Part shown: in pieces, positions 1 through 64,000 of the stretch | How positions within the stretch are numbered: position 1 is the stretch's first letter | Layout: each line of letters starts with the position of its first letter | DNA from: an uncultured virus (IMG/VR IMGVR_UViG_3300044613_002297) | Lineage: Duplodnaviria; Heunggongvirae; Uroviricota; Caudoviricetes | Strand: one strand, 5' to 3' | DNA length: 64,000 nucleotides | Virus record (IMG/VR): IMGVR_UViG_3300044613_002297 | Made by a program: the position numbers and the translations under genes | The notes under the pieces: model-generated | What the model was told of the DNA's origin: nothing | What the model saw: only the letters and a program-made list of their open reading frames with translations | The model's database searches: none

Positions 1-1
1 G

Positions 2-115
2 TTTGCGGGTAGCAAAACAAAGAAGTTCAGTATTTGCGGGGCACTGCTTCCGCCGCCGTGGGCTGCCGGCGTGCTGCGGCATTTGGTGCAACCGTTCATG
101 GAAATGGCGGCATAG
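2..115 (+). CDS. C-terminal end of a cassette-borne ORF, possibly a DNA cytosine methyltransferase (5' truncated by window)
   Basis: Frame 2 reads FAGSKTKKFSICGALLPPPWAAGVLRHLVQPFMEMAA*, resembling the C5-MTase motif IX/X region (F.GskT...iGNavPP). It ends just before the attC at 121. Confidence 0.45.
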   Translation, partial: FAGSKTKKFSICGALLPPPWAAGVLRHLVQPFMEMAA

Positions 116-120
116 GGTCC

Positions 121-176
121 GGCGAACACGCAGGATAAGCGGCGGCTTCGCCGTCCGCTTCATCCGCTGGTTCTAT
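121..176 (-). repeat. attC-like integron cassette recombination site
   Basis: Minus strand: R'' ATAGAAC, 5 bp, L'' GATGAAGC, stem-loop GGACGGC-GAA-GCCGCC, L' GCTTATC, 6 bp, R' GTTCGCC; two extrahelical bases. Confidence 0.88.
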
Positions 177-207
177 TTTTCGAGGAGTAGTTTAGGTGGT
201 GCAGAAC

Positions 208-453
208 ATGAGCGAGAACGCTCAAGGCCCGCGTTCGAGTCGCGGCTCCTCGATTCGGAAGGCAGACCGGCAACGGATGGCACGGTTGGATCGTGGGATT
301 GCTTGGCTTGATGCTCGGCTGGCGAGCGTGCTGGTGTGGTTCGACAAGAAGGAATACGCCAGACTTGACACGAAGAGGGCGAAGATGGATCGGCAGCGGA
401 AAGAACTTCGGCTCCGCATGAAGGGGACGAAGGCGGTCTGGAAGAACAAATAG
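208..453 (+). CDS. Cassette-borne basic hypothetical protein (cassette 127-455)
   Basis: ORF lies between attC and the attI-like site; its TAG stop is inside the ATAGAAC box. Homologue at 50411-50656. Confidence 0.7.
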   Translation: MSENAQGPRSSRGSSIRKADRQRMARLDRGIAWLDARLASVLVWFDKKEYARLDTKRAKMDRQRKELRLRMKGTKAVWKNK

Positions 454-502
454 AACTTGTGTTTCTACAGTCCGTGTATCACGCCGCTTCCGTATATCAC
501 GC
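450..502 (-). promoter_or_regulatory. attI-like site with two direct repeats
   Basis: Minus strand GTAGAAA-CACAA-G|TTCTAT (L box, 5 bp, R box), preceded by 14-bp direct repeats at 471-484 and 489-502. Confidence 0.72.
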
Positions 503-606
503 CCCACTCATACGGGAAACTCAGCGCAAAACGACTGATTGCCAATATGAACTGGAAGCGCCGCCCCTAACTGCAAGGCCACTAGCCTCGCGTGCCATGA
601 TCGGGC

Positions 607-1398
607 ATGCGACTCCTGGCGACTCTCATCGCCGTGTCGGCCCTCGCGGCGTCTGCCGCCACGATTGACGAGTCGAAGGGCGACGGCCGCTACCTCGACT
701 ACGGTGCGACGTTCGCGGGATACGTTGTTCGGGTCGTCGGCAACAACGCCGAAGGCGTGCCGCTCGCCGGGTCTGGCACGCTCATCTCGCCGCACTGGGT
801 GCTCACGGCGGCCCATGTCCCGCACGAGATGACGGCGGTGACCGTTGTCCTCGGCGGCGAGCGTCTCGCGTGCGACCGCGTCGTGCGGCATCCCGAGTGG
901 GAGGGCATCCACGGGTGGCACGACATCGCCCTGGTGCGGCTCGGACAGCACCGGCACGCAGACGTGTACCCACGGCTCGCTGACGGCACCGAGCGGCTCG
1001 GGAGCGTCGCCGCCGCCGCTGGGTACGGGATGACAGGCACGCTCACACGCGGGCTCACGGGCGGCGATCAGCGGCTGCGGGCGGGGACGTGCGTCCTCGG
1101 GTCGATCGAGCACGGCGTCTACGTATGCCCGATTCAAAGGACGCCCGACGCTGGACCGCTCCCGTCGTGCATCGCGCCGGGCGACTCGGGCGGCCCGCTC
1201 TGGGCAACGGCGATCGACGGCAGCACGCGGCTTGTGGGCGTGAACTCCTACGTCGCCCGCATCGGCGGGAAGACGAAGTACGTCCTCGGCGAGGAGTCAG
1301 GTCACACCCGCGTGGTGCTCTACCTCGATTGGATCCGGAGCGTGGTCAGCGAACTTGACGAGCCATGCACGATGCCGGAATGCCAACCGCCACGCTGA
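607..1398 (+). CDS. Secreted trypsin-like serine protease
   Basis: Signal peptide; WVLTAAH, HDIAL and GDSGGP catalytic motifs. Confidence 0.92.
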   Translation: MRLLATLIAVSALAASAATIDESKGDGRYLDYGATFAGYVVRVVGNNAEGVPLAGSGTLISPHWVLTAAHVPHEMTAVTVVLGGERLACDRVVRHPEWEGIHGWHDIALVRLGQHRHADVYPRLADGTERLGSVAAAAGYGMTGTLTRGLTGGDQRLRAGTCVLGSIEHGVYVCPIQRTPDAGPLPSCIAPGDSGGPLWATAIDGSTRLVGVNSYVARIGGKTKYVLGEESGHTRVVLYLDWIRSVVSELDEPCTMPECQPPR

Positions 1399-1601
1399 GA
1401 TTCCGCCTGCCCGAGGACGAGGGCGATTTCCGCGACTGCGTCGAGGGATCGCGGGCGAAGTCGATCGTCATCCTGCTCGACGACCACCTCGCGACCGAGA
1501 TCAAGGGCGGCGAGCTCGGCCACGATGTCGAGGTGGCGTACCAGGAGCTCCGCGAGTGGCTGCGGAGTCAGTGTGCGGAGCACGGGCTCGATCTGCTGTG
1601 A
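1380..1601 (+). CDS. Phage hypothetical protein
   Basis: ORF conserved in copy 2 (51518-51739); overlaps neighbouring genes. Confidence 0.7.
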   Translation: MPTATLRFRLPEDEGDFRDCVEGSRAKSIVILLDDHLATEIKGGELGHDVEVAYQELREWLRSQCAEHGLDLL

Positions 1602-1996
1602 CCATCACGCTCTCCATCCCCGGCGATCCGGTGCCGCAACCGCGCCCGCGAGTGTCAACGCAGGGCGGGTTCGCTCGCGCGTACGTACCGAAGAGCCATC
1701 CAGTTCACGCCTACCGACAGGCGATCGCATTAGCGGCAAGCGTCGCCGGGCTCCGCGAGCAGGCGCGTCCCGTCAGCGTTGTGATCGACGCCGTGTTCGC
1801 ACGACCCAAGTCGCACCTCACGAAGTCAGGCGTGAAGGCAACCGCACCGGCACTGCCGCGACCCGACGTGGACAACCTCGGGAAGGCGGTGCTCGACGCG
1901 CTGCAGGACGTGATGGGCGATGACACGAACGTGGCTCGTCTCGTCGTCGAGAAATCGTGGGGCACCGAAGGTCGCACGACGGTGCGGATCACATGA
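1598..1996 (+). CDS. rusA: RusA-family Holliday junction resolvase
   Basis: PGDPVPQPRPR N-terminus and RPDVDNLGKAVLDAL...DD motif. Confidence 0.88.
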   Translation: MTITLSIPGDPVPQPRPRVSTQGGFARAYVPKSHPVHAYRQAIALAASVAGLREQARPVSVVIDAVFARPKSHLTKSGVKATAPALPRPDVDNLGKAVLDALQDVMGDDTNVARLVVEKSWGTEGRTTVRIT

Positions 1997-2589
1997 ACGT
2001 CGCGATCTTCACGAGCGCGGGTGTCGGCACGCCGTGGGCAGAGCTCACGGTGGCGAACCGTCTCGCGTACTGCGTGCGGCACGACTACACGATGGTGTGG
2101 CGGTGCGAGGCGTACTCGCAGGCGTTGTCGAACTTCTGGCGGATCGGGCAACTGCTCGAACACCATGACCTCGTGTGGACGCTGGACGCCGACTGCGTGA
2201 TCACGAACCTGACGACCCGGATCGAGGACGTGCCCGATCTCGGACCGCACATGACGATCTGCGAGGAGGGTATCGGCGCTCACGCCCTGGTGAACGGCGG
2301 GTCGATCGTGTGGCGTGCAACTCAAGGCACGCTGTCGCTGCTCGCCGACATCGTCGCCGCAGAGGACGAGTGGCGCTCGATGGAGTGGAACGTCCAGCAG
2401 TGGCTGATGAAGCACCGCGAGCGGCTGGCGGATCGCATGACGATCGCGCCGAAGCGGACGTTCAACTCTGTGCATCTCGGACAGACGAACCACTGGCAGC
2501 ACGGCGACTTCGTGTACCACCCGTGCGGCAATCCGCCCGACATCCGATGCGAGTCGATCCGCGAGCACCTGGGGCGGGTGATCACATGA
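1993..2589 (+). CDS. GT-A glycosyltransferase (GMA12/MNN10-like)
   Basis: YC.RHDY, WTLDAD (DxD), N.GS and GDFVYH motifs. Confidence 0.75.
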   Translation: MNVAIFTSAGVGTPWAELTVANRLAYCVRHDYTMVWRCEAYSQALSNFWRIGQLLEHHDLVWTLDADCVITNLTTRIEDVPDLGPHMTICEEGIGAHALVNGGSIVWRATQGTLSLLADIVAAEDEWRSMEWNVQQWLMKHRERLADRMTIAPKRTFNSVHLGQTNHWQHGDFVYHPCGNPPDIRCESIREHLGRVIT

Positions 2590-3155
2590 GCTACCAGTTC
2601 ACCCACGATTGGTTCTCGACGCGCACGAGCTCGTGGCGGGATCACGTGCTGCCACGCCTGCCGCACCCGTGCCGCTGGCTTGAGATCGGCTCTCACGAGG
2701 GTCGCTCGGCGTGCTGGATGCTCGATGAGGCATTTCAACCCGGCGACGTGATCACGTGCGTCGATACGTGGGGCGGTCCGTTCGACGGGTTCTCGGCAGA
2801 CAATCCCGAGGCGCGGTTCGACGCCAACCTCGCCGGACGTGCCGAGAAGTTCAAGGGTCGCTCGCACGTATTCCTCGCCCGTGCTCTCGCCGAGCATCGG
2901 ATGTTCGACGGCGTCTACATCGACGGCGGGCACGAAGGCCGCACGGTCCTCGAAGACACAGTCCTCGCGTGGCGTCTGCTCAAGGTCGGCGCTGTCATCG
3001 TCTGGGACGACTACGAATGGCGTGACCCGCATCCGCACCGGCAGCACCTGCCGACGCCGAAGCCTGCGATCGATGCGTTCCTCGCGCTCTACGGTCAATA
3101 CCTCGACGTGCTGCACCGTGAGTGGCAAGTCATCGCCGTGAAGCGAGGCGAGTAA
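2586..3155 (+). CDS. Class I SAM-dependent methyltransferase (Methyltransf_24-like)
   Basis: LEIGSHEGRS, VDTW, YIDGGH and WDDY motifs. Confidence 0.88.
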   Translation: MSYQFTHDWFSTRTSSWRDHVLPRLPHPCRWLEIGSHEGRSACWMLDEAFQPGDVITCVDTWGGPFDGFSADNPEARFDANLAGRAEKFKGRSHVFLARALAEHRMFDGVYIDGGHEGRTVLEDTVLAWRLLKVGAVIVWDDYEWRDPHPHRQHLPTPKPAIDAFLALYGQYLDVLHREWQVIAVKRGE

Positions 3156-3761
3156 ATGGACATCTACGCGATCACGACGAGCGTCAACTACGCGGACTAC
3201 CTGGCGATTTGCCTCAACTGCCTCGCCGGTCAGGTCACGGGCGTCTGCGTTGTCACGGAGACGAACGACGCGAGCATCGCTGTCGCCGAGAAAGCCGAGG
3301 CGACTGCGCTGATCTATGACGGGTGGCACGCCGACGATGCTGCGTTCAACAAATCCGGTGCGATCCGGTTCGCTCAAGAGCACCTGCACGCCGCGTACCC
3401 GGAGGCGTGGTACTTACTGATCGACGCCGACGTGATGGTGCCGACGAACGCACGCGAGATCATCGAGCAGGACGCGACGAATCCCGAGACGCTCTACGGG
3501 GCGAGGCGGGTCGATTTCCACACGCCCGAGCGGCTCATGGACGGCAAGCCGAACAAGGCATACGCCTCGATGTTCGCCGGGTTTTTTCAGTTGTACCGGC
3601 GGCACGTGCTCTACCCCGAGTGGTCACGCACGGCCGAGCTCTGCGACCTGTCGTTCGCCAAGCAGTTCGCCTCGTGCGTCGTGCTGCCCATGACCGTCGG
3701 TCACTGCGGCGTTGAGGCGGTCAACTGGGAGGGGCGGCGCTCGCCGCTCTGGAAATGCTGA
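3156..3761 (+). CDS. GT-A fold glycosyltransferase
   Basis: TSVNYADYL, FNKSGA, LIDADV and GFFQLY motifs. Confidence 0.75.
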   Translation: MDIYAITTSVNYADYLAICLNCLAGQVTGVCVVTETNDASIAVAEKAEATALIYDGWHADDAAFNKSGAIRFAQEHLHAAYPEAWYLLIDADVMVPTNAREIIEQDATNPETLYGARRVDFHTPERLMDGKPNKAYASMFAGFFQLYRRHVLYPEWSRTAELCDLSFAKQFASCVVLPMTVGHCGVEAVNWEGRRSPLWKC

Positions 3762-4528
3762 CGCTCTTCACGCTCGTGCTCAACGGCGAGCCGTACATCG
3801 AGCAGCACCTCGCGACGTTTCGCCAACTGTCGATCCCGTGGCAGTGGCGGATCGTCGAAGGCGTGGCAGCGCCGACGCACTGCACGGCGTGGTGCCAGAC
3901 GATGCCGGATCGCTGGCACCGGGACTTCGTCAGCGTGGACGGCACGCACGAGTACGTGCGGTCAGTGAACAACACACCACACGTCACCTGCTCGTGGCGG
4001 CACTCACCGTGGGACGGAAAGATCGCGATGATCGCCCGCGCCCTCGAAGGCGTCGAAGGCGGCGTCGTCATGCAGGTGGACAGCGACGAGCTCTGGCAGG
4101 CGTGGCAACTGGAGCGGATCTACTGGCTGATGCTCCAGCAACCGGTGGCGACGGCCGCACGGTTCGCGTGCCGCTACTGGGTCGGGCCGTCGAAGCTCCT
4201 GACCTCGACGAGCGGCTGGGCTCGCGGCGACCTCGAATGGCTGCGGGCGTGGCGCTGGGGGCCGGGCATGAGGTTCCTCCGGCACGAGCCGCCGATCGTC
4301 ACGGGGTTTGACCGGTGCGTCACGATCGAATCAACGCAGGCTGCCGGGCTCGTGTTCGATCACTTCGCGTACACGACCGAGCAGCAGATCGCGATGAAGC
4401 AGGACTACTACGGGTACACGGGTTTGATCGAGGCGTGGCATCGGCTCCAGGCGACGAGCGGGCCGGTGAACTTGCAGGAATACTTTCCGTTCGCGATCGG
4501 GGCGACGGCGGATGACGTGGGGATATGA
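3755..4528 (+). CDS. GT2-like glycosyltransferase
   Basis: VLNGEPYI, WRIVEG, SVDGT and QVDSDE motifs. Confidence 0.75.
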   Translation: MLTLFTLVLNGEPYIEQHLATFRQLSIPWQWRIVEGVAAPTHCTAWCQTMPDRWHRDFVSVDGTHEYVRSVNNTPHVTCSWRHSPWDGKIAMIARALEGVEGGVVMQVDSDELWQAWQLERIYWLMLQQPVATAARFACRYWVGPSKLLTSTSGWARGDLEWLRAWRWGPGMRFLRHEPPIVTGFDRCVTIESTQAAGLVFDHFAYTTEQQIAMKQDYYGYTGLIEAWHRLQATSGPVNLQEYFPFAIGATADDVGI

Positions 4529-4809
4529 GTCAAGAAAAACTGCTCGGCCGCAGGGTGTGTTTGGACTTAGACACGCGGTGCACGCATCGTGCCAATTCGG
4601 TGCTTCCGGGTGTTGTGGTGGCAGTCTCTCAACTGCGTCGAGCCGACGGGTTGCAGGTCTGGAGAGGCAAGCATCCCAGCGTTGAGCTGCGCGTGAGGCT
4701 TGACGATGGACGCGAATACGAAGCAACCGACTGTGACATCTTCGGTTTTGTCACCGAAGACGGTCGCATTGCCTGCCGCACGTTCGACGGTAAACGCAGG
4801 GAAGGCTAA
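4525..4809 (+). CDS. Hypothetical protein at a variable locus
   Basis: Lower-GC ORF; replaced by an unrelated ORF in copy 2. Confidence 0.55.
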   Translation: MSQEKLLGRRVCLDLDTRCTHRANSVLPGVVVAVSQLRRADGLQVWRGKHPSVELRVRLDDGREYEATDCDIFGFVTEDGRIACRTFDGKRREG

Positions 4810-5670
4810 GTGACGACCTTCACCATCACAGCCGCCGACATCGAGGCTCACCGCCCCGACGTTCTGCTCCCGCCCGACGAGGAGTTCGCGGAGCAGTACG
4901 CTTCGGCCGTGCGTGTCGGTCGAGAGATCGCCGCCGATCGCACGGTCGCCTTGGTCGCCATCGCTCGCAATGCGACGCCTTGGCTCCCGCAGACGCTCGG
5001 GCTCGTCGAGGAGACGGGCGCGATGTTCCGCTCGTGGTCGGCGTTCATCTTCGAGAACGACTCGGAAGACGAGACAAAGGACGTGCTCGCGGCATGGGCC
5101 GACGGCACGCAGCGGCAGGTGTCGCTGAACGTCAACCACCGGCCGCACCTCTCGCACACGATTGCAACGGAGCGGACGATCGCGCTCGCGGAGTACCGCA
5201 CGCAGTGCCAGTGGTGGGTGAGGCAAGGCGAGCCGTGCGACTACGTGATCGTGTTCGACTCCGATGCCTGGGGCGGGTGGAGCGTGGACGGCGTGGCGAC
5301 GAGCGTGGCACATATCGAGGCGGCTCGCGGGGCGTCTTGCATGGCGAGCTACTCGTGGGCCGAACACAACGGGCACGCGATCCAGTACGACGCATTCGCG
5401 GCACGCCAGAATCACTGGAGGCGTCGCGACCAGACGTGGTTTCATCACTGGCACCCGCCTGTCGGCTCGCTGCCGCTGCGTTTCAACAGCGCCTTCGGAC
5501 AACTGGCGCTCTACAGGAGTGACGCCTACCTCGCCATGCGGTACAGCGGCGAGGACTGCGAGCACGTGTGTGCTCATCGCACGATGCCGGGGCGGTTGTA
5601 TCTCAACCCGTCGAGCCGGTGCGTCTCCTACTGGACACCACGCGATGCCGGGCAACACGGCGACAATTGA
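4810..5670 (+). CDS. Glycosyltransferase-like protein
   Basis: IARN, FENDSEDET, VFDSD, NSAFG.LALY and DCEHV motifs typical of GT-A enzymes. Confidence 0.72.
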   Translation: MTTFTITAADIEAHRPDVLLPPDEEFAEQYASAVRVGREIAADRTVALVAIARNATPWLPQTLGLVEETGAMFRSWSAFIFENDSEDETKDVLAAWADGTQRQVSLNVNHRPHLSHTIATERTIALAEYRTQCQWWVRQGEPCDYVIVFDSDAWGGWSVDGVATSVAHIEAARGASCMASYSWAEHNGHAIQYDAFAARQNHWRRRDQTWFHHWHPPVGSLPLRFNSAFGQLALYRSDAYLAMRYSGEDCEHVCAHRTMPGRLYLNPSSRCVSYWTPRDAGQHGDN

Positions 5671-6040
5671 CGCCGCGATCCTCCGCGTGCAGTGGGAATC
5701 GCAGATGCCGATGGCGGAAATCTGCACGCACTGGACGATCGCGAAAGATCAATTGATACGCCTGCGTGACGTATGGCATCTGCCGAAACGTCACGACCGA
5801 TCGCTCCGCTACAAGCCTCCACGCGATCCCGGCCCCGACGACGAGGAAGAACGGGCCAGCCGCGAGAGCCTGTCGCTGGCCCCGCAGATCGCCGCCCGTG
5901 CGACGTGCGTGCAGGCGATGTGGACCGAGCAGCAACGCCTCGATCGCACGATGGCGACGACGCCGAGCGAGGGGATGCTGCGGTGGATCAAAGCGAAGGA
6001 CATCGTCCAGAGGTTCGTCGGAGACGAACTGCAAGGCTAG
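5645..6040 (+). CDS. HTH-like phage protein
   Basis: ORF conserved in copy 2; similar architecture to 49235-49579. Confidence 0.6.
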   Translation: MPGNTATIDAAILRVQWESQMPMAEICTHWTIAKDQLIRLRDVWHLPKRHDRSLRYKPPRDPGPDDEEERASRESLSLAPQIAARATCVQAMWTEQQRLDRTMATTPSEGMLRWIKAKDIVQRFVGDELQG

Positions 6041-6084
6041 GGGGGCGCGGTGGCAGACTCGGGGAATCCCCCGGAGATCGTGCT

Positions 6085-6390
6085 ATGGACGCCCGCGAGC
6101 TCGGTGCCACGCCCGACGAGATCACGCAGTACGGCGCGACGCTGTCGTTCTGGGATGCGCTTCGCCTGCTCCAGAAGTATTCGCCGGTCGTGAACTACGC
6201 CCGTGCGTTCGTGAGCGAGATCGACCCGTACAAGAAGGGCTTGGTCGTCGCCGATGCGTGCGAGTGGATCGCCCAGCAGACCGACGCGCGGCTCGACGAC
6301 GAGCTCGTGCGGCACGTTGCGGCGGTGCTGAAGACCGCCGAGGGCGAGGCGCTGGTCCGGTTCTGCCTCTTCCAGGTCGGGGTGAAGTGA
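6085..6390 (+). CDS. Phage hypothetical protein
   Basis: GGAG RBS; identical protein in copy 2. Confidence 0.7.
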   Translation: MDARELGATPDEITQYGATLSFWDALRLLQKYSPVVNYARAFVSEIDPYKKGLVVADACEWIAQQTDARLDDELVRHVAAVLKTAEGEALVRFCLFQVGVK

Positions 6391-6391
6391 G

Positions 6392-6994
6392 ATGACGACC
6401 GATGCACTCCTACGCATCATCGCCGTCGCTGCTGCGGTTGCTCTGCTCGCTGCGCCGTACGCAGGGTACATCCGCGCTGCGGCCACCGCAGCCGCCGAAG
6501 CCGTCAGGCAGCACAGCGGCTACCTGACGCGGGTCGCTGCGGCTGGGCTGCTCATCGCCGCCGCGTGGGGCAAGGTGCCGGTCCCGACGCTGCCGACGCC
6601 CGAGGCCCAGGTCGTGATCGAGGTCGAGGAGCCCACGCCGGAACTACGGCGGCTCGTCGCACCCGTCAGGACCGCCCTCGCGTCGGCGTCGATGCGTGAC
6701 CGTGCGACATGGGCCGAGACGTGGCTGAAGTCCGGCGTCGTCGTCGCGGCCGACAACGTCCACTCGACGCCCGTGCTCGCGGACGTACGGGCGCTGCGTG
6801 CGTTTCAGGTCATCGCTCTCGACGTGGCGTGGCGTCGCATTGCTGGCGTCGCGCCCGGCAAGTATCCGGGGCTCAAGGACGGCGTCGAGGCGGCGTTCGC
6901 CGATGTGCTCGGGCTTGATGACGTGGCGGTCGATGCGTCGCTGCGTGAGCGGTACGTGGCTCTCGTGCGTGCTCTGGCGTGGGCTGCGAGGTGA
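6392..6994 (+). CDS. Membrane-anchored protein
   Basis: Two N-terminal hydrophobic segments; conserved in copy 2. Confidence 0.7.
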   Translation: MTTDALLRIIAVAAAVALLAAPYAGYIRAAATAAAEAVRQHSGYLTRVAAAGLLIAAAWGKVPVPTLPTPEAQVVIEVEEPTPELRRLVAPVRTALASASMRDRATWAETWLKSGVVVAADNVHSTPVLADVRALRAFQVIALDVAWRRIAGVAPGKYPGLKDGVEAAFADVLGLDDVAVDASLRERYVALVRALAWAAR

Positions 6995-6997
6995 CCC

Positions 6998-7930
6998 GTG
7001 GCACTCGACGCTCACGCCTTCGGCTACGATCCCGATCCGACTGGTGCCGAGGCGTTTGCCTCGACGCTGCCGCGTCCGACGCTCGCCCAGGCGGGGCCAG
7101 ACCTCGTCGCTGACGGCAAGACTGAGACGCACCTCTGGCACGCCCTGCTCCAGTGCTCACCCGGTTGGAAGCGCGGCTCGCAGGGAATGGTGGGCTCATG
7201 CGTCGGCTGGGGCGCGAGCCTCGCGGTGGATCTCACGAGCGCGTGCGACATCGTCTACCGACGCGAGCCCGAGGTCTGGCGTGGCCGCACGATTGAAAGT
7301 TCTCTGTACGGGTTCTCTCGCGTCGAGGCTCGCGGCAAAACCGTGAACAACGGCGGCGACGGCTCCACGGGATTCCACGCTGCGAAGGCAATCCGCGAGC
7401 TCGGGTGCCTGCACTACGGCGTCGAGTACGGCTCGGTCGTCATCGCCGAGAGCGGCAAGGCAGAACGCGATCGCTCGTGGGGCCGCAACGGCGTGCCGAA
7501 TGAGCTCGAGCCGTACGCGAAGGAGCGGCGGTGCAGCGAGGTCACGCTCGCCGTGGACTTCGAGCAGGCGGCTGCGGCGATCCAGAACGGCTACCCCGTC
7601 GTCGTGTGCAGCGGGCAAGGATTCTCGATGAGCCGCGACGCTGACGGTTTCTGCAAGCCGGGCGGGACGTGGTGGCACTGTATGTGCCTGGCTGCGGTGA
7701 GGTGGGGCAAGCGTCCGGGTTTGCTGTGCCTCAACTCGTGGGGCGACTCGAACACGACCGGCAAGCACTACCCCGAGACGATGCCGACAGCGGTGCGGAA
7801 TTGCTCATTCTGGATCGATGCCGAGGTCTGCACCCGGATGCTTTCGGGCCGCGACTCCTACGTCTATGCCGGGTACAGCGGGTTCAAGAGAACGCAGATC
7901 CCCAACTGGACCGGAGACATCCTCGGATGA
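6998..7930 (+). CDS. Papain-like (C1) cysteine protease
   Basis: Q...GSCVGWG catalytic Cys, WWHCM His and LNSWG Asn motifs. Confidence 0.88.
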   Translation: MALDAHAFGYDPDPTGAEAFASTLPRPTLAQAGPDLVADGKTETHLWHALLQCSPGWKRGSQGMVGSCVGWGASLAVDLTSACDIVYRREPEVWRGRTIESSLYGFSRVEARGKTVNNGGDGSTGFHAAKAIRELGCLHYGVEYGSVVIAESGKAERDRSWGRNGVPNELEPYAKERRCSEVTLAVDFEQAAAAIQNGYPVVVCSGQGFSMSRDADGFCKPGGTWWHCMCLAAVRWGKRPGLLCLNSWGDSNTTGKHYPETMPTAVRNCSFWIDAEVCTRMLSGRDSYVYAGYSGFKRTQIPNWTGDILG

Positions 7931-8181
7931 GATGGCTCGTCGCGTTCACGATCGTGCTTGTGGGATGCGTGGCGTCACTGCCGCGTGACGATGCCGCGAT
8001 CACTGCGGACCTTGCGGCCGAGACGGCACGCGAGGTGATTCGCCTGCGTCACGAGGTCGCGCCGACGCCGGTGCCGCCAGCGCCGGGCGGCAAGTGCCAG
8101 AACTGCGACGGGCGCGGGTACGTCGGTGACGGGAGGGTTCGCGTCCCGTGTCAGCCGTGCGGTGGAGACGGAGTTCTATGA
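7927..8181 (+). CDS. Small lipoprotein with CxxCxGxG zinc finger
   Basis: Lipobox LVGC; CQNCDGRG...CQPCGGDG. Confidence 0.7.
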   Translation: MRWLVAFTIVLVGCVASLPRDDAAITADLAAETAREVIRLRHEVAPTPVPPAPGGKCQNCDGRGYVGDGRVRVPCQPCGGDGVL

Positions 8182-8537
8182 CCCGCGATGAACTGTACGA
8201 ACACGTCTGGAAGCGACTCCCCATGCGAAAATACATGGTGGGCCGCGAGACCGTCCATGACCTGACGACGCTGGCGATTGAGAACTGGGAGGGCGAGTAC
8301 CTCGGCCACGCCGAGAGCGAGGAGGGTCGCGACATCGTGGCGATGTCGATCGCCGGGAAGGTGAAGCGAGCCCACCAGTGGCAGTCGGGCCGCGAACCGC
8401 AGGAGTACGGGTTCTTCTGGACGCTGATGCTGGGCGCGATCGTCAACGCGATCGTCCAAATCATCGTGAAGTGGTGGCTCGAACGTCAGGTCAATCGCGT
8501 TCTCATGGCGGCGTGGCAACAGGAGTTGACTCGATGA
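8178..8537 (+). CDS. Membrane protein
   Basis: C-terminal transmembrane segment; conserved in copy 2. Confidence 0.65.
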   Translation: MTRDELYEHVWKRLPMRKYMVGRETVHDLTTLAIENWEGEYLGHAESEEGRDIVAMSIAGKVKRAHQWQSGREPQEYGFFWTLMLGAIVNAIVQIIVKWWLERQVNRVLMAAWQQELTR

Positions 8538-8803
8538 CGCGAGAGGAAGTCACGACGAGCCTGCACTCGATCATGGAGCGATGGGGCTTCCCCGTGCTCG
8601 TGGCCGTGGCGGTTGGATACGTCATGCGTCAGGACGTGCTGCTTCCGCTCGTCGAGGCTCACCGGCAGTTCCTCACGCAACTCGGCGAGACGCAGCGGGA
8701 GATCGCCTCGGCGGTGCAGGAGCAGACCCGCCTGCTCTACGCGCTCCAGCCGGGCGCACGCGAGACGCAGTACAAGGTTTCTGCCCCGGTGCAGGAGAAG
8801 TGA
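8534..8803 (+). CDS. Holin-like membrane protein
   Basis: Single TM (WGFPVLVAVAVGYV) followed by a coiled coil. Confidence 0.5.
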   Translation: MTREEVTTSLHSIMERWGFPVLVAVAVGYVMRQDVLLPLVEAHRQFLTQLGETQREIASAVQEQTRLLYALQPGARETQYKVSAPVQEK

Positions 8804-8804
8804 C

Positions 8805-9140
8805 ATGGCAGAGTTTTCCCTGCTACCAGGGCAGCTTGCCCTGAAAACACGCCAAGGCGACGAGTTTTCGGCGACCGTCACGCTCTCGCAGGGCACGGCG
8901 GCGTTCAGCCTGACCGGATACACGGTCACGGCGGGCATCACGTCGCTCGTGGACGGCACGAGCGTTGACGACTTCACCTGCTCGGTCGTCTCGGCGACGG
9001 CTGGCACCGTCTCGATCTCGCTACAGGAGAACGAGACCTCGGCGCTTGCGTCGGGTTCCTATGCTTGGTCACTGCGGTGGATCGCGCCGGGCGCGGTCAC
9101 TCGCACCGCACTATCGGGCGTGCTGGAGGTGACGCGGTGA
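8805..9140 (+). CDS. Virion structural protein (BppU-like beta domain)
   Basis: RQGD.F...LTGYTV...GTVSISL...T.AL.SG.Y.W pattern. Confidence 0.6.
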   Translation: MAEFSLLPGQLALKTRQGDEFSATVTLSQGTAAFSLTGYTVTAGITSLVDGTSVDDFTCSVVSATAGTVSISLQENETSALASGSYAWSLRWIAPGAVTRTALSGVLEVTR

Positions 9141-9421
9141 GCATCACGGCGAGCGTCTCGGGATCACCGATCACGGCGAGCGTGACCGAAAGCGGCGCGA
9201 GCGTCGCGGTGTCGCCCGTGGCGATCTCGGCGACCGTGCTCGCGGGCATCGGTCCGCAGGGACCGGCGGGCGCGACCGGCGAAGGCGGCGGTGCGACAAG
9301 CCTCGCGACGCTGTCCGATGTGCAGATCACATCCGCCGCCGATGGCGACGTGCTTCGATACAACGGCTCGAAGTGGGCCGACTACGCCGAGATTCAACTC
9401 ACCGATGGAGGAAATTTCTGA
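9137..9421 (+). CDS. Small tail-fibre-associated protein
   Basis: GPQGPAG collagen-like triplets; L.DV.IT...DGDVLRYNG; DGGNF C-terminus. Confidence 0.7.
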   Translation: MSITASVSGSPITASVTESGASVAVSPVAISATVLAGIGPQGPAGATGEGGGATSLATLSDVQITSAADGDVLRYNGSKWADYAEIQLTDGGNF

Positions 9422-10497
9422 TGCCCAACACAATCCGCATCAAGCGTCGCGCATCGTCCGGTGGTGCCGGAGCGCCGTCGTCGCTCGCGAACGCCGAGCT
9501 CGCGTTCAATGAAAACTCGAACATCCTCTACTACGGCACGGGCACCGGCGGTGCTGGCGGCTCGGCCACGAGCGTCATCGCGATCGGTGGGTCGGGTGCG
9601 TTCGTCTCGATCACCGAGGTCCGCGCTGCGAACACGGTCCTCGCTGGACCGACGAGCGGTGCCGCCGCTGCGCCGACGTTCCGGGCGCTGACTGCCGACG
9701 ACATCCCGTCACTGTCGGGCGTCTACATCCCGATGTCGGGCTCGGCTACGCCGACCGGGACGTACACGTTCTCGGGCACCGTCAACGTCACGGGCACGTT
9801 CCAGGTCGGTTCGACGACCGTCACGTCGAGCGCCGCCGAATTGAACCTCGTAGACGGCTCGATCGCGAACACGGTGGTGAACTCGAAGGCAGTGATCTAC
9901 GGATCGGCCGGGCAGATCGCAGCGACGACGCTCACGACCAGCGGCAACGCGACGGTTGGCGGTGATCTCACGGTGACCGGCAACCTCACGGTCAACGGCA
10001 CGGTCACGACCGTGAACAGCACTACCGTCACGGTGGACGACAAGAACATCGAGCTCGGGTCGGTCTACAACCCGACGGACACGACCGCCGATGCCGGTGG
10101 CATCACACTTCGCGGAACGACTGACAAGACGATCCTCTGGCTCAACGCGACCGACTCGTGGACCTACAACCAGAACATCGAACTCACCTCGGGCTACGCC
10201 TACCGCATCGACGCCGTGTCAGTGCTGAGCAAGACGACTCTGGGTTCCACGGTCGTGTCGTCTTCGCTCACGAGCGTCGGCACGATCGCCACCGGTGTCT
10301 GGCAGGGCACTGCGATCGGCGTCGCCTACGGCGGAACCGGGCTCACGTCCGCACCGCAGGGCTCGGTGCTCGTGGCGAACACGGCGAACACGTACACCGC
10401 GCTTGACGGCGGCGGTACGAACGATGGACTCCTCGCCTACACGGCATCAAGCGACACGATCGCCTGGGCGACGAGCATCGACGGGGGCACCTTCTGA
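9421..10497 (+). CDS. Tail fibre protein
   Basis: IRIKRR...P.SL.NAELA N-terminal domain, GDLTVTGNLTVNG repeats, DGGTF end. Confidence 0.8.
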   Translation: MPNTIRIKRRASSGGAGAPSSLANAELAFNENSNILYYGTGTGGAGGSATSVIAIGGSGAFVSITEVRAANTVLAGPTSGAAAAPTFRALTADDIPSLSGVYIPMSGSATPTGTYTFSGTVNVTGTFQVGSTTVTSSAAELNLVDGSIANTVVNSKAVIYGSAGQIAATTLTTSGNATVGGDLTVTGNLTVNGTVTTVNSTTVTVDDKNIELGSVYNPTDTTADAGGITLRGTTDKTILWLNATDSWTYNQNIELTSGYAYRIDAVSVLSKTTLGSTVVSSSLTSVGTIATGVWQGTAIGVAYGGTGLTSAPQGSVLVANTANTYTALDGGGTNDGLLAYTASSDTIAWATSIDGGTF

Positions 10498-10499
10498 CG

Positions 10500-11672
10500 A
10501 TGCCCACAACAGTCAAGATTCGCCGCAGCGGCACCGCGTCGGCAACGCCGTCGGCGCTTGAGCACGGCGAGATCGCGATCAACTACGCCGATGGGAAGGT
10601 GTTCTGGAAGAACGCCTCGAACGTGATCACGTCGTTCACGTTCCAGAGTTATGCGCTCGCCAGCCATACGCACTCGATCTCGGATGTGACGGGGCTGCAA
10701 ACCGCCCTCGACGGCAAGGCGTCGAGCAGCCACACGCATTCGATCTCGGATGTGACCGGCTTACAGACGGCGCTCGATGGCAAGGCGGCTTCCAGCCACA
10801 CCCATTCGATTTCCGATGTGACCGGGCTTCAGACGGCGCTCGATGGCAAGGCGTCGTCGTCGCACACCCACGCCGCGTCGGACATCACGAGCGGCACGCT
10901 GGACATCGCCCGCATCGCCAACGACGCCGTCACCTACGCCAAGATTCAAAACGTCAGCGCCACCGACCGCCTGCTCGGTCGCTCGTCTGCGGGTGCAGGC
11001 GACGTGGAGGAGATCACCTGCACGTCGTTCGGTCGCAGTCTGATCGACGACGCAGACGCCGCGACGGCGCGCACCACGCTCTCGGTGCAGCCGACGGCGA
11101 GTCCTACCTTTACTGGCACCGCAACTCTGGCCGCAGGAGCGATCGTCACCAGCACGGCGGCAAACTCTGGCCTATCGGTTGGCGGCAGCAGTAAGCAGGT
11201 ACGGTTGAGTTTCGCGCCCAGCGAAGGTACAGCGCCAACGTCTGCCGTGACAGGGACGGCGTATATCGTCTCTGCTGACTTCGGCAGCGGCTACACGGCA
11301 ATGCGATTTGAGGCTACGGAGTTCGTCTTCGCTCACGGCATCTTTGCGTCTGAGGTTTCGACGACGTTCAAGAACAACGGCGACATCGTCATGTCGCGTG
11401 GGCAAGTCCTCGTCACCGCAGGCAGCGTGTCAGCGTGCAGCGTTGCACCGAGCGGCGATCCCAATACGGGGCTGTATTTTCCGCTGGCGAACGTTGCGGC
11501 GGTAGTGACGGATGGAGTTGAGCGGGTGCGGGCCAAGGCGACAGGCTCTGTGCGGTTTGTGCCGCTGACCGCTGACCCTGCGAGCGGCAACGAAGCCGGA
11601 GACGTGTACTACAACTCATCGACCAACAAACTGCGCGTCTACAACGGCACCTCTTGGGTAGACCTGCACTAG
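10500..11672 (+). CDS. Tail fibre protein with HTH-SISDVTGLQTALDGK repeats
   Basis: Fibre N-terminal domain, three 22-aa phage tail repeats, C-terminal GDVYYNS..NKLRVYNGTSW. Confidence 0.82.
   Translation: MPTTVKIRRSGTASATPSALEHGEIAINYADGKVFWKNASNVITSFTFQSYALASHTHSISDVTGLQTALDGKASSSHTHSISDVTGLQTALDGKAASSHTHSISDVTGLQTALDGKASSSHTHAASDITSGTLDIARIANDAVTYAKIQNVSATDRLLGRSSAGAGDVEEITCTSFGRSLIDDADAATARTTLSVQPTASPTFTGTATLAAGAIVTSTAANSGLSVGGSSKQVRLSFAPSEGTAPTSAVTGTAYIVSADFGSGYTAMRFEATEFVFAHGIFASEVSTTFKNNGDIVMSRGQVLVTAGSVSACSVAPSGDPNTGLYFPLANVAAVVTDGVERVRAKATGSVRFVPLTADPASGNEAGDVYYNSSTNKLRVYNGTSWVDLH
10665..10862 (+). repeat. Three 66-bp tandem coding repeats
   Basis: Units encode HTHSISDVTGLQTALDGKA(S/A)SS with synonymous variation; absent from copy 2. 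Confidence 0.9.
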
Positions 11673-11681
11673 GAGTGAACC

Positions 11682-11993
11682 ATGGCTGACATCCCCACGC
11701 TGTTTGCAAGCGAGCCGCTGGCGATTAGTGCCACGTACGATCGCCTGTGGGTCCGCGAGATCGTTGTGTCCAGTGTCGTTGGAGGCGAAGCCGAAGCCCG
11801 CGTCACCCTCGTCCGATTCAGGACGACCGACGACGGCGTGGAGGAAGCGCCCGCAGAGCCGGTCCGGCTGCACGTTCGCGACCTGCTCGCGGGAGCGGAG
11901 GCCGACGCGGACCTCGCGGCGGCGGTGGGGGCGCTCATGGCGTATGTGGCGAAGGTGGGCATCGAGCAGGGCGTCGTCGCGGCGGGCGAGTGA
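11682..11993 (+). CDS. Tail-fibre-associated hypothetical protein
   Basis: AGGAG RBS; homologue at 63147-63461. Confidence 0.7.
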   Translation: MADIPTLFASEPLAISATYDRLWVREIVVSSVVGGEAEARVTLVRFRTTDDGVEEAPAEPVRLHVRDLLAGAEADADLAAAVGALMAYVAKVGIEQGVVAAGE

Positions 11994-12929
11994 ATGGTCG
12001 TCCTATCGTCGATCCTGCGCCGCGACGAACCGCAACGCGAGCGACGCGAGCGGGTGCCGCTGCCCGGCGAGCTCGCCGTCGTCTGCGTGTTCTGGAATCC
12101 GGCTGGCTGGCGATCGCTGCGGAGGAACTACCTGCGCTTTCTCCACGAGATGAAGTGGTGGGGCGTGCCGACGTTCAACGTCGAGCTCGCCTACGAAGGG
12201 CAGGCGTTCACGTGCGACGACGCGTGGCTCAGGGTCCGAGGCGGCGACCGGAACGTCCTGTGGCAGAAAGAGCGACTCATCAACCTCGCGGTCGAACGCC
12301 TGCCGGATCGGTTCGACAAGATCGCATGGATCGACGCCGACATGGTGTTCCTCGACCACCAGTGGCCCGAGCGTCTGTGCCGCACGCTCGAAGAGTGGCC
12401 CGTCGTGCAGTGCTGGAACGAGTGGCACTGCGCCGGGTCTGATGGGCAGATCGAGAGCAAGAAGCTCTGCGTCGGGCATCGCTGTGAAAGGTACTTGAGC
12501 GAGCAGAACTGCTGTCCCGGCGGTGCGTGGGCGGCACGACGCGACATCTGGCCGCTCTACGATCGGCACATCGTAGGCAGCGGCGACTCGATGATGGTCG
12601 AGGGATGGACGAACCACCAAGTGAAACGCTGCCTGCGGATCATGAACGAGCCGATGGCGAGGCACTTCCGCGAGTGGTCGGAGGTGGCGTACGTGAAGGT
12701 CCGAGGCGAGATCGCTTGCCTGCCCGGTGACGCGATGCACCTGCACCACGGGAGCCTCGCCGATCGGCAGTACCACTCCCGGTGGTATCCCGTCGTGAAC
12801 GGCGGATATGACCCGGCGACGCACGTCGAGGTGGACGAGAACGGGCTGCTCCGCTGGACGGACTCGGCACCGCCGCAACTCGTCGAGTGGGTGCGGGGCT
12901 ACTTCGCGAGCCGGAACGAGGACGGCTGA
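11994..12929 (+). CDS. Glycosyltransferase-like protein
   Basis: LWQKERLIN, AWIDAD (DxD), G.AWAARR, GSGD and HLHHG motifs. Confidence 0.72.
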   Translation: MVVLSSILRRDEPQRERRERVPLPGELAVVCVFWNPAGWRSLRRNYLRFLHEMKWWGVPTFNVELAYEGQAFTCDDAWLRVRGGDRNVLWQKERLINLAVERLPDRFDKIAWIDADMVFLDHQWPERLCRTLEEWPVVQCWNEWHCAGSDGQIESKKLCVGHRCERYLSEQNCCPGGAWAARRDIWPLYDRHIVGSGDSMMVEGWTNHQVKRCLRIMNEPMARHFREWSEVAYVKVRGEIACLPGDAMHLHHGSLADRQYHSRWYPVVNGGYDPATHVEVDENGLLRWTDSAPPQLVEWVRGYFASRNEDG

Positions 12930-12930
12930 G

Positions 12931-12950
12931 TTGACACGTGCCGCACCATG
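12931..12950 (+). promoter_or_regulatory. TTGACA-N7-CACCATG motif (candidate phage promoter)
   Basis: Recurs at 22307-22326 and 33656-33675, always just after a stop codon and before a gene start. Confidence 0.5.
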
Positions 12951-12955
12951 CGGGC

Positions 12956-13866
12956 ATGGAACTCTCAACCAAGCGAATCCTCGTCACGGGCGGTGCCGGG
13001 TTTCTCGGCAAGGCAGTCTGCCGCGTGCTGCACAGTCGCGGATGCCGCCACGTGATCGTGCCTCGCAGGGTCGCTTGCGACCTGACCAGCGAGGAGGACA
13101 CGATCGACCTGTTTGACGATCACAGGCCAGAGGTCGTCTTGCACCTCGCGGCCGAAGTCGGCGGCATCGGGGCGAACATGGCGACGCCAGGAAGGTTTAC
13201 CTACGCGAACCTCGCGATGGGCTTGCACGTCATCGAGCAGTGCCGACGGTTCGAGGTCGAGAAGGTCGTCGTCGTCGGGACGGTGTGCAGTTATCCACTA
13301 GACCCGCCCGTGCCGTTCGTCGAGTCGGATCTGTGGAATGGCTACCCCGAAACGACGAACGCCGGGTACGGCGTGGCGAAGCGAGCTGTGTACGAACTGC
13401 TCAAGCAGTACCACAAGCAGTATTCCCTACCGGGTGCCGTTGTGATTCCGACGAACCTGTACGGGCCGCACGACAACTTCGACCCGGCATCGTCGCACGT
13501 CATACCTGCGATGATCCGCCGATTCTGCCGCACCGACCCGGTCACGCTCTGGGGGACGGGATGTGCGTCGCGAGAGTTCCTCCACGTGGACGACGCTGCC
13601 GAGGGCATCGTGCGAGCAGCGGAGACGGTGACGACGCCCGATCCGATCAACCTGGGCGGCGGCGGCGAAGTGCAGATGAGGAAGTTGGCCGAGATGATCG
13701 CGGGTGAGTGCGGCTACATGGGCACGATCCGCTGGGACTCCTCGAAGCCCGACGGTCAGCCACGCCGTGCGGTCGATGCCACGCGAGCCCGCGAGATTCT
13801 CGGGTGGACGCCGAGGGTCAGCCTGGAGAACGGCATCGCCGAGACGGTCTCGTGGTGGAGGGATCA

Positions 13867-13882
<16 letters not shown>
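12956..13882 (+). CDS. fcl: GDP-L-fucose synthase
   Basis: [40 protein letters not shown] and KPDGQPRR motifs. Confidence 0.95.
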
Positions 13883-14835
<953 letters not shown>

Positions 14836-14839
14836 GGCT

Positions 14840-15187
14840 ATGCCGCAGCGCATCGAGTTCATCCGGGCGGCCCGGCCGAACTACCGGATCAAGCGGAAAG
14901 AGAATCGCCCCAACGGATACCAGCGGGGCTACTCGGACAGGCGTCACTCAGCGTGGCGACGTGCTGTTCTCTTGCGTGACAACTGGACGTGCCGTGCGTG
15001 CGGTCACGTCTGCGGCGAGAAGGGCAACGCCCACGCTGACCATGTGTCGCCGGTCGTGCCGGGCACGAAGGTCTGTGTCGATGGCCGCTCGCGGTATGAC
15101 GTGGATGTCGGGCAGTGCTTGTGTCACTCGTGTCACAGCAGGAAGACAGCGAACGAGACGGCGGCGCGTGCGAAAGGCACCCCATAG
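14840..15187 (+). CDS. Terminase-associated HNH endonuclease
   Basis: RGY...W...VLLRD..C..C...DH...LCHSCHSRKT, directly upstream of terS. Confidence 0.9.
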   Translation: MPQRIEFIRAARPNYRIKRKENRPNGYQRGYSDRRHSAWRRAVLLRDNWTCRACGHVCGEKGNAHADHVSPVVPGTKVCVDGRSRYDVDVGQCLCHSCHSRKTANETAARAKGTP

Positions 15188-15282
15188 CCCCCTGCCAAGG
15201 TGGCATGGCGATGACGAAAGCCATCCGTTGCCGCCACGTGCGCGAATTGCGGAATAGGAACGGCGTTTTTGCCGCGTGAAAC

Positions 15283-15747
15283 ATGGCGACCCGTGGCCGC
15301 AAGCCCAAGCCGACCGCGCTGAAGATCGCCGACGGCACCGCGCGTGGTTCGCTCCGCGAACCGTCGGCTCCGCTCGGCGTGCCGCCGATGCCCGAGCGAC
15401 TCGCGGCCGAACCGGTCGCCGTTGCCAAGTGGAACGAGCTCGCGTCACTGCTCTCGGGCATGGGAGTGCTGACGCTCGGCGACGGCGAGGCGCTCGCGAC
15501 GCTGTGCGAGGTTCACGCTGCGGCGCAGTCTTGCCTGCTCGAACTCCGAGCGAGTGGATCGGTGATTCACACTGACCTCGGCGGCGTGAAGCCGAACCCG
15601 GCGGGTTCGCTCTATCGCGGGCTCGTCTCGCTCCAGGCGTCGCTGATGACCGAGTTCGGGCTCACTCCGAGTAGCAGGGTGCGACTTGGTCAAAAGAACG
15701 AAGCGCCAAAGGACGACCTCGCGGAACTCCTCAAGTCGCACGGCTGA
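15283..15747 (+). CDS. terS: Terminase small subunit (P27 family)
   Basis: RGRKPKPT N-terminus; NPA...EFGLTPSSR. Confidence 0.92.
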   Translation: MATRGRKPKPTALKIADGTARGSLREPSAPLGVPPMPERLAAEPVAVAKWNELASLLSGMGVLTLGDGEALATLCEVHAAAQSCLLELRASGSVIHTDLGGVKPNPAGSLYRGLVSLQASLMTEFGLTPSSRVRLGQKNEAPKDDLAELLKSHG

Positions 15748-17308
15748 TCTGATCCCGCCGATCGACCCGAGGAAAGAGACGCTCGTGCGTCGGTTTTTCG
15801 AGGAGATCCTTCGGCACAGCAAGGGACAGAAGGCGGGCCAGCCGTTCCTGCTCTTGGAGTGGCAGCGGAAGATGCTCTCCGACGTGTTCGGCAGAGTGAA
15901 GCCAGACGGTACGCGACAGTTCAGGACGGCATACATCGAGCTGCCGAAAAAACAGGGCAAATCCACGACCCTCGCGGGCGTCGCCCTCTACGGTCTCGTC
16001 TGCGACAACGAGCCGGGTGCCGAGATCTACGGCGCTGCCAGTGACCGCGAACAGGCGGGCATCATCTACCGCGAAGCGGCGTCGATGGTGCGTGCGTCGC
16101 CGTCGCTGTCGAAGCGGCTCGAAGTGATCGACTCGCGGAAGACGATCGTCGATCGCCAGACGAACTCGTTCTACCGGGTGCTCTCGGCGGATGCGTTCCG
16201 GGCCGAAGGGCTCAACATCCACATGCTCCTCTTCGACGAGCTCCACGCCCAGCGGGACCGTCGGCTCTGGGATGCGTTGCGATACGGCGGTGCTGCCCGT
16301 CGTCAGCCTCTCATCCTGTCGATCACCACGGCTGGCTATGACCGTCGCAGCATCTGCTGGGAGCAGCACTCCTACGCTGAGAAGTGCATCGCAGACCCGG
16401 CGTACGATCCGACGTTCTACGGGTGCATCTACGCGGCACCGCCCGACTGTGCGACCGACGGCTCGTGGAAAGACCCGAAGGTCTGGCGGAAGGCGAACCC
16501 GTCGCTCGGCGAGACGATCACCGAGGAGTCGTTCGCGGCCGACGCCCGCGAGGCCGAGCAGTCGCCGACGAAGCTCAACTCGTTCCTCCGCTACCGGCTC
16601 AATGTCTGGACAACGCAGGACACGCGGTGGATCGCTCCGGCGGCGTGGGCTCGCTGTGCGAACCCGCTGCGGGACTTTGACGAACGTCCCGTCTACGCCG
16701 GGCTCGATCTCGCGAGCACGTACGACCTCTCGGCCCTGGTGCTCGTCTGCCCAGATCCCGAGGACAACACGATCGACGTGCTGCCGTTCTTCTGGATTCC
16801 AGAAGCCAACGCCGTAGAGCGGGCTCAGCGTGACAAGGTGGACTACCTCGGGTGGATTCGGGACGGGCAGATCCGGGTGACCGACGGCAACGTCACCGAC
16901 TACACCCGGCTCCACGCTGACATCAAGGCGATCTGCGACCGCTACCGCGTGCGTCAGTTGGCGGTCGATATGAAGTTCAACGCTCAGATGTTGGCAAACT
17001 TACTGCAAGGGGACGGGCTGGACGTGCGAGGATATCCCCAAGGCGGGCCCGGAATGTCGGCTCCCGCCAAGACGCTGGAGAACCTCGTGCTCAACGGCAT
17101 GGTGCGGCACGGCGGGCATCCGGTGCTCACGTGGTGTGCAGGCAACGTCGCTGTTCACGAGGACCGGCACGGCAACATCTACCCGAGCAAGACCGCCAGC
17201 ACGGAGCGTATCGACGGCATCGTCGCCCTCTGCCAGGGCATCGGCTCGTGGATGCGATCCGAGCAGGAGCAAAAGCCCTCGGGCAACCCTGAGATCTTTT
17301 TCGTCTGA
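15686..17308 (+). CDS. terL: Terminase large subunit (start uncertain)
   Basis: PKKQGKST Walker A, FDELH Walker B, GLDLAS and RIDGIVA nuclease motifs. Confidence 0.96.
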   Translation: MVKRTKRQRTTSRNSSSRTADLIPPIDPRKETLVRRFFEEILRHSKGQKAGQPFLLLEWQRKMLSDVFGRVKPDGTRQFRTAYIELPKKQGKSTTLAGVALYGLVCDNEPGAEIYGAASDREQAGIIYREAASMVRASPSLSKRLEVIDSRKTIVDRQTNSFYRVLSADAFRAEGLNIHMLLFDELHAQRDRRLWDALRYGGAARRQPLILSITTAGYDRRSICWEQHSYAEKCIADPAYDPTFYGCIYAAPPDCATDGSWKDPKVWRKANPSLGETITEESFAADAREAEQSPTKLNSFLRYRLNVWTTQDTRWIAPAAWARCANPLRDFDERPVYAGLDLASTYDLSALVLVCPDPEDNTIDVLPFFWIPEANAVERAQRDKVDYLGWIRDGQIRVTDGNVTDYTRLHADIKAICDRYRVRQLAVDMKFNAQMLANLLQGDGLDVRGYPQGGPGMSAPAKTLENLVLNGMVRHGGHPVLTWCAGNVAVHEDRHGNIYPSKTASTERIDGIVALCQGIGSWMRSEQEQKPSGNPEIFFV

Positions 17309-19173
17309 TGATCGCACAGCATCGAATTCTCTGGCTGCCCGGTGAGGAGCGGATGTGGGACGAGGAGTACTCGTCCCGCTCGGCCGCCGGAATCCGCATC
17401 GACGCGAGCAACGCCCTGCAAGTGTCGGCGGTGTTCGCGTGCCTGCGAATCCTGTCGGAGACCGTCGCGAGCCTGCCGCTCCACGTGCTCGAACGGATGA
17501 CTCGCGGGACTCGCCGTGCCGTCGAGTTGCCACTGTACCGCCGCCTTCACCAGCAGCCGAACGAATGGCAGACGAGCTTCGAGTGGCGCGAGCAGGCGGT
17601 TTTCCACGTTGGGCTCTGGGGCGACGCTTTCAGCGAGATCCGCTCGGGAGCGTCCGGTGCGGTCGATCAACTCATTCCACTGCACCCGTCTCGCATGACG
17701 GTGGAGCGGATCGAGAACGGGCGGCTCCGCTACAAGTACCGCGAGGAGAACGGCCGCGAGACGGTGTACTCGCAGGACGCGATCCTGCACATGCGTGGGC
17801 CGAGCGACGACGGCGTTCATGGCATGAGCGTCGTCGAGAGTTGCAAGGACGCGATCGCGCTGGCTCGGGCGTGCGAGCTCCACGGTGCCCGATTCTTCGG
17901 CAACGGAGCGAGGCCGGGCTTTGTGCTCAGCACGGATGGCGAGCTCAACGCCGAGGCCCGCGAGTCGCTGCGTGCCAACTGGGAGCGGATGCACGGCGGC
18001 GTGAACAACAGCAACCGCACGGCGGTGCTCGTCGGCGGGCTCAAGCCGATCGAGATCCCGCAAGCATCGATGCACGATTCGCAGTTCATCGAGGCTCGGA
18101 AGTGGCAGTTGGCCGAGATCGCCCGGTTGTTTCGCGTGCCTCTCCACCTGCTCGGTGCCGAGACGAGTCCCGGCTCGGTGGAGCACGCCGGTCTCGACTA
18201 CGTGCAGCACACGATCCTCCCGTGGCTGCGTCGCTTCGAGTCGGCGTTTCAGCGCGACCTCATCAGCGACGACGACCGCTACTTCGTCGAGTTCGACGTT
18301 CGCGGGCTCATGCGTGGCGACGCCGCGAGCCGCTCGGCGTACTACCGGGCGATGTGGGACATCGGAGCGCTCTCGACGAACGACATCCTCGAACTAGAGA
18401 ACCGCAACCCGGTCGATGGTGGCGACGAGCGGTATCGCCCGCTGAACATGGGCACGCTCGGTGCCCCGCCTTCGGTCGATGACGTGCTCGCCCAGCAGCA
18501 AGAAGGCAGCGGCATCGACGGTCAGGCGGTCGAGGGCGGCGTGGCCGCTGCCGAAGGCGAACCCACTCCAGTCGTGGAAGAGGTGGTCGTCGAGGACGCC
18601 ACGCCCCAGGTCGCCGAGGTATCGCTCAACGGTGCCCAGATCACCGGGCTCATCGCGATCGTGCAGGCGATCTCCGATGGTCTCGTCACCCGCGAGGGCG
18701 CTGCGGCAATGATCGCTGCGTCATTCCCGAGCATCCCGCCCGCACAGATCGACGCGATCCTCGCAGGGGTGGTCGAGCGTCAGCCTGCGCCAGCAGCGGA
18801 TGCGCAGCCGCAGCCGGTGCCGGTCGTCGAAGACGCCCCCGCGAGGTCGCTCGAAGAGCGTGCCGAGCCCGGCACGGTCGCCGAGGGAGACTACGTCTCG
18901 TGGGGCTCGTCTGGCGGGCGAGCTCGCGGGCGCATCGACCACGTGATGGACTACGGGCGGCTCGACGTGCCGGGCACCGACTTCACGATTGAGGCGAGCG
19001 AGGAAGACCCGGCGGCGCTCATCACGGTGTACGAAGAGGTCAGCGGCGGCTGGCGGCCGACCGAGACACAGGTCGGGCACAAGGTGAGCACGCTCACGAA
19101 GATCGACCCGCTGCCCGAGCCGCCGCCTGCGGAGGAGCCACGGGCGAAGCCACGGAGGCGACGACGTGGCTAG
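17308..19173 (+). CDS. HK97-family portal protein with long C-terminal extension
   Basis: SAVFACLRILSETVASLP, FFGNGARPG and IARLFRVP motifs, followed by about 230 extra residues. Confidence 0.93.
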   Translation: MIAQHRILWLPGEERMWDEEYSSRSAAGIRIDASNALQVSAVFACLRILSETVASLPLHVLERMTRGTRRAVELPLYRRLHQQPNEWQTSFEWREQAVFHVGLWGDAFSEIRSGASGAVDQLIPLHPSRMTVERIENGRLRYKYREENGRETVYSQDAILHMRGPSDDGVHGMSVVESCKDAIALARACELHGARFFGNGARPGFVLSTDGELNAEARESLRANWERMHGGVNNSNRTAVLVGGLKPIEIPQASMHDSQFIEARKWQLAEIARLFRVPLHLLGAETSPGSVEHAGLDYVQHTILPWLRRFESAFQRDLISDDDRYFVEFDVRGLMRGDAASRSAYYRAMWDIGALSTNDILELENRNPVDGGDERYRPLNMGTLGAPPSVDDVLAQQQEGSGIDGQAVEGGVAAAEGEPTPVVEEVVVEDATPQVAEVSLNGAQITGLIAIVQAISDGLVTREGAAAMIAASFPSIPPAQIDAILAGVVERQPAPAADAQPQPVPVVEDAPARSLEERAEPGTVAEGDYVSWGSSGGRARGRIDHVMDYGRLDVPGTDFTIEASEEDPAALITVYEEVSGGWRPTETQVGHKVSTLTKIDPLPEPPPAEEPRAKPRRRRRG

Positions 19174-20182
19174 GTACGACCACATCGACTTCTCGCCGCC
19201 GTCGGGCGTGCGGGAGGAGGCGGCCCGAGGGCTGGCATGGCGCGGCGAGTACGGCCGAGGCGGCACGGCAGTCGGCGTTGCCCGAGCACGCGACCTATCG
19301 AACGGCACGAACATCTCACCGGACACTGCGAAGCGGATGGCGAGCTATTTCGCCCGGCACGAGGTGGACAAGCAGGGCGAGGGATGGAGTCCGGGGCAGG
19401 ACGGATTCCCGAGCGCGGGCCGGATCGCATGGGCTCTCTGGGGCGGCGATCCGGGGCAGGCATGGGCGAGCAAGTTGACGCGGCAGATCGAGGCAGCGGA
19501 CGAGAACGACAGGAGCCACACGATGAACATCGAGCGACGCAGTCTGGCGATTGACGAAGTCGAGTCGGCGGTGCCGCTGCTCGCGGTCGAGAGCCGCAGC
19601 GAGGACGACGGCAGCGAGCGCGAGTACATCGTCGGCTACGCGGCGAAGTTCGGTGTGCTCTCGCTGGAGCTCGAAGGCTCGTTCATCGAGCGGATCGACC
19701 CAGGTGCGTTCGGCATCGTCGCCGAGCGTCGCGGGCGTCGGAAGCCGCTGGAGACTCGCGCCCTCTGGAATCACGACGCGAACTACCCGCTCGCGAGGTA
19801 TCCCGGCACGTTGTCGATGAGCGTGGACGAGATCGGGCTGCGATATGAGTTCCCGGTGCCTGACACTTCCTACGGCCGGGACATCGCGAGCAATATCCGT
19901 GCGTCCATTGTCAAGGGAAGTTCTTTTAGTTTCACAGTCCCAAGCGGCGGTGACGCCTGGAGCGTCGAGGACGGCCGTAGCGTCAGGACGATCCAGCGGA
20001 TCGACTCGCTGCTCGATGTCGGGCCGGTCACGTTCCCGGCATACCCCGACGCAGACGTGAAAGTTGCCCAGCGGTCCTACGATGCGTTCCGCCGTCAGCG
20101 TGACGCCGAGGCTCATCGTCGCATGGCTGCGGCGGCCCGTGCCCGAGAACTCCGCGAGTACCTGACGCAGCATGGCCGCTAG
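19166..20182 (+). CDS. HK97-family prohead protease with N-terminal extra domain
   Basis: GYAAKF, ERIDPGAF, ALWNHD, SFSF and VTFPAYPD motifs. Confidence 0.93.
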   Translation: MARYDHIDFSPPSGVREEAARGLAWRGEYGRGGTAVGVARARDLSNGTNISPDTAKRMASYFARHEVDKQGEGWSPGQDGFPSAGRIAWALWGGDPGQAWASKLTRQIEAADENDRSHTMNIERRSLAIDEVESAVPLLAVESRSEDDGSEREYIVGYAAKFGVLSLELEGSFIERIDPGAFGIVAERRGRRKPLETRALWNHDANYPLARYPGTLSMSVDEIGLRYEFPVPDTSYGRDIASNIRASIVKGSSFSFTVPSGGDAWSVEDGRSVRTIQRIDSLLDVGPVTFPAYPDADVKVAQRSYDAFRRQRDAEAHRRMAAAARARELREYLTQHGR

Positions 20183-20357
20183 TGGCGACTCGTGCCCGAA
20201 GTGCCGGGCCGGTGTGTACGTGATCGCGTCGAGTCAGCGGTCTGGCGACTACCAGACGCGGTATCTGCGCTGTCCGAGGTGCGGTGCGACCGACAAGCAG
20301 ACGCTCCTGGCTGTCGAGGTCAGGCGGCGAAAGTTGTTTACTAACGCCCCGTCGTGA
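20172..20357 (+). CDS. Ogr/Delta-like zinc-finger protein
   Basis: CPKC...RYLRCPRCG. Confidence 0.6.
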   Translation: MAASGDSCPKCRAGVYVIASSQRSGDYQTRYLRCPRCGATDKQTLLAVEVRRRKLFTNAPS

Positions 20358-20439
20358 CTGGATGGGTGCCGGTCTGGCTCCGTAGGTTCGTGGATAGGTG
20401 GCGTGAGCGCCGCCGCATCCCGACCAAGGAGTCACGCTC

Positions 20440-21810
20440 GTGGACAAGATCAAGGCACTGCTCGACGAACTCGCCGCTGTCGTCGCCGAGATGGAAGCGA
20501 TGAGCGAGACCCCGGCTGAGGACGGCGCTGAGCCGATGACCGAGGAGCAGGAGGCTTCGCTCCGCTCGCTCGAAACCCGTGCCGACAAGCTCCGCGAGCA
20601 GATCGAGTTCCTGCAGCGCGTGCAGGCGAAGGAGCTCGAACTGCGTGCCGTTCTGGAGCGTGGTGCCCCTGCCAAGGCGGTCGAGAAGGCTGCCGTCACC
20701 GAGGAGAGCCCCGTGGAGAAGCGAACCGTCCCCGCGATCCCCGTGTCGCACGGACCGCTCAAGGCGTTCCGTAGCGCCGAGTCGGCGTACCGCGCTGGTA
20801 TGCACCTGCGTGGCTACGTGTTCGGCGACGCCGAGGCCCGTCGGTGGTGCGTCGATCACGGCGTCGAGAGCCGCGCCCAGGCGGGCGGCGTCAACTCGCT
20901 CGGCGGCGTCCTGACCAGCCCCGAGCTCAGCAACGAGATCATCCGGCTCGTCGAGGAGTACGGTGTCTATCCGCAGTTCGCTCGTCGCATCCCGATGAAC
21001 AGCGACACCCTCGTGATCGCTCGTCGCACCGGTGGGCTCGCCGCCCGTCCGGTCGGCGAGAACGCCGAGGTGCTGACCTCCGACGTGACGTTCGACAACG
21101 TCGAGCTCAATGCGAAGATTTGGGGCGTCGCAAATCGCACCCCGAACTCGCTGCTCGAAGACTCGGTCATCGACCTCGCCGACCTCATGGCGGTCGAGAT
21201 CGCCCAGGCGTTCGCCGAGGCGGTGGACAACGCGGGCTTCGTCGGTGATGGAACCTCGACCTACCACGGTGTCGAGGGCATCACGAAGAAAATCGTCAAG
21301 GCTGCTCACTCGGCGTCGGTCGTCAGCACGACCGCTGGCACCGAGGACACCTACGGTGAACTGACGATGAAGAACTTCACCGACATGGTCGCCAAGCTCC
21401 CGACGTACGCGCGTAGGTCGGCCCGTTTCTTCATCAGTCCCGCTGGCTGGGGCTCGGCGATGCTTCGGCTCGCGATGCTCCCCGGTGGTGCGAGCGGCCC
21501 TGGCGGAAACTCGTCCAGCGACGTGGCCGCCGGGTTCGGCGAGCGGTTCCTCGGATACCCCGTCACGCTGGTCTCAAGCATGCACTCCTCGCTCGATGAT
21601 TCGAGCGGCGAGGTGGCGTGCCTCTTCGGCGACCTCTCGCAGGCCGCCGTCTACGGCGAGCGTCGGGCGATCCAGATCCGCACGTCTGCGGACCGCTGGA
21701 TGGAGTATGACCAGACCCTCACGTTCGCTTCGACTCGCAACGCGATCGTCGTGTCTGACGTGGGATCGACCACGAAGGCCGGTCCCGTCGTGGCTCTCAA
21801 GTTCGGCTGA
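20440..21810 (+). CDS. Major capsid protein (HK97 fold)
   Basis: N-terminal coiled-coil delta domain, GG.L, VGEN, GDGT, LGYPV and FGD motifs; AAGGAG RBS. Confidence 0.95.
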   Translation: MDKIKALLDELAAVVAEMEAMSETPAEDGAEPMTEEQEASLRSLETRADKLREQIEFLQRVQAKELELRAVLERGAPAKAVEKAAVTEESPVEKRTVPAIPVSHGPLKAFRSAESAYRAGMHLRGYVFGDAEARRWCVDHGVESRAQAGGVNSLGGVLTSPELSNEIIRLVEEYGVYPQFARRIPMNSDTLVIARRTGGLAARPVGENAEVLTSDVTFDNVELNAKIWGVANRTPNSLLEDSVIDLADLMAVEIAQAFAEAVDNAGFVGDGTSTYHGVEGITKKIVKAAHSASVVSTTAGTEDTYGELTMKNFTDMVAKLPTYARRSARFFISPAGWGSAMLRLAMLPGGASGPGGNSSSDVAAGFGERFLGYPVTLVSSMHSSLDDSSGEVACLFGDLSQAAVYGERRAIQIRTSADRWMEYDQTLTFASTRNAIVVSDVGSTTKAGPVVALKFG

Positions 21811-21851
21811 TCCGACTGACTGACTCTCAACCCTCCGAGGAGATCTAGACA

Positions 21852-22301
21852 GTGAACCATCTCGAAGCGACGAAGAGCGTCGTCGGTCACACCGAGAACC
21901 TGACTGCGGCGCAGACCCACACGCTGGTGATCGACCGTCTCGGCTACGAGTACGTGTCGCTCGACGTGGGGCAGGAGCCGTGGGCGAACGCGGGCTTTAC
22001 CTCGCAGGCGTCCTTCACGGTGCTGAAGCTGTCCGAGTCGGACGACAACTCGTCCTACTCCGACGTGACGGCGTTCGTCGGTGGCGGCACCGGCGGATTC
22101 ACGATCCCGACGCCGACCGCCACCGCTGGTGACGTGGTCGTGCGGATGGACGTGGACTGCCGTGGCAAGAAGCGCTACCTCAAGGTCACCGCCACTCCCT
22201 ACACGACCGGCACCGTCTACACGGTCGCCCGGCTCGGCAAGGGCGTCGATGGCCCGGTCAGCGCCTCCGCGAAGGGCGTCAACGCCACGGTCAGCGGCTG
22301 A
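21852..22301 (+). CDS. Capsid decoration/cement-like protein
   Basis: Follows the capsid gene; IDR.GY...L.ESDD...KRYL pattern. Confidence 0.6.
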   Translation: MNHLEATKSVVGHTENLTAAQTHTLVIDRLGYEYVSLDVGQEPWANAGFTSQASFTVLKLSESDDNSSYSDVTAFVGGGTGGFTIPTPTATAGDVVVRMDVDCRGKKRYLKVTATPYTTGTVYTVARLGKGVDGPVSASAKGVNATVSG

Positions 22302-22328
22302 TCGACTTGACACGACCGACACAGTGAG

Positions 22329-22362
22329 CGGCGGGTGGCGACGAGCTGCCCGCCGTTTCGCT
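22329..22362 (+). terminator. Hairpin after the capsid genes
   Basis: CGGCGGG...CCCGCCG stem followed by TTTCGCTTT. Confidence 0.5.
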
Positions 22363-22376
22363 TTGGAGGGTGACGC

Positions 22377-23111
22377 GTGATCGTGCAGGTCGGCGATACG
22401 TCGGTCGAGGTTCGTGCCGAGGCGGTGCTGTCGGCTCCACGTTTCGGACCGCTCACGAACGTGTTCGCGTTCATCGAAAGCCTCATGCCGCTGCACATCC
22501 GCCCGACGCTAGGGCAGGGAGCGTTCTGGGCACAGGTGCTCACCCGGATGCTCGAAGAGTTCGCCCCGACGACCGAGTACATCATCACGCTCGACTACGA
22601 CACGTTCGTGACCCGCTCAGACATCGAGCGTCTCTTCGCGATCGCCATGACCTGCCAGTGCGACGCGCTCGCCCCGATCCAGGCGAAGCGCGAGGACGGG
22701 CGTCCGATGCTCACGCTTCTTGACACGATGGACGACCCGCCAGCCGACGGCAAAACCGAACTCCCGCTGTCATGGTTTGCCGAGCCTGTGCAGCAGGTGG
22801 ATACGGCGCACTTCGGTTGCACGATCATCAGCACCAGGGCGCTCAGGCGAACGCTGAAGCCGTGGTTTCACAGCAAGCCCGACGCCGAGGGCGGCTGGGG
22901 CGACGGGCGGGTCGATGATGATCTGTGGTTCTGGTCGCAGTTCAAGAAGTCGGGCAACCGCCTCTTCATCACGCCCCGCGTCGTGATCGGTCACGGCGAA
23001 TACGTCATCTCGTGGCCGAGCCGGGATTTCACGGGGCCGGTGTTCCAGCATACGACCGCGTGGCAGCGAACAAAGAAGCCGCCCGAAACTGCATGGAGGG
23101 TCGGCGAGTGA
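22377..23111 (+). CDS. GT-A-like protein within the head operon
   Basis: ITLDYD (DxD), HFGCTII, DDDLWF and IGH motifs. Confidence 0.6.
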   Translation: MIVQVGDTSVEVRAEAVLSAPRFGPLTNVFAFIESLMPLHIRPTLGQGAFWAQVLTRMLEEFAPTTEYIITLDYDTFVTRSDIERLFAIAMTCQCDALAPIQAKREDGRPMLTLLDTMDDPPADGKTELPLSWFAEPVQQVDTAHFGCTIISTRALRRTLKPWFHSKPDAEGGWGDGRVDDDLWFWSQFKKSGNRLFITPRVVIGHGEYVISWPSRDFTGPVFQHTTAWQRTKKPPETAWRVGE

Positions 23112-23320
23112 CGACAATCAGAGTGCGGATGAATCGCGCCTACGGTGCCTACAAGGCGGGCGAGCTCGTCGAGGTGGACGAGTCCTTCGCCGCGAGGCTC
23201 TGCGCGTGGGGCTACGCGAAACGGGAGACGCAGCAATCGCTGATCGAGACGGCAGCAGTGGAACCGGTCGCGGAGCGAGCAGACGTGACGCCACGACGCA
23301 GGGGGCGACGCCATGAATGA
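23108..23320 (+). CDS. Small head-associated protein
   Basis: YKAGELVEV...A..L...GYA pattern common after HK97 capsids. Confidence 0.6.
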   Translation: MTTIRVRMNRAYGAYKAGELVEVDESFAARLCAWGYAKRETQQSLIETAAVEPVAERADVTPRRRGRRHE

Positions 23321-23924
23321 CGGCAAGCGGTATCGGTCGCTCAAGGTCGCCACGCAGCCGGTCGTCGAGCCGGTGAGCGTCGCCGACGCCAAGGCTCACA
23401 TCCGCGTCGATCACAACACCGACGACGCCTACATCGCTGCGCTCATCTCGGCGGCTCGCGAGTATTGCGAGGTCTACATGGACGAGACGCTCGTGGACAC
23501 GCAGTACGTGATGCGGCTCGATGCGTTTCCGGCGGTGATCGAGTTGCCACGCCCGCCGATGAGCCAGACCACCGGACGCACGGCGGTGTCGATCGTCTAC
23601 ACCGCGAGCGAGGCGGGCAACACGGCGACGCTCTCGACGACCGAGTACCGCGTCGATCGGGACGCGAAGCCCGGCACGCTGCGGACGCTCTACGGCGGAT
23701 CGTGGCCGAGCCACCTGCTCGACTACGGCAGCGTCACGGTCACGTGGTGGGGCGGGCGTGGCGACGACGGCAGTAAGGTCTCGCCCCGCGTCAAGGCGGC
23801 AATCCTCATGCTCGTCGGGCAGTGGTATGAGCGACGCATGGCGGCCGACTCCGTGTCGCTCTCCGAGATGCCGTTCGGCGTGAAGGCGTTGCTCGACAGC
23901 GTGAAGTGGGGGAGCTACACGTGA
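23313..23924 (+). CDS. Head-tail connector
   Basis: EPVSVADAKAHIRVD...DDAYI..LI.AARE and AILMLVGQWYERR motifs. Confidence 0.9.
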   Translation: MNDGKRYRSLKVATQPVVEPVSVADAKAHIRVDHNTDDAYIAALISAAREYCEVYMDETLVDTQYVMRLDAFPAVIELPRPPMSQTTGRTAVSIVYTASEAGNTATLSTTEYRVDRDAKPGTLRTLYGGSWPSHLLDYGSVTVTWWGGRGDDGSKVSPRVKAAILMLVGQWYERRMAADSVSLSEMPFGVKALLDSVKWGSYT

Positions 23925-24334
23925 CCGGACGCATCATCGTCGATTCGCAGTTCACCGACACGGCGTCGTCCACGGGCGTGTCCTCGACGAAGGTCGTGGC
24001 GCTCCAGACCTCGAACGAGTACACGTCTGGCAAGGTCGCCGTCGTCTCTGGTACGTGCGGCACGTCAGCCGTGACGATCACGCTCGCCTCGCCTGGGTAC
24101 ACGGCGGCGTCGGGCTCTGCCGTATCGTTCTCGTCGGTCTCTCGGATCGTGTTCTCGGCGACCGGCGCAACGCTCGTGAAGTGCGTCGGCGGTGCCACGG
24201 GCAAGCCGCTCGTGATGTCGCGTGCCGAACAGGGGGCCGTCTCCGAGGTCGGTGCGACCGAGACTTCGCTCCAGGTGAGCGTGGACGCAACCGCTGGCAC
24301 GTCGTCCTACACGCTGGTGATGTATGGCGATTGA
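23921..24334 (+). CDS. Structural hypothetical protein
   Basis: Ser/Thr-rich ORF coupled to its neighbours in the neck operon. Confidence 0.6.
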   Translation: MTGRIIVDSQFTDTASSTGVSSTKVVALQTSNEYTSGKVAVVSGTCGTSAVTITLASPGYTAASGSAVSFSSVSRIVFSATGATLVKCVGGATGKPLVMSRAEQGAVSEVGATETSLQVSVDATAGTSSYTLVMYGD

Positions 24335-24647
24335 TCCGGGTCGGCTCCGCGAGCGAGTCACGATTCAGAGTGCGACCGAGGCTCGCAACTCGATCGGCGA
24401 GGTCGTGCAGACGTGGGGCACGTTCGCCGAAGTGTGGGCGAGCGTGGACGGGCTGTCAGGCCGCGAGGTGCTTCAGTCTGGTCAACAGCAGACCGAGGTG
24501 ACGCACCGCGTGCGGATGCGATACGTGACCGGGCTGACACAGCGGCATCGGCTTTCGTGGCTTGGTCGGATTCTGGAGATCACGAGCCTGCTCGAACACA
24601 ACAACCGCACCGAGCACGAGCTCCTGTGCGTGGAGGCGATCGACTGA
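24324..24647 (+). CDS. Head closure (SPP1 gp16-like) protein
   Basis: GRLRERVTIQ...W.TFAEVWA...GRE pattern. Confidence 0.88.
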   Translation: MAIDPGRLRERVTIQSATEARNSIGEVVQTWGTFAEVWASVDGLSGREVLQSGQQQTEVTHRVRMRYVTGLTQRHRLSWLGRILEITSLLEHNNRTEHELLCVEAID

Positions 24648-25426
24648 TGGCGACCGCAGGAATCACGATCACGGCAGAGATCGCCGGGCTGGAAGAGCTC
24701 CAGAAAGATCTCAGCACGATCTTCAAGCCAGAACAAAAGGCGAAGATCATCGAGGACGCGATGAAGAAGGCTTTGGCTCCTGCGCTGGAGCGGCTCAAGG
24801 CGAATACGCCGGTCGGCCCAACGGGAAACCTGTTTCGGGCTGCGACGATCAAAGTCGTGCCATACAGGCGTGACGGCAACGCCGCCGGACTGCTCGGCTA
24901 CACCCGTGCCGACAGGGAGAAGTCGCAGTCTGCGCAAGGCGGCAAGAGGCGTCGAGGCAAGGATCTTGCCTACCACCAGTACTGGCTTGAAGAAGGCACC
25001 GACGACAGCACGATCAGCAAACTCTCGAACACAGCGTACGTCCGAAAGTCGCACGTCAGGCGTAACCGCAGCGGCAGCGTCACGACCGTCAAGGCCCACG
25101 ATGTCAGCGGGCAGAACGCCTACTACGCTTCGAGCTTCAACAAGCTCGGTCCTTTCAGGTTGAAGCCGACGCAGCGTCCACGGAGAGGCGGCGGCAAGCA
25201 GGAAGTGCAGACCGACCCGGCATCGCCGCAAGCGTTCTTCAAGCGATCCGCTACGCCGATCACGATCAAGGGGATGCGGGCTGGCGGAAGGTCGGGACAA
25301 CCGCCGCTGAAAACGACGTGGGATCAGACCTCGACCACGGTCGCCGAGATCCTCCAGCGTGAGTTGCGGATCTCGCTGGAGCGTGCCCTGAGCACGCTGA
25401 CCCGCTCGGCCACGGGGAACCTGTGA
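24647..25426 (+). CDS. HK97 gp10-like neck protein
   Basis: I.GLEEL...TPVGPTGNL...LEEGT pattern and synteny. Confidence 0.72.
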   Translation: MATAGITITAEIAGLEELQKDLSTIFKPEQKAKIIEDAMKKALAPALERLKANTPVGPTGNLFRAATIKVVPYRRDGNAAGLLGYTRADREKSQSAQGGKRRRGKDLAYHQYWLEEGTDDSTISKLSNTAYVRKSHVRRNRSGSVTTVKAHDVSGQNAYYASSFNKLGPFRLKPTQRPRRGGGKQEVQTDPASPQAFFKRSATPITIKGMRAGGRSGQPPLKTTWDQTSTTVAEILQRELRISLERALSTLTRSATGNL

Positions 25427-25848
25427 TGGCATTCAAGTCACCCGAAAAAGCCGTCGCCGACGCCCTGCTCGCTGACGCGACGGTGGCCGCGATCCTCGGC
25501 ACCCGCATCTACCCGGTCCTCGCCCCCGCCTCGGCGGCTCTCCCGCTGGCGACGTGGCGGCGTCAGGCGGTCACCCGCGAGATGACGCTGGGCAATACCC
25601 GTGGCGGGCTGCCGGTCGTGACGCTCGCTCTGGAGCTCTACGCCGAGACCTATGAGGCGGTGCGGGAACTGGCCGACGCCTGCCGGTCGAAACTGGATGG
25701 GTGGGGGACCGCCGTGGCATCCTCAGTATCAGTGCGGCACGTCGCGCTCCAGAACGAGCAGGACGGGTTCGTGCAGTTGGCAGGTGGCGACCTGCCTCCG
25801 GTGTTTTCGGTGACGCAAACGTACACGATCCTCTGGCAGGAGACTTGA
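25423..25848 (+). CDS. Tail terminator (DUF3168-like)
   Basis: LGTRIYP..AP pattern and synteny. Confidence 0.75.
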   Translation: MMAFKSPEKAVADALLADATVAAILGTRIYPVLAPASAALPLATWRRQAVTREMTLGNTRGGLPVVTLALELYAETYEAVRELADACRSKLDGWGTAVASSVSVRHVALQNEQDGFVQLAGGDLPPVFSVTQTYTILWQET

Positions 25849-25850
25849 CG

Positions 25851-26252
25851 ATGCCCGATCCCTCGACGCCTCATGACGGTGCCGGAACGGTGTTGAACCT
25901 CTTCGGCACCGTCTACACGGTGACGAACATCGTGATCTCGAACACGAACCCCGGTGCCGCCGCCGAGGCGACCGTGGACGTGGGGCATCTCGGCCAGACG
26001 ACCGGCGAGACGCTCGCGACGCTGAGCCGTCCGCTCGTGATCCCTGCCGACGACGGCGGCACGGGTCGCTCGGTCACGTTCGACTACCTCGGGAAAACCA
26101 TCATCCTCGACGCGGCGACGGGCACGATCACGATCACGACCGGCGGCACTACGCTGATCAACGGCAAGGCCGCCACCGTGTCGTCGAGCACGCTGACGCT
26201 CGCGACGAACGATGCGATCCGTGGTCAGGCGACGATCACCGTGGCTCGCTGA
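25851..26252 (+). CDS. Putative tail tube protein
   Basis: Thr-rich beta protein between the terminator and chaperone genes. Confidence 0.6.
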   Translation: MPDPSTPHDGAGTVLNLFGTVYTVTNIVISNTNPGAAAEATVDVGHLGQTTGETLATLSRPLVIPADDGGTGRSVTFDYLGKTIILDAATGTITITTGGTTLINGKAATVSSSTLTLATNDAIRGQATITVAR

Positions 26253-26270
26253 CCGTGACGGAGGTCCGTC

Positions 26271-26648
26271 ATGGCTACGCGAGTCTCGGGAGTTGCTGTC
26301 ACGTGGGGCGGCACCGCCGTCCAGCAGGTCAGTAGCGTCACGCTCGATCTCGTCCGTGATATGCCTGCCGCTCGCACGGCCCGGTGGACCCTCGACCTGG
26401 GCGAGGTCACGCTGCCTGCGTTCACCCGCACGGCGGTGCCTGAGAGCCAGTACGGCGTGCGGGCTCGTCTCACCGTGACGGCGCAGGACGACCAAGGCAC
26501 CGCCACTTCGAGCACGTTCACAGTGTTCGATGCGGACTGCGTCTACCTCGGTGCCGAGGTCCGTGGCGAGCTCAACGGCGTCTGGCAATTTGACCACCGG
26601 TTCAAAGTCATGGATACGGTCGGCGTGACCGCTACGTATCCATCGTGA
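26271..26648 (+). CDS. Tail protein
   Basis: GGAGG RBS; position in the tail operon. Confidence 0.6.
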   Translation: MATRVSGVAVTWGGTAVQQVSSVTLDLVRDMPAARTARWTLDLGEVTLPAFTRTAVPESQYGVRARLTVTAQDDQGTATSSTFTVFDADCVYLGAEVRGELNGVWQFDHRFKVMDTVGVTATYPS

Positions 26649-26660
26649 GGTGAGTGACAC

Positions 26661-27011
26661 ATGGCGACACTGACGGCAGAGCAGATTCTCGCATCGAACG
26701 ACGCAGGGCTCATGGGGCCGATCACCGTGCCCGAGTGGGGCGGCGACGTGTACATCCGCGTGATGAGCGTCGGAGAGCGTGACTCATATGAGCGGTTGTG
26801 GATCGGGAAGAAAGATTCCGGCATCGAGAACTTCCGCTCCGAGTACCTCGCCCGCTGCCTCTGCAATGAGAAGGGCGAATTGCTCTTCACCCGCACCCAG
26901 GTCGTCGCGCTGGCAAGCCGCAGCGGCGCGGTCGTCGGTCGCCTCTTCGACTCGGCCCTCAAGCACAACAACATGACGGAGGCCGATGTCGAGCAGCTCG
27001 CAAAAAACTGA
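26661..27011 (+). CDS. Tail assembly chaperone (gpG-like)
   Basis: VPEWGGDV.IR.M...ERD pattern; ends in the slippery GCA AAA AAC TGA. Confidence 0.85.
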   Translation: MATLTAEQILASNDAGLMGPITVPEWGGDVYIRVMSVGERDSYERLWIGKKDSGIENFRSEYLARCLCNEKGELLFTRTQVVALASRSGAVVGRLFDSALKHNNMTEADVEQLAKN

Positions 27012-27328
27012 ACGCCTCGCCATCGCGGAGGTTCCTCTTCGCGCTGGCGGGGCATCTGCGAATGACCGTTCGCGAGTTGTGCGAGCGGATGGATTCGCGG
27101 GAGTTGAGCGAGTGGATGGCATACACGAGGTACTTCGTTCCGCTGTCCGACCCGTGGCTCCAGACAGGACTGCTCGCCTCGATCGCCATGGCACCGTACA
27201 CCGATCCGAAAAGAGGCAAGCCGCCGACCGCAGAGGATTTCATTCCGAAGGCTCGGCCACCGCAGCACGAGTCGCAGGACCGCGAGGCGATCCTTCGGCT
27301 ACGGCGTGACATGGGGATTGTGGACTGA
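27002..27328 (+). CDS. Tail chaperone gpGT extension via -1 frameshift
   Basis: A AAA AAC heptamer at 27002-27008; the -1 frame is open (LNASPSRRFLFALAGHLRMTVREL...) to 27328. Confidence 0.8.
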   Translation, partial: KKLNASPSRRFLFALAGHLRMTVRELCERMDSRELSEWMAYTRYFVPLSDPWLQTGLLASIAMAPYTDPKRGKPPTAEDFIPKARPPQHESQDREAILRLRRDMGIVD

Positions 27329-27331
27329 ACC

Positions 27332-30300
27332 ATGGCAAACATCCTCGGGCTTGCCCTCAAGATCAGTGCGGACTCGACGCAACTGAAGCTCGATCCGGTC
27401 GAGCGTGCGCTGCAAACTCTCGGCAAGGAAGCCGACAAGGTCACGAAGATTTTCGAAGAGTTCGCCTCCACAAGCGAGGCCGCCGCCAAGGCGCAGGACT
27501 CTACGGCGAAGGCACTGCAAGACCTCACGGCTGCAAGGCGAGCCGGAACGATTTCCGCCGAGCAGTTCGCCAAGTCATTCGAGGACGTTCGCAACGCCGC
27601 GACCGAGGAGGCGACAGCGCTGCGTCGCGCCGCTCAGATCACTGAGCAAAACATAACTCCGCTCCAGAAGTATGAGCGTGCGGTTGCAGAACTACGAGAG
27701 CAGGTGGCTGCGGGAAGGATCTCGCAGGACACGTTCAACCGCGCGATGCAGGTCGCCAGAGCGGACCTCGACCGCACATCGCAGTCAGCCAAGGGCACGA
27801 GCACGCAACTCGAAGGCATCTCGCGTCAACTCACAGCCATCTCCCGGCTCCAGATCGGGCGTGCAATCGTCGATGGGTTTCAGGTGCTGTCCGGCGCTGT
27901 GCGTAGTGCGACCAGCCAGATCAGCGGCATCGTGTCGAGCGTGTCCACGTCGCTCGATTCGCTAAACGATCTCAGCAACCGGATCGACGTGCCGGTCCAA
28001 AAGCTCCAGGGACTCGGGCTCGCTGCGAAGCTCTCGGGCGTTGACACGGAGCAGTTCGCCACGGCGGTGACGCGGCTCGGCGTGTCGATCGGCAAGGCTG
28101 ATCCAGGCGGTGCGTTCGACAAGACGCTCCGTTCGGTAGGCGTCTCGCTCGCCGAGATTCGCGGGCTGCGGCCCGAGCAGCAGTTTGAGGCGATCTCGGC
28201 GGCGATCGGTGCGTTGCCGACATCGGCAGACCGTGCCGCCGCTGCGGTTGAAATCTTCGGCAAGCAGGGTGCCGCTCTCGTCCCGCTGTTCAAGGAGGGC
28301 GCTGCAAGCGTCGAGGAGCTCACGGCGAGAGCCGAGCGTCTCGGGATCATCGTGAGCGAGGACCAAGTCGCCAACATCGCCGAGATGAATGACGCTTTCG
28401 ACCTCGTGAGTGCGACCGTCGAAGGCATCATCGGTCAGGTGACAGGAAATCTCGCGCCAGTCGTCACCGCGATCGCCGATGAGTTTCTCGCGTTTGTCGA
28501 GTCGTTCTCTGGTGCGAATGGAGAAGGCGGAACGGCGATCGCCGATGCGATCACCGACACGCTGCTCAACGGTGCCGAGTTCCTCGCGGGCGTGTTTGAC
28601 TCGTTCGTGTCGCAGTTCGGCGACCTGTCCACGGTGCTCGTCGATGCCGCTGCTGTTTTTCAGGCGACCGGCGAAGTGTTCACGATTGTCTACGAAGGAC
28701 TGCGCGCGGCGTTCAATGCGTTCGAGATTGCGGGCAACTCTCTCGCCCTTGCTCTTGGCAAGGCGCTCGAAGCGATTGGATCGTATCTCAACTCGGACCT
28801 CGAAGCGTTCGGGCGTGACTTGGTTGCAGCGAGCCAGGCGGCACTCGATCAGAACGCGCAGGAACTGATCGACGCAGCGTCTAGTGTCGGCGACGCCACC
28901 GATCGGTTGCTCAATGGAACCGACGGCGACGCTGCGGCGGCAGGCCCGGCCGAGCAGTTTATCGAGGGCATGAGGAGCCGGATCGAGCAAGCTCGCTCTC
29001 CAGAGTTCAAGGTCAACACGAACATCGACAAGACACGCGAGGCATTCGACGAGTTTTTCAACGGCATCGTTGATGAGTCCAGCCGGGTGACAGGCTTGAT
29101 GCGTGAGTTCGAGGCGGCCGTTGCTGCGGCGCAAGAGGACGGCGAGCTCACGGCAGACGAGATCGCTCGCATCAACGAACTGCAAGGGGGCGTCAACGCG
29201 GCGATTCAGCAGGAGCTCGCCCTGCGTACCGAGGCGGTGACGGCTGCTCGCGAGCAGGCTGACGCCGACGCCAAGCGAATCGAGTCGCTGCTCAAGACAA
29301 CCGATGCAACACAGAAAATCATCGACGACCTGTCGGCCGTGGAGCGCGAGATCGCCCGCGTCCAGCAGGAGATCGCCGAGACCGGCACAGGCGACAGCGG
29401 TGCCGCACAGGGGCGGCTCGATGAACTGCGGGCGCTGCAGGGTCAACTCGACGAGCAACTGCAAGCCGCAGCCCAAGGGTTCGAGGGCGGCTTCGAGAAG
29501 GCTTTCGAGGCCGTGGGCGGCAACTTCAACCGTCTCGCCGAGCAGGCCGCACAGTTTGGCGAGGCTGGCAACGCAGCCGCCGCACGACTCCAAGATGGCA
29601 TCGCCGCCGCCCAAGAGCAGGCCCGCGACGGCATCCTCAACCGCGAGGCGTTTGAGGCCGAGGTCGCACGGCAGCAGCAGCTCTTCGAGCAGGAGATCGC
29701 GAACGTCAAGGCGGTCGCGGACGAGCGCAAGCGAGTCAACGACGCAGTCGATCAAGCGGTCAACCTCGCCCGGTTCGGCGGCGACCAGCAACGTCTCGCG
29801 GCGGCACAGCGAGTTGCGGAGTTCGAGCGCGAGATCATTCGCGTGCAACAAGAGGTGCAGGCGGCTCGGGCCGCTGGTGATCAAGTCGCGGTCAACGCTG
29901 GCATCCAGCGTCTCGGGCTGCTTGACCAAGTCGCCGCGAAAGAGCGTGACGTTGCCAGCGGCAGGCAGCAGTTGGAGCAGCAGATCGCCCAGCAGCGCGA
30001 GCAGTACCTGCAAGCTCTGAACGAGCAGCAGAAGAAGTCGGAGGAAGAGCAAAAGAAGTTCGCCGAGGAGCGGGCGAAGGCGATCGAAGCCGAGAACCAG
30101 CGTCAGGTCGCCCGCATCCGCGAGCTCAACACGCTCGGCTCGGGCGTCATCCAAGGCAACGACATCCGCACCGCCGAAGGCGCGGCGCTGTTCTTGAACC
30201 TCGCCGCGAATCAGCAAGACCCGGCGCTCATCGAGGCGCGGCTCCAGACGCGGCGGCTCACCGAACTACGTGACACGCTCGTGGCGATCTCGGCACAGTT

Positions 30301-30340
30301 TGCCGGTCCCGTCGTCCAGATTGGTGGAGGAGTCGGCTGA
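27332..30340 (+). CDS. Tape measure protein
   Basis: 1002-aa Ala/Gln-rich helical protein after the chaperones. Confidence 0.92.
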   Translation: MANILGLALKISADSTQLKLDPVERALQTLGKEADKVTKIFEEFASTSEAAAKAQDSTAKALQDLTAARRAGTISAEQFAKSFEDVRNAATEEATALRRAAQITEQNITPLQKYERAVAELREQVAAGRISQDTFNRAMQVARADLDRTSQSAKGTSTQLEGISRQLTAISRLQIGRAIVDGFQVLSGAVRSATSQISGIVSSVSTSLDSLNDLSNRIDVPVQKLQGLGLAAKLSGVDTEQFATAVTRLGVSIGKADPGGAFDKTLRSVGVSLAEIRGLRPEQQFEAISAAIGALPTSADRAAAAVEIFGKQGAALVPLFKEGAASVEELTARAERLGIIVSEDQVANIAEMNDAFDLVSATVEGIIGQVTGNLAPVVTAIADEFLAFVESFSGANGEGGTAIADAITDTLLNGAEFLAGVFDSFVSQFGDLSTVLVDAAAVFQATGEVFTIVYEGLRAAFNAFEIAGNSLALALGKALEAIGSYLNSDLEAFGRDLVAASQAALDQNAQELIDAASSVGDATDRLLNGTDGDAAAAGPAEQFIEGMRSRIEQARSPEFKVNTNIDKTREAFDEFFNGIVDESSRVTGLMREFEAAVAAAQEDGELTADEIARINELQGGVNAAIQQELALRTEAVTAAREQADADAKRIESLLKTTDATQKIIDDLSAVEREIARVQQEIAETGTGDSGAAQGRLDELRALQGQLDEQLQAAAQGFEGGFEKAFEAVGGNFNRLAEQAAQFGEAGNAAAARLQDGIAAAQEQARDGILNREAFEAEVARQQQLFEQEIANVKAVADERKRVNDAVDQAVNLARFGGDQQRLAAAQRVAEFEREIIRVQQEVQAARAAGDQVAVNAGIQRLGLLDQVAAKERDVASGRQQLEQQIAQQREQYLQALNEQQKKSEEEQKKFAEERAKAIEAENQRQVARIRELNTLGSGVIQGNDIRTAEGAALFLNLAANQQDPALIEARLQTRRLTELRDTLVAISAQFAGPVVQIGGGVG

Positions 30341-31218
30341 TGGGCGTCGCACACCATCGCGAACTACCGCGCTCGAACAAGTTCCGCCTCGGCGAGGCCC
30401 GCGACCTCACGCGGCAGTTCGTCATCACGCACGACGCGTCTGGGCAGGCGACGACGGCGAACCAAGTCGCCGCCGCACTGTCGCTTGACATCGGCAGCGC
30501 TCATCCCGAGTACGCCGACGTGCGGTGCGTCGAGATTGAGTACGAAGAGAACTACGAAGGCTCGCAGTACCACTCGCTTGTCACGGCGCAGTACGGCTTC
30601 CCAAGCGGCGGGCTCGATCAACTCGCGGCACCGACGAGCCGACCGGCGTTGTGGACGTTCACCACGCAGGGTGCCACGGTGCCCGCGCTCTTCTACTACC
30701 ACGGCAGCGGAAACGGCGACCAGCGTCCGCTGACCAACTCCGCGTACGACTACTTCGAGGGGCTCACAACCGACGAAGCTCAGTGCAAGGTCGTCATCTC
30801 GCAAAACCTCGCGACGTTCCCTTCATCGCTCGCGATCGGGCTCACGAACACGATCAACTCGACGAGTTGGATCGGCGGAGCCACGCATTGCTGGAAGTGC
30901 CAGGGCATCTCGGGCGAGCTCAAGTTTGAAGAGTACGGCGGCACGCTGCATCGCTTCTGGGCGGTGAAGGTCGAGCTCCTGTTTCGCCAGACGGGGTGGC
31001 CGCTGCAACTGCCCGACGTGGGATTCAATTTCCTGAGCGGCAGCGAGAAGCGCCGCGCGATGGTGTTCGACTTCCAGAACGCCGAGTGGGTCGCCTCGCC
31101 CGGCCCGGTCGGACTCGACGGCAGCGGAGGGCAGACGCTCGGTGCTCCCGCGATCCTCACGCGTCGCGTCCATCGCGAGGTGGATTTCAATTCGTACTTC
31201 GGCAGCCCGCCAGCGTAG
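30340..31218 (+). CDS. Distal tail/baseplate protein
   Basis: Directly follows the tape measure gene. Confidence 0.65.
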   Translation: MGVAHHRELPRSNKFRLGEARDLTRQFVITHDASGQATTANQVAAALSLDIGSAHPEYADVRCVEIEYEENYEGSQYHSLVTAQYGFPSGGLDQLAAPTSRPALWTFTTQGATVPALFYYHGSGNGDQRPLTNSAYDYFEGLTTDEAQCKVVISQNLATFPSSLAIGLTNTINSTSWIGGATHCWKCQGISGELKFEEYGGTLHRFWAVKVELLFRQTGWPLQLPDVGFNFLSGSEKRRAMVFDFQNAEWVASPGPVGLDGSGGQTLGAPAILTRRVHREVDFNSYFGSPPA

Positions 31219-31228
31219 GAGACTTCTC

Positions 31229-31600
31229 ATGCCAGACATAACGTACAACGTGCAGGTGAGCGCCTCGCGTGGCGCTCTCGTACAGCAGTTCTTCGCCAAT
31301 GGCATCACGACCGACATGAGCACGACCGGCGTGCTCGCGGCGACGCTCGATCTCACGACGGCGACGAGCCAGTTCGTGACGAGTGCCGCCTCGACGCTCG
31401 GGCTGTGCTTCGCCCGCTCGCTCGTGACGAGCACGAACCAGACCGCCACCGTGTCGTTCGGCCGCCTCGACGGCACGACGCTCCACGAGACGGTGCGGTT
31501 GCGTCCCGGCGATGCCGCACTCTTCCGCCTCGCTCCCGGCAACTACGCCGCGAAGGCAGCGTCCGCCGGTCGCCTCATGCTCCAGGTACTGGAGGACTGA
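31229..31600 (+). CDS. Tail-associated protein
   Basis: AGGAG RBS; Thr-rich beta protein. Confidence 0.6.
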   Translation: MPDITYNVQVSASRGALVQQFFANGITTDMSTTGVLAATLDLTTATSQFVTSAASTLGLCFARSLVTSTNQTATVSFGRLDGTTLHETVRLRPGDAALFRLAPGNYAAKAASAGRLMLQVLED

Positions 31601-31603
31601 GTC

Positions 31604-32170
31604 GTGGCCGACCCGGTGATCTTCGATCGCTCGTCTGCCGAGCGGATCGCGAACGCCGTGCGTCGCGTCGAGATCGGCGATCGCACCGAGAGCCCGTTAC
31701 GGTTTGACACGGTCCCGCCGACGCAGCAGCGGAAGACGTTCCGCATCGCGACGTTCAGCGGCGCGTGGGCGATCAATTCGACGAAGACCGTCACGTTCAA
31801 GTACCAGACTGCGACGCCGAATACCGCGAGCGTGGTCAATCTGTTCTTTCCGATGCCCGCACCGGCAGGCGAGACGGACTGTGCCGTCGCGAAGGACGGC
31901 ACTGCGTGGCATCTGATCGACGTGCCGTTCGAGACGGCGACGGCGGTGTTTATTTCGCAAACCGCTACTGGCGTTCGCGTGGTCTCAACGGCGAACCAGA
32001 CCGCCGTCGCGAATGTACTGATTGCGGCTACGCTCAACACGTCGAACTGCTCGATCACGGTGTCAAGGACACAAGCGACCGTCAGCCTTATCGTGCTGCA
32101 ATCGACGGCAACGGCCGTGTTCGTGTCATCGACCTACACCGCTTCCTTCGTTCAATTCAAGGTGACGTGA
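31604..32170 (+). CDS. Tail-associated protein
   Basis: GGAGG RBS; position in the tail operon. Confidence 0.6.
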   Translation: MADPVIFDRSSAERIANAVRRVEIGDRTESPLRFDTVPPTQQRKTFRIATFSGAWAINSTKTVTFKYQTATPNTASVVNLFFPMPAPAGETDCAVAKDGTAWHLIDVPFETATAVFISQTATGVRVVSTANQTAVANVLIAATLNTSNCSITVSRTQATVSLIVLQSTATAVFVSSTYTASFVQFKVT

Positions 32171-33210
32171 TGAGTTGCCCGTGTTGCCTTCCCGCCAGTT
32201 GCGACTGCCCCGGAGCCGGGTGCAATATCAACATTACGTACGCAGGACAAACAACGGTTGTTCCGTTCCAGCCCAGTCAAGCATCGCAGTTCTTTTTTGA
32301 GTTCGGACAGCAAAATCGCTTTGCTGATGACGGGATATCTGTGATCGCTAACCTTCGCTACCGGAATCTTGCCAACAGCACCGCGTCTATAAGACAGTCG
32401 CGAGGCATGTGGGTCGCGCCATGTATGACCACTGCGTCATCTCGGGGCGTGTCCGTCGCGTCATTCTTGAACGACAGGACTTGCCCCAACTACGAGCAAA
32501 TAACTTCTGGCGGATACTTTCAAGGCGCGCCAATCAACCTAATCCTGTGCTTTGGAGAGGAAATCGGGCAAACCGTATGCAATATGTATACCGTGGGCAT
32601 TGATGACGGCAGCCCGTGTCCTCTTCCGCTTGGACAGCCAAAGACAAGGTACGTGCTTGCCCTTGCTGGTTCAGTCCGAAGCACTGGGGCGACAATAGCC
32701 TCGGCTTTCAATAACGCATCGAAGTGCCAAGAAGGGTGCGATCAGCAGTTACAGCAAGTTATCGACACGGCTGTCATTACGATAAACCTCCCTTCCACAA
32801 CTTGCGAGCCATTCAAGGCTATTGTGCATGGGCTGAGCCTAAGCGGCGAGGCAGCAGAGGCCGACTTATGCAGAGACATAGGTTATCGTACTGGTCCATA
32901 CGTTCATTGCCTATCTGGAGGGCCGCCGGTTTGGCAATTACCGGCTGGCTGTGAGGTCACTAGGTTTGAAATAGCTCGCTCCCCGAGTTCTTCAGACAGA
33001 GGAACTACGGTGGTGCAATTCGTGAACGGCAGCAACATTGAAAGAGCAGCAAACGGACCGATGATCCAAGGCATTTCTGAGCCAAGTCCGTGCAGCTACG
33101 TCATCTCCCCGGCCCAGCCAAACAACTGCCCAAACTTTTCTGGCTGGAGTTTCGCTTGTGATCTGTGGACGCATCAATCTCCTACAGTGTCCTTAGTGTG
33201 TGCGCCATGA
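32170..33210 (+). CDS. Cys-rich, lower-GC tail-tip/receptor-binding candidate
   Basis: MSCPCC start, many cysteines, and an abrupt drop in GC content. Confidence 0.6.
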   Translation: MSCPCCLPASCDCPGAGCNINITYAGQTTVVPFQPSQASQFFFEFGQQNRFADDGISVIANLRYRNLANSTASIRQSRGMWVAPCMTTASSRGVSVASFLNDRTCPNYEQITSGGYFQGAPINLILCFGEEIGQTVCNMYTVGIDDGSPCPLPLGQPKTRYVLALAGSVRSTGATIASAFNNASKCQEGCDQQLQQVIDTAVITINLPSTTCEPFKAIVHGLSLSGEAAEADLCRDIGYRTGPYVHCLSGGPPVWQLPAGCEVTRFEIARSPSSSDRGTTVVQFVNGSNIERAANGPMIQGISEPSPCSYVISPAQPNNCPNFSGWSFACDLWTHQSPTVSLVCAP

Positions 33211-33659
33211 AGTTGCTTTTAGTTTCTTCGATTCTTGAAGTTGCCAACGAACGCCCGGAAGGATATGTGGAGGATGTGTTACAAAGCGGACAAGTAATAA
33301 ATGATGAAAACGGCCAGCCGTGGCACGTTGTTATTCACGACGCAAAGTTTTATCAACTTGTCGCCAAGTATGCTCCTCACGTAGCCGAATTGGCGAAGCG
33401 GCCGCAGGTCGGCCCCGGCACTGAACTGAAAAAACTTCTCGCCACGGTCGGCATCACCGCCACGCCGAACTGCTCATGCAACGCTCGCGCTGCGGAGATG
33501 GACCGCCAAGGCTCGGAATGGTGCGAGTCGAACCTCGACACCATCGTCGGCTGGCTCCGCGAGGAAGCCGAGAAACGCGGACTCCCCTTCCTCGATGTCG
33601 CCGGTCGCCTGCTCGTCAAACGAGCAATCCGCAACGCCCGCCGTGCCGCTGCGAATTGA
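33207..33659 (+). CDS. Hypothetical protein
   Basis: GPGTELKKLL...CSCNARA..MD..G..WC domain. Confidence 0.7.
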   Translation: MKLLLVSSILEVANERPEGYVEDVLQSGQVINDENGQPWHVVIHDAKFYQLVAKYAPHVAELAKRPQVGPGTELKKLLATVGITATPNCSCNARAAEMDRQGSEWCESNLDTIVGWLREEAEKRGLPFLDVAGRLLVKRAIRNARRAAAN

Positions 33660-33695
33660 CAACCTATCCACCATGAACGCAGGAGGACGGGTGCC

Positions 33696-33983
33696 GTGGC
33701 GGATGATCACACGATCACGATCGCGGGCGAGAAGTGGCTACTCCGCTTCTCTCGGCTGAAAGGTCGTGCCGACGGGTGGACATGCTACGACGAAAAGCCG
33801 CCGAAGATGCTCGTCGATGAGCGATTGACCGGCGGGCAGCGTCTCGAAACAGTCCTCCACGAGATCGCCCACGCGGTGCTCGGCTCCACGATCTCTGAGG
33901 AGACGGTGACCGAGTTGGCCCGCGTGCAGCGTCGTGTCCTCTGGCAGATCCTGCGTTACCGGGAGGTGCCGCGTGGCGAGTAA
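33696..33983 (+). CDS. HEXXH metallopeptidase-like protein
   Basis: ETVLHEIAH motif. Confidence 0.65.
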   Translation: MADDHTITIAGEKWLLRFSRLKGRADGWTCYDEKPPKMLVDERLTGGQRLETVLHEIAHAVLGSTISEETVTELARVQRRVLWQILRYREVPRGE

Positions 33984-34245
33984 GGGGAAGCCTGCGTCGA
34001 TTGCCGACGAGATCGTCTCTCGCGTGCAGAACTACAAGCCCGGTTTCAACGCGTGGCACTGCGACCTTCCCTCCGACGTACTCGCGGAGCTGGAAGCGCT
34101 TCGCGAGCGGTGGGTGAGCGGCGAACTCGGACTGCAAAAACGCGCTCTCGCGCGGTCGATCATTCAGTCCCTCAAGGATCGCGGGCTGCCAGTGAGCGGC
34201 GTACAGGGAGTCGAGCATTGGCTAACCGCAAACAGGCGTCGCTAA
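33973..34245 (+). CDS. Hypothetical protein
   Basis: GGAGG RBS; coupled ORF. Confidence 0.6.
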   Translation: MASKGKPASIADEIVSRVQNYKPGFNAWHCDLPSDVLAELEALRERWVSGELGLQKRALARSIIQSLKDRGLPVSGVQGVEHWLTANRRR

Positions 34246-35294
34246 CCGACGCTGTCATCGCTGCCGCCGCCACGGCCGAGCAACTCGCCGCTGACGCCGA
34301 GGTCGCACGGCTGCGTGCTGAGGTGGCGGCGCTGAAGGGCCGCTACCGATCCGCACTCGCCCAGATCGACCGCGAGCGGGAGCGTGCTGACGCGTTCGTC
34401 CAGCTCAAAGGAATCGAGGCAAAGCGCCCGCTAACCAAAAGCGTAAAGGGCAAGCGGCACCCTGCGACGATGGTCGTGCTGCTCTCTGACATCCACTGCG
34501 AAGAGACCGTGCGGAGCGAGCAGGTCAACGGGCTCAACGCCTTCGACCTTGACGTGTGTGACGCCCGGCTCTCCGAACTCTCGGAGCGATTCTTCGCGCT
34601 CCTCGAACACGAGCGGCAACTGTGCAAGATCGACCGCGTCGTCGTCTGGCTGGGAGGCGACCTTATCTCAGGGATGATCCATCCCGAGCTCGCGGAGGAG
34701 AACTCTCTGCACCCGCTCGCGGCTCTCCGGTGGATCGGCGAGCGGCTGCGTGGATTCATCGACGCCGTGAGCGACACGGCCAGCGAGGTGCTTGTCGTCA
34801 CGTCGTGCGGGAATCACGGGAGGACGACCGAGAAACTTCGCACGAACGAAGCGGATACGTCCTACGAACACCATCTCTACGTGACGATGGCGGCTGCGGA
34901 GTCGCGGAAGAACGTCGCGTGGCGAGTGGGCGAAGGGCATCTCAACTACGTCGATCTCGACGGGTTCACGATCCGGTTCATGCACGGCCACGCGGTGCGA
35001 TACCAGGGCGGCATCGGGGGCATTCACGTCCCGCTGAACAAGGCGATCGCCGCGTGGGACTCGACGCGACGCGCGGACCTAACGTGCCTCGGGCACTGGC
35101 ACCAGTTCTCGTGGTCACGCTCGGGCCGGTACGTCACGAACGGAAGCGTGATTGGACCGAGCGCCTACTCTGTGCGAATCAAGGCTTCCTACGAGCCGCC
35201 ATGCCAAGCGGCGTTCGTTGTCGATCATCATCGACGCGAGGTGACGCGAGCCTATCCCGTGTTCTGCGACAGAGACCTGAGAGGAAAGACGTGA
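34218..35294 (+). CDS. Calcineurin-like metallophosphoesterase
   Basis: LSDIH, GGDLISG, GNHG, HGH and GHWH motifs. Confidence 0.88.
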   Translation: MANRKQASLTDAVIAAAATAEQLAADAEVARLRAEVAALKGRYRSALAQIDRERERADAFVQLKGIEAKRPLTKSVKGKRHPATMVVLLSDIHCEETVRSEQVNGLNAFDLDVCDARLSELSERFFALLEHERQLCKIDRVVVWLGGDLISGMIHPELAEENSLHPLAALRWIGERLRGFIDAVSDTASEVLVVTSCGNHGRTTEKLRTNEADTSYEHHLYVTMAAAESRKNVAWRVGEGHLNYVDLDGFTIRFMHGHAVRYQGGIGGIHVPLNKAIAAWDSTRRADLTCLGHWHQFSWSRSGRYVTNGSVIGPSAYSVRIKASYEPPCQAAFVVDHHRREVTRAYPVFCDRDLRGKT

Positions 35295-35878
35295 CCGAAG
35301 CAACGCTCGAATCCGCCAACGCCGCCCTCCGCAACGCCGTCGAGTCCCGCCTCGCTGGACGATCACCGATGGCGGCGAGCCTGGAGGGATGCCCGCCTGC
35401 ATTGGAGGCGGCGACGAGAGCGCTGAGCGACGCGGCAACCACCGAAGAATCATCGGAGGTCTACGCGGAGTGGACGCCGCCCGACTACGCGACGCGGGTC
35501 GAGGCGGTCAAAGGCTTTGCCCGGCTCGTCGAGGAGGCAAGGCCCGCGCGGGTCGCACGGGAGACGCATCCGACGAGTCAGGCGTTCTTCGACTTGTGCG
35601 ATCAGATGAAGGAGATGCACCGTCGGAAGAGCAGGGACTACGGGTGCCCGAGTGGCGAAGACCCGCTCGCGAACATTCGCAACGGGGCGAAGTTTGTAGG
35701 CATCCCGTCGTGGAAGGGTGCGATGGTCAGGCTCTCCGACAAGGTGACGAGGCTGGCCGCGTACAACGCCACCGGGCGGCTGGAGAACGAGAGCTTGGAG
35801 GACAACCTCTTCGACCTCGCGTCCTACGCACTGCTCGCCCTGCTCCTACACCGAGAGGATCGCAATGCCACGTCCTGA
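35291..35878 (+). CDS. Nucleotide-modification-associated (DUF1599-like) protein
   Basis: KSRDYG...DPLAN...RLSDK..RL...ESLEDNLFDLASY pattern. Confidence 0.65.
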   Translation: MTEATLESANAALRNAVESRLAGRSPMAASLEGCPPALEAATRALSDAATTEESSEVYAEWTPPDYATRVEAVKGFARLVEEARPARVARETHPTSQAFFDLCDQMKEMHRRKSRDYGCPSGEDPLANIRNGAKFVGIPSWKGAMVRLSDKVTRLAAYNATGRLENESLEDNLFDLASYALLALLLHREDRNATS

Positions 35879-36050
35879 GCACCCGCCGCTCACCGAGGAC
35901 GACCTCGCGCAGATCGAGCACCGTGCCCGTCGGTTCAGCGGTGCCTACACCGGCACGAGCGGCACGCTCGCGGGCGACGTGATCCGGCTGCTCGCGGAGC
36001 GGGCTCGCCTCCTCGCGATCATCGCCGTGCTCCAGAGCGAGGACGCTTGA
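35865..36050 (+). CDS. Hypothetical protein
   Basis: Coupled small ORF. Confidence 0.55.
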   Translation: MPRPEHPPLTEDDLAQIEHRARRFSGAYTGTSGTLAGDVIRLLAERARLLAIIAVLQSEDA

Positions 36051-36280
36051 TGTTCGGCGACCTGCGAAGACGCATCGAGCAGCTAGAGTCGGTCGTCTCG
36101 ATCATGGCGGTGAATCAGCGCACGATGGCCGAGTCGATGAAGACGCTCGTGGAGTCGGCGAACCAGAACGCGGACCACTGCAATAGAAATTTCACGTCGA
36201 TCGTGGCGTCTTTGCAGCAGATCGTCGATCGGCTCTCAGAGGACGCCTCAGACGATTGGTGGCGTCACCCGCACGACTGA
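36050..36280 (+). CDS. Coiled-coil hypothetical protein
   Basis: Coupled ORF before a hairpin. Confidence 0.55.
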   Translation: MFGDLRRRIEQLESVVSIMAVNQRTMAESMKTLVESANQNADHCNRNFTSIVASLQQIVDRLSEDASDDWWRHPHD

Positions 36281-36284
36281 CCCT

Positions 36285-36342
36285 AGGCGGCCGGGAGCGG
36301 CGGCGCGAGTCCTCCTCCGCTCGCGCCGCCCCCGGTCTGCCA
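36285..36342. terminator. Long GC hairpin at the end of the late operon
   Basis: GGCGGCGCGAG...CTCGCGCCGCC inverted repeat extended by CCGGG/CCCGG. Confidence 0.55.
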
Positions 36343-36402
36343 GGCGAAAGCCCCGTTTTCCCCGAGGAAAGTCGCCTCCCGAAAAAATCTTTTCAAGCCC
36401 CC

Positions 36403-36430
36403 TTGCCTAGTATTCCGATGACGGTATACT
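36403..36430 (+). promoter_or_regulatory. Sigma70-like promoter with operator
   Basis: TTGCCT-N16-TATACT; operator TTCCGATGACGGTA at 36413-36426. Confidence 0.7.
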
Positions 36431-36435
36431 AGGGC

Positions 36436-36699
36436 ATGACAGGACACGACACCGCGAACGAAAGGGAAGCAGCGATGACCACGACCAGCGACAACCTGAC
36501 CAACGCCAAGCACCTCGCCGCGACTGTTGGCGTCGAGCAGGCTTGGTGCATCCAGTATCAAAGCGGCAAGCACTACATCGTCTCGGACGCCTACGGCCAG
36601 CGTGGCTCGAAGCGTCGCTTTCACGTCACCGATGACGACGCGATCGAGCTCGCACGAAAGGCGGGAGTGCAGTGCAGCGACGAAGGCGAGATTCTCTGA
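36436..36699 (+). CDS. Hypothetical protein
   Basis: ORF immediately after the promoter. Confidence 0.6.
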   Translation: MTGHDTANEREAAMTTTSDNLTNAKHLAATVGVEQAWCIQYQSGKHYIVSDAYGQRGSKRRFHVTDDDAIELARKAGVQCSDEGEIL

Positions 36700-37391
36700 G
36701 GGTTCTCGATTTGTTCTGCGGGGCTGGGATGGCGGCAGACGGCTATGCCGCTGCTGGATTTGAGCCAACAGGGGTAGATATCGTGATTCGCCCCGGCTAC
36801 CCCTATGCGTTCAAGTGGGCGAGTGCCCTTTCGATTCTGCGCGACCGTGAGTTCGTGGAGTCGTTTGATCTGGTTCATGCGAGCCCGCCGTGCCAAGCAC
36901 ATACAAGGGCGAAGCATCTACGCGATGCCCAAGGCGGCAACAGCAAGCATGGCGATCTGCTCACTCCAACGCTGCGGCTCTTGCGGAAATACGATGTGCC
37001 GTGGGTCGTGGAAAACGTACCTGGGTCGCCGGGCATGGCCGACGCAGTGATCGAGTGCGGCTCTGCTTACGGGCTCAAGGTTCGCAGGCATCGCCTGTTC
37101 CTGGCGTCGTTTCCGCTGGTCGGCTCGGGGTGTCGGCACGCCGAGCAAGGGAAGCCGGTCGGCGTCTATCACATCATGGGAGACACCTGTAAGGGCGTCT
37201 GCAAGAGGACCGGCAAGCTGGTCATCGGCGGATCAACTGCACGCACGGTCGAAGAGGGTCGCGAGGCCATGGGCGTTTCGCGGAGCCTATCGTGGGAAGA
37301 ACTGAAGGAAGGATTTCCGCCCGCCTACACCGAGCACATCGGCATGCAGGCGGCTAAGTGGATTCAGCACAACACGCAGGGCGTGGCATGA
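36672..37391 (+). CDS. DNA (cytosine-5) methyltransferase (start uncertain)
   Basis: LDLFCGAG, SPPCQ, VENV and RRHRLF motifs. Confidence 0.88.
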   Translation: MQRRRRDSLRVLDLFCGAGMAADGYAAAGFEPTGVDIVIRPGYPYAFKWASALSILRDREFVESFDLVHASPPCQAHTRAKHLRDAQGGNSKHGDLLTPTLRLLRKYDVPWVVENVPGSPGMADAVIECGSAYGLKVRRHRLFLASFPLVGSGCRHAEQGKPVGVYHIMGDTCKGVCKRTGKLVIGGSTARTVEEGREAMGVSRSLSWEELKEGFPPAYTEHIGMQAAKWIQHNTQGVA

Positions 37392-37624
37392 CGAAGCACG
37401 AGCCGACTGATTGGATCCCACTTCCCGAAGCCGCCCGCCTCGCTGACGTGACCGACCGCTGGATGCGGACGCTCGTGCAAAACGGTCGCGTCGTCGGGCT
37501 CCAGGTCGGGCGGAACTACATCGTGAGCCGGGCGAGCGCCGCCGCCTACGTGCGGAGCGAGACCGAGGGCAGACCGCGAGCGGCTCGCCCAAGGAAGAAG
37601 GCGGCGAAGCGGAGGAAGCGGTGA
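37388..37624 (+). CDS. Excisionase-like HTH protein
   Basis: WIPLPEAARL...VGRNYIV...GRPR; convergent with the integrase. Confidence 0.75.
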   Translation: MTKHEPTDWIPLPEAARLADVTDRWMRTLVQNGRVVGLQVGRNYIVSRASAAAYVRSETEGRPRAARPRKKAAKRRKR

Positions 37625-37625
37625 C

Positions 37626-38774
37626 CTACGCCGCATCCCCCTGCCCGGCGATCCACCCGTCGAGGAGCCCCCGGCTAAACGCCGCCACGTCCTCGGGCTC
37701 GATGCCCGCAGCCGCTGCCAGGGCGTCGTGCTGAGCCCGTGGCGGGCAGGCGAGCCCTCGGGCGGCCATCGACCGCCCGACCACCGCACCGGCTTCTACG
37801 GGGCCGCTGGACGCCCGTGCAGGCGTGGGCGGCTTCGGGGCCGGTGGCGGGGCTGGGCGGGCCGCACGTCGCTCGCTGGGGAGCTTGGGGAGGAGGTCGA
37901 GCGGGTCGTCGCGGCGCACGATTTCGTCGATGAGGTAGTGCGTCCTGGTCGTCTTGCTGTCCGAGTGCGACAGGAATTCGGTAGCATCCCCGCCCCCGGC
38001 GGCGACGAACGAACCGGATGTCTTGCGGATCGAATGGAAGCCACGGCAGGGAACGCCAGCACGGCGGCAGATCTGCTTGAGCGATCCCCACAGGGACTCA
38101 AACTCGCGGTGCTCGACCCACGGCCACACGAGGTCGTCGTCGTTGCGGCGGTGCTTGGCGAGCAACCGAGCGAGCTCGGGCGTGATGCTGCGGATGATCG
38201 TCTTCACGCCGCCCTTCCTCCCCGCGCCGTCGAACAAGACGCGGCGGGTCTCAAGATCTACATCACGCCATCGCACCGACATGAGCCCGCCGATCCGCTC
38301 GCCGGTCTGCCACGCGCACATTAGGAGCGACCGAAAGAGCCACCATGCCGGGACCGGGCCGACGCTGCCACGGTAGGACAGCGCCGCCTTGAGCATCGCG
38401 TCGATCTCGTCGAGCGAGTATCCGCGAGGAGGGCGGATGGACACCTTGACCAACCCTCGCGGGAGGTCTGGGTGCTCGATCAGCGTGCCATCGCTGCGGG
38501 TCATCCGTTTTTTTGCAGCGTGAGCCCAGAGCGTGACGACGCTCGTGAGGTCTTTCTTCACCGTGGCCGGTCGTGGCGGCTTGCCACGCCAGTGCGGCGT
38601 CTCTGCTCGCCACCGCGAGAACTGAGCGATTGCCGTGTCGTCGAGGTCGTCGAGCGTTGATGGACGCCCGAGCCATTCCTCAAACCGATCGAGCGACGTG
38701 GCGAACAGTTTGACGGTGCGATCCTTGAGCGCGTGCCTCACGGCGTAGATCTTGAGCAGGTCGCGGAGTGTCAT
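37626..38774 (-). CDS. int: Phage tyrosine integrase
   Basis: TGERIG (R), RKGG (K), FHSIRK (HxxR), LSH and HY catalytic residues. Confidence 0.93.
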   Translation of the reverse strand: MTLRDLLKIYAVRHALKDRTVKLFATSLDRFEEWLGRPSTLDDLDDTAIAQFSRWRAETPHWRGKPPRPATVKKDLTSVVTLWAHAAKKRMTRSDGTLIEHPDLPRGLVKVSIRPPRGYSLDEIDAMLKAALSYRGSVGPVPAWWLFRSLLMCAWQTGERIGGLMSVRWRDVDLETRRVLFDGAGRKGGVKTIIRSITPELARLLAKHRRNDDDLVWPWVEHREFESLWGSLKQICRRAGVPCRGFHSIRKTSGSFVAAGGGDATEFLSHSDSKTTRTHYLIDEIVRRDDPLDLLPKLPSERRAARPAPPPAPKPPTPARASSGPVEAGAVVGRSMAARGLACPPRAQHDALAAAAGIEPEDVAAFSRGLLDGWIAGQGDAA

Positions 38775-38914
38775 GGCTTCCTCGATTAGATGGGACTACT
38801 GTACACCCGTCCCCTGCATACAGCGAGGGGAGTGCCCTCCGCTGGAAAGATCGCCTGAGGACTCGAAACTTTAGGTGTGGCTGAGCCGGTCGGGCAAGGC
38901 GACGCGGCGGCGAT

Positions 38915-38942
38915 TTGACCGCATTTGCCACGTCGGTAGTAT
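38915..38942 (+). promoter_or_regulatory. Sigma70-like promoter with operator
   Basis: TTGACC-N16-TAGTAT; operator TTGCCACGTCGGTA. Confidence 0.65.
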
Positions 38943-38948
38943 GGGGTC

Positions 38949-39218
38949 ATGCTGATGGCGCTGAAGGAACCGTCGCGAACGCTTTGCACCTGCCGGGAGG
39001 CAGCCGAGATCCTCGACTGCACGATGGGCAGGGTTCGGCAGCTCTGCCGCAAGCCGAAGGGCGGCGGCGACCCGTCGCTCTGGAGCCGCAAGCTCACCGG
39101 TCGGGCGCTCGTCCTCGACCTCGACGAGGTGAAGCGGCTCGCCAAGGCTCGCCAGAAAGCCCGTGACGCGGGCATCCAGCGTGGCCCGGCCCCAGGCGGG
39201 TTCTCGCCGGATACCTAG
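38949..39218 (+). CDS. HTH DNA-binding regulator
   Basis: CREAAEILDCTMGRVRQLCR helix-turn-helix. Confidence 0.75.
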   Translation: MLMALKEPSRTLCTCREAAEILDCTMGRVRQLCRKPKGGGDPSLWSRKLTGRALVLDLDEVKRLAKARQKARDAGIQRGPAPGGFSPDT

Positions 39219-39263
39219 TTTTCCCCGGCGAAACGCAGGTCGAAAAAAATTTCTCATGCCCAC

Positions 39264-39291
39264 TTGCACAACCTACCGATGTCGGTACAAT
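39264..39291 (+). promoter_or_regulatory. Sigma70-like promoter with palindromic operator
   Basis: TTGCAC-N16-TACAAT; TACCGA-TG-TCGGTA at 39274-39287. Confidence 0.75.
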
Positions 39292-39342
39292 ACGGGCGTC
39301 GGGCAGATGAGACCTGACACCACGCGAACCGGGAGCCGAACG

Positions 39343-39825
39343 ATGATTGCCGCCGCCACTAAGACCAAGAAAATCACCATCGCGACCGTGAAGGCTTTTA
39401 TCCGCAAGGCTAAGGCTGCGGGGACGCTGCTGGTCCGGTGCGACTCTTGCTTTGACGGGATGACTGACTCGATCGAAAACAACAGGGACGCCCAGTTCAC
39501 GACGACCTCTGAATGCCGCGACAACGGAAACAACATGGGCATTCGAGGCATCAACTTTGTGGCGTCGAGCGGCAACTGGTGCAAGGCTTATGACGATGGC
39601 ACGTACGCAGGCTTTGAGGTGTCGAACTGCTGCGGGTCTTGGGTGGTTGCCACGATGAAGCCGACGGTGTCGGCCGCAGACAAGAACGCTGCCATCAGCC
39701 GGATGATTCTTGACAAGGTCGCCTCTGGCATGGCGTTGCAGTTCGCTTTCGATGCCGTGCTCGGGGCTGGCCGATACGAGTCGCTCGTTTCGGAAGTGTA
39801 TGACGCTCTCCGCGTGACGGCCTGA
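39343..39825 (+). CDS. Early hypothetical protein
   Basis: KITIATVKAFIRK...FDGMTD...GFEVSNCCG phage domain. Confidence 0.7.
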   Translation: MIAAATKTKKITIATVKAFIRKAKAAGTLLVRCDSCFDGMTDSIENNRDAQFTTTSECRDNGNNMGIRGINFVASSGNWCKAYDDGTYAGFEVSNCCGSWVVATMKPTVSAADKNAAISRMILDKVASGMALQFAFDAVLGAGRYESLVSEVYDALRVTA

Positions 39826-39915
39826 CCAACCACCCCGCCCGTCGGCAATCGGGCCGACGGGCACGATAGACTCGACACCCCGCCCCGCGAGGGGCACAAC
39901 CCGGAGGACAGGACG

Positions 39916-40419
39916 ATGGCGCGAATTTCTGGAGACAAAGCTGGCGACGGATACGCCTACGACTACATCACGCGACGCGAGGACGGCACGCTGCGACTGT
40001 ACTCGCAGGTCTGCCACGTAGATGAGGACGGCTATATCGTGGCGTACCATGACCCGACGGACGCGACTAACACGATCGATGCCGATGGACTGCGTGGCTG
40101 GGCGGACACATGGACTCTCGACACCGAGCACGGCGATCCGGCCGACTGCATCGTCGGCCCCGGCGAGAAACTGATCGCCCACAAGCTGACGCGCAATGAG
40201 GAGCTTGATCGAGTCGTCGGCACAGGGCATCGCGACGACGAGCCTGCCGAGTACAGCATCGCCTACATGATCGAGGCGACCGGCGAGTTCGATGTCGTCG
40301 AGACGTTCACCGCCGCTGACGACGCAGACGCGAACGCCTACGCCGAGGCGAACCACGACGGCGAGTGGTATGTGCTCAACGCCGCCGGTCGCAACATCAA
40401 CGCCGGAATCGACGGCTGA
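39916..40419 (+). CDS. Acidic hypothetical protein
   Basis: GGAGG RBS; 167 aa. Confidence 0.7.
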   Translation: MARISGDKAGDGYAYDYITRREDGTLRLYSQVCHVDEDGYIVAYHDPTDATNTIDADGLRGWADTWTLDTEHGDPADCIVGPGEKLIAHKLTRNEELDRVVGTGHRDDEPAEYSIAYMIEATGEFDVVETFTAADDADANAYAEANHDGEWYVLNAAGRNINAGIDG

Positions 40420-40470
40420 TCGGCACGTCGCCGGTCAGGGACGACACCTACCAGGGCAAGGAGGCCCACC

Positions 40471-40542
40471 ATGAACCCGATTCTCTGGATCGAGCTCGCC
40501 ATCGTCCTGCTCCGCATTCTTGCGGCAGGACTTGCCGGTTGA
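40471..40542 (+). CDS. 23-aa hydrophobic peptide
   Basis: AAGGAGG RBS; MNPILWIELAIVLLRILAAGLAG*. Confidence 0.6.
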   Translation: MNPILWIELAIVLLRILAAGLAG

Positions 40543-40638
40543 CGCAATCTACCGACGAGCGTATCTTCCTGCCGACGAAGGCAATCCAAATTCGATTTGG
40601 TGGAAGCCGCTTGACCCCAGTGAACATCCGTATACCAT
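40539..40638 (+). promoter_or_regulatory. Tandem sigma70-like promoters
   Basis: TTGACG-N17-TATCTT with operator TACCGACGAGCGTA, and TTGACC-N16-TACCAT. Confidence 0.6.
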
Positions 40639-40665
40639 CGCCCCACCCGCAAAGGAGCTTCCCGC

Positions 40666-40962
40666 ATGAACGCGATCTCGTCAATCGACCGCCACCCCGG
40701 TGACGCCGAGGCCCACGCCGCAGGCTTCGCGATGGCCGAGCTCTACGGCTCGCCCGCACAAGGCGATGGCCGCTGGGTCAACGGTCGCCTCGTCTCGACC
40801 TACGCGGTCGGCGACAGCGTCAACGTCGCCTTCGAGGACGGTCACCGCCGCTGCGTGGTCATCGAGGCGCTCGACGCCAACCGCTACCACGTTGTCGAGC
40901 ACCTGCCCGGTGGAGGTCGCAGGCACCACGAGGTCGATGGCGACGCGATCGCGACTTTTTGA
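40666..40962 (+). CDS. Hypothetical protein
   Basis: AAGGAG RBS. Confidence 0.65.
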   Translation: MNAISSIDRHPGDAEAHAAGFAMAELYGSPAQGDGRWVNGRLVSTYAVGDSVNVAFEDGHRRCVVIEALDANRYHVVEHLPGGGRRHHEVDGDAIATF

Positions 40963-40991
40963 AAATCGTGGGGGAAATGCAATGGGTTTTG

Positions 40992-41011
40992 CCCCCCCCC
41001 CCCCCCCCCCC
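40992..41011. repeat. Poly-C tract (20 nt)
   Basis: Homopolymer run in the intergenic region. Confidence 0.9.
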
Positions 41012-41168
41012 TAGATTCGCTGCCCTACCGGAGGGATGGACGCAAGACCAGCACACCAGGAGACCCGGTGGAACCGGGGACGCAGGGACGCACGACGCCG
41101 CTGACGCAGGACGGGGACGCGGCGGGTTTTGACAACGGATCGACAACGCACGAAAGCGAGGACACGTG

Positions 41169-42056
41169 ATGGTTCAGATCAGAAAGGCTCGCCGCAGCGC
41201 CACGAAGCTGCGGCTCCTGCTCACCGGCCCGAGCGGCAGCGGCAAGACCTACGGGGCACTGCTCGTCGCGAAGGGGCTGGGCTCTCAGAGAACGATCGTC
41301 ATCGACACCGAGCAGGGTTCGAGCGATCTCTATGACAGGCTGCACGACTTCGATGTGATCGACCTCGTGCCGCCCTTCACGCCCGAGGCGTACATCGAGG
41401 CGATCGACGCGGCCGAGGCGGCCGGTGCCGACTGCATCGTGATCGACTCGATCAGCCACGAGTGGAACGGCAAGGGCGGGTGCCTAGAGCTCGTGGACGA
41501 GATCGCACGGGCAAAGTTCAAGGGCAACACGTGGAGTGCGTGGAGCGAGCTCACGCCGCGTCACCGGGCGTTCATCGACCGGATGCTGCGGAGTTCCGCC
41601 CACATCATCGCGACGGGCCGCTCGAAGACCGAGACGGCCCAGGTGGACGACCACGGCCGCAAGAAGGTGGTGAAGCTCGGCATGAAGTTGGAGTCTCGCG
41701 ACGGGGCTGAGTACGAGTTCACGACCGTGCTCGACCTCGTTCACGACGGTCACTTCGCGGTGGCGTCGAAGGACAGGACGGGCATCTTCGGCGGCGATCC
41801 GAAGCCGATCAGCGTGGACACGGGCAAGGCGTTCGCCGAGTGGCTCGCTGGCGGCACGCCTGCACCGAATCCGCTCGTCGCACAGATCCGCGAGTTCGTG
41901 GCGACGGCCGAGCCAGAGCGACTGAAGGCGACGACGAAGCGGATCGATGCCCTTCTCGCCGAGGGCAAGTTGACGAGTGCCGAGTGGGAGTCGCTGACCG
42001 ATGCGATCACCGCTCGCGTGGACGGACAGACGGCAGTCGGTGCTGCCGCTGAGTGA
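41169..42056 (+). CDS. AAA ATPase (Sak4/AAA_24-like recombination protein)
   Basis: GPSGSGKT, IDTEQGS and VIDSISHEW motifs. Confidence 0.87.
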   Translation: MVQIRKARRSATKLRLLLTGPSGSGKTYGALLVAKGLGSQRTIVIDTEQGSSDLYDRLHDFDVIDLVPPFTPEAYIEAIDAAEAAGADCIVIDSISHEWNGKGGCLELVDEIARAKFKGNTWSAWSELTPRHRAFIDRMLRSSAHIIATGRSKTETAQVDDHGRKKVVKLGMKLESRDGAEYEFTTVLDLVHDGHFAVASKDRTGIFGGDPKPISVDTGKAFAEWLAGGTPAPNPLVAQIREFVATAEPERLKATTKRIDALLAEGKLTSAEWESLTDAITARVDGQTAVGAAAE

Positions 42057-42081
42057 GGACGGAACCCAGGAGACAGAACCC

Positions 42082-42576
42082 ATGCAGTGGGACATCGGAG
42101 AGCAGTTCGACGCGCCGCCCGCAGTGGCGACGACCGAGCGGCAGATCATGCCGGTCGGCAAGCACACGATGATCGTGAAGCACGCCGAGGAAGGACCGAA
42201 CGAGTACAAGCGGAGCGACGACAACCCGGAGGGATTCTGCCTCAAGCTTCGGCTCAGCGACCTCGAAGGGCGGTTCAAGTTCGTCTTCGACGACCTGCCG
42301 CAGTCGCGGTCGCTCGCGTGGCGGGCGAAGCAGCTCGCTGCGGCGATCGGCATCATCCCGCACGGCGAGACGCTGTCGCTGACGCCCGACGACGTGATCG
42401 GTCAGACGATCGAGGTGGAGCTCAGCCACTACACGTCGAAGGCCGGGAAGCTCTCGGCGACCGTGAAGCGGTACATCGAGCGGACCGGCGACGCCCTGCC
42501 GAAGGCGACGGCGAAGCCGAGGACGCAGGCGGCGAGGGTCACGGCGAGCCTGGACGACGATGTCGTCCCGTTCTGA
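42082..42576 (+). CDS. ssDNA-binding-like protein
   Basis: P.GK...IV pattern, acidic DDDVVPF tail, follows the Sak4-like gene. Confidence 0.65.
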   Translation: MQWDIGEQFDAPPAVATTERQIMPVGKHTMIVKHAEEGPNEYKRSDDNPEGFCLKLRLSDLEGRFKFVFDDLPQSRSLAWRAKQLAAAIGIIPHGETLSLTPDDVIGQTIEVELSHYTSKAGKLSATVKRYIERTGDALPKATAKPRTQAARVTASLDDDVVPF

Positions 42577-42588
42577 AAGGAGCACGTC

Positions 42589-42870
42589 ATGGAAGGTCAG
42601 AGGCTCTACCGCGCCGAGCTCGGAACGAGCGTCAACGCGAAGACGGGTCACTCGACGCTGTCCTGGTACGGCACCGTCACCGAGTGCGGCGAGTGGGTCG
42701 AGCAGGGTCAAACGAGGTGGCGTCGCGACGAGACGTGGCACGAGACCGAGGCTGCAGCGCTCGCGTCGCTCGCCGACCGGATCGAGGCGATCGCGCTGGC
42801 GTGCAACAAGCAGGCGAGGCGGCTGCGGTTCGCGGTGAGCGAGGAGGTGGCAGATGCCCCGGCGTCGTGA
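42589..42870 (+). CDS. Hypothetical protein
   Basis: AAGGAG RBS. Confidence 0.65.
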   Translation: MEGQRLYRAELGTSVNAKTGHSTLSWYGTVTECGEWVEQGQTRWRRDETWHETEAAALASLADRIEAIALACNKQARRLRFAVSEEVADAPAS

Positions 42871-43108
42871 TGAACCGCTGACGATCACGCTCGATGTCGT
42901 CGTCGCAGAGCTCGAGTACCACGGCTGCGAGCGGATGGCAGCGTACGTGCGAGACCTGGGCAACGGCGTTGCCAACGCGAACCGGCGGCGGCAGTGGGCC
43001 GAGGACGATCTTGCGAAGGCTCTTGAGCGGCTGCACGTGCACGAGCCGCCACAGAAGCCGAGGACGGACCACAGGAACGGCAAACCAACGGAGATGAGCG
43101 ACGGTTGA
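42854..43108 (+). CDS. Hypothetical protein
   Basis: GGAGG RBS; coupled ORF. Confidence 0.6.
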   Translation: MPRRRDEPLTITLDVVVAELEYHGCERMAAYVRDLGNGVANANRRRQWAEDDLAKALERLHVHEPPQKPRTDHRNGKPTEMSDG

Positions 43109-43109
43109 T

Positions 43110-43250
43110 CGCACCGGCCCGCCCTGGCCGCAGCGGCTGCTCCATACCGGCCGCATGGGTCGCGTCGCGGCGAGTCGCGAGTAACCACCGCAGTCGAGGC
43201 GTGACGCTTCCTCGCGTGACTCGACCGGATGCCCCACGTCACGGGGCCGA
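43110..43250 (+). ncRNA. Candidate structured intergenic RNA
   Basis: Consecutive stems GCGGCTG/CGGCCGC, GTCGAG/CTCGAC and GCCCC/GGGGC before an AAGGAGG RBS. Confidence 0.35.
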
Positions 43251-43276
43251 AACAAGGAGGTTGGCTAAACACTGTA

Positions 43277-43837
43277 ATGAACGACTTCGCTTCACGAGTA
43301 CTTTCGCTTCTTGTCGCGCGATACGAGGACAGCGAGGCATCGCTGTCCTCTCACGTCACTGACATAGAGATTCAGCCGTCGTCGTGGTTTGAAGATCTCG
43401 AATCCAAGTACTTCGACGACATCAAGCATACGGAAGCTGCGTTCGTCTTGGACGAGACGAGCGAGGCGTCGCCGATGCTGACCAAGGAGTCGTGCAGGAA
43501 GATGCTATCGCAGAGCGGGTACAGGGAGGCTGGATGGCCTGCTCTCGCTCTCTTTGATCGATTTCTAGTGACGTTCGTCACCGGCAAAGACTGGGTTCAG
43601 CCGAGCGGCTGGGCGAATGTGCCTCCAGAAACAGGGTGCGGACTTGTTCCATCCCTAATGGTCTGCAACGCAGCAGCATGGGCCGCTAGGTGGATCAACG
43701 CGGTAAAAGCCCGAGACGAGCGGCAGGCGGCGCATGCTGCGTGCAAGCTTGCCTACATGATGACTGTGATTTTCTTGGCGTGCCCGATGCCTAGGCTCCG
43801 CGAGGAAGACCAGCCATCCGCAGGCGATCTTGCCTGA
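43277..43837 (+). CDS. Hypothetical protein (lower GC)
   Basis: ORF downstream of AAGGAGG. Confidence 0.6.
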   Translation: MNDFASRVLSLLVARYEDSEASLSSHVTDIEIQPSSWFEDLESKYFDDIKHTEAAFVLDETSEASPMLTKESCRKMLSQSGYREAGWPALALFDRFLVTFVTGKDWVQPSGWANVPPETGCGLVPSLMVCNAAAWAARWINAVKARDERQAAHAACKLAYMMTVIFLACPMPRLREEDQPSAGDLA

Positions 43838-43857
43838 CGTGCGATGACACGCGCGCG

Positions 43858-44523
43858 ATGGACCAAACAAAGACGAACGACATGGACGTTGAGTCTTTTC
43901 GCATGAGCAACGACGAAGCGGCGCTGCTGTTCTCGCATGATCACGGCGTCGAGACGGTTGTGCTGACCGACTACGAACGCGCTGACATCCTGCCGTACGC
44001 ACAGCAGGCGATGATCGGCGGGTGGTCGGACATCCACGGCGATCGCACCGTGAGGAAGGACGAGCTCGGCGAGAACAACGTCGTCGGCTTCGGATGCGAG
44101 GCCGCGTTCTTCAAGTGGGCCGAGCAACTCGGGAGCGGAGGCGTGAGCGAGTGGATGAGGCAGCGGTCGCTCAAGAACGCCAACAAGTGGACCGGAGACG
44201 GCGGCGTCGATTGCGTGCTCGGCGACGGGACTCGCGTCGATGTAAAGGGCACCGAGTGCAACGGATTCGTGAGTGTCGGCGCGGCCCTGCGTTACCACCT
44301 GACCCAGTGCCGGTCGAAAACGCTCGGCGACGTGGCGTATGTGCAGTGCCTCACGAAGCGGCACATGGACTCATACCAAGTTCCGAAGGTCGTGCTGCTC
44401 GCCGGGTGGCTGTGGGGCAGCGAATTGAGCGGACGCGAGGACGCGTCGTGGCTCACGGGATGGTCGGCGAGGTGCGGCACGATTCGCAGGATGAAGGAGT
44501 TGTGCGATGGCACGCACCGTTGA
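43858..44523 (+). CDS. PD-(D/E)xK-like hypothetical protein
   Basis: E.AF...DGGVD...VDVKGT pattern. Confidence 0.55.
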   Translation: MDQTKTNDMDVESFRMSNDEAALLFSHDHGVETVVLTDYERADILPYAQQAMIGGWSDIHGDRTVRKDELGENNVVGFGCEAAFFKWAEQLGSGGVSEWMRQRSLKNANKWTGDGGVDCVLGDGTRVDVKGTECNGFVSVGAALRYHLTQCRSKTLGDVAYVQCLTKRHMDSYQVPKVVLLAGWLWGSELSGREDASWLTGWSARCGTIRRMKELCDGTHR

Positions 44524-44562
44524 GTAGCGGACCGTGCAATCTAGCGACGCAAGGAGGCTTTC

Positions 44563-45141
44563 GTGTTCGTGCAACGAACCGGATTCGTTCACATCTCTTC
44601 GATGATGGCTTTTGCGACACCGGAAAAGCCTCATCGTCCTGACTATCAGTCCGCACCGTGGACTACTCATTGGTCGCGCACGTGCGTTCACGATCTTGTT
44701 CCTCGACTAAAGACATATCCGGCTGGCGTGCGGGCGAAGATGCAGTGCAAGAAGTGCGGCCAGGGAGTGGGTTCGCTTATCCCAGTGAAGGGAGTGACGG
44801 AGCAGTGGGACGATTGTTTGGAGTCGCTCGTCCGAGAGCAGTACGAATCCGCATGCAAGGAATGGAAAGAGCAGACAGTGGACGCGCGGCGTCTTTCGCC
44901 GGAAGAGCGTCCTGAGTCATGGTGGCAGATGTACCACCGCTACTTGCAGTCTGCCGTCTGGCAACTCAAGCGTGAGCTCGTGATGCGTCGATGCGGCGGC
45001 GTGTGTGAGTCTTGCGGTCAGGCTGCGGCCGAGCAGGTTCACCACCTGGAGTACCCGGACACGTTCGGGCTTGAGCCTCTATGGACTCTTCGTGCCGTAT
45101 GCGTTCCATGCCACAAGATTATTCATCCACACATGAGGTAA
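44563..45141 (+). CDS. HNH endonuclease-domain protein
   Basis: YLQS..W...R..V..R....CESCG...VHHL.Y...CVPCH. Confidence 0.8.
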   Translation: MFVQRTGFVHISSMMAFATPEKPHRPDYQSAPWTTHWSRTCVHDLVPRLKTYPAGVRAKMQCKKCGQGVGSLIPVKGVTEQWDDCLESLVREQYESACKEWKEQTVDARRLSPEERPESWWQMYHRYLQSAVWQLKRELVMRRCGGVCESCGQAAAEQVHHLEYPDTFGLEPLWTLRAVCVPCHKIIHPHMR

Positions 45142-45144
45142 GCC

Positions 45145-46884
45145 ATGGACGCTCTCGACCAATGCATCGATTTCCTCGGCTGCATCTTCGAGACCGAGGA
45201 TGTCATCGAGTTCCGCCCGCTCCCGCCGTCGGCGGGTCGCCGTTGGGCGACGATGGCCGAGCTTCCCGACATAGTGGAGTGGCTGGAGCGAATCAACAAA
45301 GACGAGAACCAGCGAGTCCACGCCTACTTCGGGGCAAACCCGAGGCGAGATAAGGGCGTTAGTCAGGCAGAGGGCGTGCTTCTGGCGCGGTGCTTGTTCG
45401 CGGACTTTGACGGCGGCGCGAGCGTCGAGGACGCGCTGTCTCACATCAAGGCCGCTGGCTACCCGATGCCGACGGCGATCGTCGAGAGCGGAGGCGGCGT
45501 ACACACGTGGTGGCGGCTGGAAGAGCAAATCGACGACGCCGAGCTCTGGCATCTTCGGATGAAGGCCATGGCAGCAGCCCTCGGGTCCGACCAGTCGATC
45601 TGCGACTGGCCGCGAATCATGCGGCTTCCGGGCTTCATCAACTGGAAGCACGAGCAGCGTCCGCTGGCACGTCTCGACGATTGCGACCCGACTCGGGTCT
45701 ACCCGATCTCCGCGTTCTCACGACAGGCGGTGCAGTCGGTCGTCGTCAAGCAAAAGAGCATGAGCGATCTGACGCGGCGTTTTCTGGAAGAGGGGTACAC
45801 GCTCACGGCGGGCCGACGACAGACGATGTTCACGGTCGCGTGCGACATGGCGGCCCGTGGGTGGGGTGTGTCGGAGGCCACGTCGCTGATCATGCAGCGG
45901 ATGCGTGTCGTCGGTCTTCGCCAGGACGACCTCGACGACTGCCCGAGGCAGATCGCGAACGCCTGGAAGAGGACGCGGCTTCCGGCGCTCGGCCCTGCCG
46001 ACGAGGCGGTCCCGGTTCCTGACGCCGCTGACGAGACGGCGACGCCGACGCTGCTCGACGCGATCGATGCGTGGCGGATGCAGGAAGAAACGCCAGCGAT
46101 CAAGACCGGCCTGCCGTCTCTCGACAAACTCTTCGACGGCGGTCTGCCACTGGGACAGATGACGGCGATAGCGGCGGCACCGGGCGTGGGAAAGTCAGCG
46201 CTCGCGCTTCAGTTGGCTATCTCGTGCCTCGTGTCCGACCGTGAGATGGTCGCCACGTGGTGTCTCGGCGAGATGACACGTGCAGCGCTCGCTGCCAGGG
46301 CGATCACGAACTTCGGCGGGCAATCAAACCTGCTCACGCTGCAAGACGTGATCCACAAGGTCGATCCGTCGCGAGAAGTCGCTGACGCTCTCGGAAGGAC
46401 TATCGGAACCCGTCTAAAGCTCGTCGAGGCACCGCTTGTCGTGGACAAGATCGAGCGGGCCGTCGTCAAGGACGGTGCCAAGCTGCTGATCGTGGACTAC
46501 CTCCAGCTGGTCAGGTCAACACGGGCTTTTCAGGACAAGACGGGCGAGATCAACGAGTGCCTGCTGAAACTTCGCGAGCTGACGACCTCGCGAAACATCG
46601 CGACGCTTCTGGTCACGAACATAGCCAAGGGATGCGACGCGAGCACAGAGATCGGCAACATCGGCAAGGGATCGAATCAGATTGACTTTGACGTAGACAA
46701 CTTCCTCTTCGGGCATAGGTCCGGAGAGACCGGGGCCGACGGTGAGCTCAAGATTGAGTGGAAGTGCAAGAAGTTGCGCCAGGGCCAAATGGCCGATGTC
46801 GAGCTTTGGTTTGAGGGCAAGTACCAGCTTTTCACGGACACGATGCCGGTCCCGTTCCCTGAGTTCGCCGAAGGGAACTTCTGA
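45145..46884 (+). CDS. RepB-like primase fused to a DnaB-like helicase
   Basis: LFADFD, VESGGGVHTWW and RIMRLPG primase motifs; TGLPSLD, AAPGVGKS and IVDYLQ helicase motifs. Confidence 0.88.
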   Translation: MDALDQCIDFLGCIFETEDVIEFRPLPPSAGRRWATMAELPDIVEWLERINKDENQRVHAYFGANPRRDKGVSQAEGVLLARCLFADFDGGASVEDALSHIKAAGYPMPTAIVESGGGVHTWWRLEEQIDDAELWHLRMKAMAAALGSDQSICDWPRIMRLPGFINWKHEQRPLARLDDCDPTRVYPISAFSRQAVQSVVVKQKSMSDLTRRFLEEGYTLTAGRRQTMFTVACDMAARGWGVSEATSLIMQRMRVVGLRQDDLDDCPRQIANAWKRTRLPALGPADEAVPVPDAADETATPTLLDAIDAWRMQEETPAIKTGLPSLDKLFDGGLPLGQMTAIAAAPGVGKSALALQLAISCLVSDREMVATWCLGEMTRAALAARAITNFGGQSNLLTLQDVIHKVDPSREVADALGRTIGTRLKLVEAPLVVDKIERAVVKDGAKLLIVDYLQLVRSTRAFQDKTGEINECLLKLRELTTSRNIATLLVTNIAKGCDASTEIGNIGKGSNQIDFDVDNFLFGHRSGETGADGELKIEWKCKKLRQGQMADVELWFEGKYQLFTDTMPVPFPEFAEGNF

Positions 46885-46886
46885 CC

Positions 46887-47522
46887 ATGGCAAAGCGCAA
46901 GGTATCCAAGTCGCCAGCCAAGTCAGGCAAGGGCGAACTGCGTCGCCGCGTGCGGGCGTTTATCGAGGACGGCTCTCTGGCCCGCCTGGGTAGCGAGGGG
47001 CGTCTCGTGGCTCACTACGTCTTTGAGCGGGCCGATTGGTCTACCGGCGAGATCCGGTTCTCCATGCGGCACGTCGCGCGGGTGATGAAGGTGAGCCCGA
47101 CGGCTATTCGCAGGGGCGTCGAGCAGATGGTCCGCGAGGAAATCCTGGCAATCTCGGCAAAAAGAGAAGGCTCCGGTCGGTCGAAATACACGGTCGTGGG
47201 GCGCACACACAGTGTGTCCACCCCGGACACGCCTTGTGCGCAGGCGCGCACACACAGTGTGTCCGGGGTGGACACACCTCGTGTCCAGAGCGCGCACACA
47301 GTGTGTCCGGAGCGCGCACACAGTGTGTCCGGAGCGCGCACGCCTTGTGACCACTATTCAGTCTTATTCAGTGGTATTCCAGTAAATACCACTGAAATAA
47401 CCAATGCGGCTGACGCCACGGACGGTGAAGGACCGTCCGAGCCTCAGCCGCAGCCAGAGTTTTCGAGAGGTTGCGCCGCCGCTCTTGCACGCACAGGCAC
47501 ACTTACGGAGGAGTCGCCATGA
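46887..47522 (+). CDS. Winged-HTH replication initiator with internal iterons
   Basis: N-terminal HTH followed by an internal repeat block. Confidence 0.7.
   Translation: MAKRKVSKSPAKSGKGELRRRVRAFIEDGSLARLGSEGRLVAHYVFERADWSTGEIRFSMRHVARVMKVSPTAIRRGVEQMVREEILAISAKREGSGRSKYTVVGRTHSVSTPDTPCAQARTHSVSGVDTPRVQSAHTVCPERAHSVSGARTPCDHYSVLFSGIPVNTTEITNAADATDGEGPSEPQPQPEFSRGCAAALARTGTLTEESP
47201..47402. repeat. Iteron array plus AT-rich tract (probable phage origin)
   Basis: Four CACACAGTGTGTCC copies and degenerate variants, then TATTCAGTCTTATTCAGT...TAAATACCACTGAAATAA. Confidence 0.75.
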
Positions 47523-47776
47523 CGCACACGCACCTGCCACCGCTCACCGACACCCAGTCACGGGTGTTTGAGTTCATACGGGACCACAACGCCCGCACGA
47601 GGACCGGAGCCGGGTTCAGGCAGATCTGCGAGGCGTTCGGCTTTGCGAGCCCGAACGCCGCCTACGGGCACTGCCTGTCGCTGCGGAAGAAAGGCTGGAT
47701 CACGTTCGAGAGCAACCGCGCGAACACAATCATCCCGACCCTCGAATCGCTGGAGGCATCCGATGACGAGGCGTGA
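47519..47776 (+). CDS. LexA-like DNA-binding domain without peptidase
   Basis: LTDTQSRVFEFIRD...RQICEAFGFASPNAAYGH..SLRKKGWI matches the LexA N-terminal pattern. Confidence 0.8.
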   Translation: MTHTHLPPLTDTQSRVFEFIRDHNARTRTGAGFRQICEAFGFASPNAAYGHCLSLRKKGWITFESNRANTIIPTLESLEASDDEA

Positions 47777-48008
47777 AATCAACGCGATTCACTCGGCGTG
47801 CTTTCGTCGCTCGTGGGACGACGACACGGATGACGCCTCGCGGGTCGTCTTCGAGCAGGCTTCGCTGGCGATGACGGTGCTCAAGTCGCAGGTCAAGGAC
47901 ATGCGCGAGCGTCTCGCCCGTCAGGCGCTGCACCTGGAGCGGGCCGAACTCGACGCCGAGATCATGCGTCGCGCGGCATTCGGCGAGCAGAAAGGCGGGG
48001 CGGCATGA
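47763..48008 (+). CDS. Hypothetical protein
   Basis: GGAGG RBS; coupled ORF. Confidence 0.55.
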   Translation: MTRREINAIHSACFRRSWDDDTDDASRVVFEQASLAMTVLKSQVKDMRERLARQALHLERAELDAEIMRRAAFGEQKGGAA

Positions 48009-48101
48009 GCGAGCTCGCAATCATCGCAATCGGGATCGTGATCCAGTCGGCGACGTTCGCCCTCGGGATCCTTGTTGGTGCGTCACTCAGGAGGAGAGGA
48101 C

Positions 48102-49223
48102 ATGACGACGGCAACGGCTACGAAGCGGCGAAGGAGTACTGGCATCACGCTACCGGCCGCCACGCTGAAGACAGCGCTCGCGGACGTGTCCGCAGCGGTG
48201 CCGACGCGACCGGCGAAGCCAGTGCTCGCGTGCATCCGAATTGGCGATGGCACACTCACGGCGACTGACCTCGAACTCCAGATCGCTGTCGAGATCGACT
48301 ACCACGGCGAGCCGCTACTCCTGCCGTTCGCCCGGCTGCGTGCGATCCTCGCCGAGGCTCGTGCCGAGGAGGTGACGATCACGCCTGACGGCACGTCGTG
48401 CGTCGTGACGGCCGGGCGTGGCACGTGGCGGCTTCCGGTCGAGAGCGCTGACGAGTGGCCGACATGGCAGCACGAGCCGCTCAGAACGCTCGTGCGAGTC
48501 CCGTGCGATCAATTCGCCCGTGCCGTGAAGGGCTGCGTCTACGCGACGGATAACGACAGCAGTCGCTACGCACTCGGTGCGGTGCTCATTGAGGTGCTCG
48601 GCGGCGACTGCTCGTTCGTGGCGACCGACGGGCGTCGGCTCTCGCACGTGGCGGTCGAGCACGACCAAGCGGTGGACGACGGTTCGGCGCTCGTCCCGGC
48701 TCGGGTGCTCGCATCGCTCGCGAGCGTGGCGGCTCGAGGCGACGACGCGGTGCAACTCGAGGCGAGCGAGCACGAGCTCGTCGCCACGCTGCCGGGGTGC
48801 GTCGTGACGGCCAGGCAGATCGCCGGGCGTTTCCCCCGCTGGCGTGACGTGCTGCCGAAGGACCGCGAGGGTGCGATCGAGACGGTGGTCGATCGCGACG
48901 AGCTCATCGCTGCGACCAGGGCGGCGGCGATCGTCACCAGCGAGCAGTCGAAGGGCGTGGATTTCACGTTCTCGGCCGACGGCGTGACGCTTCACGGGCA
49001 GTCGAGCGAGTACGGGCAGAGTGACGTGACGATCGAGGTCGTCAGCGGCGGCGACCCGGTCAAGGTGAAGCTCGATCCCGTGTTCGTCGTCGAGTGGCTC
49101 CGTGGCATCGCGACGGACGAGGGGCCGCACATCACGGTCGAGCTCGTGGACGCGCAGTCCGCGTGCGTGCTCCGCAACGGCGGCGTCTACACCGGCGTCA
49201 TCATGCCGCTCTCGAACGACTGA
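48102..49223 (+). CDS. dnaN: DNA polymerase III beta sliding clamp
   Basis: ATDLE, SRYALGAV, VATDGRRL, GRFPRW..V and VIMP C-terminal motifs. Confidence 0.92.
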   Translation: MTTATATKRRRSTGITLPAATLKTALADVSAAVPTRPAKPVLACIRIGDGTLTATDLELQIAVEIDYHGEPLLLPFARLRAILAEARAEEVTITPDGTSCVVTAGRGTWRLPVESADEWPTWQHEPLRTLVRVPCDQFARAVKGCVYATDNDSSRYALGAVLIEVLGGDCSFVATDGRRLSHVAVEHDQAVDDGSALVPARVLASLASVAARGDDAVQLEASEHELVATLPGCVVTARQIAGRFPRWRDVLPKDREGAIETVVDRDELIAATRAAAIVTSEQSKGVDFTFSADGVTLHGQSSEYGQSDVTIEVVSGGDPVKVKLDPVFVVEWLRGIATDEGPHITVELVDAQSACVLRNGGVYTGVIMPLSND

Positions 49224-49234
49224 GGAGGTGCAAC

Positions 49235-49579
49235 ATGGGACACCGCAGGATCACCGACGCTGCCCTGCTCTTTCGGCTCTGGCACGACGAGACGCTTCGT
49301 GTCGAAGACATCGCTGATCGGCTGCGCGTCACGCCGAACACCGTGACACGCACGGCACAGCGTTTCGGGCTCGCGAACCGCAACCGTGTCGTGAGCGAGA
49401 TCCGCGAGCGTAAGGCGATCGAGGCGGTCGAGGACGACTCGACTGTCGTCGATCTTCGTCTCGACGCCTGGACCGAAGAGCGGGCCAGGCCGATCCGCGA
49501 GGGCTGGAGCGAGGAGGTTCGGTACGAGCGGCGCGCCCAGAAAGTTCAGCCGATCTGCTACGGCGGGGTGTTCGGATGA
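49235..49579 (+). CDS. HTH protein
   Basis: LW....VEDIADRLRVT..TV...A.RFGL. Confidence 0.65.
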   Translation: MGHRRITDAALLFRLWHDETLRVEDIADRLRVTPNTVTRTAQRFGLANRNRVVSEIRERKAIEAVEDDSTVVDLRLDAWTEERARPIREGWSEEVRYERRAQKVQPICYGGVFG

Positions 49580-49719
49580 GCGCACCGCTCCTCTTCCTCG
49601 TCTCGCTGATCTACTGGGGCGTCGCGATCGAGCAGTGGTGGAAGGGCAGCCCTGCCGGGTTCGTCGTTTGGGCGAGCTACGGAATGGCGAACTGGGGACT
49701 GATGTGGATGACGAGGTGA
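49576..49719 (+). CDS. Small membrane protein (47 aa)
   Basis: MSAPLLFLVSLIYWGVAIEQWWKG...; ATGA and GTGA coupling on both sides. Confidence 0.6.
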   Translation: MSAPLLFLVSLIYWGVAIEQWWKGSPAGFVVWASYGMANWGLMWMTR

Positions 49720-49952
49720 CCGTGACCGACATCGTGACACGCCTGCGCCGGTGGACGCACGCGGTGGACGCTGCGCCCGCGAGCGACTTGATGGACGAGG
49801 CGGCGGATGAGATTGAGCGTCTGCGGCTTACAGACGAGGAGCGTGAGGCGATTAAGGCTGGCATCTCAGCCTGCGAAGACATCGTCTACGGCGGTGCTAC
49901 CGACCAAGAGGCGGCGGACACCATGCGGCGGTTGTTGGATCGGTTGAAGTGA
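49716..49952 (+). CDS. Phage hypothetical protein (DIVTRLR...EAADEIERLR family)
   Basis: Common phage motif; its TGA stop lies in the terminal TGAGAAC box of the cassette array. Confidence 0.7.
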   Translation: MTVTDIVTRLRRWTHAVDAAPASDLMDEAADEIERLRLTDEEREAIKAGISACEDIVYGGATDQEAADTMRRLLDRLK

Positions 49953-50005
49953 GAACGCGCAGGATAAGCGGCGGCCTCGCCGTCCGCTTCATCCGCTGGT
50001 TCTGT
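49950..50005 (-). repeat. attC-like site
   Basis: Minus strand: ACAGAAC-CAGCG-GATGAAGC-GGACGGC-GAG-GCCGCC-GCTTATC-CTGCGC-GTTCTCA. Confidence 0.88.
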
Positions 50006-50030
50006 GAGCGTAGAGAAACGAGGTGAAGCG

Positions 50031-50321
50031 ATGAACGATCCGATTGCAGACAGCAAGCCATACGCGACGTTTGTCTTCAACCATGAAGGCGAGCAGTACG
50101 TCATGCGACAGGACTACGAGCGGCTGCGGGCGATGCTCACTTGGGTTCCAGTTGAGGAGCGGCTTCCTGACCAAGTAGATGATGTTGTTGTCTGGCACCC
50201 AAGCAGGATCGGCACAGGCTGGGCGTGGTATGACGGCGACGGCAAGTGGTTCAGCGGAGACTATGAGGTGTTGGTTTCGCACTGGATGCCGTTTCCGGCA
50301 CCGCCAACGGACGGCAAGTAG
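50031..50321 (+). CDS. Cassette-borne DUF551-like protein (cassette 49956-50329)
   Basis: WVPVEERLP...VSHWMPFPAPP motif; own GAGGTG RBS; bounded by two attC sites. Confidence 0.8.
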   Translation: MNDPIADSKPYATFVFNHEGEQYVMRQDYERLRAMLTWVPVEERLPDQVDDVVVWHPSRIGTGWAWYDGDGKWFSGDYEVLVSHWMPFPAPPTDGK

Positions 50322-50323
50322 CC

Positions 50324-50379
50324 ACAGAACGCACAGGATAAGCGGCGGCTCTGCCGTCCGCTTCATCCGCTGGTTCTAT
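50324..50379 (-). repeat. attC-like site
   Basis: Minus strand: ATAGAAC-CAGCG-GATGAAGC-GGACGGC-AGA-GCCGCC-GCTTATC-CTGTGC-GTTCTGT. Confidence 0.88.
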
Positions 50380-50410
50380 TTTTCGAGGGGTAGTTTAGGT
50401 GGTGCAGAAC

Positions 50411-50656
50411 ATGAGCGAGAACGCTCAAGGCCCGCGTTCGAGTCGCGGCTCCTCGATTCGGAAATCAGACCGGCAACGGATGGCACGGTTGGATCGTGGG
50501 ATTGCTTGGCTGGACGCTCGGATGGCAAGCGTGCTGGTGTGGTTCGACAAGAAGGAATACGCCAGACTCGACACGAAGCGGGCGTCGATGGATCGGCAGC
50601 GGAAAGAACTTCGGCTCCGCATGAAGGGGACGAAGGCGGTCGGGAAGAACAAATAG
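50411..50656 (+). CDS. Cassette-borne basic hypothetical protein (cassette 50330-50658)
   Basis: Homologue of 208-453. Confidence 0.7.
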   Translation: MSENAQGPRSSRGSSIRKSDRQRMARLDRGIAWLDARMASVLVWFDKKEYARLDTKRASMDRQRKELRLRMKGTKAVGKNK

Positions 50657-50705
50657 AACTTGTGTTTCTACTGTCCGCGTATCACGCCGCTTCCGTGTAT
50701 CACGC
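50653..50705 (-). promoter_or_regulatory. attI-like site with two direct repeats
   Basis: Minus strand GCGTGATACACGGA-AGCG-GCGTGATACGCGGA-CA-GTAGAAA-CACAA-G|TTCTAT. Confidence 0.72.
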
Positions 50706-50744
50706 TAACTGCAAGGCCACTAGCCTCGCGTGCCATGATCGGGC

Positions 50745-51536
50745 ATGCGACTCTTGGCGACGCTCATCGCCGTGTCGGCCCTCGCGGCATCCGCCGCCAC
50801 GATCGATGACTCAAAAGGCGACAGCCGATACCTCGACTACGGTGCGACGTTCGCGGGATACGTCGTGCGGGTCACCGGAAACAACGCCGAAGGCGTTCCG
50901 CTCGCGGGCTCTGGCACGCTCATATCGCCGCACTGGGTGCTCACGGCGGCACACGTCCCGCACGAGATGACGGCGGTGACCGTCGTGCTCGGCGGCGAGC
51001 GTCTCGCGTGCGACCGTGTCGTGCGGCATCCCGAATGGGAAGGCGTCCACGGCTGGCACGACATCGCCTTGGTGCGGCTCGGACAGCACAGGCACGCAGA
51101 CGTGTACCCGATGCTCGCTGACGGCACCGAGCGGCTCGGCAGCGTCGCTGCCGCTGCGGGGTATGGCATGACGGGCACGCTCACTCGCGGGCTTACGGGA
51201 GGCGACCAGCGGCTGCGGGCGGGGACTTGCGTCCTCGGGTCGATCGAGCACGGCGTGTACGTCTGCCCGATTCGCAGGACGCCCGACGCTGGCCCGCTCC
51301 CTGCGTGCATCGCGCCGGGCGACTCAGGCGGCCCGCTCTGGGCAACTGCGATCGACGGCAGCACGCGGCTCGTCGGCGTGAACTCCTACGTCGCGAGGGT
51401 CGGCGGGAAGACGCGGTACGTCCTCGGCGAGGAGTCGGGGCACACCCGCGTGGTGCTCTACCTCGACTGGATTCGCAGCGTTGTCGGCGAACTTGACTCG
51501 CCATGCACGATGCCGGGATGCCAACCGCCACGCTGA
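50745..51536 (+). CDS. Trypsin-like serine protease (copy 2)
   Basis: Homologue of 607-1398. Confidence 0.92.
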   Translation: MRLLATLIAVSALAASAATIDDSKGDSRYLDYGATFAGYVVRVTGNNAEGVPLAGSGTLISPHWVLTAAHVPHEMTAVTVVLGGERLACDRVVRHPEWEGVHGWHDIALVRLGQHRHADVYPMLADGTERLGSVAAAAGYGMTGTLTRGLTGGDQRLRAGTCVLGSIEHGVYVCPIRRTPDAGPLPACIAPGDSGGPLWATAIDGSTRLVGVNSYVARVGGKTRYVLGEESGHTRVVLYLDWIRSVVGELDSPCTMPGCQPPR

Positions 51537-51735
51537 GATTCCGCCTGCCCGAGGACGAGGGCGAGTTCCGCGACTGCGTTGAGGGCTCGCGGGCGAAGTC
51601 GATCGTCATCCTGCTCGATGACCACCTCGCCACCGAGATCAAGGCTGGCGAGCTCGGCCACGATGTCGAGGTGGCGTACCAAGAGCTCCGCGAGTGGCTG
51701 CGGAGTCAGTGTGCGGAGCACGGGCTCGATCTGCT

Positions 51736-52134
51736 GTGACCATCACGCTCTCAATCCCCGGCGATCCGGTGCCGCAACCGCGCCCGCGAGTGTCAACGCA
51801 GGGCGGGTTCGCTCGCGCGTACGTACCGAAGAGCCATCCAGTTCACGCCTACCGACAGGCGATCGCATTAGCGGCAAGCGTCGCCGGGCTCCGCGAGCAG
51901 GCGAAACCCGTGAGCGTCGTCATCGACGCCGTGTTCGCCCGGCCCAAGTCGCACATGAACAAAGCAGGCGTGAAGCCAACCGCACCGGCGTTGCCGCGAC
52001 CCGACGTGGACAACCTGGGCAAGGCGGTCCTTGACGCGCTTCAGGACGTGATGGGCGACGACACGCACGTCGCACGGCTCGTCGTCGAGAAATCGTGGGG
52101 CACAGAAGGTCGCACGACGGTGCGGATCACATGA
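51736..52134 (+). CDS. rusA: RusA-family resolvase (copy 2)
   Basis: Homologue of 1598-1996. Confidence 0.88.
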   Translation: MTITLSIPGDPVPQPRPRVSTQGGFARAYVPKSHPVHAYRQAIALAASVAGLREQAKPVSVVIDAVFARPKSHMNKAGVKPTAPALPRPDVDNLGKAVLDALQDVMGDDTHVARLVVEKSWGTEGRTTVRIT

Positions 52135-52727
52135 GCGTCGCGATCTTCACGAGCGCGGGTGTCGGAACGCCGTGGGCAGAACTCACGGTGGCGAACCGTC
52201 TCGCGTACTGCGTGCGGCACGACTACACGATGGTGTGGCGGTGCGAGGCGTACTCGCAGGCGTTGTCGAACTTCTGGCGGATCGGGCAACTGCTCGAGCA
52301 TCACGACCTCGTGTGGACGCTCGATGCCGACTGCGTCATCACGAACCTGACGACCCGGATCGAGGACGTGCCCGATCTCGGGCCGCACATGACGATCTGC
52401 GAGGAGGGTATCGGCGCGCACGCCCTGGTGAACGGCGGGTCGATCGTGTGGCGTGCAACTCAAGGCACGCATTCACTTCTCGACGAGATCGTCGCCGCAG
52501 AGAACGAGTGGCGATCGATGGAATGGAACGTCCAGCAGTGGCTGATGAAGCACCGCGAGCGGCTGGCGGATCGCATGACGATCGCGCCGAAGCGGGCTTT
52601 CAACTCTGTTCATCTCGGACAGACGAACCACTGGCAGCACGGCGACCTCGTCTACCACCCGTGCGGCAATCCGCCCGACATCCGATGCGAGTTGATCCGC
52701 GAGCACCTAGGGCGGGTGGTGACATGA
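52131..52727 (+). CDS. Glycosyltransferase (copy 2)
   Basis: Homologue of 1993-2589. Confidence 0.75.
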   Translation: MSVAIFTSAGVGTPWAELTVANRLAYCVRHDYTMVWRCEAYSQALSNFWRIGQLLEHHDLVWTLDADCVITNLTTRIEDVPDLGPHMTICEEGIGAHALVNGGSIVWRATQGTHSLLDEIVAAENEWRSMEWNVQQWLMKHRERLADRMTIAPKRAFNSVHLGQTNHWQHGDLVYHPCGNPPDIRCELIREHLGRVVT

Positions 52728-53293
52728 GCTATGAGTTCACGCACGATTGGTTCTCGATGCGTACGAACGCATGGCGTGAGCACGTGTTGCCACGCCTGCC
52801 GCACCCGCGCCGCTGGCTGGAAATCGGCTCGCACGAGGGCCGCTCGGCGTGTTGGATGCTCGATGAGGCGCTGAAGCCCGGCGACACGATCACGTGCGTC
52901 GATACGTGGGGCGGCCCCTTCGACGGGTACTCGGCTGAGAATCCCGAGGCGCGGTTCGACGCGAACGTCGCGGGTCGTGCCGAGAAGTTTCGCGGACGCT
53001 CGCACGTGTTCCTCGCCCGCGCTCTCGCCGAGCATCGGCTCTTCGATGGCATCTACATCGACGGCGGGCACGAGGGCCGCACGGTGCTAGAAGACACGGT
53101 GCTCGCGTGGCGGCTGCTCAAGGTCGGTTCTGTCATCGTCTGGGACGACTACGAATGGCGTGACCCGCATCCGCACCGGCAGCACCTGCCGACGCCGAAG
53201 CCTGCGATCGATGCGTTCCTCGCGCTCTACGGTCAATACCTCGACGTGCTGCACCGTGAGTGGCAAGTCATCGCCGTGAAGCGGGGCGAGTGA
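52724..53293 (+). CDS. SAM-dependent methyltransferase (copy 2)
   Basis: Homologue of 2586-3155. Confidence 0.88.
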   Translation: MSYEFTHDWFSMRTNAWREHVLPRLPHPRRWLEIGSHEGRSACWMLDEALKPGDTITCVDTWGGPFDGYSAENPEARFDANVAGRAEKFRGRSHVFLARALAEHRLFDGIYIDGGHEGRTVLEDTVLAWRLLKVGSVIVWDDYEWRDPHPHRQHLPTPKPAIDAFLALYGQYLDVLHREWQVIAVKRGE

Positions 53294-53899
53294 ATGGACA
53301 TCTACGCGATCACGACCAGCGTCAACTACGCGGACTACCTGTCGATTTGTCTCAACTGCCTCGCCGGGCAGGTATCCGGCGTCTGCGTTGTCACCGAGGC
53401 GAATGACGCGAGCGTGGACGTGGCGCAGCGATTCGAGGCGACGCCGCTGATCTATGACGGGTGGCACGCTGACGGCGCTGCGTTCAATAAAGCGGGCGCG
53501 ATCCGGTTCGCACAGGAGCACCTACACGCCGCGTACCCGGATGCGTGGTATCTGCTGATCGACGCCGACGTGATGGTCCCGACGAACGCTCGCGAGATCA
53601 TCGAGCAGGACGCGACGAATCCCGAGACGCTCTACGGTGCGCGGCGGGTCGATTTCCACACGCCCGAGCGGCTCATGGAGGGCAAGCCGAACAAGGCATA
53701 CGCCTCGATGTTCGCCGGATTCTTTCAGCTCTACCGGCGGCACGTGCTGTACCCGGAGTGGTCACGCACGGCCGAGCTCTGTGACCTGTCGTTCGCGAAG
53801 CAGTTCGCGTCGTGCGTCGTGCTGCCGATGACGGTCGGTCACTGCGGCGTCGAGGCGGTCAACTGGGAGGGGCGGCGATCGCCGCTCTGGAAATGCTGA
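53294..53899 (+). CDS. Glycosyltransferase (copy 2)
   Basis: Homologue of 3156-3761. Confidence 0.75.
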   Translation: MDIYAITTSVNYADYLSICLNCLAGQVSGVCVVTEANDASVDVAQRFEATPLIYDGWHADGAAFNKAGAIRFAQEHLHAAYPDAWYLLIDADVMVPTNAREIIEQDATNPETLYGARRVDFHTPERLMEGKPNKAYASMFAGFFQLYRRHVLYPEWSRTAELCDLSFAKQFASCVVLPMTVGHCGVEAVNWEGRRSPLWKC

Positions 53900-54666
53900 C
53901 GCTCTTCACGCTCGTCTTGAACGGGCAGCCGTACATCGAGCAGCACCTCGCGACGCTGCGCCAGCTCACGATCCCGTGGCAGTGGCGGATCGTCGAGGGC
54001 GTCGCGGCACCGACGCACTGCACCGCGTGGTGCCAGACGATGCCCGACAAGTGGCACCGGGACTTCGTCAGCGTGGACGGGACGCACGAGTACGTGCGAG
54101 CAGTAAACAACACGCCGAACGTCACCTGCTCGTGGAGGCACTCACCGTGGGACGGCAAGATCGCGATGATCGCTCGCGCCCTCGAAGGCGTCGAGGGCGG
54201 CGTCGTCATGCAGGTTGACAGCGACGAGCTCTGGCAGGCGTGGCAGTTGGAGCGGATCTACTGGCTGATGCTCCAGCAACCGGTGGCGACGGCCGCACGG
54301 TTCGCGTGTCGTTACTGGGTCGGACCGTCGAAGCTCCTGACGAGCACGGCGGGATGGGCACGCGGCGACCTTGAGTGGCTGCGAGCGTGGCGTTGGGGAC
54401 CGGGCATGCGGTTCCTCCGACACGAGCCGCCGATCGTTACCGGGTTTGACCGGTGTGTGAGCATCGAAAGCACCGAAGCGGCGGGGCTCGTGTTCGATCA
54501 CTACGCGTACGTGACCGAGCAGCAGATCGCGATGAAGCAGGACTACTACGGGTACACGGGACTGACCGAGGCGTGGCATCGGCTCCAGGCGACGCCGGGG
54601 CCGGTGAACCTCCAAGAGTTCTTCCCGTTTGCGATCGGTGCGACGGCGGATGACGTGGGGATATGA
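53893..54666 (+). CDS. GT2-like glycosyltransferase (copy 2)
   Basis: Homologue of 3755-4528. Confidence 0.75.
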   Translation: MLTLFTLVLNGQPYIEQHLATLRQLTIPWQWRIVEGVAAPTHCTAWCQTMPDKWHRDFVSVDGTHEYVRAVNNTPNVTCSWRHSPWDGKIAMIARALEGVEGGVVMQVDSDELWQAWQLERIYWLMLQQPVATAARFACRYWVGPSKLLTSTAGWARGDLEWLRAWRWGPGMRFLRHEPPIVTGFDRCVSIESTEAAGLVFDHYAYVTEQQIAMKQDYYGYTGLTEAWHRLQATPGPVNLQEFFPFAIGATADDVGI

Positions 54667-54669
54667 CGC

Positions 54670-54936
54670 ATGGTTGCTCAAGCGATCGACAATCGGCGAC
54701 ACGCAGCGGATGTCTACGGCACGCCAGATGGTCGGCGGTGGGTGCAGCAGGAGGACTACGAAGCACTCATGGCGAAAGCGACCGTGAGCTTTGATGAATG
54801 GGAGGCGATGGAAGGTATCGCTAACGTGATAAAGCGTCTCTTGGAAATTCAAAACGGACTGACAAACGAAGAGCTTGCGACCGTAGGTAGGTGGCTGGAG
54901 GCGTGGCGCGCAATGCTGAACAGGCTCAACTCGTGA
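54670..54936 (+). CDS. Hypothetical protein at a variable locus
   Basis: Occupies the position of 4525-4809 but is unrelated to it. Confidence 0.55.
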   Translation: MVAQAIDNRRHAADVYGTPDGRRWVQQEDYEALMAKATVSFDEWEAMEGIANVIKRLLEIQNGLTNEELATVGRWLEAWRAMLNRLNS

Positions 54937-55805
54937 CGACCTTCACCATCACCGCCGCCGACTTCGAGGCTCACCGCCCCGACGTGTTGCTCCCGCCTGA
55001 CGAGGAGTTCGCGGAGCAGTACGCCGCCGACGTTCGCATCGGTCGCGAGCTCGCCGCTGAGCGGACGGTGGCCCTGGTTGCCATCGCTCGCAATGCCATG
55101 CCCTGGCTCCCGCAGACGCTCGGGCTCGTAGAGGAGACGGGTGCGATGTTCCGCTCGTGGTCGGCGTACATCTTCGAGAACGACTCGGAAGACGAGACAA
55201 AGGACGTGCTCGCGGCATGGGCCGACGGCACGCAGCGGCAGGTCTCGCTCAACGTCAACCATCGGCCGCACCTCTCGCACACGATCGCCACCGAGCGGAC
55301 GACCGCGCTCGCGGAGTACCGCACGCAGTGCCAGTGGTGGGTGAGGAACGGCGAGCCGTGCGACTATGTCGTGGTCTTTGATTCCGACAGTTGGGGCGGG
55401 TGGAGCGTCAATGGATTGCTCACGAGCGTGGCGCATATCGAGCGAGGCGATTGGTGGGGGCTGGCTTCGCACTCCTGGTGCGAACTCAGTACGCCGCACG
55501 GGGCATTCCCGGCCGGATACGATGCGTGGGCTTGCCGGTGGACATGGTGGAACCAGCGGTCTCACGATTGGTTTCATCACCTGCACTTGCCTGTCGGCTC
55601 TCTCCCGGTCGAGATGAACTCAGCATTCGGGCAGCTCGCCCTCTACCGCTCGGACGCCTACCTTCGTGGGCGATACTCGGGCGAGACGTGCGAGCACGTT
55701 CCATACCACAAGTCGATCGCCGAACATGCCGACACGCGAGGTCGATTTGGGCTGAACCCTTCGAGTCGCGTTGTGAGTTTCTGGGTTCCGCGTGAACGCT
55801 TGTGA
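54933..55805 (+). CDS. Glycosyltransferase-like protein (copy 2, divergent C-terminal half)
   Basis: Homologue of 4810-5670. Confidence 0.72.
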   Translation: MTTFTITAADFEAHRPDVLLPPDEEFAEQYAADVRIGRELAAERTVALVAIARNAMPWLPQTLGLVEETGAMFRSWSAYIFENDSEDETKDVLAAWADGTQRQVSLNVNHRPHLSHTIATERTTALAEYRTQCQWWVRNGEPCDYVVVFDSDSWGGWSVNGLLTSVAHIERGDWWGLASHSWCELSTPHGAFPAGYDAWACRWTWWNQRSHDWFHHLHLPVGSLPVEMNSAFGQLALYRSDAYLRGRYSGETCEHVPYHKSIAEHADTRGRFGLNPSSRVVSFWVPRERL

Positions 55806-55897
55806 TCCGGCTGTAGAGGGGGTACACTAAGCGAAACGGCGACGGGGTATCAGCCCGCCGCCGCCTCTAACCAACGTCCCCTACTGACATAGGAGAG

Positions 55898-56665
55898 ATG
55901 GCTATGGCTGACTCTACACAGCCGGGCGAAGAAGGAAAGGACATCCAGAACGCTAAGGCAAAAAAGCGAGAGTCAGACAGGAAGTACTACCTCGCAAACC
56001 GCGACGCAATCCTTCGCAAGTGCAAGGAGTACCGCGAGCGACACAGGCAAGAGTACCTAGTCAGTAACAAACGGTACTACGAGTCGAATAAGGCTGCGTT
56101 CTCGCAACGGAGCAAATCGCCAGAAGGGCGCGTCGTTCAAAAAAGGTATCGCGAAAACAACAAAGAAAAACTCAGGGACAGGCATCGCGAGTGGAGGCAA
56201 GGCAATCGTGAGCATCTCAGGGCGTACAAGAAGCGACGCCGTCAGGAAAACCCGCATTTAGCACTGATCAACAGAATCCGCTGCCGTACGTGGGGTGCGA
56301 TAAAAACAGCAAATGCTCGCAAGAGCGCGCGAACCTTGGAGCTAGTGGGGTGCACCGCGAAAGAGCTTGCTGAGTGGATCGAATCCAAGTTCACTGATGG
56401 CATGTGCTGGGCGAGAATTGGAGAGATACACGTAGACCACTTGATTCCTCTGTCTGCGTTTGATCTCTCCGATCCAGAGCAGCAGGCGGTTGCCTTTCAC
56501 TTCACAAACCTTCGGCCAATGTGGGATATAGAGAACTTGAGAAAGAGCGATCGGATCTTTGGCCAGCAATGCTTCGGATTTGCTTACGCCGATAGGATCG
56601 CCGAGGCCGCATCGGCGAAACCCAAGAGACGACGCAAGCGTGGCGGGCGACACGGCGACCATTGA
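55898..56665 (+). CDS. Free-standing HNH homing-endonuclease-like protein
   Basis: Lys/Arg-rich Y...N repeats, LVGCT...L..WIE..F..GM.W, HVDHLIPLS.FDL and HFTNLRPMW..ENLRKSD; absent from copy 1. Confidence 0.85.
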   Translation: MAMADSTQPGEEGKDIQNAKAKKRESDRKYYLANRDAILRKCKEYRERHRQEYLVSNKRYYESNKAAFSQRSKSPEGRVVQKRYRENNKEKLRDRHREWRQGNREHLRAYKKRRRQENPHLALINRIRCRTWGAIKTANARKSARTLELVGCTAKELAEWIESKFTDGMCWARIGEIHVDHLIPLSAFDLSDPEQQAVAFHFTNLRPMWDIENLRKSDRIFGQQCFGFAYADRIAEAASAKPKRRRKRGGRHGDH

Positions 56666-57035
56666 CGTTGCATTCCTGCGTGAGCAATGGGCGTCGCACA
56701 TCCCCATCTCGCAGATTTGCACGAACTTCACCATCACTCGTGACCAAGTCACGCGGCTGAAGTTCGTATATGACCTGCCTCCCCGCCACGATCGATCGCT
56801 CCGCTACAAGCCGCCCCGTGATCCCGGCCCCGATGACGAGGAGGAGCGGGCGAGCCGCGAGAGCCTGTCGCTAGCTCCGCAGATCGCCGCCCGTGCGACG
56901 TGCGTGCAAGCGCTCTGGACCGAGCAGCAACGCCTCGATCGCACGATGGCGACGACGCCGAGCGAGGGGATGCTCAGGTGGATCAAGGCGAAGGACATCG
57001 TCCAGAGGTTCGCCAAGGACGAACTGCAAGGCTAG
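56640..57035 (+). CDS. HTH-like protein (copy 2)
   Basis: Homologue of 5645-6040 with a divergent N-terminus. Confidence 0.6.
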   Translation: MAGDTATIDVAFLREQWASHIPISQICTNFTITRDQVTRLKFVYDLPPRHDRSLRYKPPRDPGPDDEEERASRESLSLAPQIAARATCVQALWTEQQRLDRTMATTPSEGMLRWIKAKDIVQRFAKDELQG

Positions 57036-57079
57036 GGGGGCGCGGTGGCAGACTCGTGGAATCCCCCGGAGATCGTGCT

Positions 57080-57385
57080 ATGGACGCCCGCGAGCTCGGT
57101 GCCACGCCCGACGAGATCACGCAGTACGGCGCGACGCTGTCGTTCTGGGACGCACTGCGCCTGCTCCAGAAGTATTCGCCGGTCGTGAACTACGCCCGTG
57201 CGTTCGTCTCGGAGATCGACCCGTACAAGAAGGGGCTCGTCGTCGCCGATGCGTGCGAGTGGATCGCTCAGCAGACCGACGCGCGGCTTGACGACGAGCT
57301 CGTGAGGCACGTCGCGGCGGTGCTGAAGACTGCCGAGGGCGAGGCGCTCGTCCGGTTCTGCCTGTTCCAGGTCGGGGTGAAGTGA
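57080..57385 (+). CDS. Hypothetical protein (copy 2)
   Basis: Homologue of 6085-6390. Confidence 0.7.
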   Translation: MDARELGATPDEITQYGATLSFWDALRLLQKYSPVVNYARAFVSEIDPYKKGLVVADACEWIAQQTDARLDDELVRHVAAVLKTAEGEALVRFCLFQVGVK

Positions 57386-57386
57386 G

Positions 57387-57989
57387 ATGGGGACCGATGC
57401 ACTCCTACGCATCCTCGCCGTCGCTGCTGCGGTTGCTCTGCTCGCTGCGCCGTACGCATGGCAAATCCGCGCTGCGGCCGCCGCAGCCGCCGAAGCCGTC
57501 AGGCAGCACAGCGGGATCATCGGGCGTCTGATCGCCGCGAGCCTGCTCATCGCGGCAGCGTGGGGCAAGGTGCCGATGCCGACGCTGCCGACGCCCGAGG
57601 CCCAGGTCGTGATCGAGGTCGAGGAGCCCACGCCGGAACTACGGCGGCTCGTCGAACCCGTCAGGGCCGCCCTCGCGTCGGCGTCGATGCGTGACCGTGC
57701 GATCTGGGCTGAGACGTGGATGAAGTCAGGCGTCGTCGTCGCGGCCGACAACGTCCACTCGACGCCCGTACTCGCGGACGTGCGGGCTCTGCGTGCGTTC
57801 CAGGTCGTCGCTCTCGACGTGGCGTGGCGTCGCATCGCTGGCGTCGCGCCCGGCCGGTATCCGGGGCTCAAGGACGGCGTCGAGGCTGCGTTCGCCGAGG
57901 TGCTCGGTCTCGATGACGTGACGGTCGATGCGTCGCTGCGTGAGCGGTACGTGGCTCTCGTGCGTGCTCTGGCGTGGGCTGCGAGGTGA
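57387..57989 (+). CDS. Membrane-anchored protein (copy 2)
   Basis: Homologue of 6392-6994. Confidence 0.7.
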   Translation: MGTDALLRILAVAAAVALLAAPYAWQIRAAAAAAAEAVRQHSGIIGRLIAASLLIAAAWGKVPMPTLPTPEAQVVIEVEEPTPELRRLVEPVRAALASASMRDRAIWAETWMKSGVVVAADNVHSTPVLADVRALRAFQVVALDVAWRRIAGVAPGRYPGLKDGVEAAFAEVLGLDDVTVDASLRERYVALVRALAWAAR

Positions 57990-57992
57990 CCC

Positions 57993-58925
57993 GTGGCACT
58001 CGACGCTCACGCATTCGGGTACGATCCCGATCCGGTTGGTGCCGAGGCGTTCGCCTCGACGCTTCCGCGTCCGACGCTCGCCCAGGCGGGGCCGGATCTC
58101 GTCGTTGACGGCAAGACCGAGACGCACCTCTGGCCCGCCCTGCTCCAGTGCTCGCCCGGCTGGAAGCGTGGCTCGCAGGGAATGGTGGGCTCGTGCGTCG
58201 GCTGGGGCGCGAGCCTCGCGGTGGATCTCACGAGCGCGTGCGACATCGTCTACCGACGCGAGCCCGAGGTCTGGCGTGGCCGCACGATCGAAAGTTCTCT
58301 GTACGGGTTCTCTCGCGTCGAGGCTCGCGGCAAGACCGTGAACAACGGCGGCGACGGGTCTACGGGATTCCATGCTGCGAAGGCGATCCGCGAGTTCGGG
58401 TGCCTGCACTACGGCGTCGAGTACGGCTCGGTCGTCATCGCCGAGAGCGGCAAGCAAGATCGCGATCGCTCGTGGGGAAGAAACGGCGTACCGAATGAGC
58501 TCGAGCCCTACGCCCGCGAGCGGCGGTGCTCCGAGGTGACGCTCACCGTGGACTTCGAGCAGGCGGCAGCGGCGATCCAGAATGGCTACCCGGTCGTGGT
58601 GTGCAGCGGTCAAGGGTTCTCGATGTCCCGCGATGCCGACGGGTTCTGCAAGCCAGGCGGGACGTGGTGGCACTGTATGTGCCTGGCTGCGGTGAGGTGG
58701 GGCAAGCGTCCCGGTCTGCTCTGCCTCAACTCGTGGGGCGACTCGAACACCGTCGGCAAGCACTACCCGGAGAACATGCCGACGGCGGTGCGGAATTGCT
58801 CGTTCTACGTCGATGCCGAGGTCTGCACCCGGATGCTCTCTGGTCGCGACTCCTACGTCTACGCCGGATACAGCGGGTTCCGCCGCACGCAGATCCCCAA
58901 CTGGACCGGAGACATCCTCGGATGA
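57993..58925 (+). CDS. Papain-like cysteine protease (copy 2)
   Basis: Homologue of 6998-7930. Confidence 0.88.
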   Translation: MALDAHAFGYDPDPVGAEAFASTLPRPTLAQAGPDLVVDGKTETHLWPALLQCSPGWKRGSQGMVGSCVGWGASLAVDLTSACDIVYRREPEVWRGRTIESSLYGFSRVEARGKTVNNGGDGSTGFHAAKAIREFGCLHYGVEYGSVVIAESGKQDRDRSWGRNGVPNELEPYARERRCSEVTLTVDFEQAAAAIQNGYPVVVCSGQGFSMSRDADGFCKPGGTWWHCMCLAAVRWGKRPGLLCLNSWGDSNTVGKHYPENMPTAVRNCSFYVDAEVCTRMLSGRDSYVYAGYSGFRRTQIPNWTGDILG

Positions 58926-59176
58926 GATCGCTCGTCGCTTTTGCCATCGTGCTCGTGGGCTGCGTGGCGTCACTGCCGCGTGACGATGCCGCGATCACTG
59001 CGGACCTCGCAGCCGAGACGGCACGCGAGGTGATCCGCCTGCGTCACGAGGTCGCACCGACGCCGGTGCCGCCAGCGCCGGGCGGCAAGTGCCAGAACTG
59101 CGACGGGCGTGGGTACGTCGGTGACGGGAGGGTTCGTGTCCCGTGTCAGCCGTGCGGTGGAGACGGAGTCCTATGA
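58922..59176 (+). CDS. Zinc-finger lipoprotein (copy 2)
   Basis: Homologue of 7927-8181. Confidence 0.7.
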   Translation: MRSLVAFAIVLVGCVASLPRDDAAITADLAAETAREVIRLRHEVAPTPVPPAPGGKCQNCDGRGYVGDGRVRVPCQPCGGDGVL

Positions 59177-59532
59177 CCCGCGACGAGCTCTACGAGCACG
59201 TGTGGAAGCGACTCCCCATGCGAAAGTACATGGTAGGGAGAGAGACCGTTCACGACCTGACGACGCTGGCGATCGAGAACTGGGAGGCCGAGTACCTCGG
59301 CCACGCCGAGAGCGAGGAGGGCCGCGATATCGTCGCGATGTCGATCGCCGGGAAGGTGAAGCGAGCACACCAGTGGCAGAGCGGTCGCGAGCCGCAGGAG
59401 TACGGCTTTTTCTGGACGCTGATGCTCGGTGCGATCGTCAATGCGATCGTGCAGATCATCGTGAAGTGGTGGCTCGAACGTCAGGTGAACCGCGTGCTGA
59501 TGGTGGCGTGGCAGCAGGAGTTGACTCGATGA
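59173..59532 (+). CDS. Membrane protein (copy 2)
   Basis: Homologue of 8178-8537. Confidence 0.65.
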   Translation: MTRDELYEHVWKRLPMRKYMVGRETVHDLTTLAIENWEAEYLGHAESEEGRDIVAMSIAGKVKRAHQWQSGREPQEYGFFWTLMLGAIVNAIVQIIVKWWLERQVNRVLMVAWQQELTR

Positions 59533-59798
59533 CCCACGAGCAAGTGCAAAGCACCTTCCTCTCGATGCTGAAGGACTACGGTTTTGCGACCGTCGTGGCG
59601 CTCGCCTGCCTCTACGTCGGGAGACAGGACGTTCTGCTACCTCTCGTGAAGGCGCACACGCAGTTCTTGGAAAAGCTCGCTCAGACGCAGATCGAGATCG
59701 CCTCGGCGGTGCAGGAGCAGACCCGCCTGCTCTATGCCTTGCAGCCGGGCGCACGCGAGACGCAGTACAAGGTTTCTGCCCCGGTGCAGGAGAAGTGA
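59529..59798 (+). CDS. Holin-like protein (copy 2, divergent N-terminus)
   Basis: Homologue of 8534-8803. Confidence 0.5.
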   Translation: MTHEQVQSTFLSMLKDYGFATVVALACLYVGRQDVLLPLVKAHTQFLEKLAQTQIEIASAVQEQTRLLYALQPGARETQYKVSAPVQEK

Positions 59799-59799
59799 C

Positions 59800-60135
59800 A
59801 TGGCAGAGTTTTCCCTGCTTCCAGGTCAGCTTGCGTTGAAGACTCGCCAGGGAGACGAGTTCAGCGCTACCGTCACGCTCTCGCAGGGCACGGCGGCGTT
59901 CAGCCTGACCGGATACACGGTCACGGCAGGCATCACGTCGCTCGTGGACGGCACCAGCGTGGACGACTTTACCTGCTCGGTTGTCTCGGCGACTGCGGGC
60001 ACGGTGTCGATCTCGCTCCAAGAGAACGAGACCTCGGCGCTTGCATCCGGTTCGTATGCTTGGTCGCTGCGGTGGATCGCGCCCGGCGCGGTCACTCGCA
60101 CCGCACTATCCGGCGTACTGGAGGTGACGCGGTGA
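59800..60135 (+). CDS. Structural protein (copy 2)
   Basis: Homologue of 8805-9140. Confidence 0.6.
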   Translation: MAEFSLLPGQLALKTRQGDEFSATVTLSQGTAAFSLTGYTVTAGITSLVDGTSVDDFTCSVVSATAGTVSISLQENETSALASGSYAWSLRWIAPGAVTRTALSGVLEVTR

Positions 60136-60413
60136 GCATCACGGCGAGCGTCTCGGGATCACCGATCACGGCAAGCGTGACCGAAAGCGGCGCGAGCGTC
60201 GCAGTGTCGCCCGTGGCGATCTCCGCGACCGTGCTCGCGGGCATCGGGCCGCAGGGACCGGCGGGCGCTGGCGGCGATGTCGGATCATCGACGCTCGCCG
60301 GGCTCACTGATGTGCAGATCACCGCTGCCGCCGAGGGTGATGTCCTTCGATACAACGGCTCGAAGTGGGCCGACTACGCCGAGATTCAACTCACCGATGG
60401 AGGGAATTTCTAG
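60132..60413 (+). CDS. Small fibre-associated protein (copy 2)
   Basis: Homologue of 9137-9421. Confidence 0.7.
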   Translation: MSITASVSGSPITASVTESGASVAVSPVAISATVLAGIGPQGPAGAGGDVGSSTLAGLTDVQITAAAEGDVLRYNGSKWADYAEIQLTDGGNF

Positions 60414-60415
60414 TC

Positions 60416-61492
60416 ATGCCGAACGTCATCAGAATCAAGCGTCGCGCGTCATCCGGTGGCGCAGGAGCGCCGAGCTCGCTCGCCAACGCGGAGCTCGCGT
60501 TCAATGAAAACAGCTCGATACTTTACTATGGCACAGGCACCGGCGGTGCTGGCGGCTCGGCCACGAGCGTCATCGCGATCGGTGGCTCGGGTGCGTTCGT
60601 GTCGATCACCGAGGTCCGCGCTGCGAACACGGTCCTCGCTGGTCCGACGAGCGGTGCCGCCGCTGCACCGACGTTCCGGGCGCTGACTGCCGACGACATC
60701 CCGTCACTGTCGGGCGTGTACATCCCGATGACCGGCACGGCGACGCCGACCGGCACGTACACGTTTTCGGGGACGGTCAACGTCACGGGCACGTTTCAGG
60801 TCGGTTCGACGACCGTCACGTCGAGCGCCGCCGAATTGAACCTCGTGGACGGCTCGATCGCGAACACGGTCGTGAACTCGAAGGCTGTCATCTACGGCTC
60901 GGCCGGGCAGATCGCAGCGACGACGATCACGACCAGCGGCAACGCGACGGTCGGCGGCGATCTGACGGTGACCGGCAACCTCACGGTCAACGGCACGGTC
61001 ACGACGGTCAACTCGACGACCGTCACGGTGGACGACAAGAACATCGAGCTCGGCTCGGTCTACTCGCCGACGGACACGACCGCCGACGGTGGCGGCATCA
61101 CGCTCAAGGGCTCAACCGATAAGACGATTCTTTGGGTCAACGCCACCGACTCGTGGACATACAACCAGAACATCGAGCTCGCCGCCACCTACGCCTACCG
61201 CATCGACGGCGTGTCGGTTCTGAGCAAGACCACGCTGGGCTCCACGGTCGTTTCGTCATCGCTCACGAGCGTCGGCACGATCGGCACGGGCGTCTGGCAA
61301 GGCACGGCGGTTGGTGTCGCCTACGGCGGCACGGGGCTGACGAGCGTGGCGAAGGGGACGGTGCTCGTGGCGAACGACACGAACACGATCACCGCGCTTG
61401 ACGGCGGCGGTACGAACGATGGACTCCTCGCCTACACGGCATCGAGCGACACGATCGCCTGGGCGACGAGCATCGACGGCGGGACGTTCTGA
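60416..61492 (+). CDS. Tail fibre protein (copy 2)
   Basis: Homologue of 9421-10497. Confidence 0.8.
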   Translation: MPNVIRIKRRASSGGAGAPSSLANAELAFNENSSILYYGTGTGGAGGSATSVIAIGGSGAFVSITEVRAANTVLAGPTSGAAAAPTFRALTADDIPSLSGVYIPMTGTATPTGTYTFSGTVNVTGTFQVGSTTVTSSAAELNLVDGSIANTVVNSKAVIYGSAGQIAATTITTSGNATVGGDLTVTGNLTVNGTVTTVNSTTVTVDDKNIELGSVYSPTDTTADGGGITLKGSTDKTILWVNATDSWTYNQNIELAATYAYRIDGVSVLSKTTLGSTVVSSSLTSVGTIGTGVWQGTAVGVAYGGTGLTSVAKGTVLVANDTNTITALDGGGTNDGLLAYTASSDTIAWATSIDGGTF

Positions 61493-61495
61493 CGT

Positions 61496-63154
61496 ATGCC
61501 CACAACAGTCAAGATTCGCCGCAGCGGCACAGCGTCGGCCACGCCGTCGGCGCTTGAGCACGGCGAGATCGCGATCAACTACGCCGATGGCAAGGTGTTC
61601 TGGAAGAACGCGAGCGATGTGATCACGTCGTTCACGTTTCAGAGCTACGCCCTCGCGTCGCACACGCACGCAGCGTCGGACATCACCTCCGGCACGCTGG
61701 ACGCCGCACGCCTGCCTCTTGCGACGACGGGTGCCGCCGGTGCGGTGATCGTCGGCACGGGGCTCGGCGTGTCGTCAGGCACGGTGTCGGTGACCTACGG
61801 GACCAGTAGCACCTCAGCCTGTCGCGGCGATGACAGTCGATTGAGTGACACCCGCACGCCGACCGATGGCAGCGTGACGACGGCGAAACTTGCCAACGAC
61901 GCCGTCACCTACGCCAAGATTCAAAACGTCTCCGCCACCGACCGCCTGCTCGGTCGCTCGTCTGCGGGTGCAGGCGACGTGGAGGAGATCACCTGCACGT
62001 CGTTCGGTCGCTCCTTGATTTCGTCAGCCGATGCCCCTGCGGCACGCACCACGCTCTCCGTGCAGCCGACGGCGAGTCCTACGTTCACTGGCACCGCAAC
62101 TCTGGCCGCAGGAGCGATCGTCACCAGCACGGCGGCAAACTCTGGCCTATCGGTTGGCGGCAGCAGCAAGCAGGTTCGTTTGAGTTTCGCGCCCAGCGAA
62201 GGTACAGCGCCAACGTCTGCCGTGACAGGGACGGCGTATATCGTCTCTGCCGACTTCGGCAGCGGCTACACGGCAATGCGATTTGAGGCGACGGAGTTCG
62301 TCTTCGCTCACGGCATCTTTGCGTCTGAGGTTTCGACGACGTTCAAGAACAACGGCGACATCGTCATGTCGCGTGGGCAACTGCTCGCCGACGACATCGC
62401 CACAGCCAACAGCGTGGCGTATGCCTTTGATGGCGATACCAACACCGGAGTAGGCCGGGCGGGCGCGGACATTCTGACGGTGGTGACGGGCGGCGCCGAG
62501 CGGGTGCGTGTTGATGCGTCGGGGAATGTGGGGATTGGCCGGGACAGCCCTAACGTCAAATTAGAAGTCGCTGGAAACGTTGGCGCGTACGGGACTCAGC
62601 CCGCTGTTCATTTCAGAGTAAACAGCAACACTCTGCGATTTGCATTGTTTGCAAACGACGCCGATAGCCTTCATGTTGGCAGGTATGACTCGTCAGGAGG
62701 CTATGTTGACTCGCCGCTACAAATATCCAGAACCAGCGGCAATGTAGTCACTCCAGCGGTTTACTCCGCCGCAGTCGGCGGAACGAACAGACCCGTATAC
62801 GTTGATAGTGGTGGTCTTCTCGGCTACGTCTCCTCCATTCGCGAGAGCAAGACCGACATCGTCACGCTGGACGACGTGTCATGGCTTTCCGCGCTCTCGC
62901 CCGTCTCGTACCGCTACCGAAAGCGGAACGCCGACGGCACCTACAGCGACGAGGCCGACGGCGTCACCGACTACGGTCTGATCGCTGAGGACGTGGAAGC
63001 GGTCAAGCCGGAACTCTGCTTCTACGACGACGTGGACGGCGAGCCGCAACTGCGTGGCGTCACGTACTCAAAACTGATCACGCCGATGCTGCGGTACATC
63101 CAGCAATTAGAGGCACGCATCGCCGCACTAGAGGAGCGACTGAGTCATGGCTGA
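61496..63154 (+). CDS. Tail fibre with C-terminal S74-type autocleaving chaperone domain
   Basis: Shares N-terminal and central blocks with 10500-11672; ends SSIRESKTDI...GLIAEDVE...YSKL plus a coiled coil. Confidence 0.85.
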   Translation: MPTTVKIRRSGTASATPSALEHGEIAINYADGKVFWKNASDVITSFTFQSYALASHTHAASDITSGTLDAARLPLATTGAAGAVIVGTGLGVSSGTVSVTYGTSSTSACRGDDSRLSDTRTPTDGSVTTAKLANDAVTYAKIQNVSATDRLLGRSSAGAGDVEEITCTSFGRSLISSADAPAARTTLSVQPTASPTFTGTATLAAGAIVTSTAANSGLSVGGSSKQVRLSFAPSEGTAPTSAVTGTAYIVSADFGSGYTAMRFEATEFVFAHGIFASEVSTTFKNNGDIVMSRGQLLADDIATANSVAYAFDGDTNTGVGRAGADILTVVTGGAERVRVDASGNVGIGRDSPNVKLEVAGNVGAYGTQPAVHFRVNSNTLRFALFANDADSLHVGRYDSSGGYVDSPLQISRTSGNVVTPAVYSAAVGGTNRPVYVDSGGLLGYVSSIRESKTDIVTLDDVSWLSALSPVSYRYRKRNADGTYSDEADGVTDYGLIAEDVEAVKPELCFYDDVDGEPQLRGVTYSKLITPMLRYIQQLEARIAALEERLSHG

Positions 63155-63461
63155 CATCCCCACGCTGTTTGCAAGCGAGCCGCTGGACGTGCCTGCAAAG
63201 GTGTTCGACAAGTTGTGGGTGCGGGAAATCGTTCTGTCATCGCCGACAGGCGGCGAAGCCGAAGCCCGCGTGACGCTCGTCCGATTCCGCACCACCGACG
63301 ACGGAGTGGAGGAGGCACCAGCCGAGCCGGTGCGGCTCCACGTCCGCGACCTGCTCGCTGGAGCGGAGGCCGACGCTGACCTCGCGGCTGCGGTTGGGGC
63401 GTTGATGAACTACGTCGCGAAGGTGGGCGTGGCAGAGGGCGTGGTCGCGGCGGGCGAGTGA
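63147..63461 (+). CDS. Fibre-associated protein (copy 2)
   Basis: Homologue of 11682-11993. Confidence 0.7.
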   Translation: MADIPTLFASEPLDVPAKVFDKLWVREIVLSSPTGGEAEARVTLVRFRTTDDGVEEAPAEPVRLHVRDLLAGAEADADLAAAVGALMNYVAKVGVAEGVVAAGE

Positions 63462-64000
63462 ATGGTCGTCCTGTCGTCGATCCTGCGTCGCGACGAACCG
63501 CAACGCGAGCGACGCGAGCGGGTGCCGCTGCCCGGCGAGCTCGCCGTCGTCTGCGTGTTCTGGAATCCTGCCGGGTGGCGATCGCTGCGGCGGAACTACC
63601 TCCGGTTCCTCCACGAGATGCGGTGGTGGGGCGTGCCGACGTTCAACGTGGAGCTCGCCTACGAAGGGCAGGACTACACGTGCGACGACGCGTGGATCAA
63701 GGTGAGGGGCGGCGACCGGAACGTGCTCTGGCAGAAAGAGCGCCTCATCAATCTCGCCGTCGAACGCCTGCCCGACCGCTTCGACAAGGTGGCGTGGATC
63801 GACGCCGACATGGTGTTTCTCGACCACCAGTGGCCCGAGCGGCTGTGCCGAACGCTCGAAGAGTGGCCGGTCGTGCAGTGCTGGAACGAGTGGCACTGTG
63901 CCGGGCCTGACGGGCAGATCGAGGGCAAGAAGTTCTGCGTCGGGCATCGCTGCGAAAGGTATCTGAGCGAGCAGAACTGCTGCCCTGGCGGTGCGTGGGC
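63462..64000 (+). CDS. Glycosyltransferase-like protein (copy 2, truncated by window end)
   Basis: Homologue of 11994-12929. Confidence 0.72.
   Translation, partial: MVVLSSILRRDEPQRERRERVPLPGELAVVCVFWNPAGWRSLRRNYLRFLHEMRWWGVPTFNVELAYEGQDYTCDDAWIKVRGGDRNVLWQKERLINLAVERLPDRFDKVAWIDADMVFLDHQWPERLCRTLEEWPVVQCWNEWHCAGPDGQIEGKKFCVGHRCERYLSEQNCCPGGAW

Follow-up and report, generated by a model that had tools for sequence, protein, structure and literature searches.

How can gene cassettes change places in a phage genome that carries integron recombination sites and apparently no integron integrase? The locus studied here raises this question at both ends of one contig. The window, by which we mean the whole stretch of 64,000 nucleotides analysed (uncultured virus IMGVR_UViG_3300044613_002297, Caudoviricetes), carries an array of attC-bounded cassettes near its left end and another near its right end, each beside an attI-like site, hereafter the dock. 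An earlier note, made from the sequence alone, had proposed that cassettes were exchanged recently, by excision or insertion between two attC sites.

Phage DNA extends across the whole window, with replication genes, RusA, glycosyl- and methyltransferases, terminase, portal, capsid, tail and tyrosine integrase genes. Self-BLAST of the window showed that the stretch from 124 to 12.5 kb recurs at 50.3–64 kb with approximately 88–95% identity. The earlier note had spoken of two phage copies; the repeat is real, but the sequences belong to two different phages, since the two parts of the window match different, separate records. Positions 452–15,377 (phage A) are 100% identical, over 14.9 kb, to one public record (the contig of L048 and L100), and positions 16,664–56,377 (phage B) are 99.3–99.99% identical to records L042, L045, L095 and L096. 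Judged by these matches, the window consists of two sibling temperate phages, A and B, about 90% identical, joined in one contig. The changeover lies within 15,378–16,663, around the terminase genes (A side 100% identical to the L048 contig, B side 99.8% to G001), and this joint may be a natural tandem or an assembly join. Alignments of several relatives start or break at 15,211–15,246, a possible genome end. The siblings also differ by gene-sized indels in a cluster of glycosyltransferase, methyltransferase and nucleotide-sugar epimerase genes (1,993–14,835) and in a tail-fibre-like gene (10,500/61,496). Imperfect 22-bp direct and inverted repeats at 47,198–47,353, within the gene that follows the helicase, could mark a replication origin.

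To locate recombination sites, both strands of the 64 kb were scanned for attC structure with a purpose-built scanner and folding, rather than with the IntegronFinder covariance model. Four candidates were obtained: three 56-bp attC sites on the minus strand and one 40-bp chance-like match at 10607. The features of the two arrays are as follows.

2..115, plus strand: 3′ end of a C5 cytosine DNA methyltransferase gene (last 37 of 297 aa), second gene of the position-2 cassette of phage A
121..176, minus strand: attC of cassette X in phage A, 56 bp; R″ 176-170, then L″, L′ and R′ 127-121, crossover G|TT between 127 and 126
127..455, minus strand: cassette X, allele A, 329 bp, at position 1; core GTTCTAT; identical in L077
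208..453, plus strand: gene of cassette X, allele A, 81 aa, basic; antisense to its own attC, with its stop codon inside the core site
450..502, minus strand: attI-like dock of phage A; core 456-450, crossover between 456 and 455
468-462, 482-476 and 500-494, minus strand: L-like box and the two direct repeats of dock A, named by analogy with attI1
498..562, no strand: 65-bp non-coding element, behind the dock in A and absent in B
49950..50005, minus strand: last attC of array B, of the DUF551 cassette; its R′, GTTCTCA, overlaps the stop codon of the upstream phage gene
49956..50329, minus strand: position-2 cassette of phage B, 374 bp, identical in L042, L045 and L086
50004..50321, plus strand: DUF551 gene (PF04448, E 1.4e-9)
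50324..50379, minus strand: attC of cassette X in phage B; R′ GTTCTGT at 50330-50324
50330..50658, minus strand: cassette X, allele B, 329 bp, with its gene at 50411-50656 on the plus strand
50653..50705, minus strand: attI-like dock of phage B, with core, L-like box and two direct repeats

All three attC sites share one geometry (R″, 5-nt spacer, 8-nt L″ with an extra base, 7-nt L′, 6-nt spacer, R′) and fold with extrahelical bases, as a canonical attC does; the site at 121-176 forms a hairpin with an unpaired central spacer. The attC copies in the window are 92–96% identical over 51 bp by self-BLAST. In all three complete cassettes of the window, the core complements the R″ box of the cassette's own attC, for X the core GTTCTAT, which is the footprint of circular excision. 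The dock has a GTTRRRY-like R box, an L box and direct repeats and stands at the array head, and so resembles an attI in sequence and position; this is the layout of attI1 (core, L box, direct repeats) given in the Figure 4 legend of PMC9892861. The supposition of real attC-bounded cassettes beside an attI-like site was thus borne out. ARAGORN calls of 'tRNA-???' at 180-254 and 50383-50457 were rejected, having a 2-base anticodon and overlapping the X gene. Rfam gave no match in window 1-700, and an annotated phage collection none to window 100-600.

In array A the dock is followed by X (329 bp) and then by the methyltransferase cassette; in array B it is followed by X, also of 329 bp, and by the DUF551 cassette (374 bp), with which the array ends. 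Between 124-502 and 50327-50705 the two are 95.0% identical, and self-BLAST confirmed that homology ends at 124/50327, the crossover of the R′ box, which is GTTCGCC in A (127-121) and GTTCTGT in B on the minus strand, just as had been noticed before. Beyond X the arrays have nothing in common, far array end included. The claim that the same 329-bp cassette stands beside both docks holds for its length and its presence in both; the cassettes are two alleles, with 16 differences in 329–333 bp (about 5%). X is slightly less diverged than the flanking backbone (16/329 versus 8.4%; Fisher p 0.027). Co-oriented attC sites lie within a few kb of each other with no intI nearby, two of them in the window for B, and for A one in the window and two in L077.

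Regarding the cassette genes, the X protein had no match in Pfam, PHROGs, NCBIfam or Atlas families, and only 13 close relatives were found. The methyltransferase-like tail at the left end proved to belong to a cassette: window 1-120 is 100% identical to the methyltransferase cassette in L048, L077 and L092, and the full 297-aa protein in L048 is a C5 methyltransferase (TIGR00675 above cut-off, PF00145). This cassette is 1,659 bp long and has two genes, the first, outside the window, coding for a CmoA-like class I SAM methyltransferase. The earlier note had predicted a further attC upstream ending in GTTCGCC on the plus strand; a 91-bp attC with this ending closes the cassette 1,659 bp from the crossover in L077, L048/L057 and L092. 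The GTTCGCC core alone is insufficient to identify the cassette, because an attC with this ending occurs in 3 of the first 47 attC-bearing loci with unrelated cassettes behind it. The methyltransferase tail had no match in those 47 loci, and an exact 28-mer from it led to one viral record, L048. In the other array, the DUF551-like reading frame was upheld by its Pfam match.

Several further cassettes share features with these. GTTCGCC-core cassettes of 655–894 bp (L012, L027, L031, L034) are of a multi-gene type with their own promoter-like stretch, and end in a small gene that reads as ribbon-helix-helix-like, a label given by reading and not by search. A stretch resembling this promoter-like sequence occurs at window 36,380-36,435 and 39,240-39,295. 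In long attC sites of 85–91 bp (L026, L031, L039, L049 and others) the antisense gene begins within the site, so that N-termini ending in ...SRGS/SAGS recur. The X protein starts similarly despite its short-type attC, as if derived from a long-attC cassette.

Comparison with separate records showed which part of array A moves. L077 is identical to window 1-756, with the methyltransferase cassette standing behind X, while L048 and L092 lack X and carry at position 1 another cassette, Y, of 376 bp, with its own 50-bp attC and an 84-aa gene unrelated to that of X (no family match; Atlas scores up to 0.81, which is chance level). Beyond cassette 1, not one mismatch separates L077 (X) from L057 (Y, part of the L048 contig) over 4,571 bp; towards the dock, the Y-form contig L048 is 100% identical to window A over 452-15377. 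The swapped unit spans exactly the interval from the dock crossover to the R′ crossover, and brings its own attC, the R″ of which complements its own core. Cassette Y begins with an 87% copy of window 498-560, which belongs to the 65-bp element, and this element was met again both behind docks and within a cassette (L048, in Y; L041, L062, L078).

Alternative arrays, whose search in read data had been recommended, were looked for in the Logan contigs of four runs, rather than in raw reads, on L077:2200-5303 (four runs among 24 listed, all four labelled lake water metagenome). In 4/4 runs the unitig that carries the methyltransferase breaks off at the crossover, position 4674 of L077 and 127 of the window (depth 196, 304, 166 and 141), and a separate unitig holds the X-dock joint (depth 110, 156, 95 and 79). 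A joint from 4674 to 5048 was present in 2/4 runs (depth 105 and 63), and is read as Y since Y starts with the 87% copy described above. These joints were read at 90% likeness and may stem from other phages of the group. The unitig depths, which are not shares of molecules, fit coexisting X and Y forms. In all four runs there is also a third X allele, and what follows it is an attC, not the dock. Neither an excised circle nor a phage A with an empty position 1 and the methyltransferase cassette first was seen among the records and the contigs of the four runs.

The exchange of X for Y between identical flanks, together with the run contigs, shows that position 1 varies and that X is a mobile unit. 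Recent exchange, as had been proposed, is thus supported, but by other records than the window; the variation had been placed at position 2 and not at position 1, which the X form (window, L077) and the Y form (L048, L092) of phage A contradict. Nor is an attC × attC reaction implied by the comparison of A with B: ordinary attI × attC insertion of X at the docks of two already different arrays suffices, given that A and B differ in everything beyond X and that the X alleles are about 5% apart. We consider it unlikely that X already held position 1 in the common ancestor of A and B, position 2 having changed later by attC × attC excision or insertion. Such a history would agree with the presence of X at position 1 in both phages and with attC × attC recombination being the normal excision route (PMC8876359, consulted in part), and an ancestor holding both X and Y could have produced the two A forms through a single excision of each kind; the lower divergence of X relative to the backbone fits late acquisition or transfer and leaves the order unfixed. 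Against it, position 1 is polymorphic within A, the arrays are unlike beyond X even at the far end, an X allele also stands behind another attC, and more events are required than with two dock insertions.

Cassettes of this kind recur in other viral contigs. The attC motif gave 47 exact matches in viral contigs and 1 in genome contigs, the latter on a 3.3-kb piece that consists of little else than such cassettes. Among 98 distinct adjacent units from loci not classed as cellular (near-identical alleles counted separately, L050-L053 and L093 left out), core and R″ were complementary in 85, compared with 17.3 ± 3.2 under random pairing (maximum 30 in 10,000 shuffles); some of the 13 unmatched cores may conceal an attC missed by the scanner. 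An antisense gene, counted as one of 50 aa or more that runs opposite to attC and stops no more than 20 nt from the crossover, was found in 75 of the 85 matched phage cassettes. The phage cassettes thus depart from the complete integron, in which sense genes are read from a Pc promoter at attI; their genes being antisense to attC, they would not be expressed from a promoter of the Pc type at the dock. A weak test for sigma-70-type sites gave none in L077:1500-5303. Large phages with the same cassette type were also observed (L007, L016 and L028; 146, 205 and 48 kb), the complete 205-kb one having no match to a tyrosine recombinase.

The dock is shared as well. Different first cassettes all start at the same dock G|TT, and the same dock precedes other first cassettes in the related phages L027, L041, L055, L058, L062 and L091. 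In L059 and L063 it lies directly against the array-end sequence of B or of A-like phages, and looks like an empty dock. A second dock regular expression found a related dock at the array head in 20 of the 47 attC-selected loci, with 0 opposite-strand matches in 422,713 bases; being fitted by eye to the same 47 loci and missing phage B's own dock, it is descriptive only.

Which enzyme would act on these sites? No integron integrase (TIGR02249) was detected in the window or in any of 47 related phage records, many of them fragments and 8 at least 90% complete. Where a complete integron has intI beside attI, the dock of phage A adjoins a trypsin-like protease gene (607-1398). The one tyrosine recombinase of the window is the following.

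37626..38774, minus strand: phage tyrosine integrase, 382 aa, with PF00589 and XerC/D-type matches, about 12 kb from the dock of B

That this enzyme, or another Xer-like one, moves the cassettes is improbable in our view. A PF00589 integrase is found in 20/49 records and in 8/9 of the near-complete array-bearing ones, and in L041 a tyrosine integrase stands directly beside the array end, as such a role might predict. The window's integrase lies far from the dock, has no TIGR02249 match, and its alignment with IntI P0004 is limited to a 56-residue catalytic stretch, and the complete 205-kb array-bearing record G017 has no tyrosine recombinase match at all. Moreover, the attC geometry is of the canonical IntI type, and the dock is a motif that adjoins intI in cells.

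This last point comes from a search with a pattern derived from the phage dock, which matched 13 viral and 27 metagenome loci. Twenty of the 27 metagenome loci (L066-L076, L080-L085, L088-L090) were classed as cellular-looking from gene content and the lack of phage arms, with a Pfam check on three of them (MFS transporter, efflux system, MsrA). The dock match in these loci is by construction, since the pattern was built from the phage; their cellular context is not. Nine recognisable cellular cassettes all had a core match (9/9) and sense genes (9/9). In 2/20 cellular loci (L082 and L089), an intI piece adjoins the dock and points towards it, in the same sense as the cassettes; that of L082 scores 282.5 bits against the TIGR02249 cut-off of 265, in a gene that looks 5′-truncated. 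The other 18/20 docks had no intI within the stretches examined, and so the probable hosts may also keep docks without an integrase. One of these loci, L071, has an OLD-family nuclease gene behind the dock, and the scanner found no attC there. Full-length relatives of the cellular intI are 76–89% identical to it, and the named relatives come from Planctomycetota (RLS35655.1, member of a 77% cluster) and Planctomycetia (69%). A Planctomycetota host is accordingly probable, resting on a dock beside an intI with such relatives. Within 95 genomes of one order, probably not that of the host, the dock pattern was absent (0/95) and IntI occurred in 1/95 in an unrelated-looking context; this order had been chosen through G049, the sole genome record with an attC, and its contig L049 looks like a phage fragment.

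Homologous recombination between attC repeats, the sites being relics that mark conserved gene boundaries, would do without any site-specific enzyme, and to this we give a still smaller chance. The phage encodes a Sak4-like annealing protein, the attC copies are nearly alike, and homologous exchange in the flanks could pass an existing junction between sibling phages. However, the attC sites of X and Y differ (56 and 50 bp) and diverge one base past the core, so that no repeat is shared across the junction, and the complementarity of R″ and core in 85/98 units needs circular excision. Homologous recombination is therefore contradicted as the origin of the junctions, and possible as a second route of spread. 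Assembly chimeras among co-occurring siblings are a very improbable source of the differences, even though the window itself switches from A to B, possibly by an assembly join, and attC repeats break unitigs, because the arrays recur in separate records (A with X in L077, A with Y in L048 and L092, B in L042, L045 and L086), the X allele of A differs from that of B, the X-dock junction lies within one unitig in 4/4 runs, and the junctions share only 5–7 bases, too few for assembler joining.

The reading we regard as probable is a phage-borne integron platform without an integrase, shuffled by the IntI of the host in trans. The phage would hold the passive half of an integron, that is, a host-type attI-like dock and attC-bounded cassettes without intI. 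During infection or lysogeny, host IntI would excise cassettes as circles, which would then be inserted at the phage dock with a G|TT crossover; position 1 would turn over fastest, as insertion takes place at the dock. In the part of PMC8876359 consulted, integrons are described as normally integrating cassettes at attI and excising them between attC sites. The two A siblings, with X or Y before the methyltransferase cassette, would most simply result from two separate dock insertions, and the shortest history of A would start from a methyltransferase-first array, with X gained in one lineage and Y in another. The presence of X at position 1 in both A and B would reflect related alleles drawn from a pool shared among phages. 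Events between two attC sites probably occur too, since cassette circles must have a source, although the A/B comparison demonstrates none. The array is reversed relative to an integron: its genes, antisense to attC, are co-directional with a plus-strand cluster formed, in this order, by replication genes, array and dock. To judge by this orientation, read-through from upstream plus-strand genes may express the cassettes, a newly arrived cassette taking the downstream end of the gene cluster.

Arrays without an integrase (CALINs) are commonly taken for leftovers or for off-target insertions, and to our knowledge activity of phage attC sites is so far known only from a laboratory E. coli assay. 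As far as its sequence tells, the phage array is not a complete integron, lacking intI and carrying antisense genes; it corresponds to the definition of a CALIN and appears to work like an integron platform. The available part of PMC9892861 (Qi et al. 2023) describes 17 phage CALINs, for instance in phages TJE1, PH101 and P12002L, with methyltransferase cargo; five phage attC sites are recombined by IntI1 in in vitro-type assays, and off-target or illegitimate recombination is suggested as the route into phages. It also describes a CALIN in the Shewanella prophage M16-3 with its own attI and an intact intI in the same prophage. The arrays studied here resemble those CALINs in their attC clusters without intI, DNA methyltransferase cargo and canonical site shape, but differ in the conserved attI-like dock, the systematic antisense genes and the turnover between otherwise identical genomes; in what was available of that paper, no cassette swap between sibling genomes is reported. 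An IntI elsewhere in the genome is one proposed origin of CALINs (PMC8618304, seen in part).

Integrons with an inverted integrase and integrons of Planctomycetes have been described (PMC4889954, Cury et al. 2016, and PMC2426708, respectively, both seen in part). In dock motif, attC geometry and G|TT crossover, the phage platform is like sedentary chromosomal integrons of the inverted-integrase type, here probably of Planctomycetota. Unlike cellular integrons, it lacks intI, and its genes are antisense in 75/85 cassettes against sense genes in 9/9 cellular ones. A literature search, which took in a minority of subscription papers, found neither this phage group nor such a swap described. What is new is the isogenic swap of one cassette, phage CALINs being already published.

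Phage genomes that are otherwise identical differ by a single cassette swapped at both crossovers, and nature thereby gives direct evidence of a live array that has no integrase. With the sites and a candidate enzyme defined, the hypothesis that IntI acts on phage DNA in trans becomes testable, and the swap also offers a site-specific mechanism for part of the mosaicism of phage accessory genes. If the mechanism holds, the enzyme that shuffles bacterial cassettes also serves their phages. We lean slightly towards a wider view, in which a widespread freshwater phage group has domesticated the integron of its host: it would hold on to a copy of the host-type attI, together with a private, backward cassette pool, and borrow host IntI as a diversity generator that swaps accessory genes, DNA methyltransferases included, at one fixed point, so rapidly that a population contains several versions side by side. 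The backward layout would then let phage transcription express the cassettes, which would be silent at a host dock, as host cassettes would be in the phage.

Further observations concern the array ends. At the array head, L018, L022, L032, L035 and L044 show a second, different motif, possibly another dock type, and in L054, L055 and L060 the same dock as in A and B is found between the terminase and portal genes of a different phage backbone, which indicates that the platform has changed genomic position. The far array end is marked by a conserved hairpin with a T run (L077:2929-3008; also L027, L041, L056, L062, L063 and L087).

What the first reader, a model, noticed from the sequence alone, without database searches (positions are those of the whole stretch)
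49950..50705. Phage-borne integron platform (attI-like site plus attC cassettes) with no integron integrase
Seen: two 56-bp minus-strand sites with attC geometry: R'' 7 bp, 5-bp spacer, 8-bp L'' GATGAAGC, short stem-loop, 7-bp L' GCTTATC, 6-bp spacer, R' GTT. Each has an extrahelical base in L'' and a second one just after it. Each site's R'' mismatches its own R' but matches the R' at the other end of the same cassette (CACAGAAC/GTTCTGTG for the 374-bp cassette; AAATAGAAC/GTTCTATTT for the 329-bp cassette). Known: that reciprocal match is the scar left when circular cassettes integrate at G|TT. The array ends in an attI-like site, and no IntI is evident in the 50-kb unit. Inference: the phage carries a cassette-capture site serviced in trans, probably by a host IntI, and uses it to gain and shuffle accessory genes.
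Basis: partly seen in the sequence, partly recalled or inferred. Interest (0 to 1): 0.95.

Follow-up and report, generated by a model that had tools for sequence, protein, structure and literature searches.

The report
Integron cassette array inside a phage
A lake-water phage keeps two small accessory genes as integron-type movable cassettes next to a docking site but has no integron integrase of its own, and many related phages swap different cassettes at the same spot.

Summary
The window has three copies of a 48-56 nt imperfect palindrome (121-176, 49950-50005, 50324-50379). They bound cassettes of 374 and 329 bp, and each cassette has its own 8-9 nt inverted ends.

The sites share the geometry of real attC sites of class 1 integrons fetched here: AAC, 6 nt, 7-nt L box, variable loop, 8-nt L box with an extra base at position 5, 5 nt, GTT. 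They match on the equivalent of the recombined strand. A covariance model built only from phage sites hits the aadA5 attC (E 3e-4) and sites upstream of intI in other integrons.

Related viral contigs carry arrays of up to 7 cassettes:
- End complementarity of at least 7 nt runs across cassettes in 104 of 124 cases, against 25 of 185 within a site.
- Arrays end at AAC followed by a conserved attI-like sequence.
- Cargo is diverse, 77 protein families.

No IntI was found in 0 of 98 site-bearing viral records. The window's only tyrosine recombinase is not IntI. One metagenome contig links this attC family to an IntI gene, so supply of the enzyme in trans is plausible but unproven.

CALINs in phages are already published (Qi et al. 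2023), and this scan noted the same family before on other DNA (e1-6263945). Apparently new here: a conserved attI-like site without intI, reversed gene orientation, and start codons inside attC.

The parts
121..176 (+). attC site, copy A (AAC 125-127, GTT 170-172). It heads the second copy of the 329-bp cassette.
   Evidence: R1 65.5 bits on + against 10.8 on -.
127..455 (+). 329-bp cassette, copy A, with an ORF at 196-453 (85 aa, no family).
   Evidence: GTTCTATTT and AAATAGAAC ends.
457..567 (+). attI-like end site, copy A: TTGTGTTTCTAC..., two CGTRTATCACGC repeats at 473-484 and 491-502, then about 65 extra bases absent from copy B.
49635..49952 (+). Left neighbour gene (probable start 49716), ending ...AAGTGAGAAC. 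Genes with this same ending are bounded cassettes in other contigs (e.g. L046). No site lies upstream of it in the window.
49950..50005 (+). attC site B1 (AAC 49954-56, L box 49963-69 with 49986-93, bulged C at 49985 and 49990, GTT 49999-50001).
   Evidence: R1 72.1 bits, E 3.5e-16.
49956..50329 (+). 374-bp cassette 1: attC B1 plus a DUF551 gene (ATG 50031 to 50321).
   Evidence: (PF04448, E 1.4e-9).
50324..50379 (+). attC site B2 (AAC 50328-30, GTT 50373-75).
   Evidence: R1 69.8 bits.
50330..50658 (+). 329-bp cassette 2: attC B2 plus an 81-85 aa ORF (50399 or 50411 to 50656, no family). ARAGORN calls an odd tRNA-like stretch at 50383-50457.
50660..50705 (+). attI-like end site directly after AAC 50657-59: TTGTGTTTCTACTGTCCG, then direct repeats at 50676-50687 and 50694-50705. 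No hairpin predicted.
   Evidence: (z -0.55 and -0.35). Compared with attI1.
50745..51536 (+). Right neighbour: secreted trypsin-like protease, in the position where intI sits in class 1 integrons. It is not a recombinase.
   Evidence: PF00089, E 2e-14. Layout compared.
37626..38774 (-). The phage's only tyrosine recombinase, an ordinary phage-type integrase and not IntI.
   Evidence: best Xer-like 35.9 bits; no TIGR02249 hit; phrog_1.

Best explanation
The region is a genuine integron-type cassette array carried by a temperate, siphovirus-like phage of lake water. It has attC sites and an attI-like insertion site, which makes it a CALIN with a docking site.

Proposed mechanism:
- When the + strand is single-stranded, each site folds into the attC hairpin: R box AAC/GTT, unpaired spacers of 6 and 5 nt, and an L box with a flipped-out base.
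- An integron integrase supplied in trans, by the host or by another element in the same cell, cuts at AA|C.
- attC x attC recombination releases a circle made of the attC plus its gene.
- attC x attI recombination inserts circles at AAC|TTGT beside the protease gene.

Unlike classical cassettes, the genes lie on the folded strand, so each attC precedes its gene. In relatives with long attCs, the loop carries the ribosome-binding site and start codon, and the right arm encodes a shared N-terminal peptide. Each cassette therefore arrives ready for translation from phage read-through transcripts.

Shown: site structure, cassette scars, turnover among relatives, and absence of IntI in the phage. 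Inferred: the enzyme, the strand cut, and the expression logic.
For: 1. Geometry. A grammar derived from the phage sites matches 5 of 5 attCs of a class 1 array (L079) with 0 mismatches, only on the bottom strand and at the annotated cassette boundaries.

2. Structure conservation. Of 175 sites found by anchors that do not require pairing, 157 have perfectly complementary variable L-box halves, in 9 types. The reverse strand and shuffles give 0 anchors. On 69 distinct sites, 95.4% of cells pair against 82.4% in shuffles, with 125 double-change cells against 30.6 (0 of 500 shuffles). This includes inner-stem pairs that were not used for site picking.

3. Cassette scars. Complementarity of at least 7 nt occurs between the right flank of a site and the left flank of the next in 104 of 124 pairs. 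Within a site it is 25 of 185, and in random pairs 799 of 5000. There are 43 distinct end words.

4. Reciprocal model. CM R1, built from phage sites only, scores the aadA5 attC at 26.1 bits, E 3e-4. It also places other true attCs on the right strand, but only at E 2-10. It finds 9 sites upstream of intI in 5 of 32 IntI-related viral loci.

5. attI-like end. Most of 58 array ends read AAC followed by YWGTNTTT... plus two ATAAC/ATCAC repeats. attI1 on the same strand reads AAC|TTTGTTTTAGGG...GCGTAAC...CCATAAC.

6. Turnover. Contigs from 4 lake runs show alternative neighbours breaking at 49949-49953, 50001, 50330-50331 and 50655, with depth peaks on the sites. 117 site pairs have the same right flank but a different left flank.

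7. Crossover side. The spacer next to the left AAC follows the right-hand gene. It differs at rates 0.47 and 0.12 (positions 0 and 2) in same-right pairs, against 0.83 and 0.78 in same-left pairs. 62 of 75 long sites contain the start of the right-hand ORF.

8. IntI link. In L282 an IntI C-terminus (TIGR02249, 87.7 bits over 65 aa) lies about 165 nt beyond AAC|TTGTTAATAGGG, at the end of an array with family-type attCs (R1 59.3 and 48.6 bits).

9. No IntI in the phages: 0 of 49 and 0 of 49 records over the cut-off.
Against: - No recombination was observed. In the four runs laid, no contig showed a precise loss of the 374-bp cassette (join of 49955 to 50330) or a circle junction. These were assembled contigs, not reads.
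- The host is unknown, so a host IntI cannot be checked.
- The flipped-out L-box base is C here, but G in the class 1 attCs seen.
- Only one real attC reached E below 0.01 with R1 in the class 1 set.
- IntegronFinder's own attC model could not be run.
- 14 of 15 near-complete site-bearing records carry one phage integrase of a shared family, so a phage enzyme is not excluded.
- Site picking for several counts required L-box pairing. (anchors) and the inner stem are the non-circular parts.
- The pair counts are not independent.
Confidence: 0.72

Rival explanations
1. The array is run by a phage enzyme, most likely the phage's own non-IntI tyrosine integrase moonlighting on folded sites. That would make it an autonomous phage cassette system rather than one serviced by a host IntI.
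For: 14 of 15 near-complete site-bearing records encode exactly one PF00589 recombinase. 22 of 25 records tested carry a homologue of the window's integrase, most at 32-52% identity (one 25%, one the identical record). The cargo is phage-type and the attCs are very homogeneous. No IntI was found in 98 records. Earlier unchecked scan notes describe other phage arrays beside small Xer-type recombinases.
Against: The integrase lies 12 kb from the array and is an ordinary phrog_1 integrase. Only about 77 residues separate its catalytic Arg region from the HxxR motif (my reading), which leaves no room for the roughly 35-residue IntI domain that reads attC structure (Cury 2016, section read). Shared integrase ancestry is expected for related temperate phages anyway. 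G022, a 205-kb record rated 100% complete with at least 4 sites, has no PF00589 match. The site geometry is identical to IntI substrates.
Confidence: 0.14
2. The conserved palindromes are only homology patches. Gene shuffling happens by homologous or single-strand-annealing recombination between them, for example through the phage's Sak4-like protein, as proposed for repeat-flanked modules in other phages.
For: The phage encodes a Sak4-like annealing protein and RusA. The cores are nearly identical over 40-50 nt. Loop and spacer variants are only loosely linked to either neighbour.
Against: Homology-driven exchange does not predict cassette-specific inverted ends that pair across the gene and not within a site. 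It does not predict arrays ending exactly at AAC plus a non-palindromic conserved site, strand-asymmetric bulges kept through compensatory changes, or identity of layout with real attCs.
Confidence: 0.07
3. The array is a fossil: a piece of a bacterial integron picked up once by an ancestral phage and now inert, with differences among phages due to descent and deletion.
For: There is no integrase in cis. No excision junction was seen. The left neighbour gene looks like a cassette that has lost its site.
Against: 77 cargo families sit in 159 cassette units, with the same cassette next to different neighbours. Among 6 contigs sharing the near-identical window-type attI-like sequence, 4 different cassette ends abut it. 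Several alternative neighbours occur within single lake samples. The sites stay under strong structural constraint.
Confidence: 0.05
4. The hairpins act at the RNA level, as terminators or processing or stability sites between genes.
For: They lie between genes on the transcribed strand and fold well.
Against: The scan found no terminator-like or promoter-like sites in 49000-51600. No Rfam family reached its gathering score. An RNA role does not explain pairing of ends across cassettes or the attI-like end.
Confidence: 0.02

Closest known systems
Clusters of attC sites lacking an integrase (CALIN) in phage genomes (Qi, Rajabal, Ghaly, Tetu, Gillings 2023, PMC9892861; abstract and section 3.4 read)
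   Same: attC sites and cassettes in phage genomes without a nearby IntI. In that paper, 5 of 6 phage attCs tested were recombined by IntI1 into attI1.
   Different: That paper reports 17 CALINs in sequenced phages, with mixed layouts. Here a whole uncultured lineage shares one homogeneous attC family and a conserved attI-like end at a fixed place. Cargo is phage-type, genes are reversed relative to attC, and start codons sit inside long attCs. No similar DNA was found in 50,697 deposited phage records. Their supplementary tables were not opened.
attC sites of class 1 integron cassettes (aadA5, blaGES, aac(6')-Il; loci L224 and L079 fetched here)
   Same: Identical layout on the bottom strand: AAC, 6 nt, 7-nt box, loop, 8-nt box with an extra base at position 5, 5 nt, GTT. 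The aadA5 attC even shares AGCGGCGG...CCGTCCGCTT with the phage sites.
   Different: The extra L-box base is C, not G. The genes lie on the folded strand. The sites are far more uniform than in mobile integrons.
Sedentary chromosomal integrons with homogeneous attC sites (for example Vibrio; described in Cury et al. 2016, PMC4889954, introduction read)
   Same: Long arrays of small cassettes of mostly unknown function with very similar attCs, ending at one attI.
   Different: No intI beside attI. The carrier is a phage. Arrays are short: 2 cassettes in the window and up to 7 sites per fetched locus.
Integron on metagenome contig L282, with intI in the same direction as its cassettes (an 'inverted integrase' layout; that name is recalled, not read)
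   Same: Same attC family (R1 59 bits; left arm GATCAGCGGCTCGCGACC as in phage sites). An AAC|TTGT... junction with a TATCAC motif.
   Different: It has an IntI gene next to attI, and its ORFs are in the classical orientation with attC after the gene.
Repeat-flanked mobile gene modules of T4-type phages (PeSL cassettes; recalled from memory, not read here)
   Same: Small phage accessory genes flanked by conserved stem-loops and shuffled among relatives.
   Different: Those are thought to move by homology at promoter-stem-loop repeats. They have no AAC/GTT boxes, no extrahelical bases and no attI.

Membership tests
Integron attC site | R''/R' boxes with conserved AAC ... GTT | tested here: met
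   AAC and GTT are invariant in 69 of 69 distinct sites and in all three window sites.
Integron attC site | L''/L' boxes that pair, with an extrahelical base on one arm only | tested here: met
   157 of 175 anchor-defined sites have perfectly complementary boxes, in 9 types. The extra base is always at position 5 of the 8-nt box, the same position as in L079 attCs. The base is C here and G there.
Integron attC site | Unpaired central spacers between the R and L boxes | tested here: met
   Internal loop of 6 and 5 nt in the folds. The same lengths occur in 5 of 5 L079 attCs.
Integron attC site | Variable terminal structure; conserved structure with variable sequence and length | tested here: met
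   Loop classes of about 9, 16 and 49 nt. The inner stem covaries.
Integron attC site | Chimeric sites in arrays: each cassette's two ends are complementary | tested here: met
   104 of 124 across cassettes, against 25 of 185 within a site. In the window, 8 and 9 nt.
Integron attC site | Detected by the IntegronFinder attC covariance model | not testable with these tools
   The model is not held and Rfam has none. Surrogate test: a CM built from phage sites hits real attCs.
Integron attC site | Recombined by IntI at G|TT of the folded bottom strand | not testable with these tools
   This needs a bench assay. The contigs laid showed no excision junction.
Complete integron | intI gene with the IntI-specific domain next to attI | tested here: not met
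   The window has no TIGR02249 hit. 0 of 98 related viral records are over the cut-off. The gene beside the attI-like site is a protease.
Complete integron | attI site at the array end where cassettes insert | tested here: inconclusive
   A conserved, non-folding sequence follows the last AAC in most of 58 ends, with two direct repeats. It resembles the start of attI1 and the L282 junction. Its function is untested.
Complete integron | Pc promoter reading into the cassettes | tested here: not met
   No sigma-70-like site in 49000-51600. The ORFs face towards the attI-like end, so they cannot be transcribed from a promoter placed there. The consensus scan is crude.
CALIN | At least two attC sites with no integron integrase nearby (Cury 2016, read) | tested here: met
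   Two adjacent sites at 49950-50379 and no IntI in 64 kb.
Intrinsic terminator or known RNA family | GC stem followed by a T run, or an Rfam match | tested here: not met

The most novel reading that the evidence does not exclude
These lake phages run a phage-native cassette system. A large shared pool of ready-to-translate one-gene cassettes, with attCs that carry the ribosome-binding site, the start codon and a common leader peptide, is exchanged at a phage attI by a recombinase that is not a classical IntI encoded beside it. That enzyme could be the phage integrase or an enzyme borrowed from co-resident elements. On this reading, phages would be a major unrecognised reservoir, and perhaps a birthplace, of integron cassettes and of the aadA-like attC type.
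Probability: 0.18. Interest if true: 0.85.

Novelty: new variant of a known kind. Interest (0 to 1): 0.68.

Why it matters
Integrons are known as bacterial gene-capture devices, and only a handful of phage cases are in print.

These arrays sit in the accessory-gene region of temperate phages, and in two larger records of unresolved nature.

If IntI acts on them, phage genome mosaicism in this lineage is partly site-specific and enzyme-driven. Phages and bacterial integrons would then share a cassette pool, giving a direct route for cassette traffic between cells.

The reversed gene orientation and the start codons inside attC show that the attC scaffold can also serve as an expression signal. 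That bears on the open question of how cassettes are made.

Tried and rejected
- **Own genome:** not held, so neither the host genome nor the DNA upstream of window base 1 could be searched.
- **Host identity:**
  - The genome scan gave only 5 MAG contigs of mixed taxa. Two are phage-like fragments. Three are unrelated hairpins without AAC/GTT.
  - IntI was over the cut-off in 2 of those 5 MAGs. This is not usable because binning of phage contigs is unreliable, and one of them, G004, is unpublished.
  - Atlas look-ups of the GDP-mannose dehydratase and the beta clamp gave no host.
  - No cultured-phage DNA relative was found. Portal homologues are all below 60% identity.
- **Rfam:** nothing relevant.
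- **Link between integrase and attI-like site:** the repeat motif occurs no more often than chance elsewhere in the window, and not near the integrase.
- **Grammar near MAG IntI genes (L065, L066, L070):** no sites in those short loci.
- **Excision evidence:** Logan contigs of 4 runs showed no exact 374-bp deletion or circle junction. The three 'skip' joints are divergent DUF551 cassettes, not deletions.
- **L259:** the recombinase next to a 4-site array is below the IntI cut-off (216 against 265 bits) and sits beside an IS91 transposase, so it does not count as IntI.
- **L243:** only a broken IntI N-terminal fragment.
- **IntI-bearing viral contigs:** these carry generic attCs (16-36 bits), not this family.
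- **R1 hit at window 5632-5693(-):** 19.1 bits, E 0.016. It lies inside a gene and has no hit at the matching place in the second copy, so I treat it as chance.
- **G021:** the complete genome was fetched but not analysed further.
- **Literature:** searches found no description of this phage lineage. One search failed on a bad term.

Full report
**What is in the window**

The window is phage DNA. It encodes terminase, portal, capsid and tail genes, one tyrosine integrase (37626-38774, minus strand), a Sak4-like annealing protein, a DnaB-type primase-helicase, a LexA-like repressor, a beta clamp and RusA.

Bases 1-13.8 kb repeat bases 50.2-64 kb at roughly 79-98% identity, so the window holds about 1.27 copies of a 50-51 kb unit. 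The window's own assembly is not held. The nearest record is a 37-kb IMG/VR contig.

**The observation**

It is correct in every detail that I could check.

- Sites B1 (49950-50005) and B2 (50324-50379) read on the + strand: AAC, 6 nt, GATAAGC, GGCGGC-loop-GCCGTC, C, GCTTCATC, 5 nt, GTT.
- Both strands fold as predicted, with two single-base bulges on one arm. Energies are -16.2 to -17.7 kcal/mol, z -3.0 to -4.1.
- The ends of each cassette are complementary over 8 and 9 nt, while each site's own flanks pair only over AGAAC/GTTCT.
- The cassettes measure 374 and 329 bp.
- The core occurs 3 times against 0 expected. The third copy (121-176) heads a second copy of the 329-bp cassette. There its left neighbour is a different sequence, and the difference begins at GAAC.

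**Is it an attC?**

I took the layout of the phage sites as a strict grammar and applied it to real class 1 integron arrays fetched from plasmids. In L079 it matched all 5 attCs with 0 mismatches, at the annotated cassette boundaries and only on the bottom strand. The extra base was at the same position of the 8-nt box. In L078 it found one probable attC, with one mismatch.

In the other direction, a covariance model (R1) built from 69 distinct phage sites gave these results:
- It scored the aadA5 attC at 26.1 bits (E 3e-4). That attC shares AGCGGCGG...CCGTCCGCTT with the phage sites.
- It placed eight or nine further true attCs correctly, but only at E 2-10.
- In IntI-related viral contigs it found 9 sites at E up to 0.01 in 5 of 32 loci. 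All are on the strand and side expected for an array upstream of intI (more).
- In the window it finds only the three sites: 65-72 bits on +, 11-20 bits on -. Near-identical cores were in the training set, so those high scores are partly by construction.

**Structure conservation**

I used anchors that do not demand pairing (AAC-N6-GAT-N4 ... N4-CATC-N5-GTT). Of 175 sites, 157 have perfectly complementary N4 halves, in 9 types. No anchors were found on the reverse strand or in shuffles.

On the 69-site alignment:
- 95.4% of cells pair, against 82.4% in shuffles and at most 49% when partners are slid.
- Double changes number 125, against 30.6 in shuffles.
- Three inner-stem pairs that played no part in site picking also covary.
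- A G·T pair is kept in 66 of 69 sites.

**Arrays in relatives**

- The exact core occurs in 57 viral stretches.
- Fetched loci hold up to 7 sites each, in three loop classes of about 9, 16 and 49 nt.
- Complementarity of at least 7 nt links the right flank of a site to the left flank of the next in 104 of 124 cases. Within a site it is 25 of 185, and in random pairs 799 of 5000.
- 159 cassette units have a median length of 355 bp.
- Their 133 distinct proteins fall into 77 families. Only 11 of 70 representatives hit Pfam: HTH_17, Dam, HAD hydrolase, DUF7448, crAss001_48, MUG113/T5orf172, zinc ribbons and others. The window's own cassette gene is DUF551.
- This cargo is phage-type accessory genes.

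**Orientation**

The longest ORF lies on the folded (+) strand in 127 of 159 units, and 62 of 75 long sites contain the ORF start. The attC therefore precedes its gene, the reverse of class 1 cassettes and of the L282 integron.

The spacer beside the left AAC follows the right-hand gene rather than the left flank (the pairs are not independent). This fits a crossover at the left AA|C.

**The end site**

Most of the 58 array ends that are not followed by a picked site run from AAC straight into a conserved sequence, YWGTNTTT..., with two ATAAC/ATCAC repeats about 18 nt apart. The window version is 50660-50705. The rest are other end types or sites that my filter missed. The conserved end sequence is not predicted to fold.

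attI1 on the same strand begins AAC|TTTGTTTTAGGG and carries GCGTAAC and CCATAAC boxes.

Among 6 contigs sharing the window-type end site, 4 different cassette ends abut it. In one lake run, 4 contigs differ just before 50655.

**Population data**

The region occurs in 24 lake or freshwater runs, all held as assembled contigs. In the four runs laid:
- Depth peaks about ten-fold on the two sites in two of the four runs and two- to three-fold in the other two.
- Loose ends show other neighbours breaking at 49949-49953, 50001, 50330-50331 and 50655.
- One of these alternative neighbours is the window's own copy-A sequence.
- No exact cassette deletion or circle junction was seen.

**The enzyme**

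- No IntI lies in the window or in 0 of 49 plus 0 of 49 site-bearing viral records, 16 of which are at least 90% complete.
- The window integrase has only weak Xer-like similarity (35.9 bits). Its catalytic motifs are too closely spaced for the IntI-specific domain (domain as described in Cury 2016).
- Homologues of this integrase occur in 22 of 25 records tested, and 14 of 15 near-complete records have one PF00589 gene. A phage enzyme therefore cannot be excluded.
- A 205-kb record with at least 4 sites has no PF00589 gene. Whether it is a jumbo phage or host DNA is unresolved.

On metagenome contig L282, an IntI C-terminus (TIGR02249 87.7 bits over 65 aa, well above the Xer models) lies about 165 nt beyond an AAC|TTGTTAATAGGG junction. 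That junction ends an array whose attCs belong to this family (59.3 and 48.6 bits). Its ORFs are in the classical orientation. This shows that an IntI-linked integron uses the same attC family.

**What is known**

Qi et al. 2023 (PMC9892861; abstract and section 3.4 read) reported integrons and 17 CALINs in phages, and IntI1-mediated recombination of 5 of 6 phage attCs tested. The kind is therefore known. Their supplements were not opened.

My searches found no description of this lineage. No deposited phage record has similar DNA.

**Verdict**

It is a true attC cassette array with an attI-like end in a phage that lacks IntI. The enzyme and its source are inferred.

Noticed in passing
window 1-13800 and 50200-64000: The window holds about 1.27 copies of a 50-51 kb phage unit at 79-98% identity. 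This could be two related prophages in tandem, or an assembly that ran round a circular or variable population. Within the window the homology starts exactly at the attC site (124 matches 50327).
   Followed up: partly
window 47198-47353: Five overlapping copies of a 22/45-nt repeat (GCGCACACACAGTGTGTCC...) lie between the primase-helicase gene and the LexA-like gene. They look like iterons or operators of a replication origin (family D11).
   Followed up: no
window 50383-50457 and 180-254: ARAGORN calls a tRNA-like gene with an abnormal 2-base anticodon loop inside the 329-bp cassette, overlapping the start of its ORF. Rfam gave no tRNA hit.
   Followed up: no
window 503-567 versus 50705/50706: A roughly 65-bp insertion just after the attI-like repeats is present in copy A, L035 and L053 and absent in copy B and L036.
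   Followed up: no
L062, L063, L064 (MAG contigs): Unrelated bacterial MAG contigs carry hairpins that share the 25 specified bases of the site core, both bulges included, but have GC-rich flanks instead of AAC/GTT. Their origin is unexplained. L063 is from an unpublished genome.
   Followed up: no
Alignment A1 columns 22 and 69; window 49971 with 49983: A G·T pair is kept in 66 of 69 sites, followed by a bulged C or T. This conserved non-Watson-Crick feature may be a recognition mark.
   Followed up: no
Long attC sites in relatives, e.g. L005:2981-3070, L004:589-678: Long attC loops carry GGAG plus ATG. The right arm is read as a shared N-terminal peptide (...SAASRGS...), so many unrelated cassette proteins begin alike.
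   Followed up: partly
L282 (metagenome contig, 3379 nt): A partial integron with intI, attI and three cassettes all in one direction. Its attCs belong to the phage family.
   Followed up: partly
L021/G022 (205 kb) and L010/G012 (146 kb); also L115/G080 (154 kb): G022 and G012 carry type-1 attC arrays. In both, no tyrosine recombinase was detected and there is a divergent 1472-aa RNA polymerase beta-like ORF. They are possibly jumbo phages. G080 has the right-arm motif and a similar 1471-aa ORF; it was tested only for IntI, with none found.
   Followed up: partly
window 13708-14835 and 52095-53293: The phage carries a GDP-mannose 4,6-dehydratase, a glycosyltransferase-like gene and a methyltransferase. 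These are likely surface-sugar or DNA-modification accessory genes.
   Followed up: no
window 10661-10858: Three tandem 66-nt repeats lie inside a tail-fibre-like gene (family D13).
   Followed up: no
window 32001-34000: GC content drops to 0.56, against about 0.65 elsewhere.
   Followed up: no
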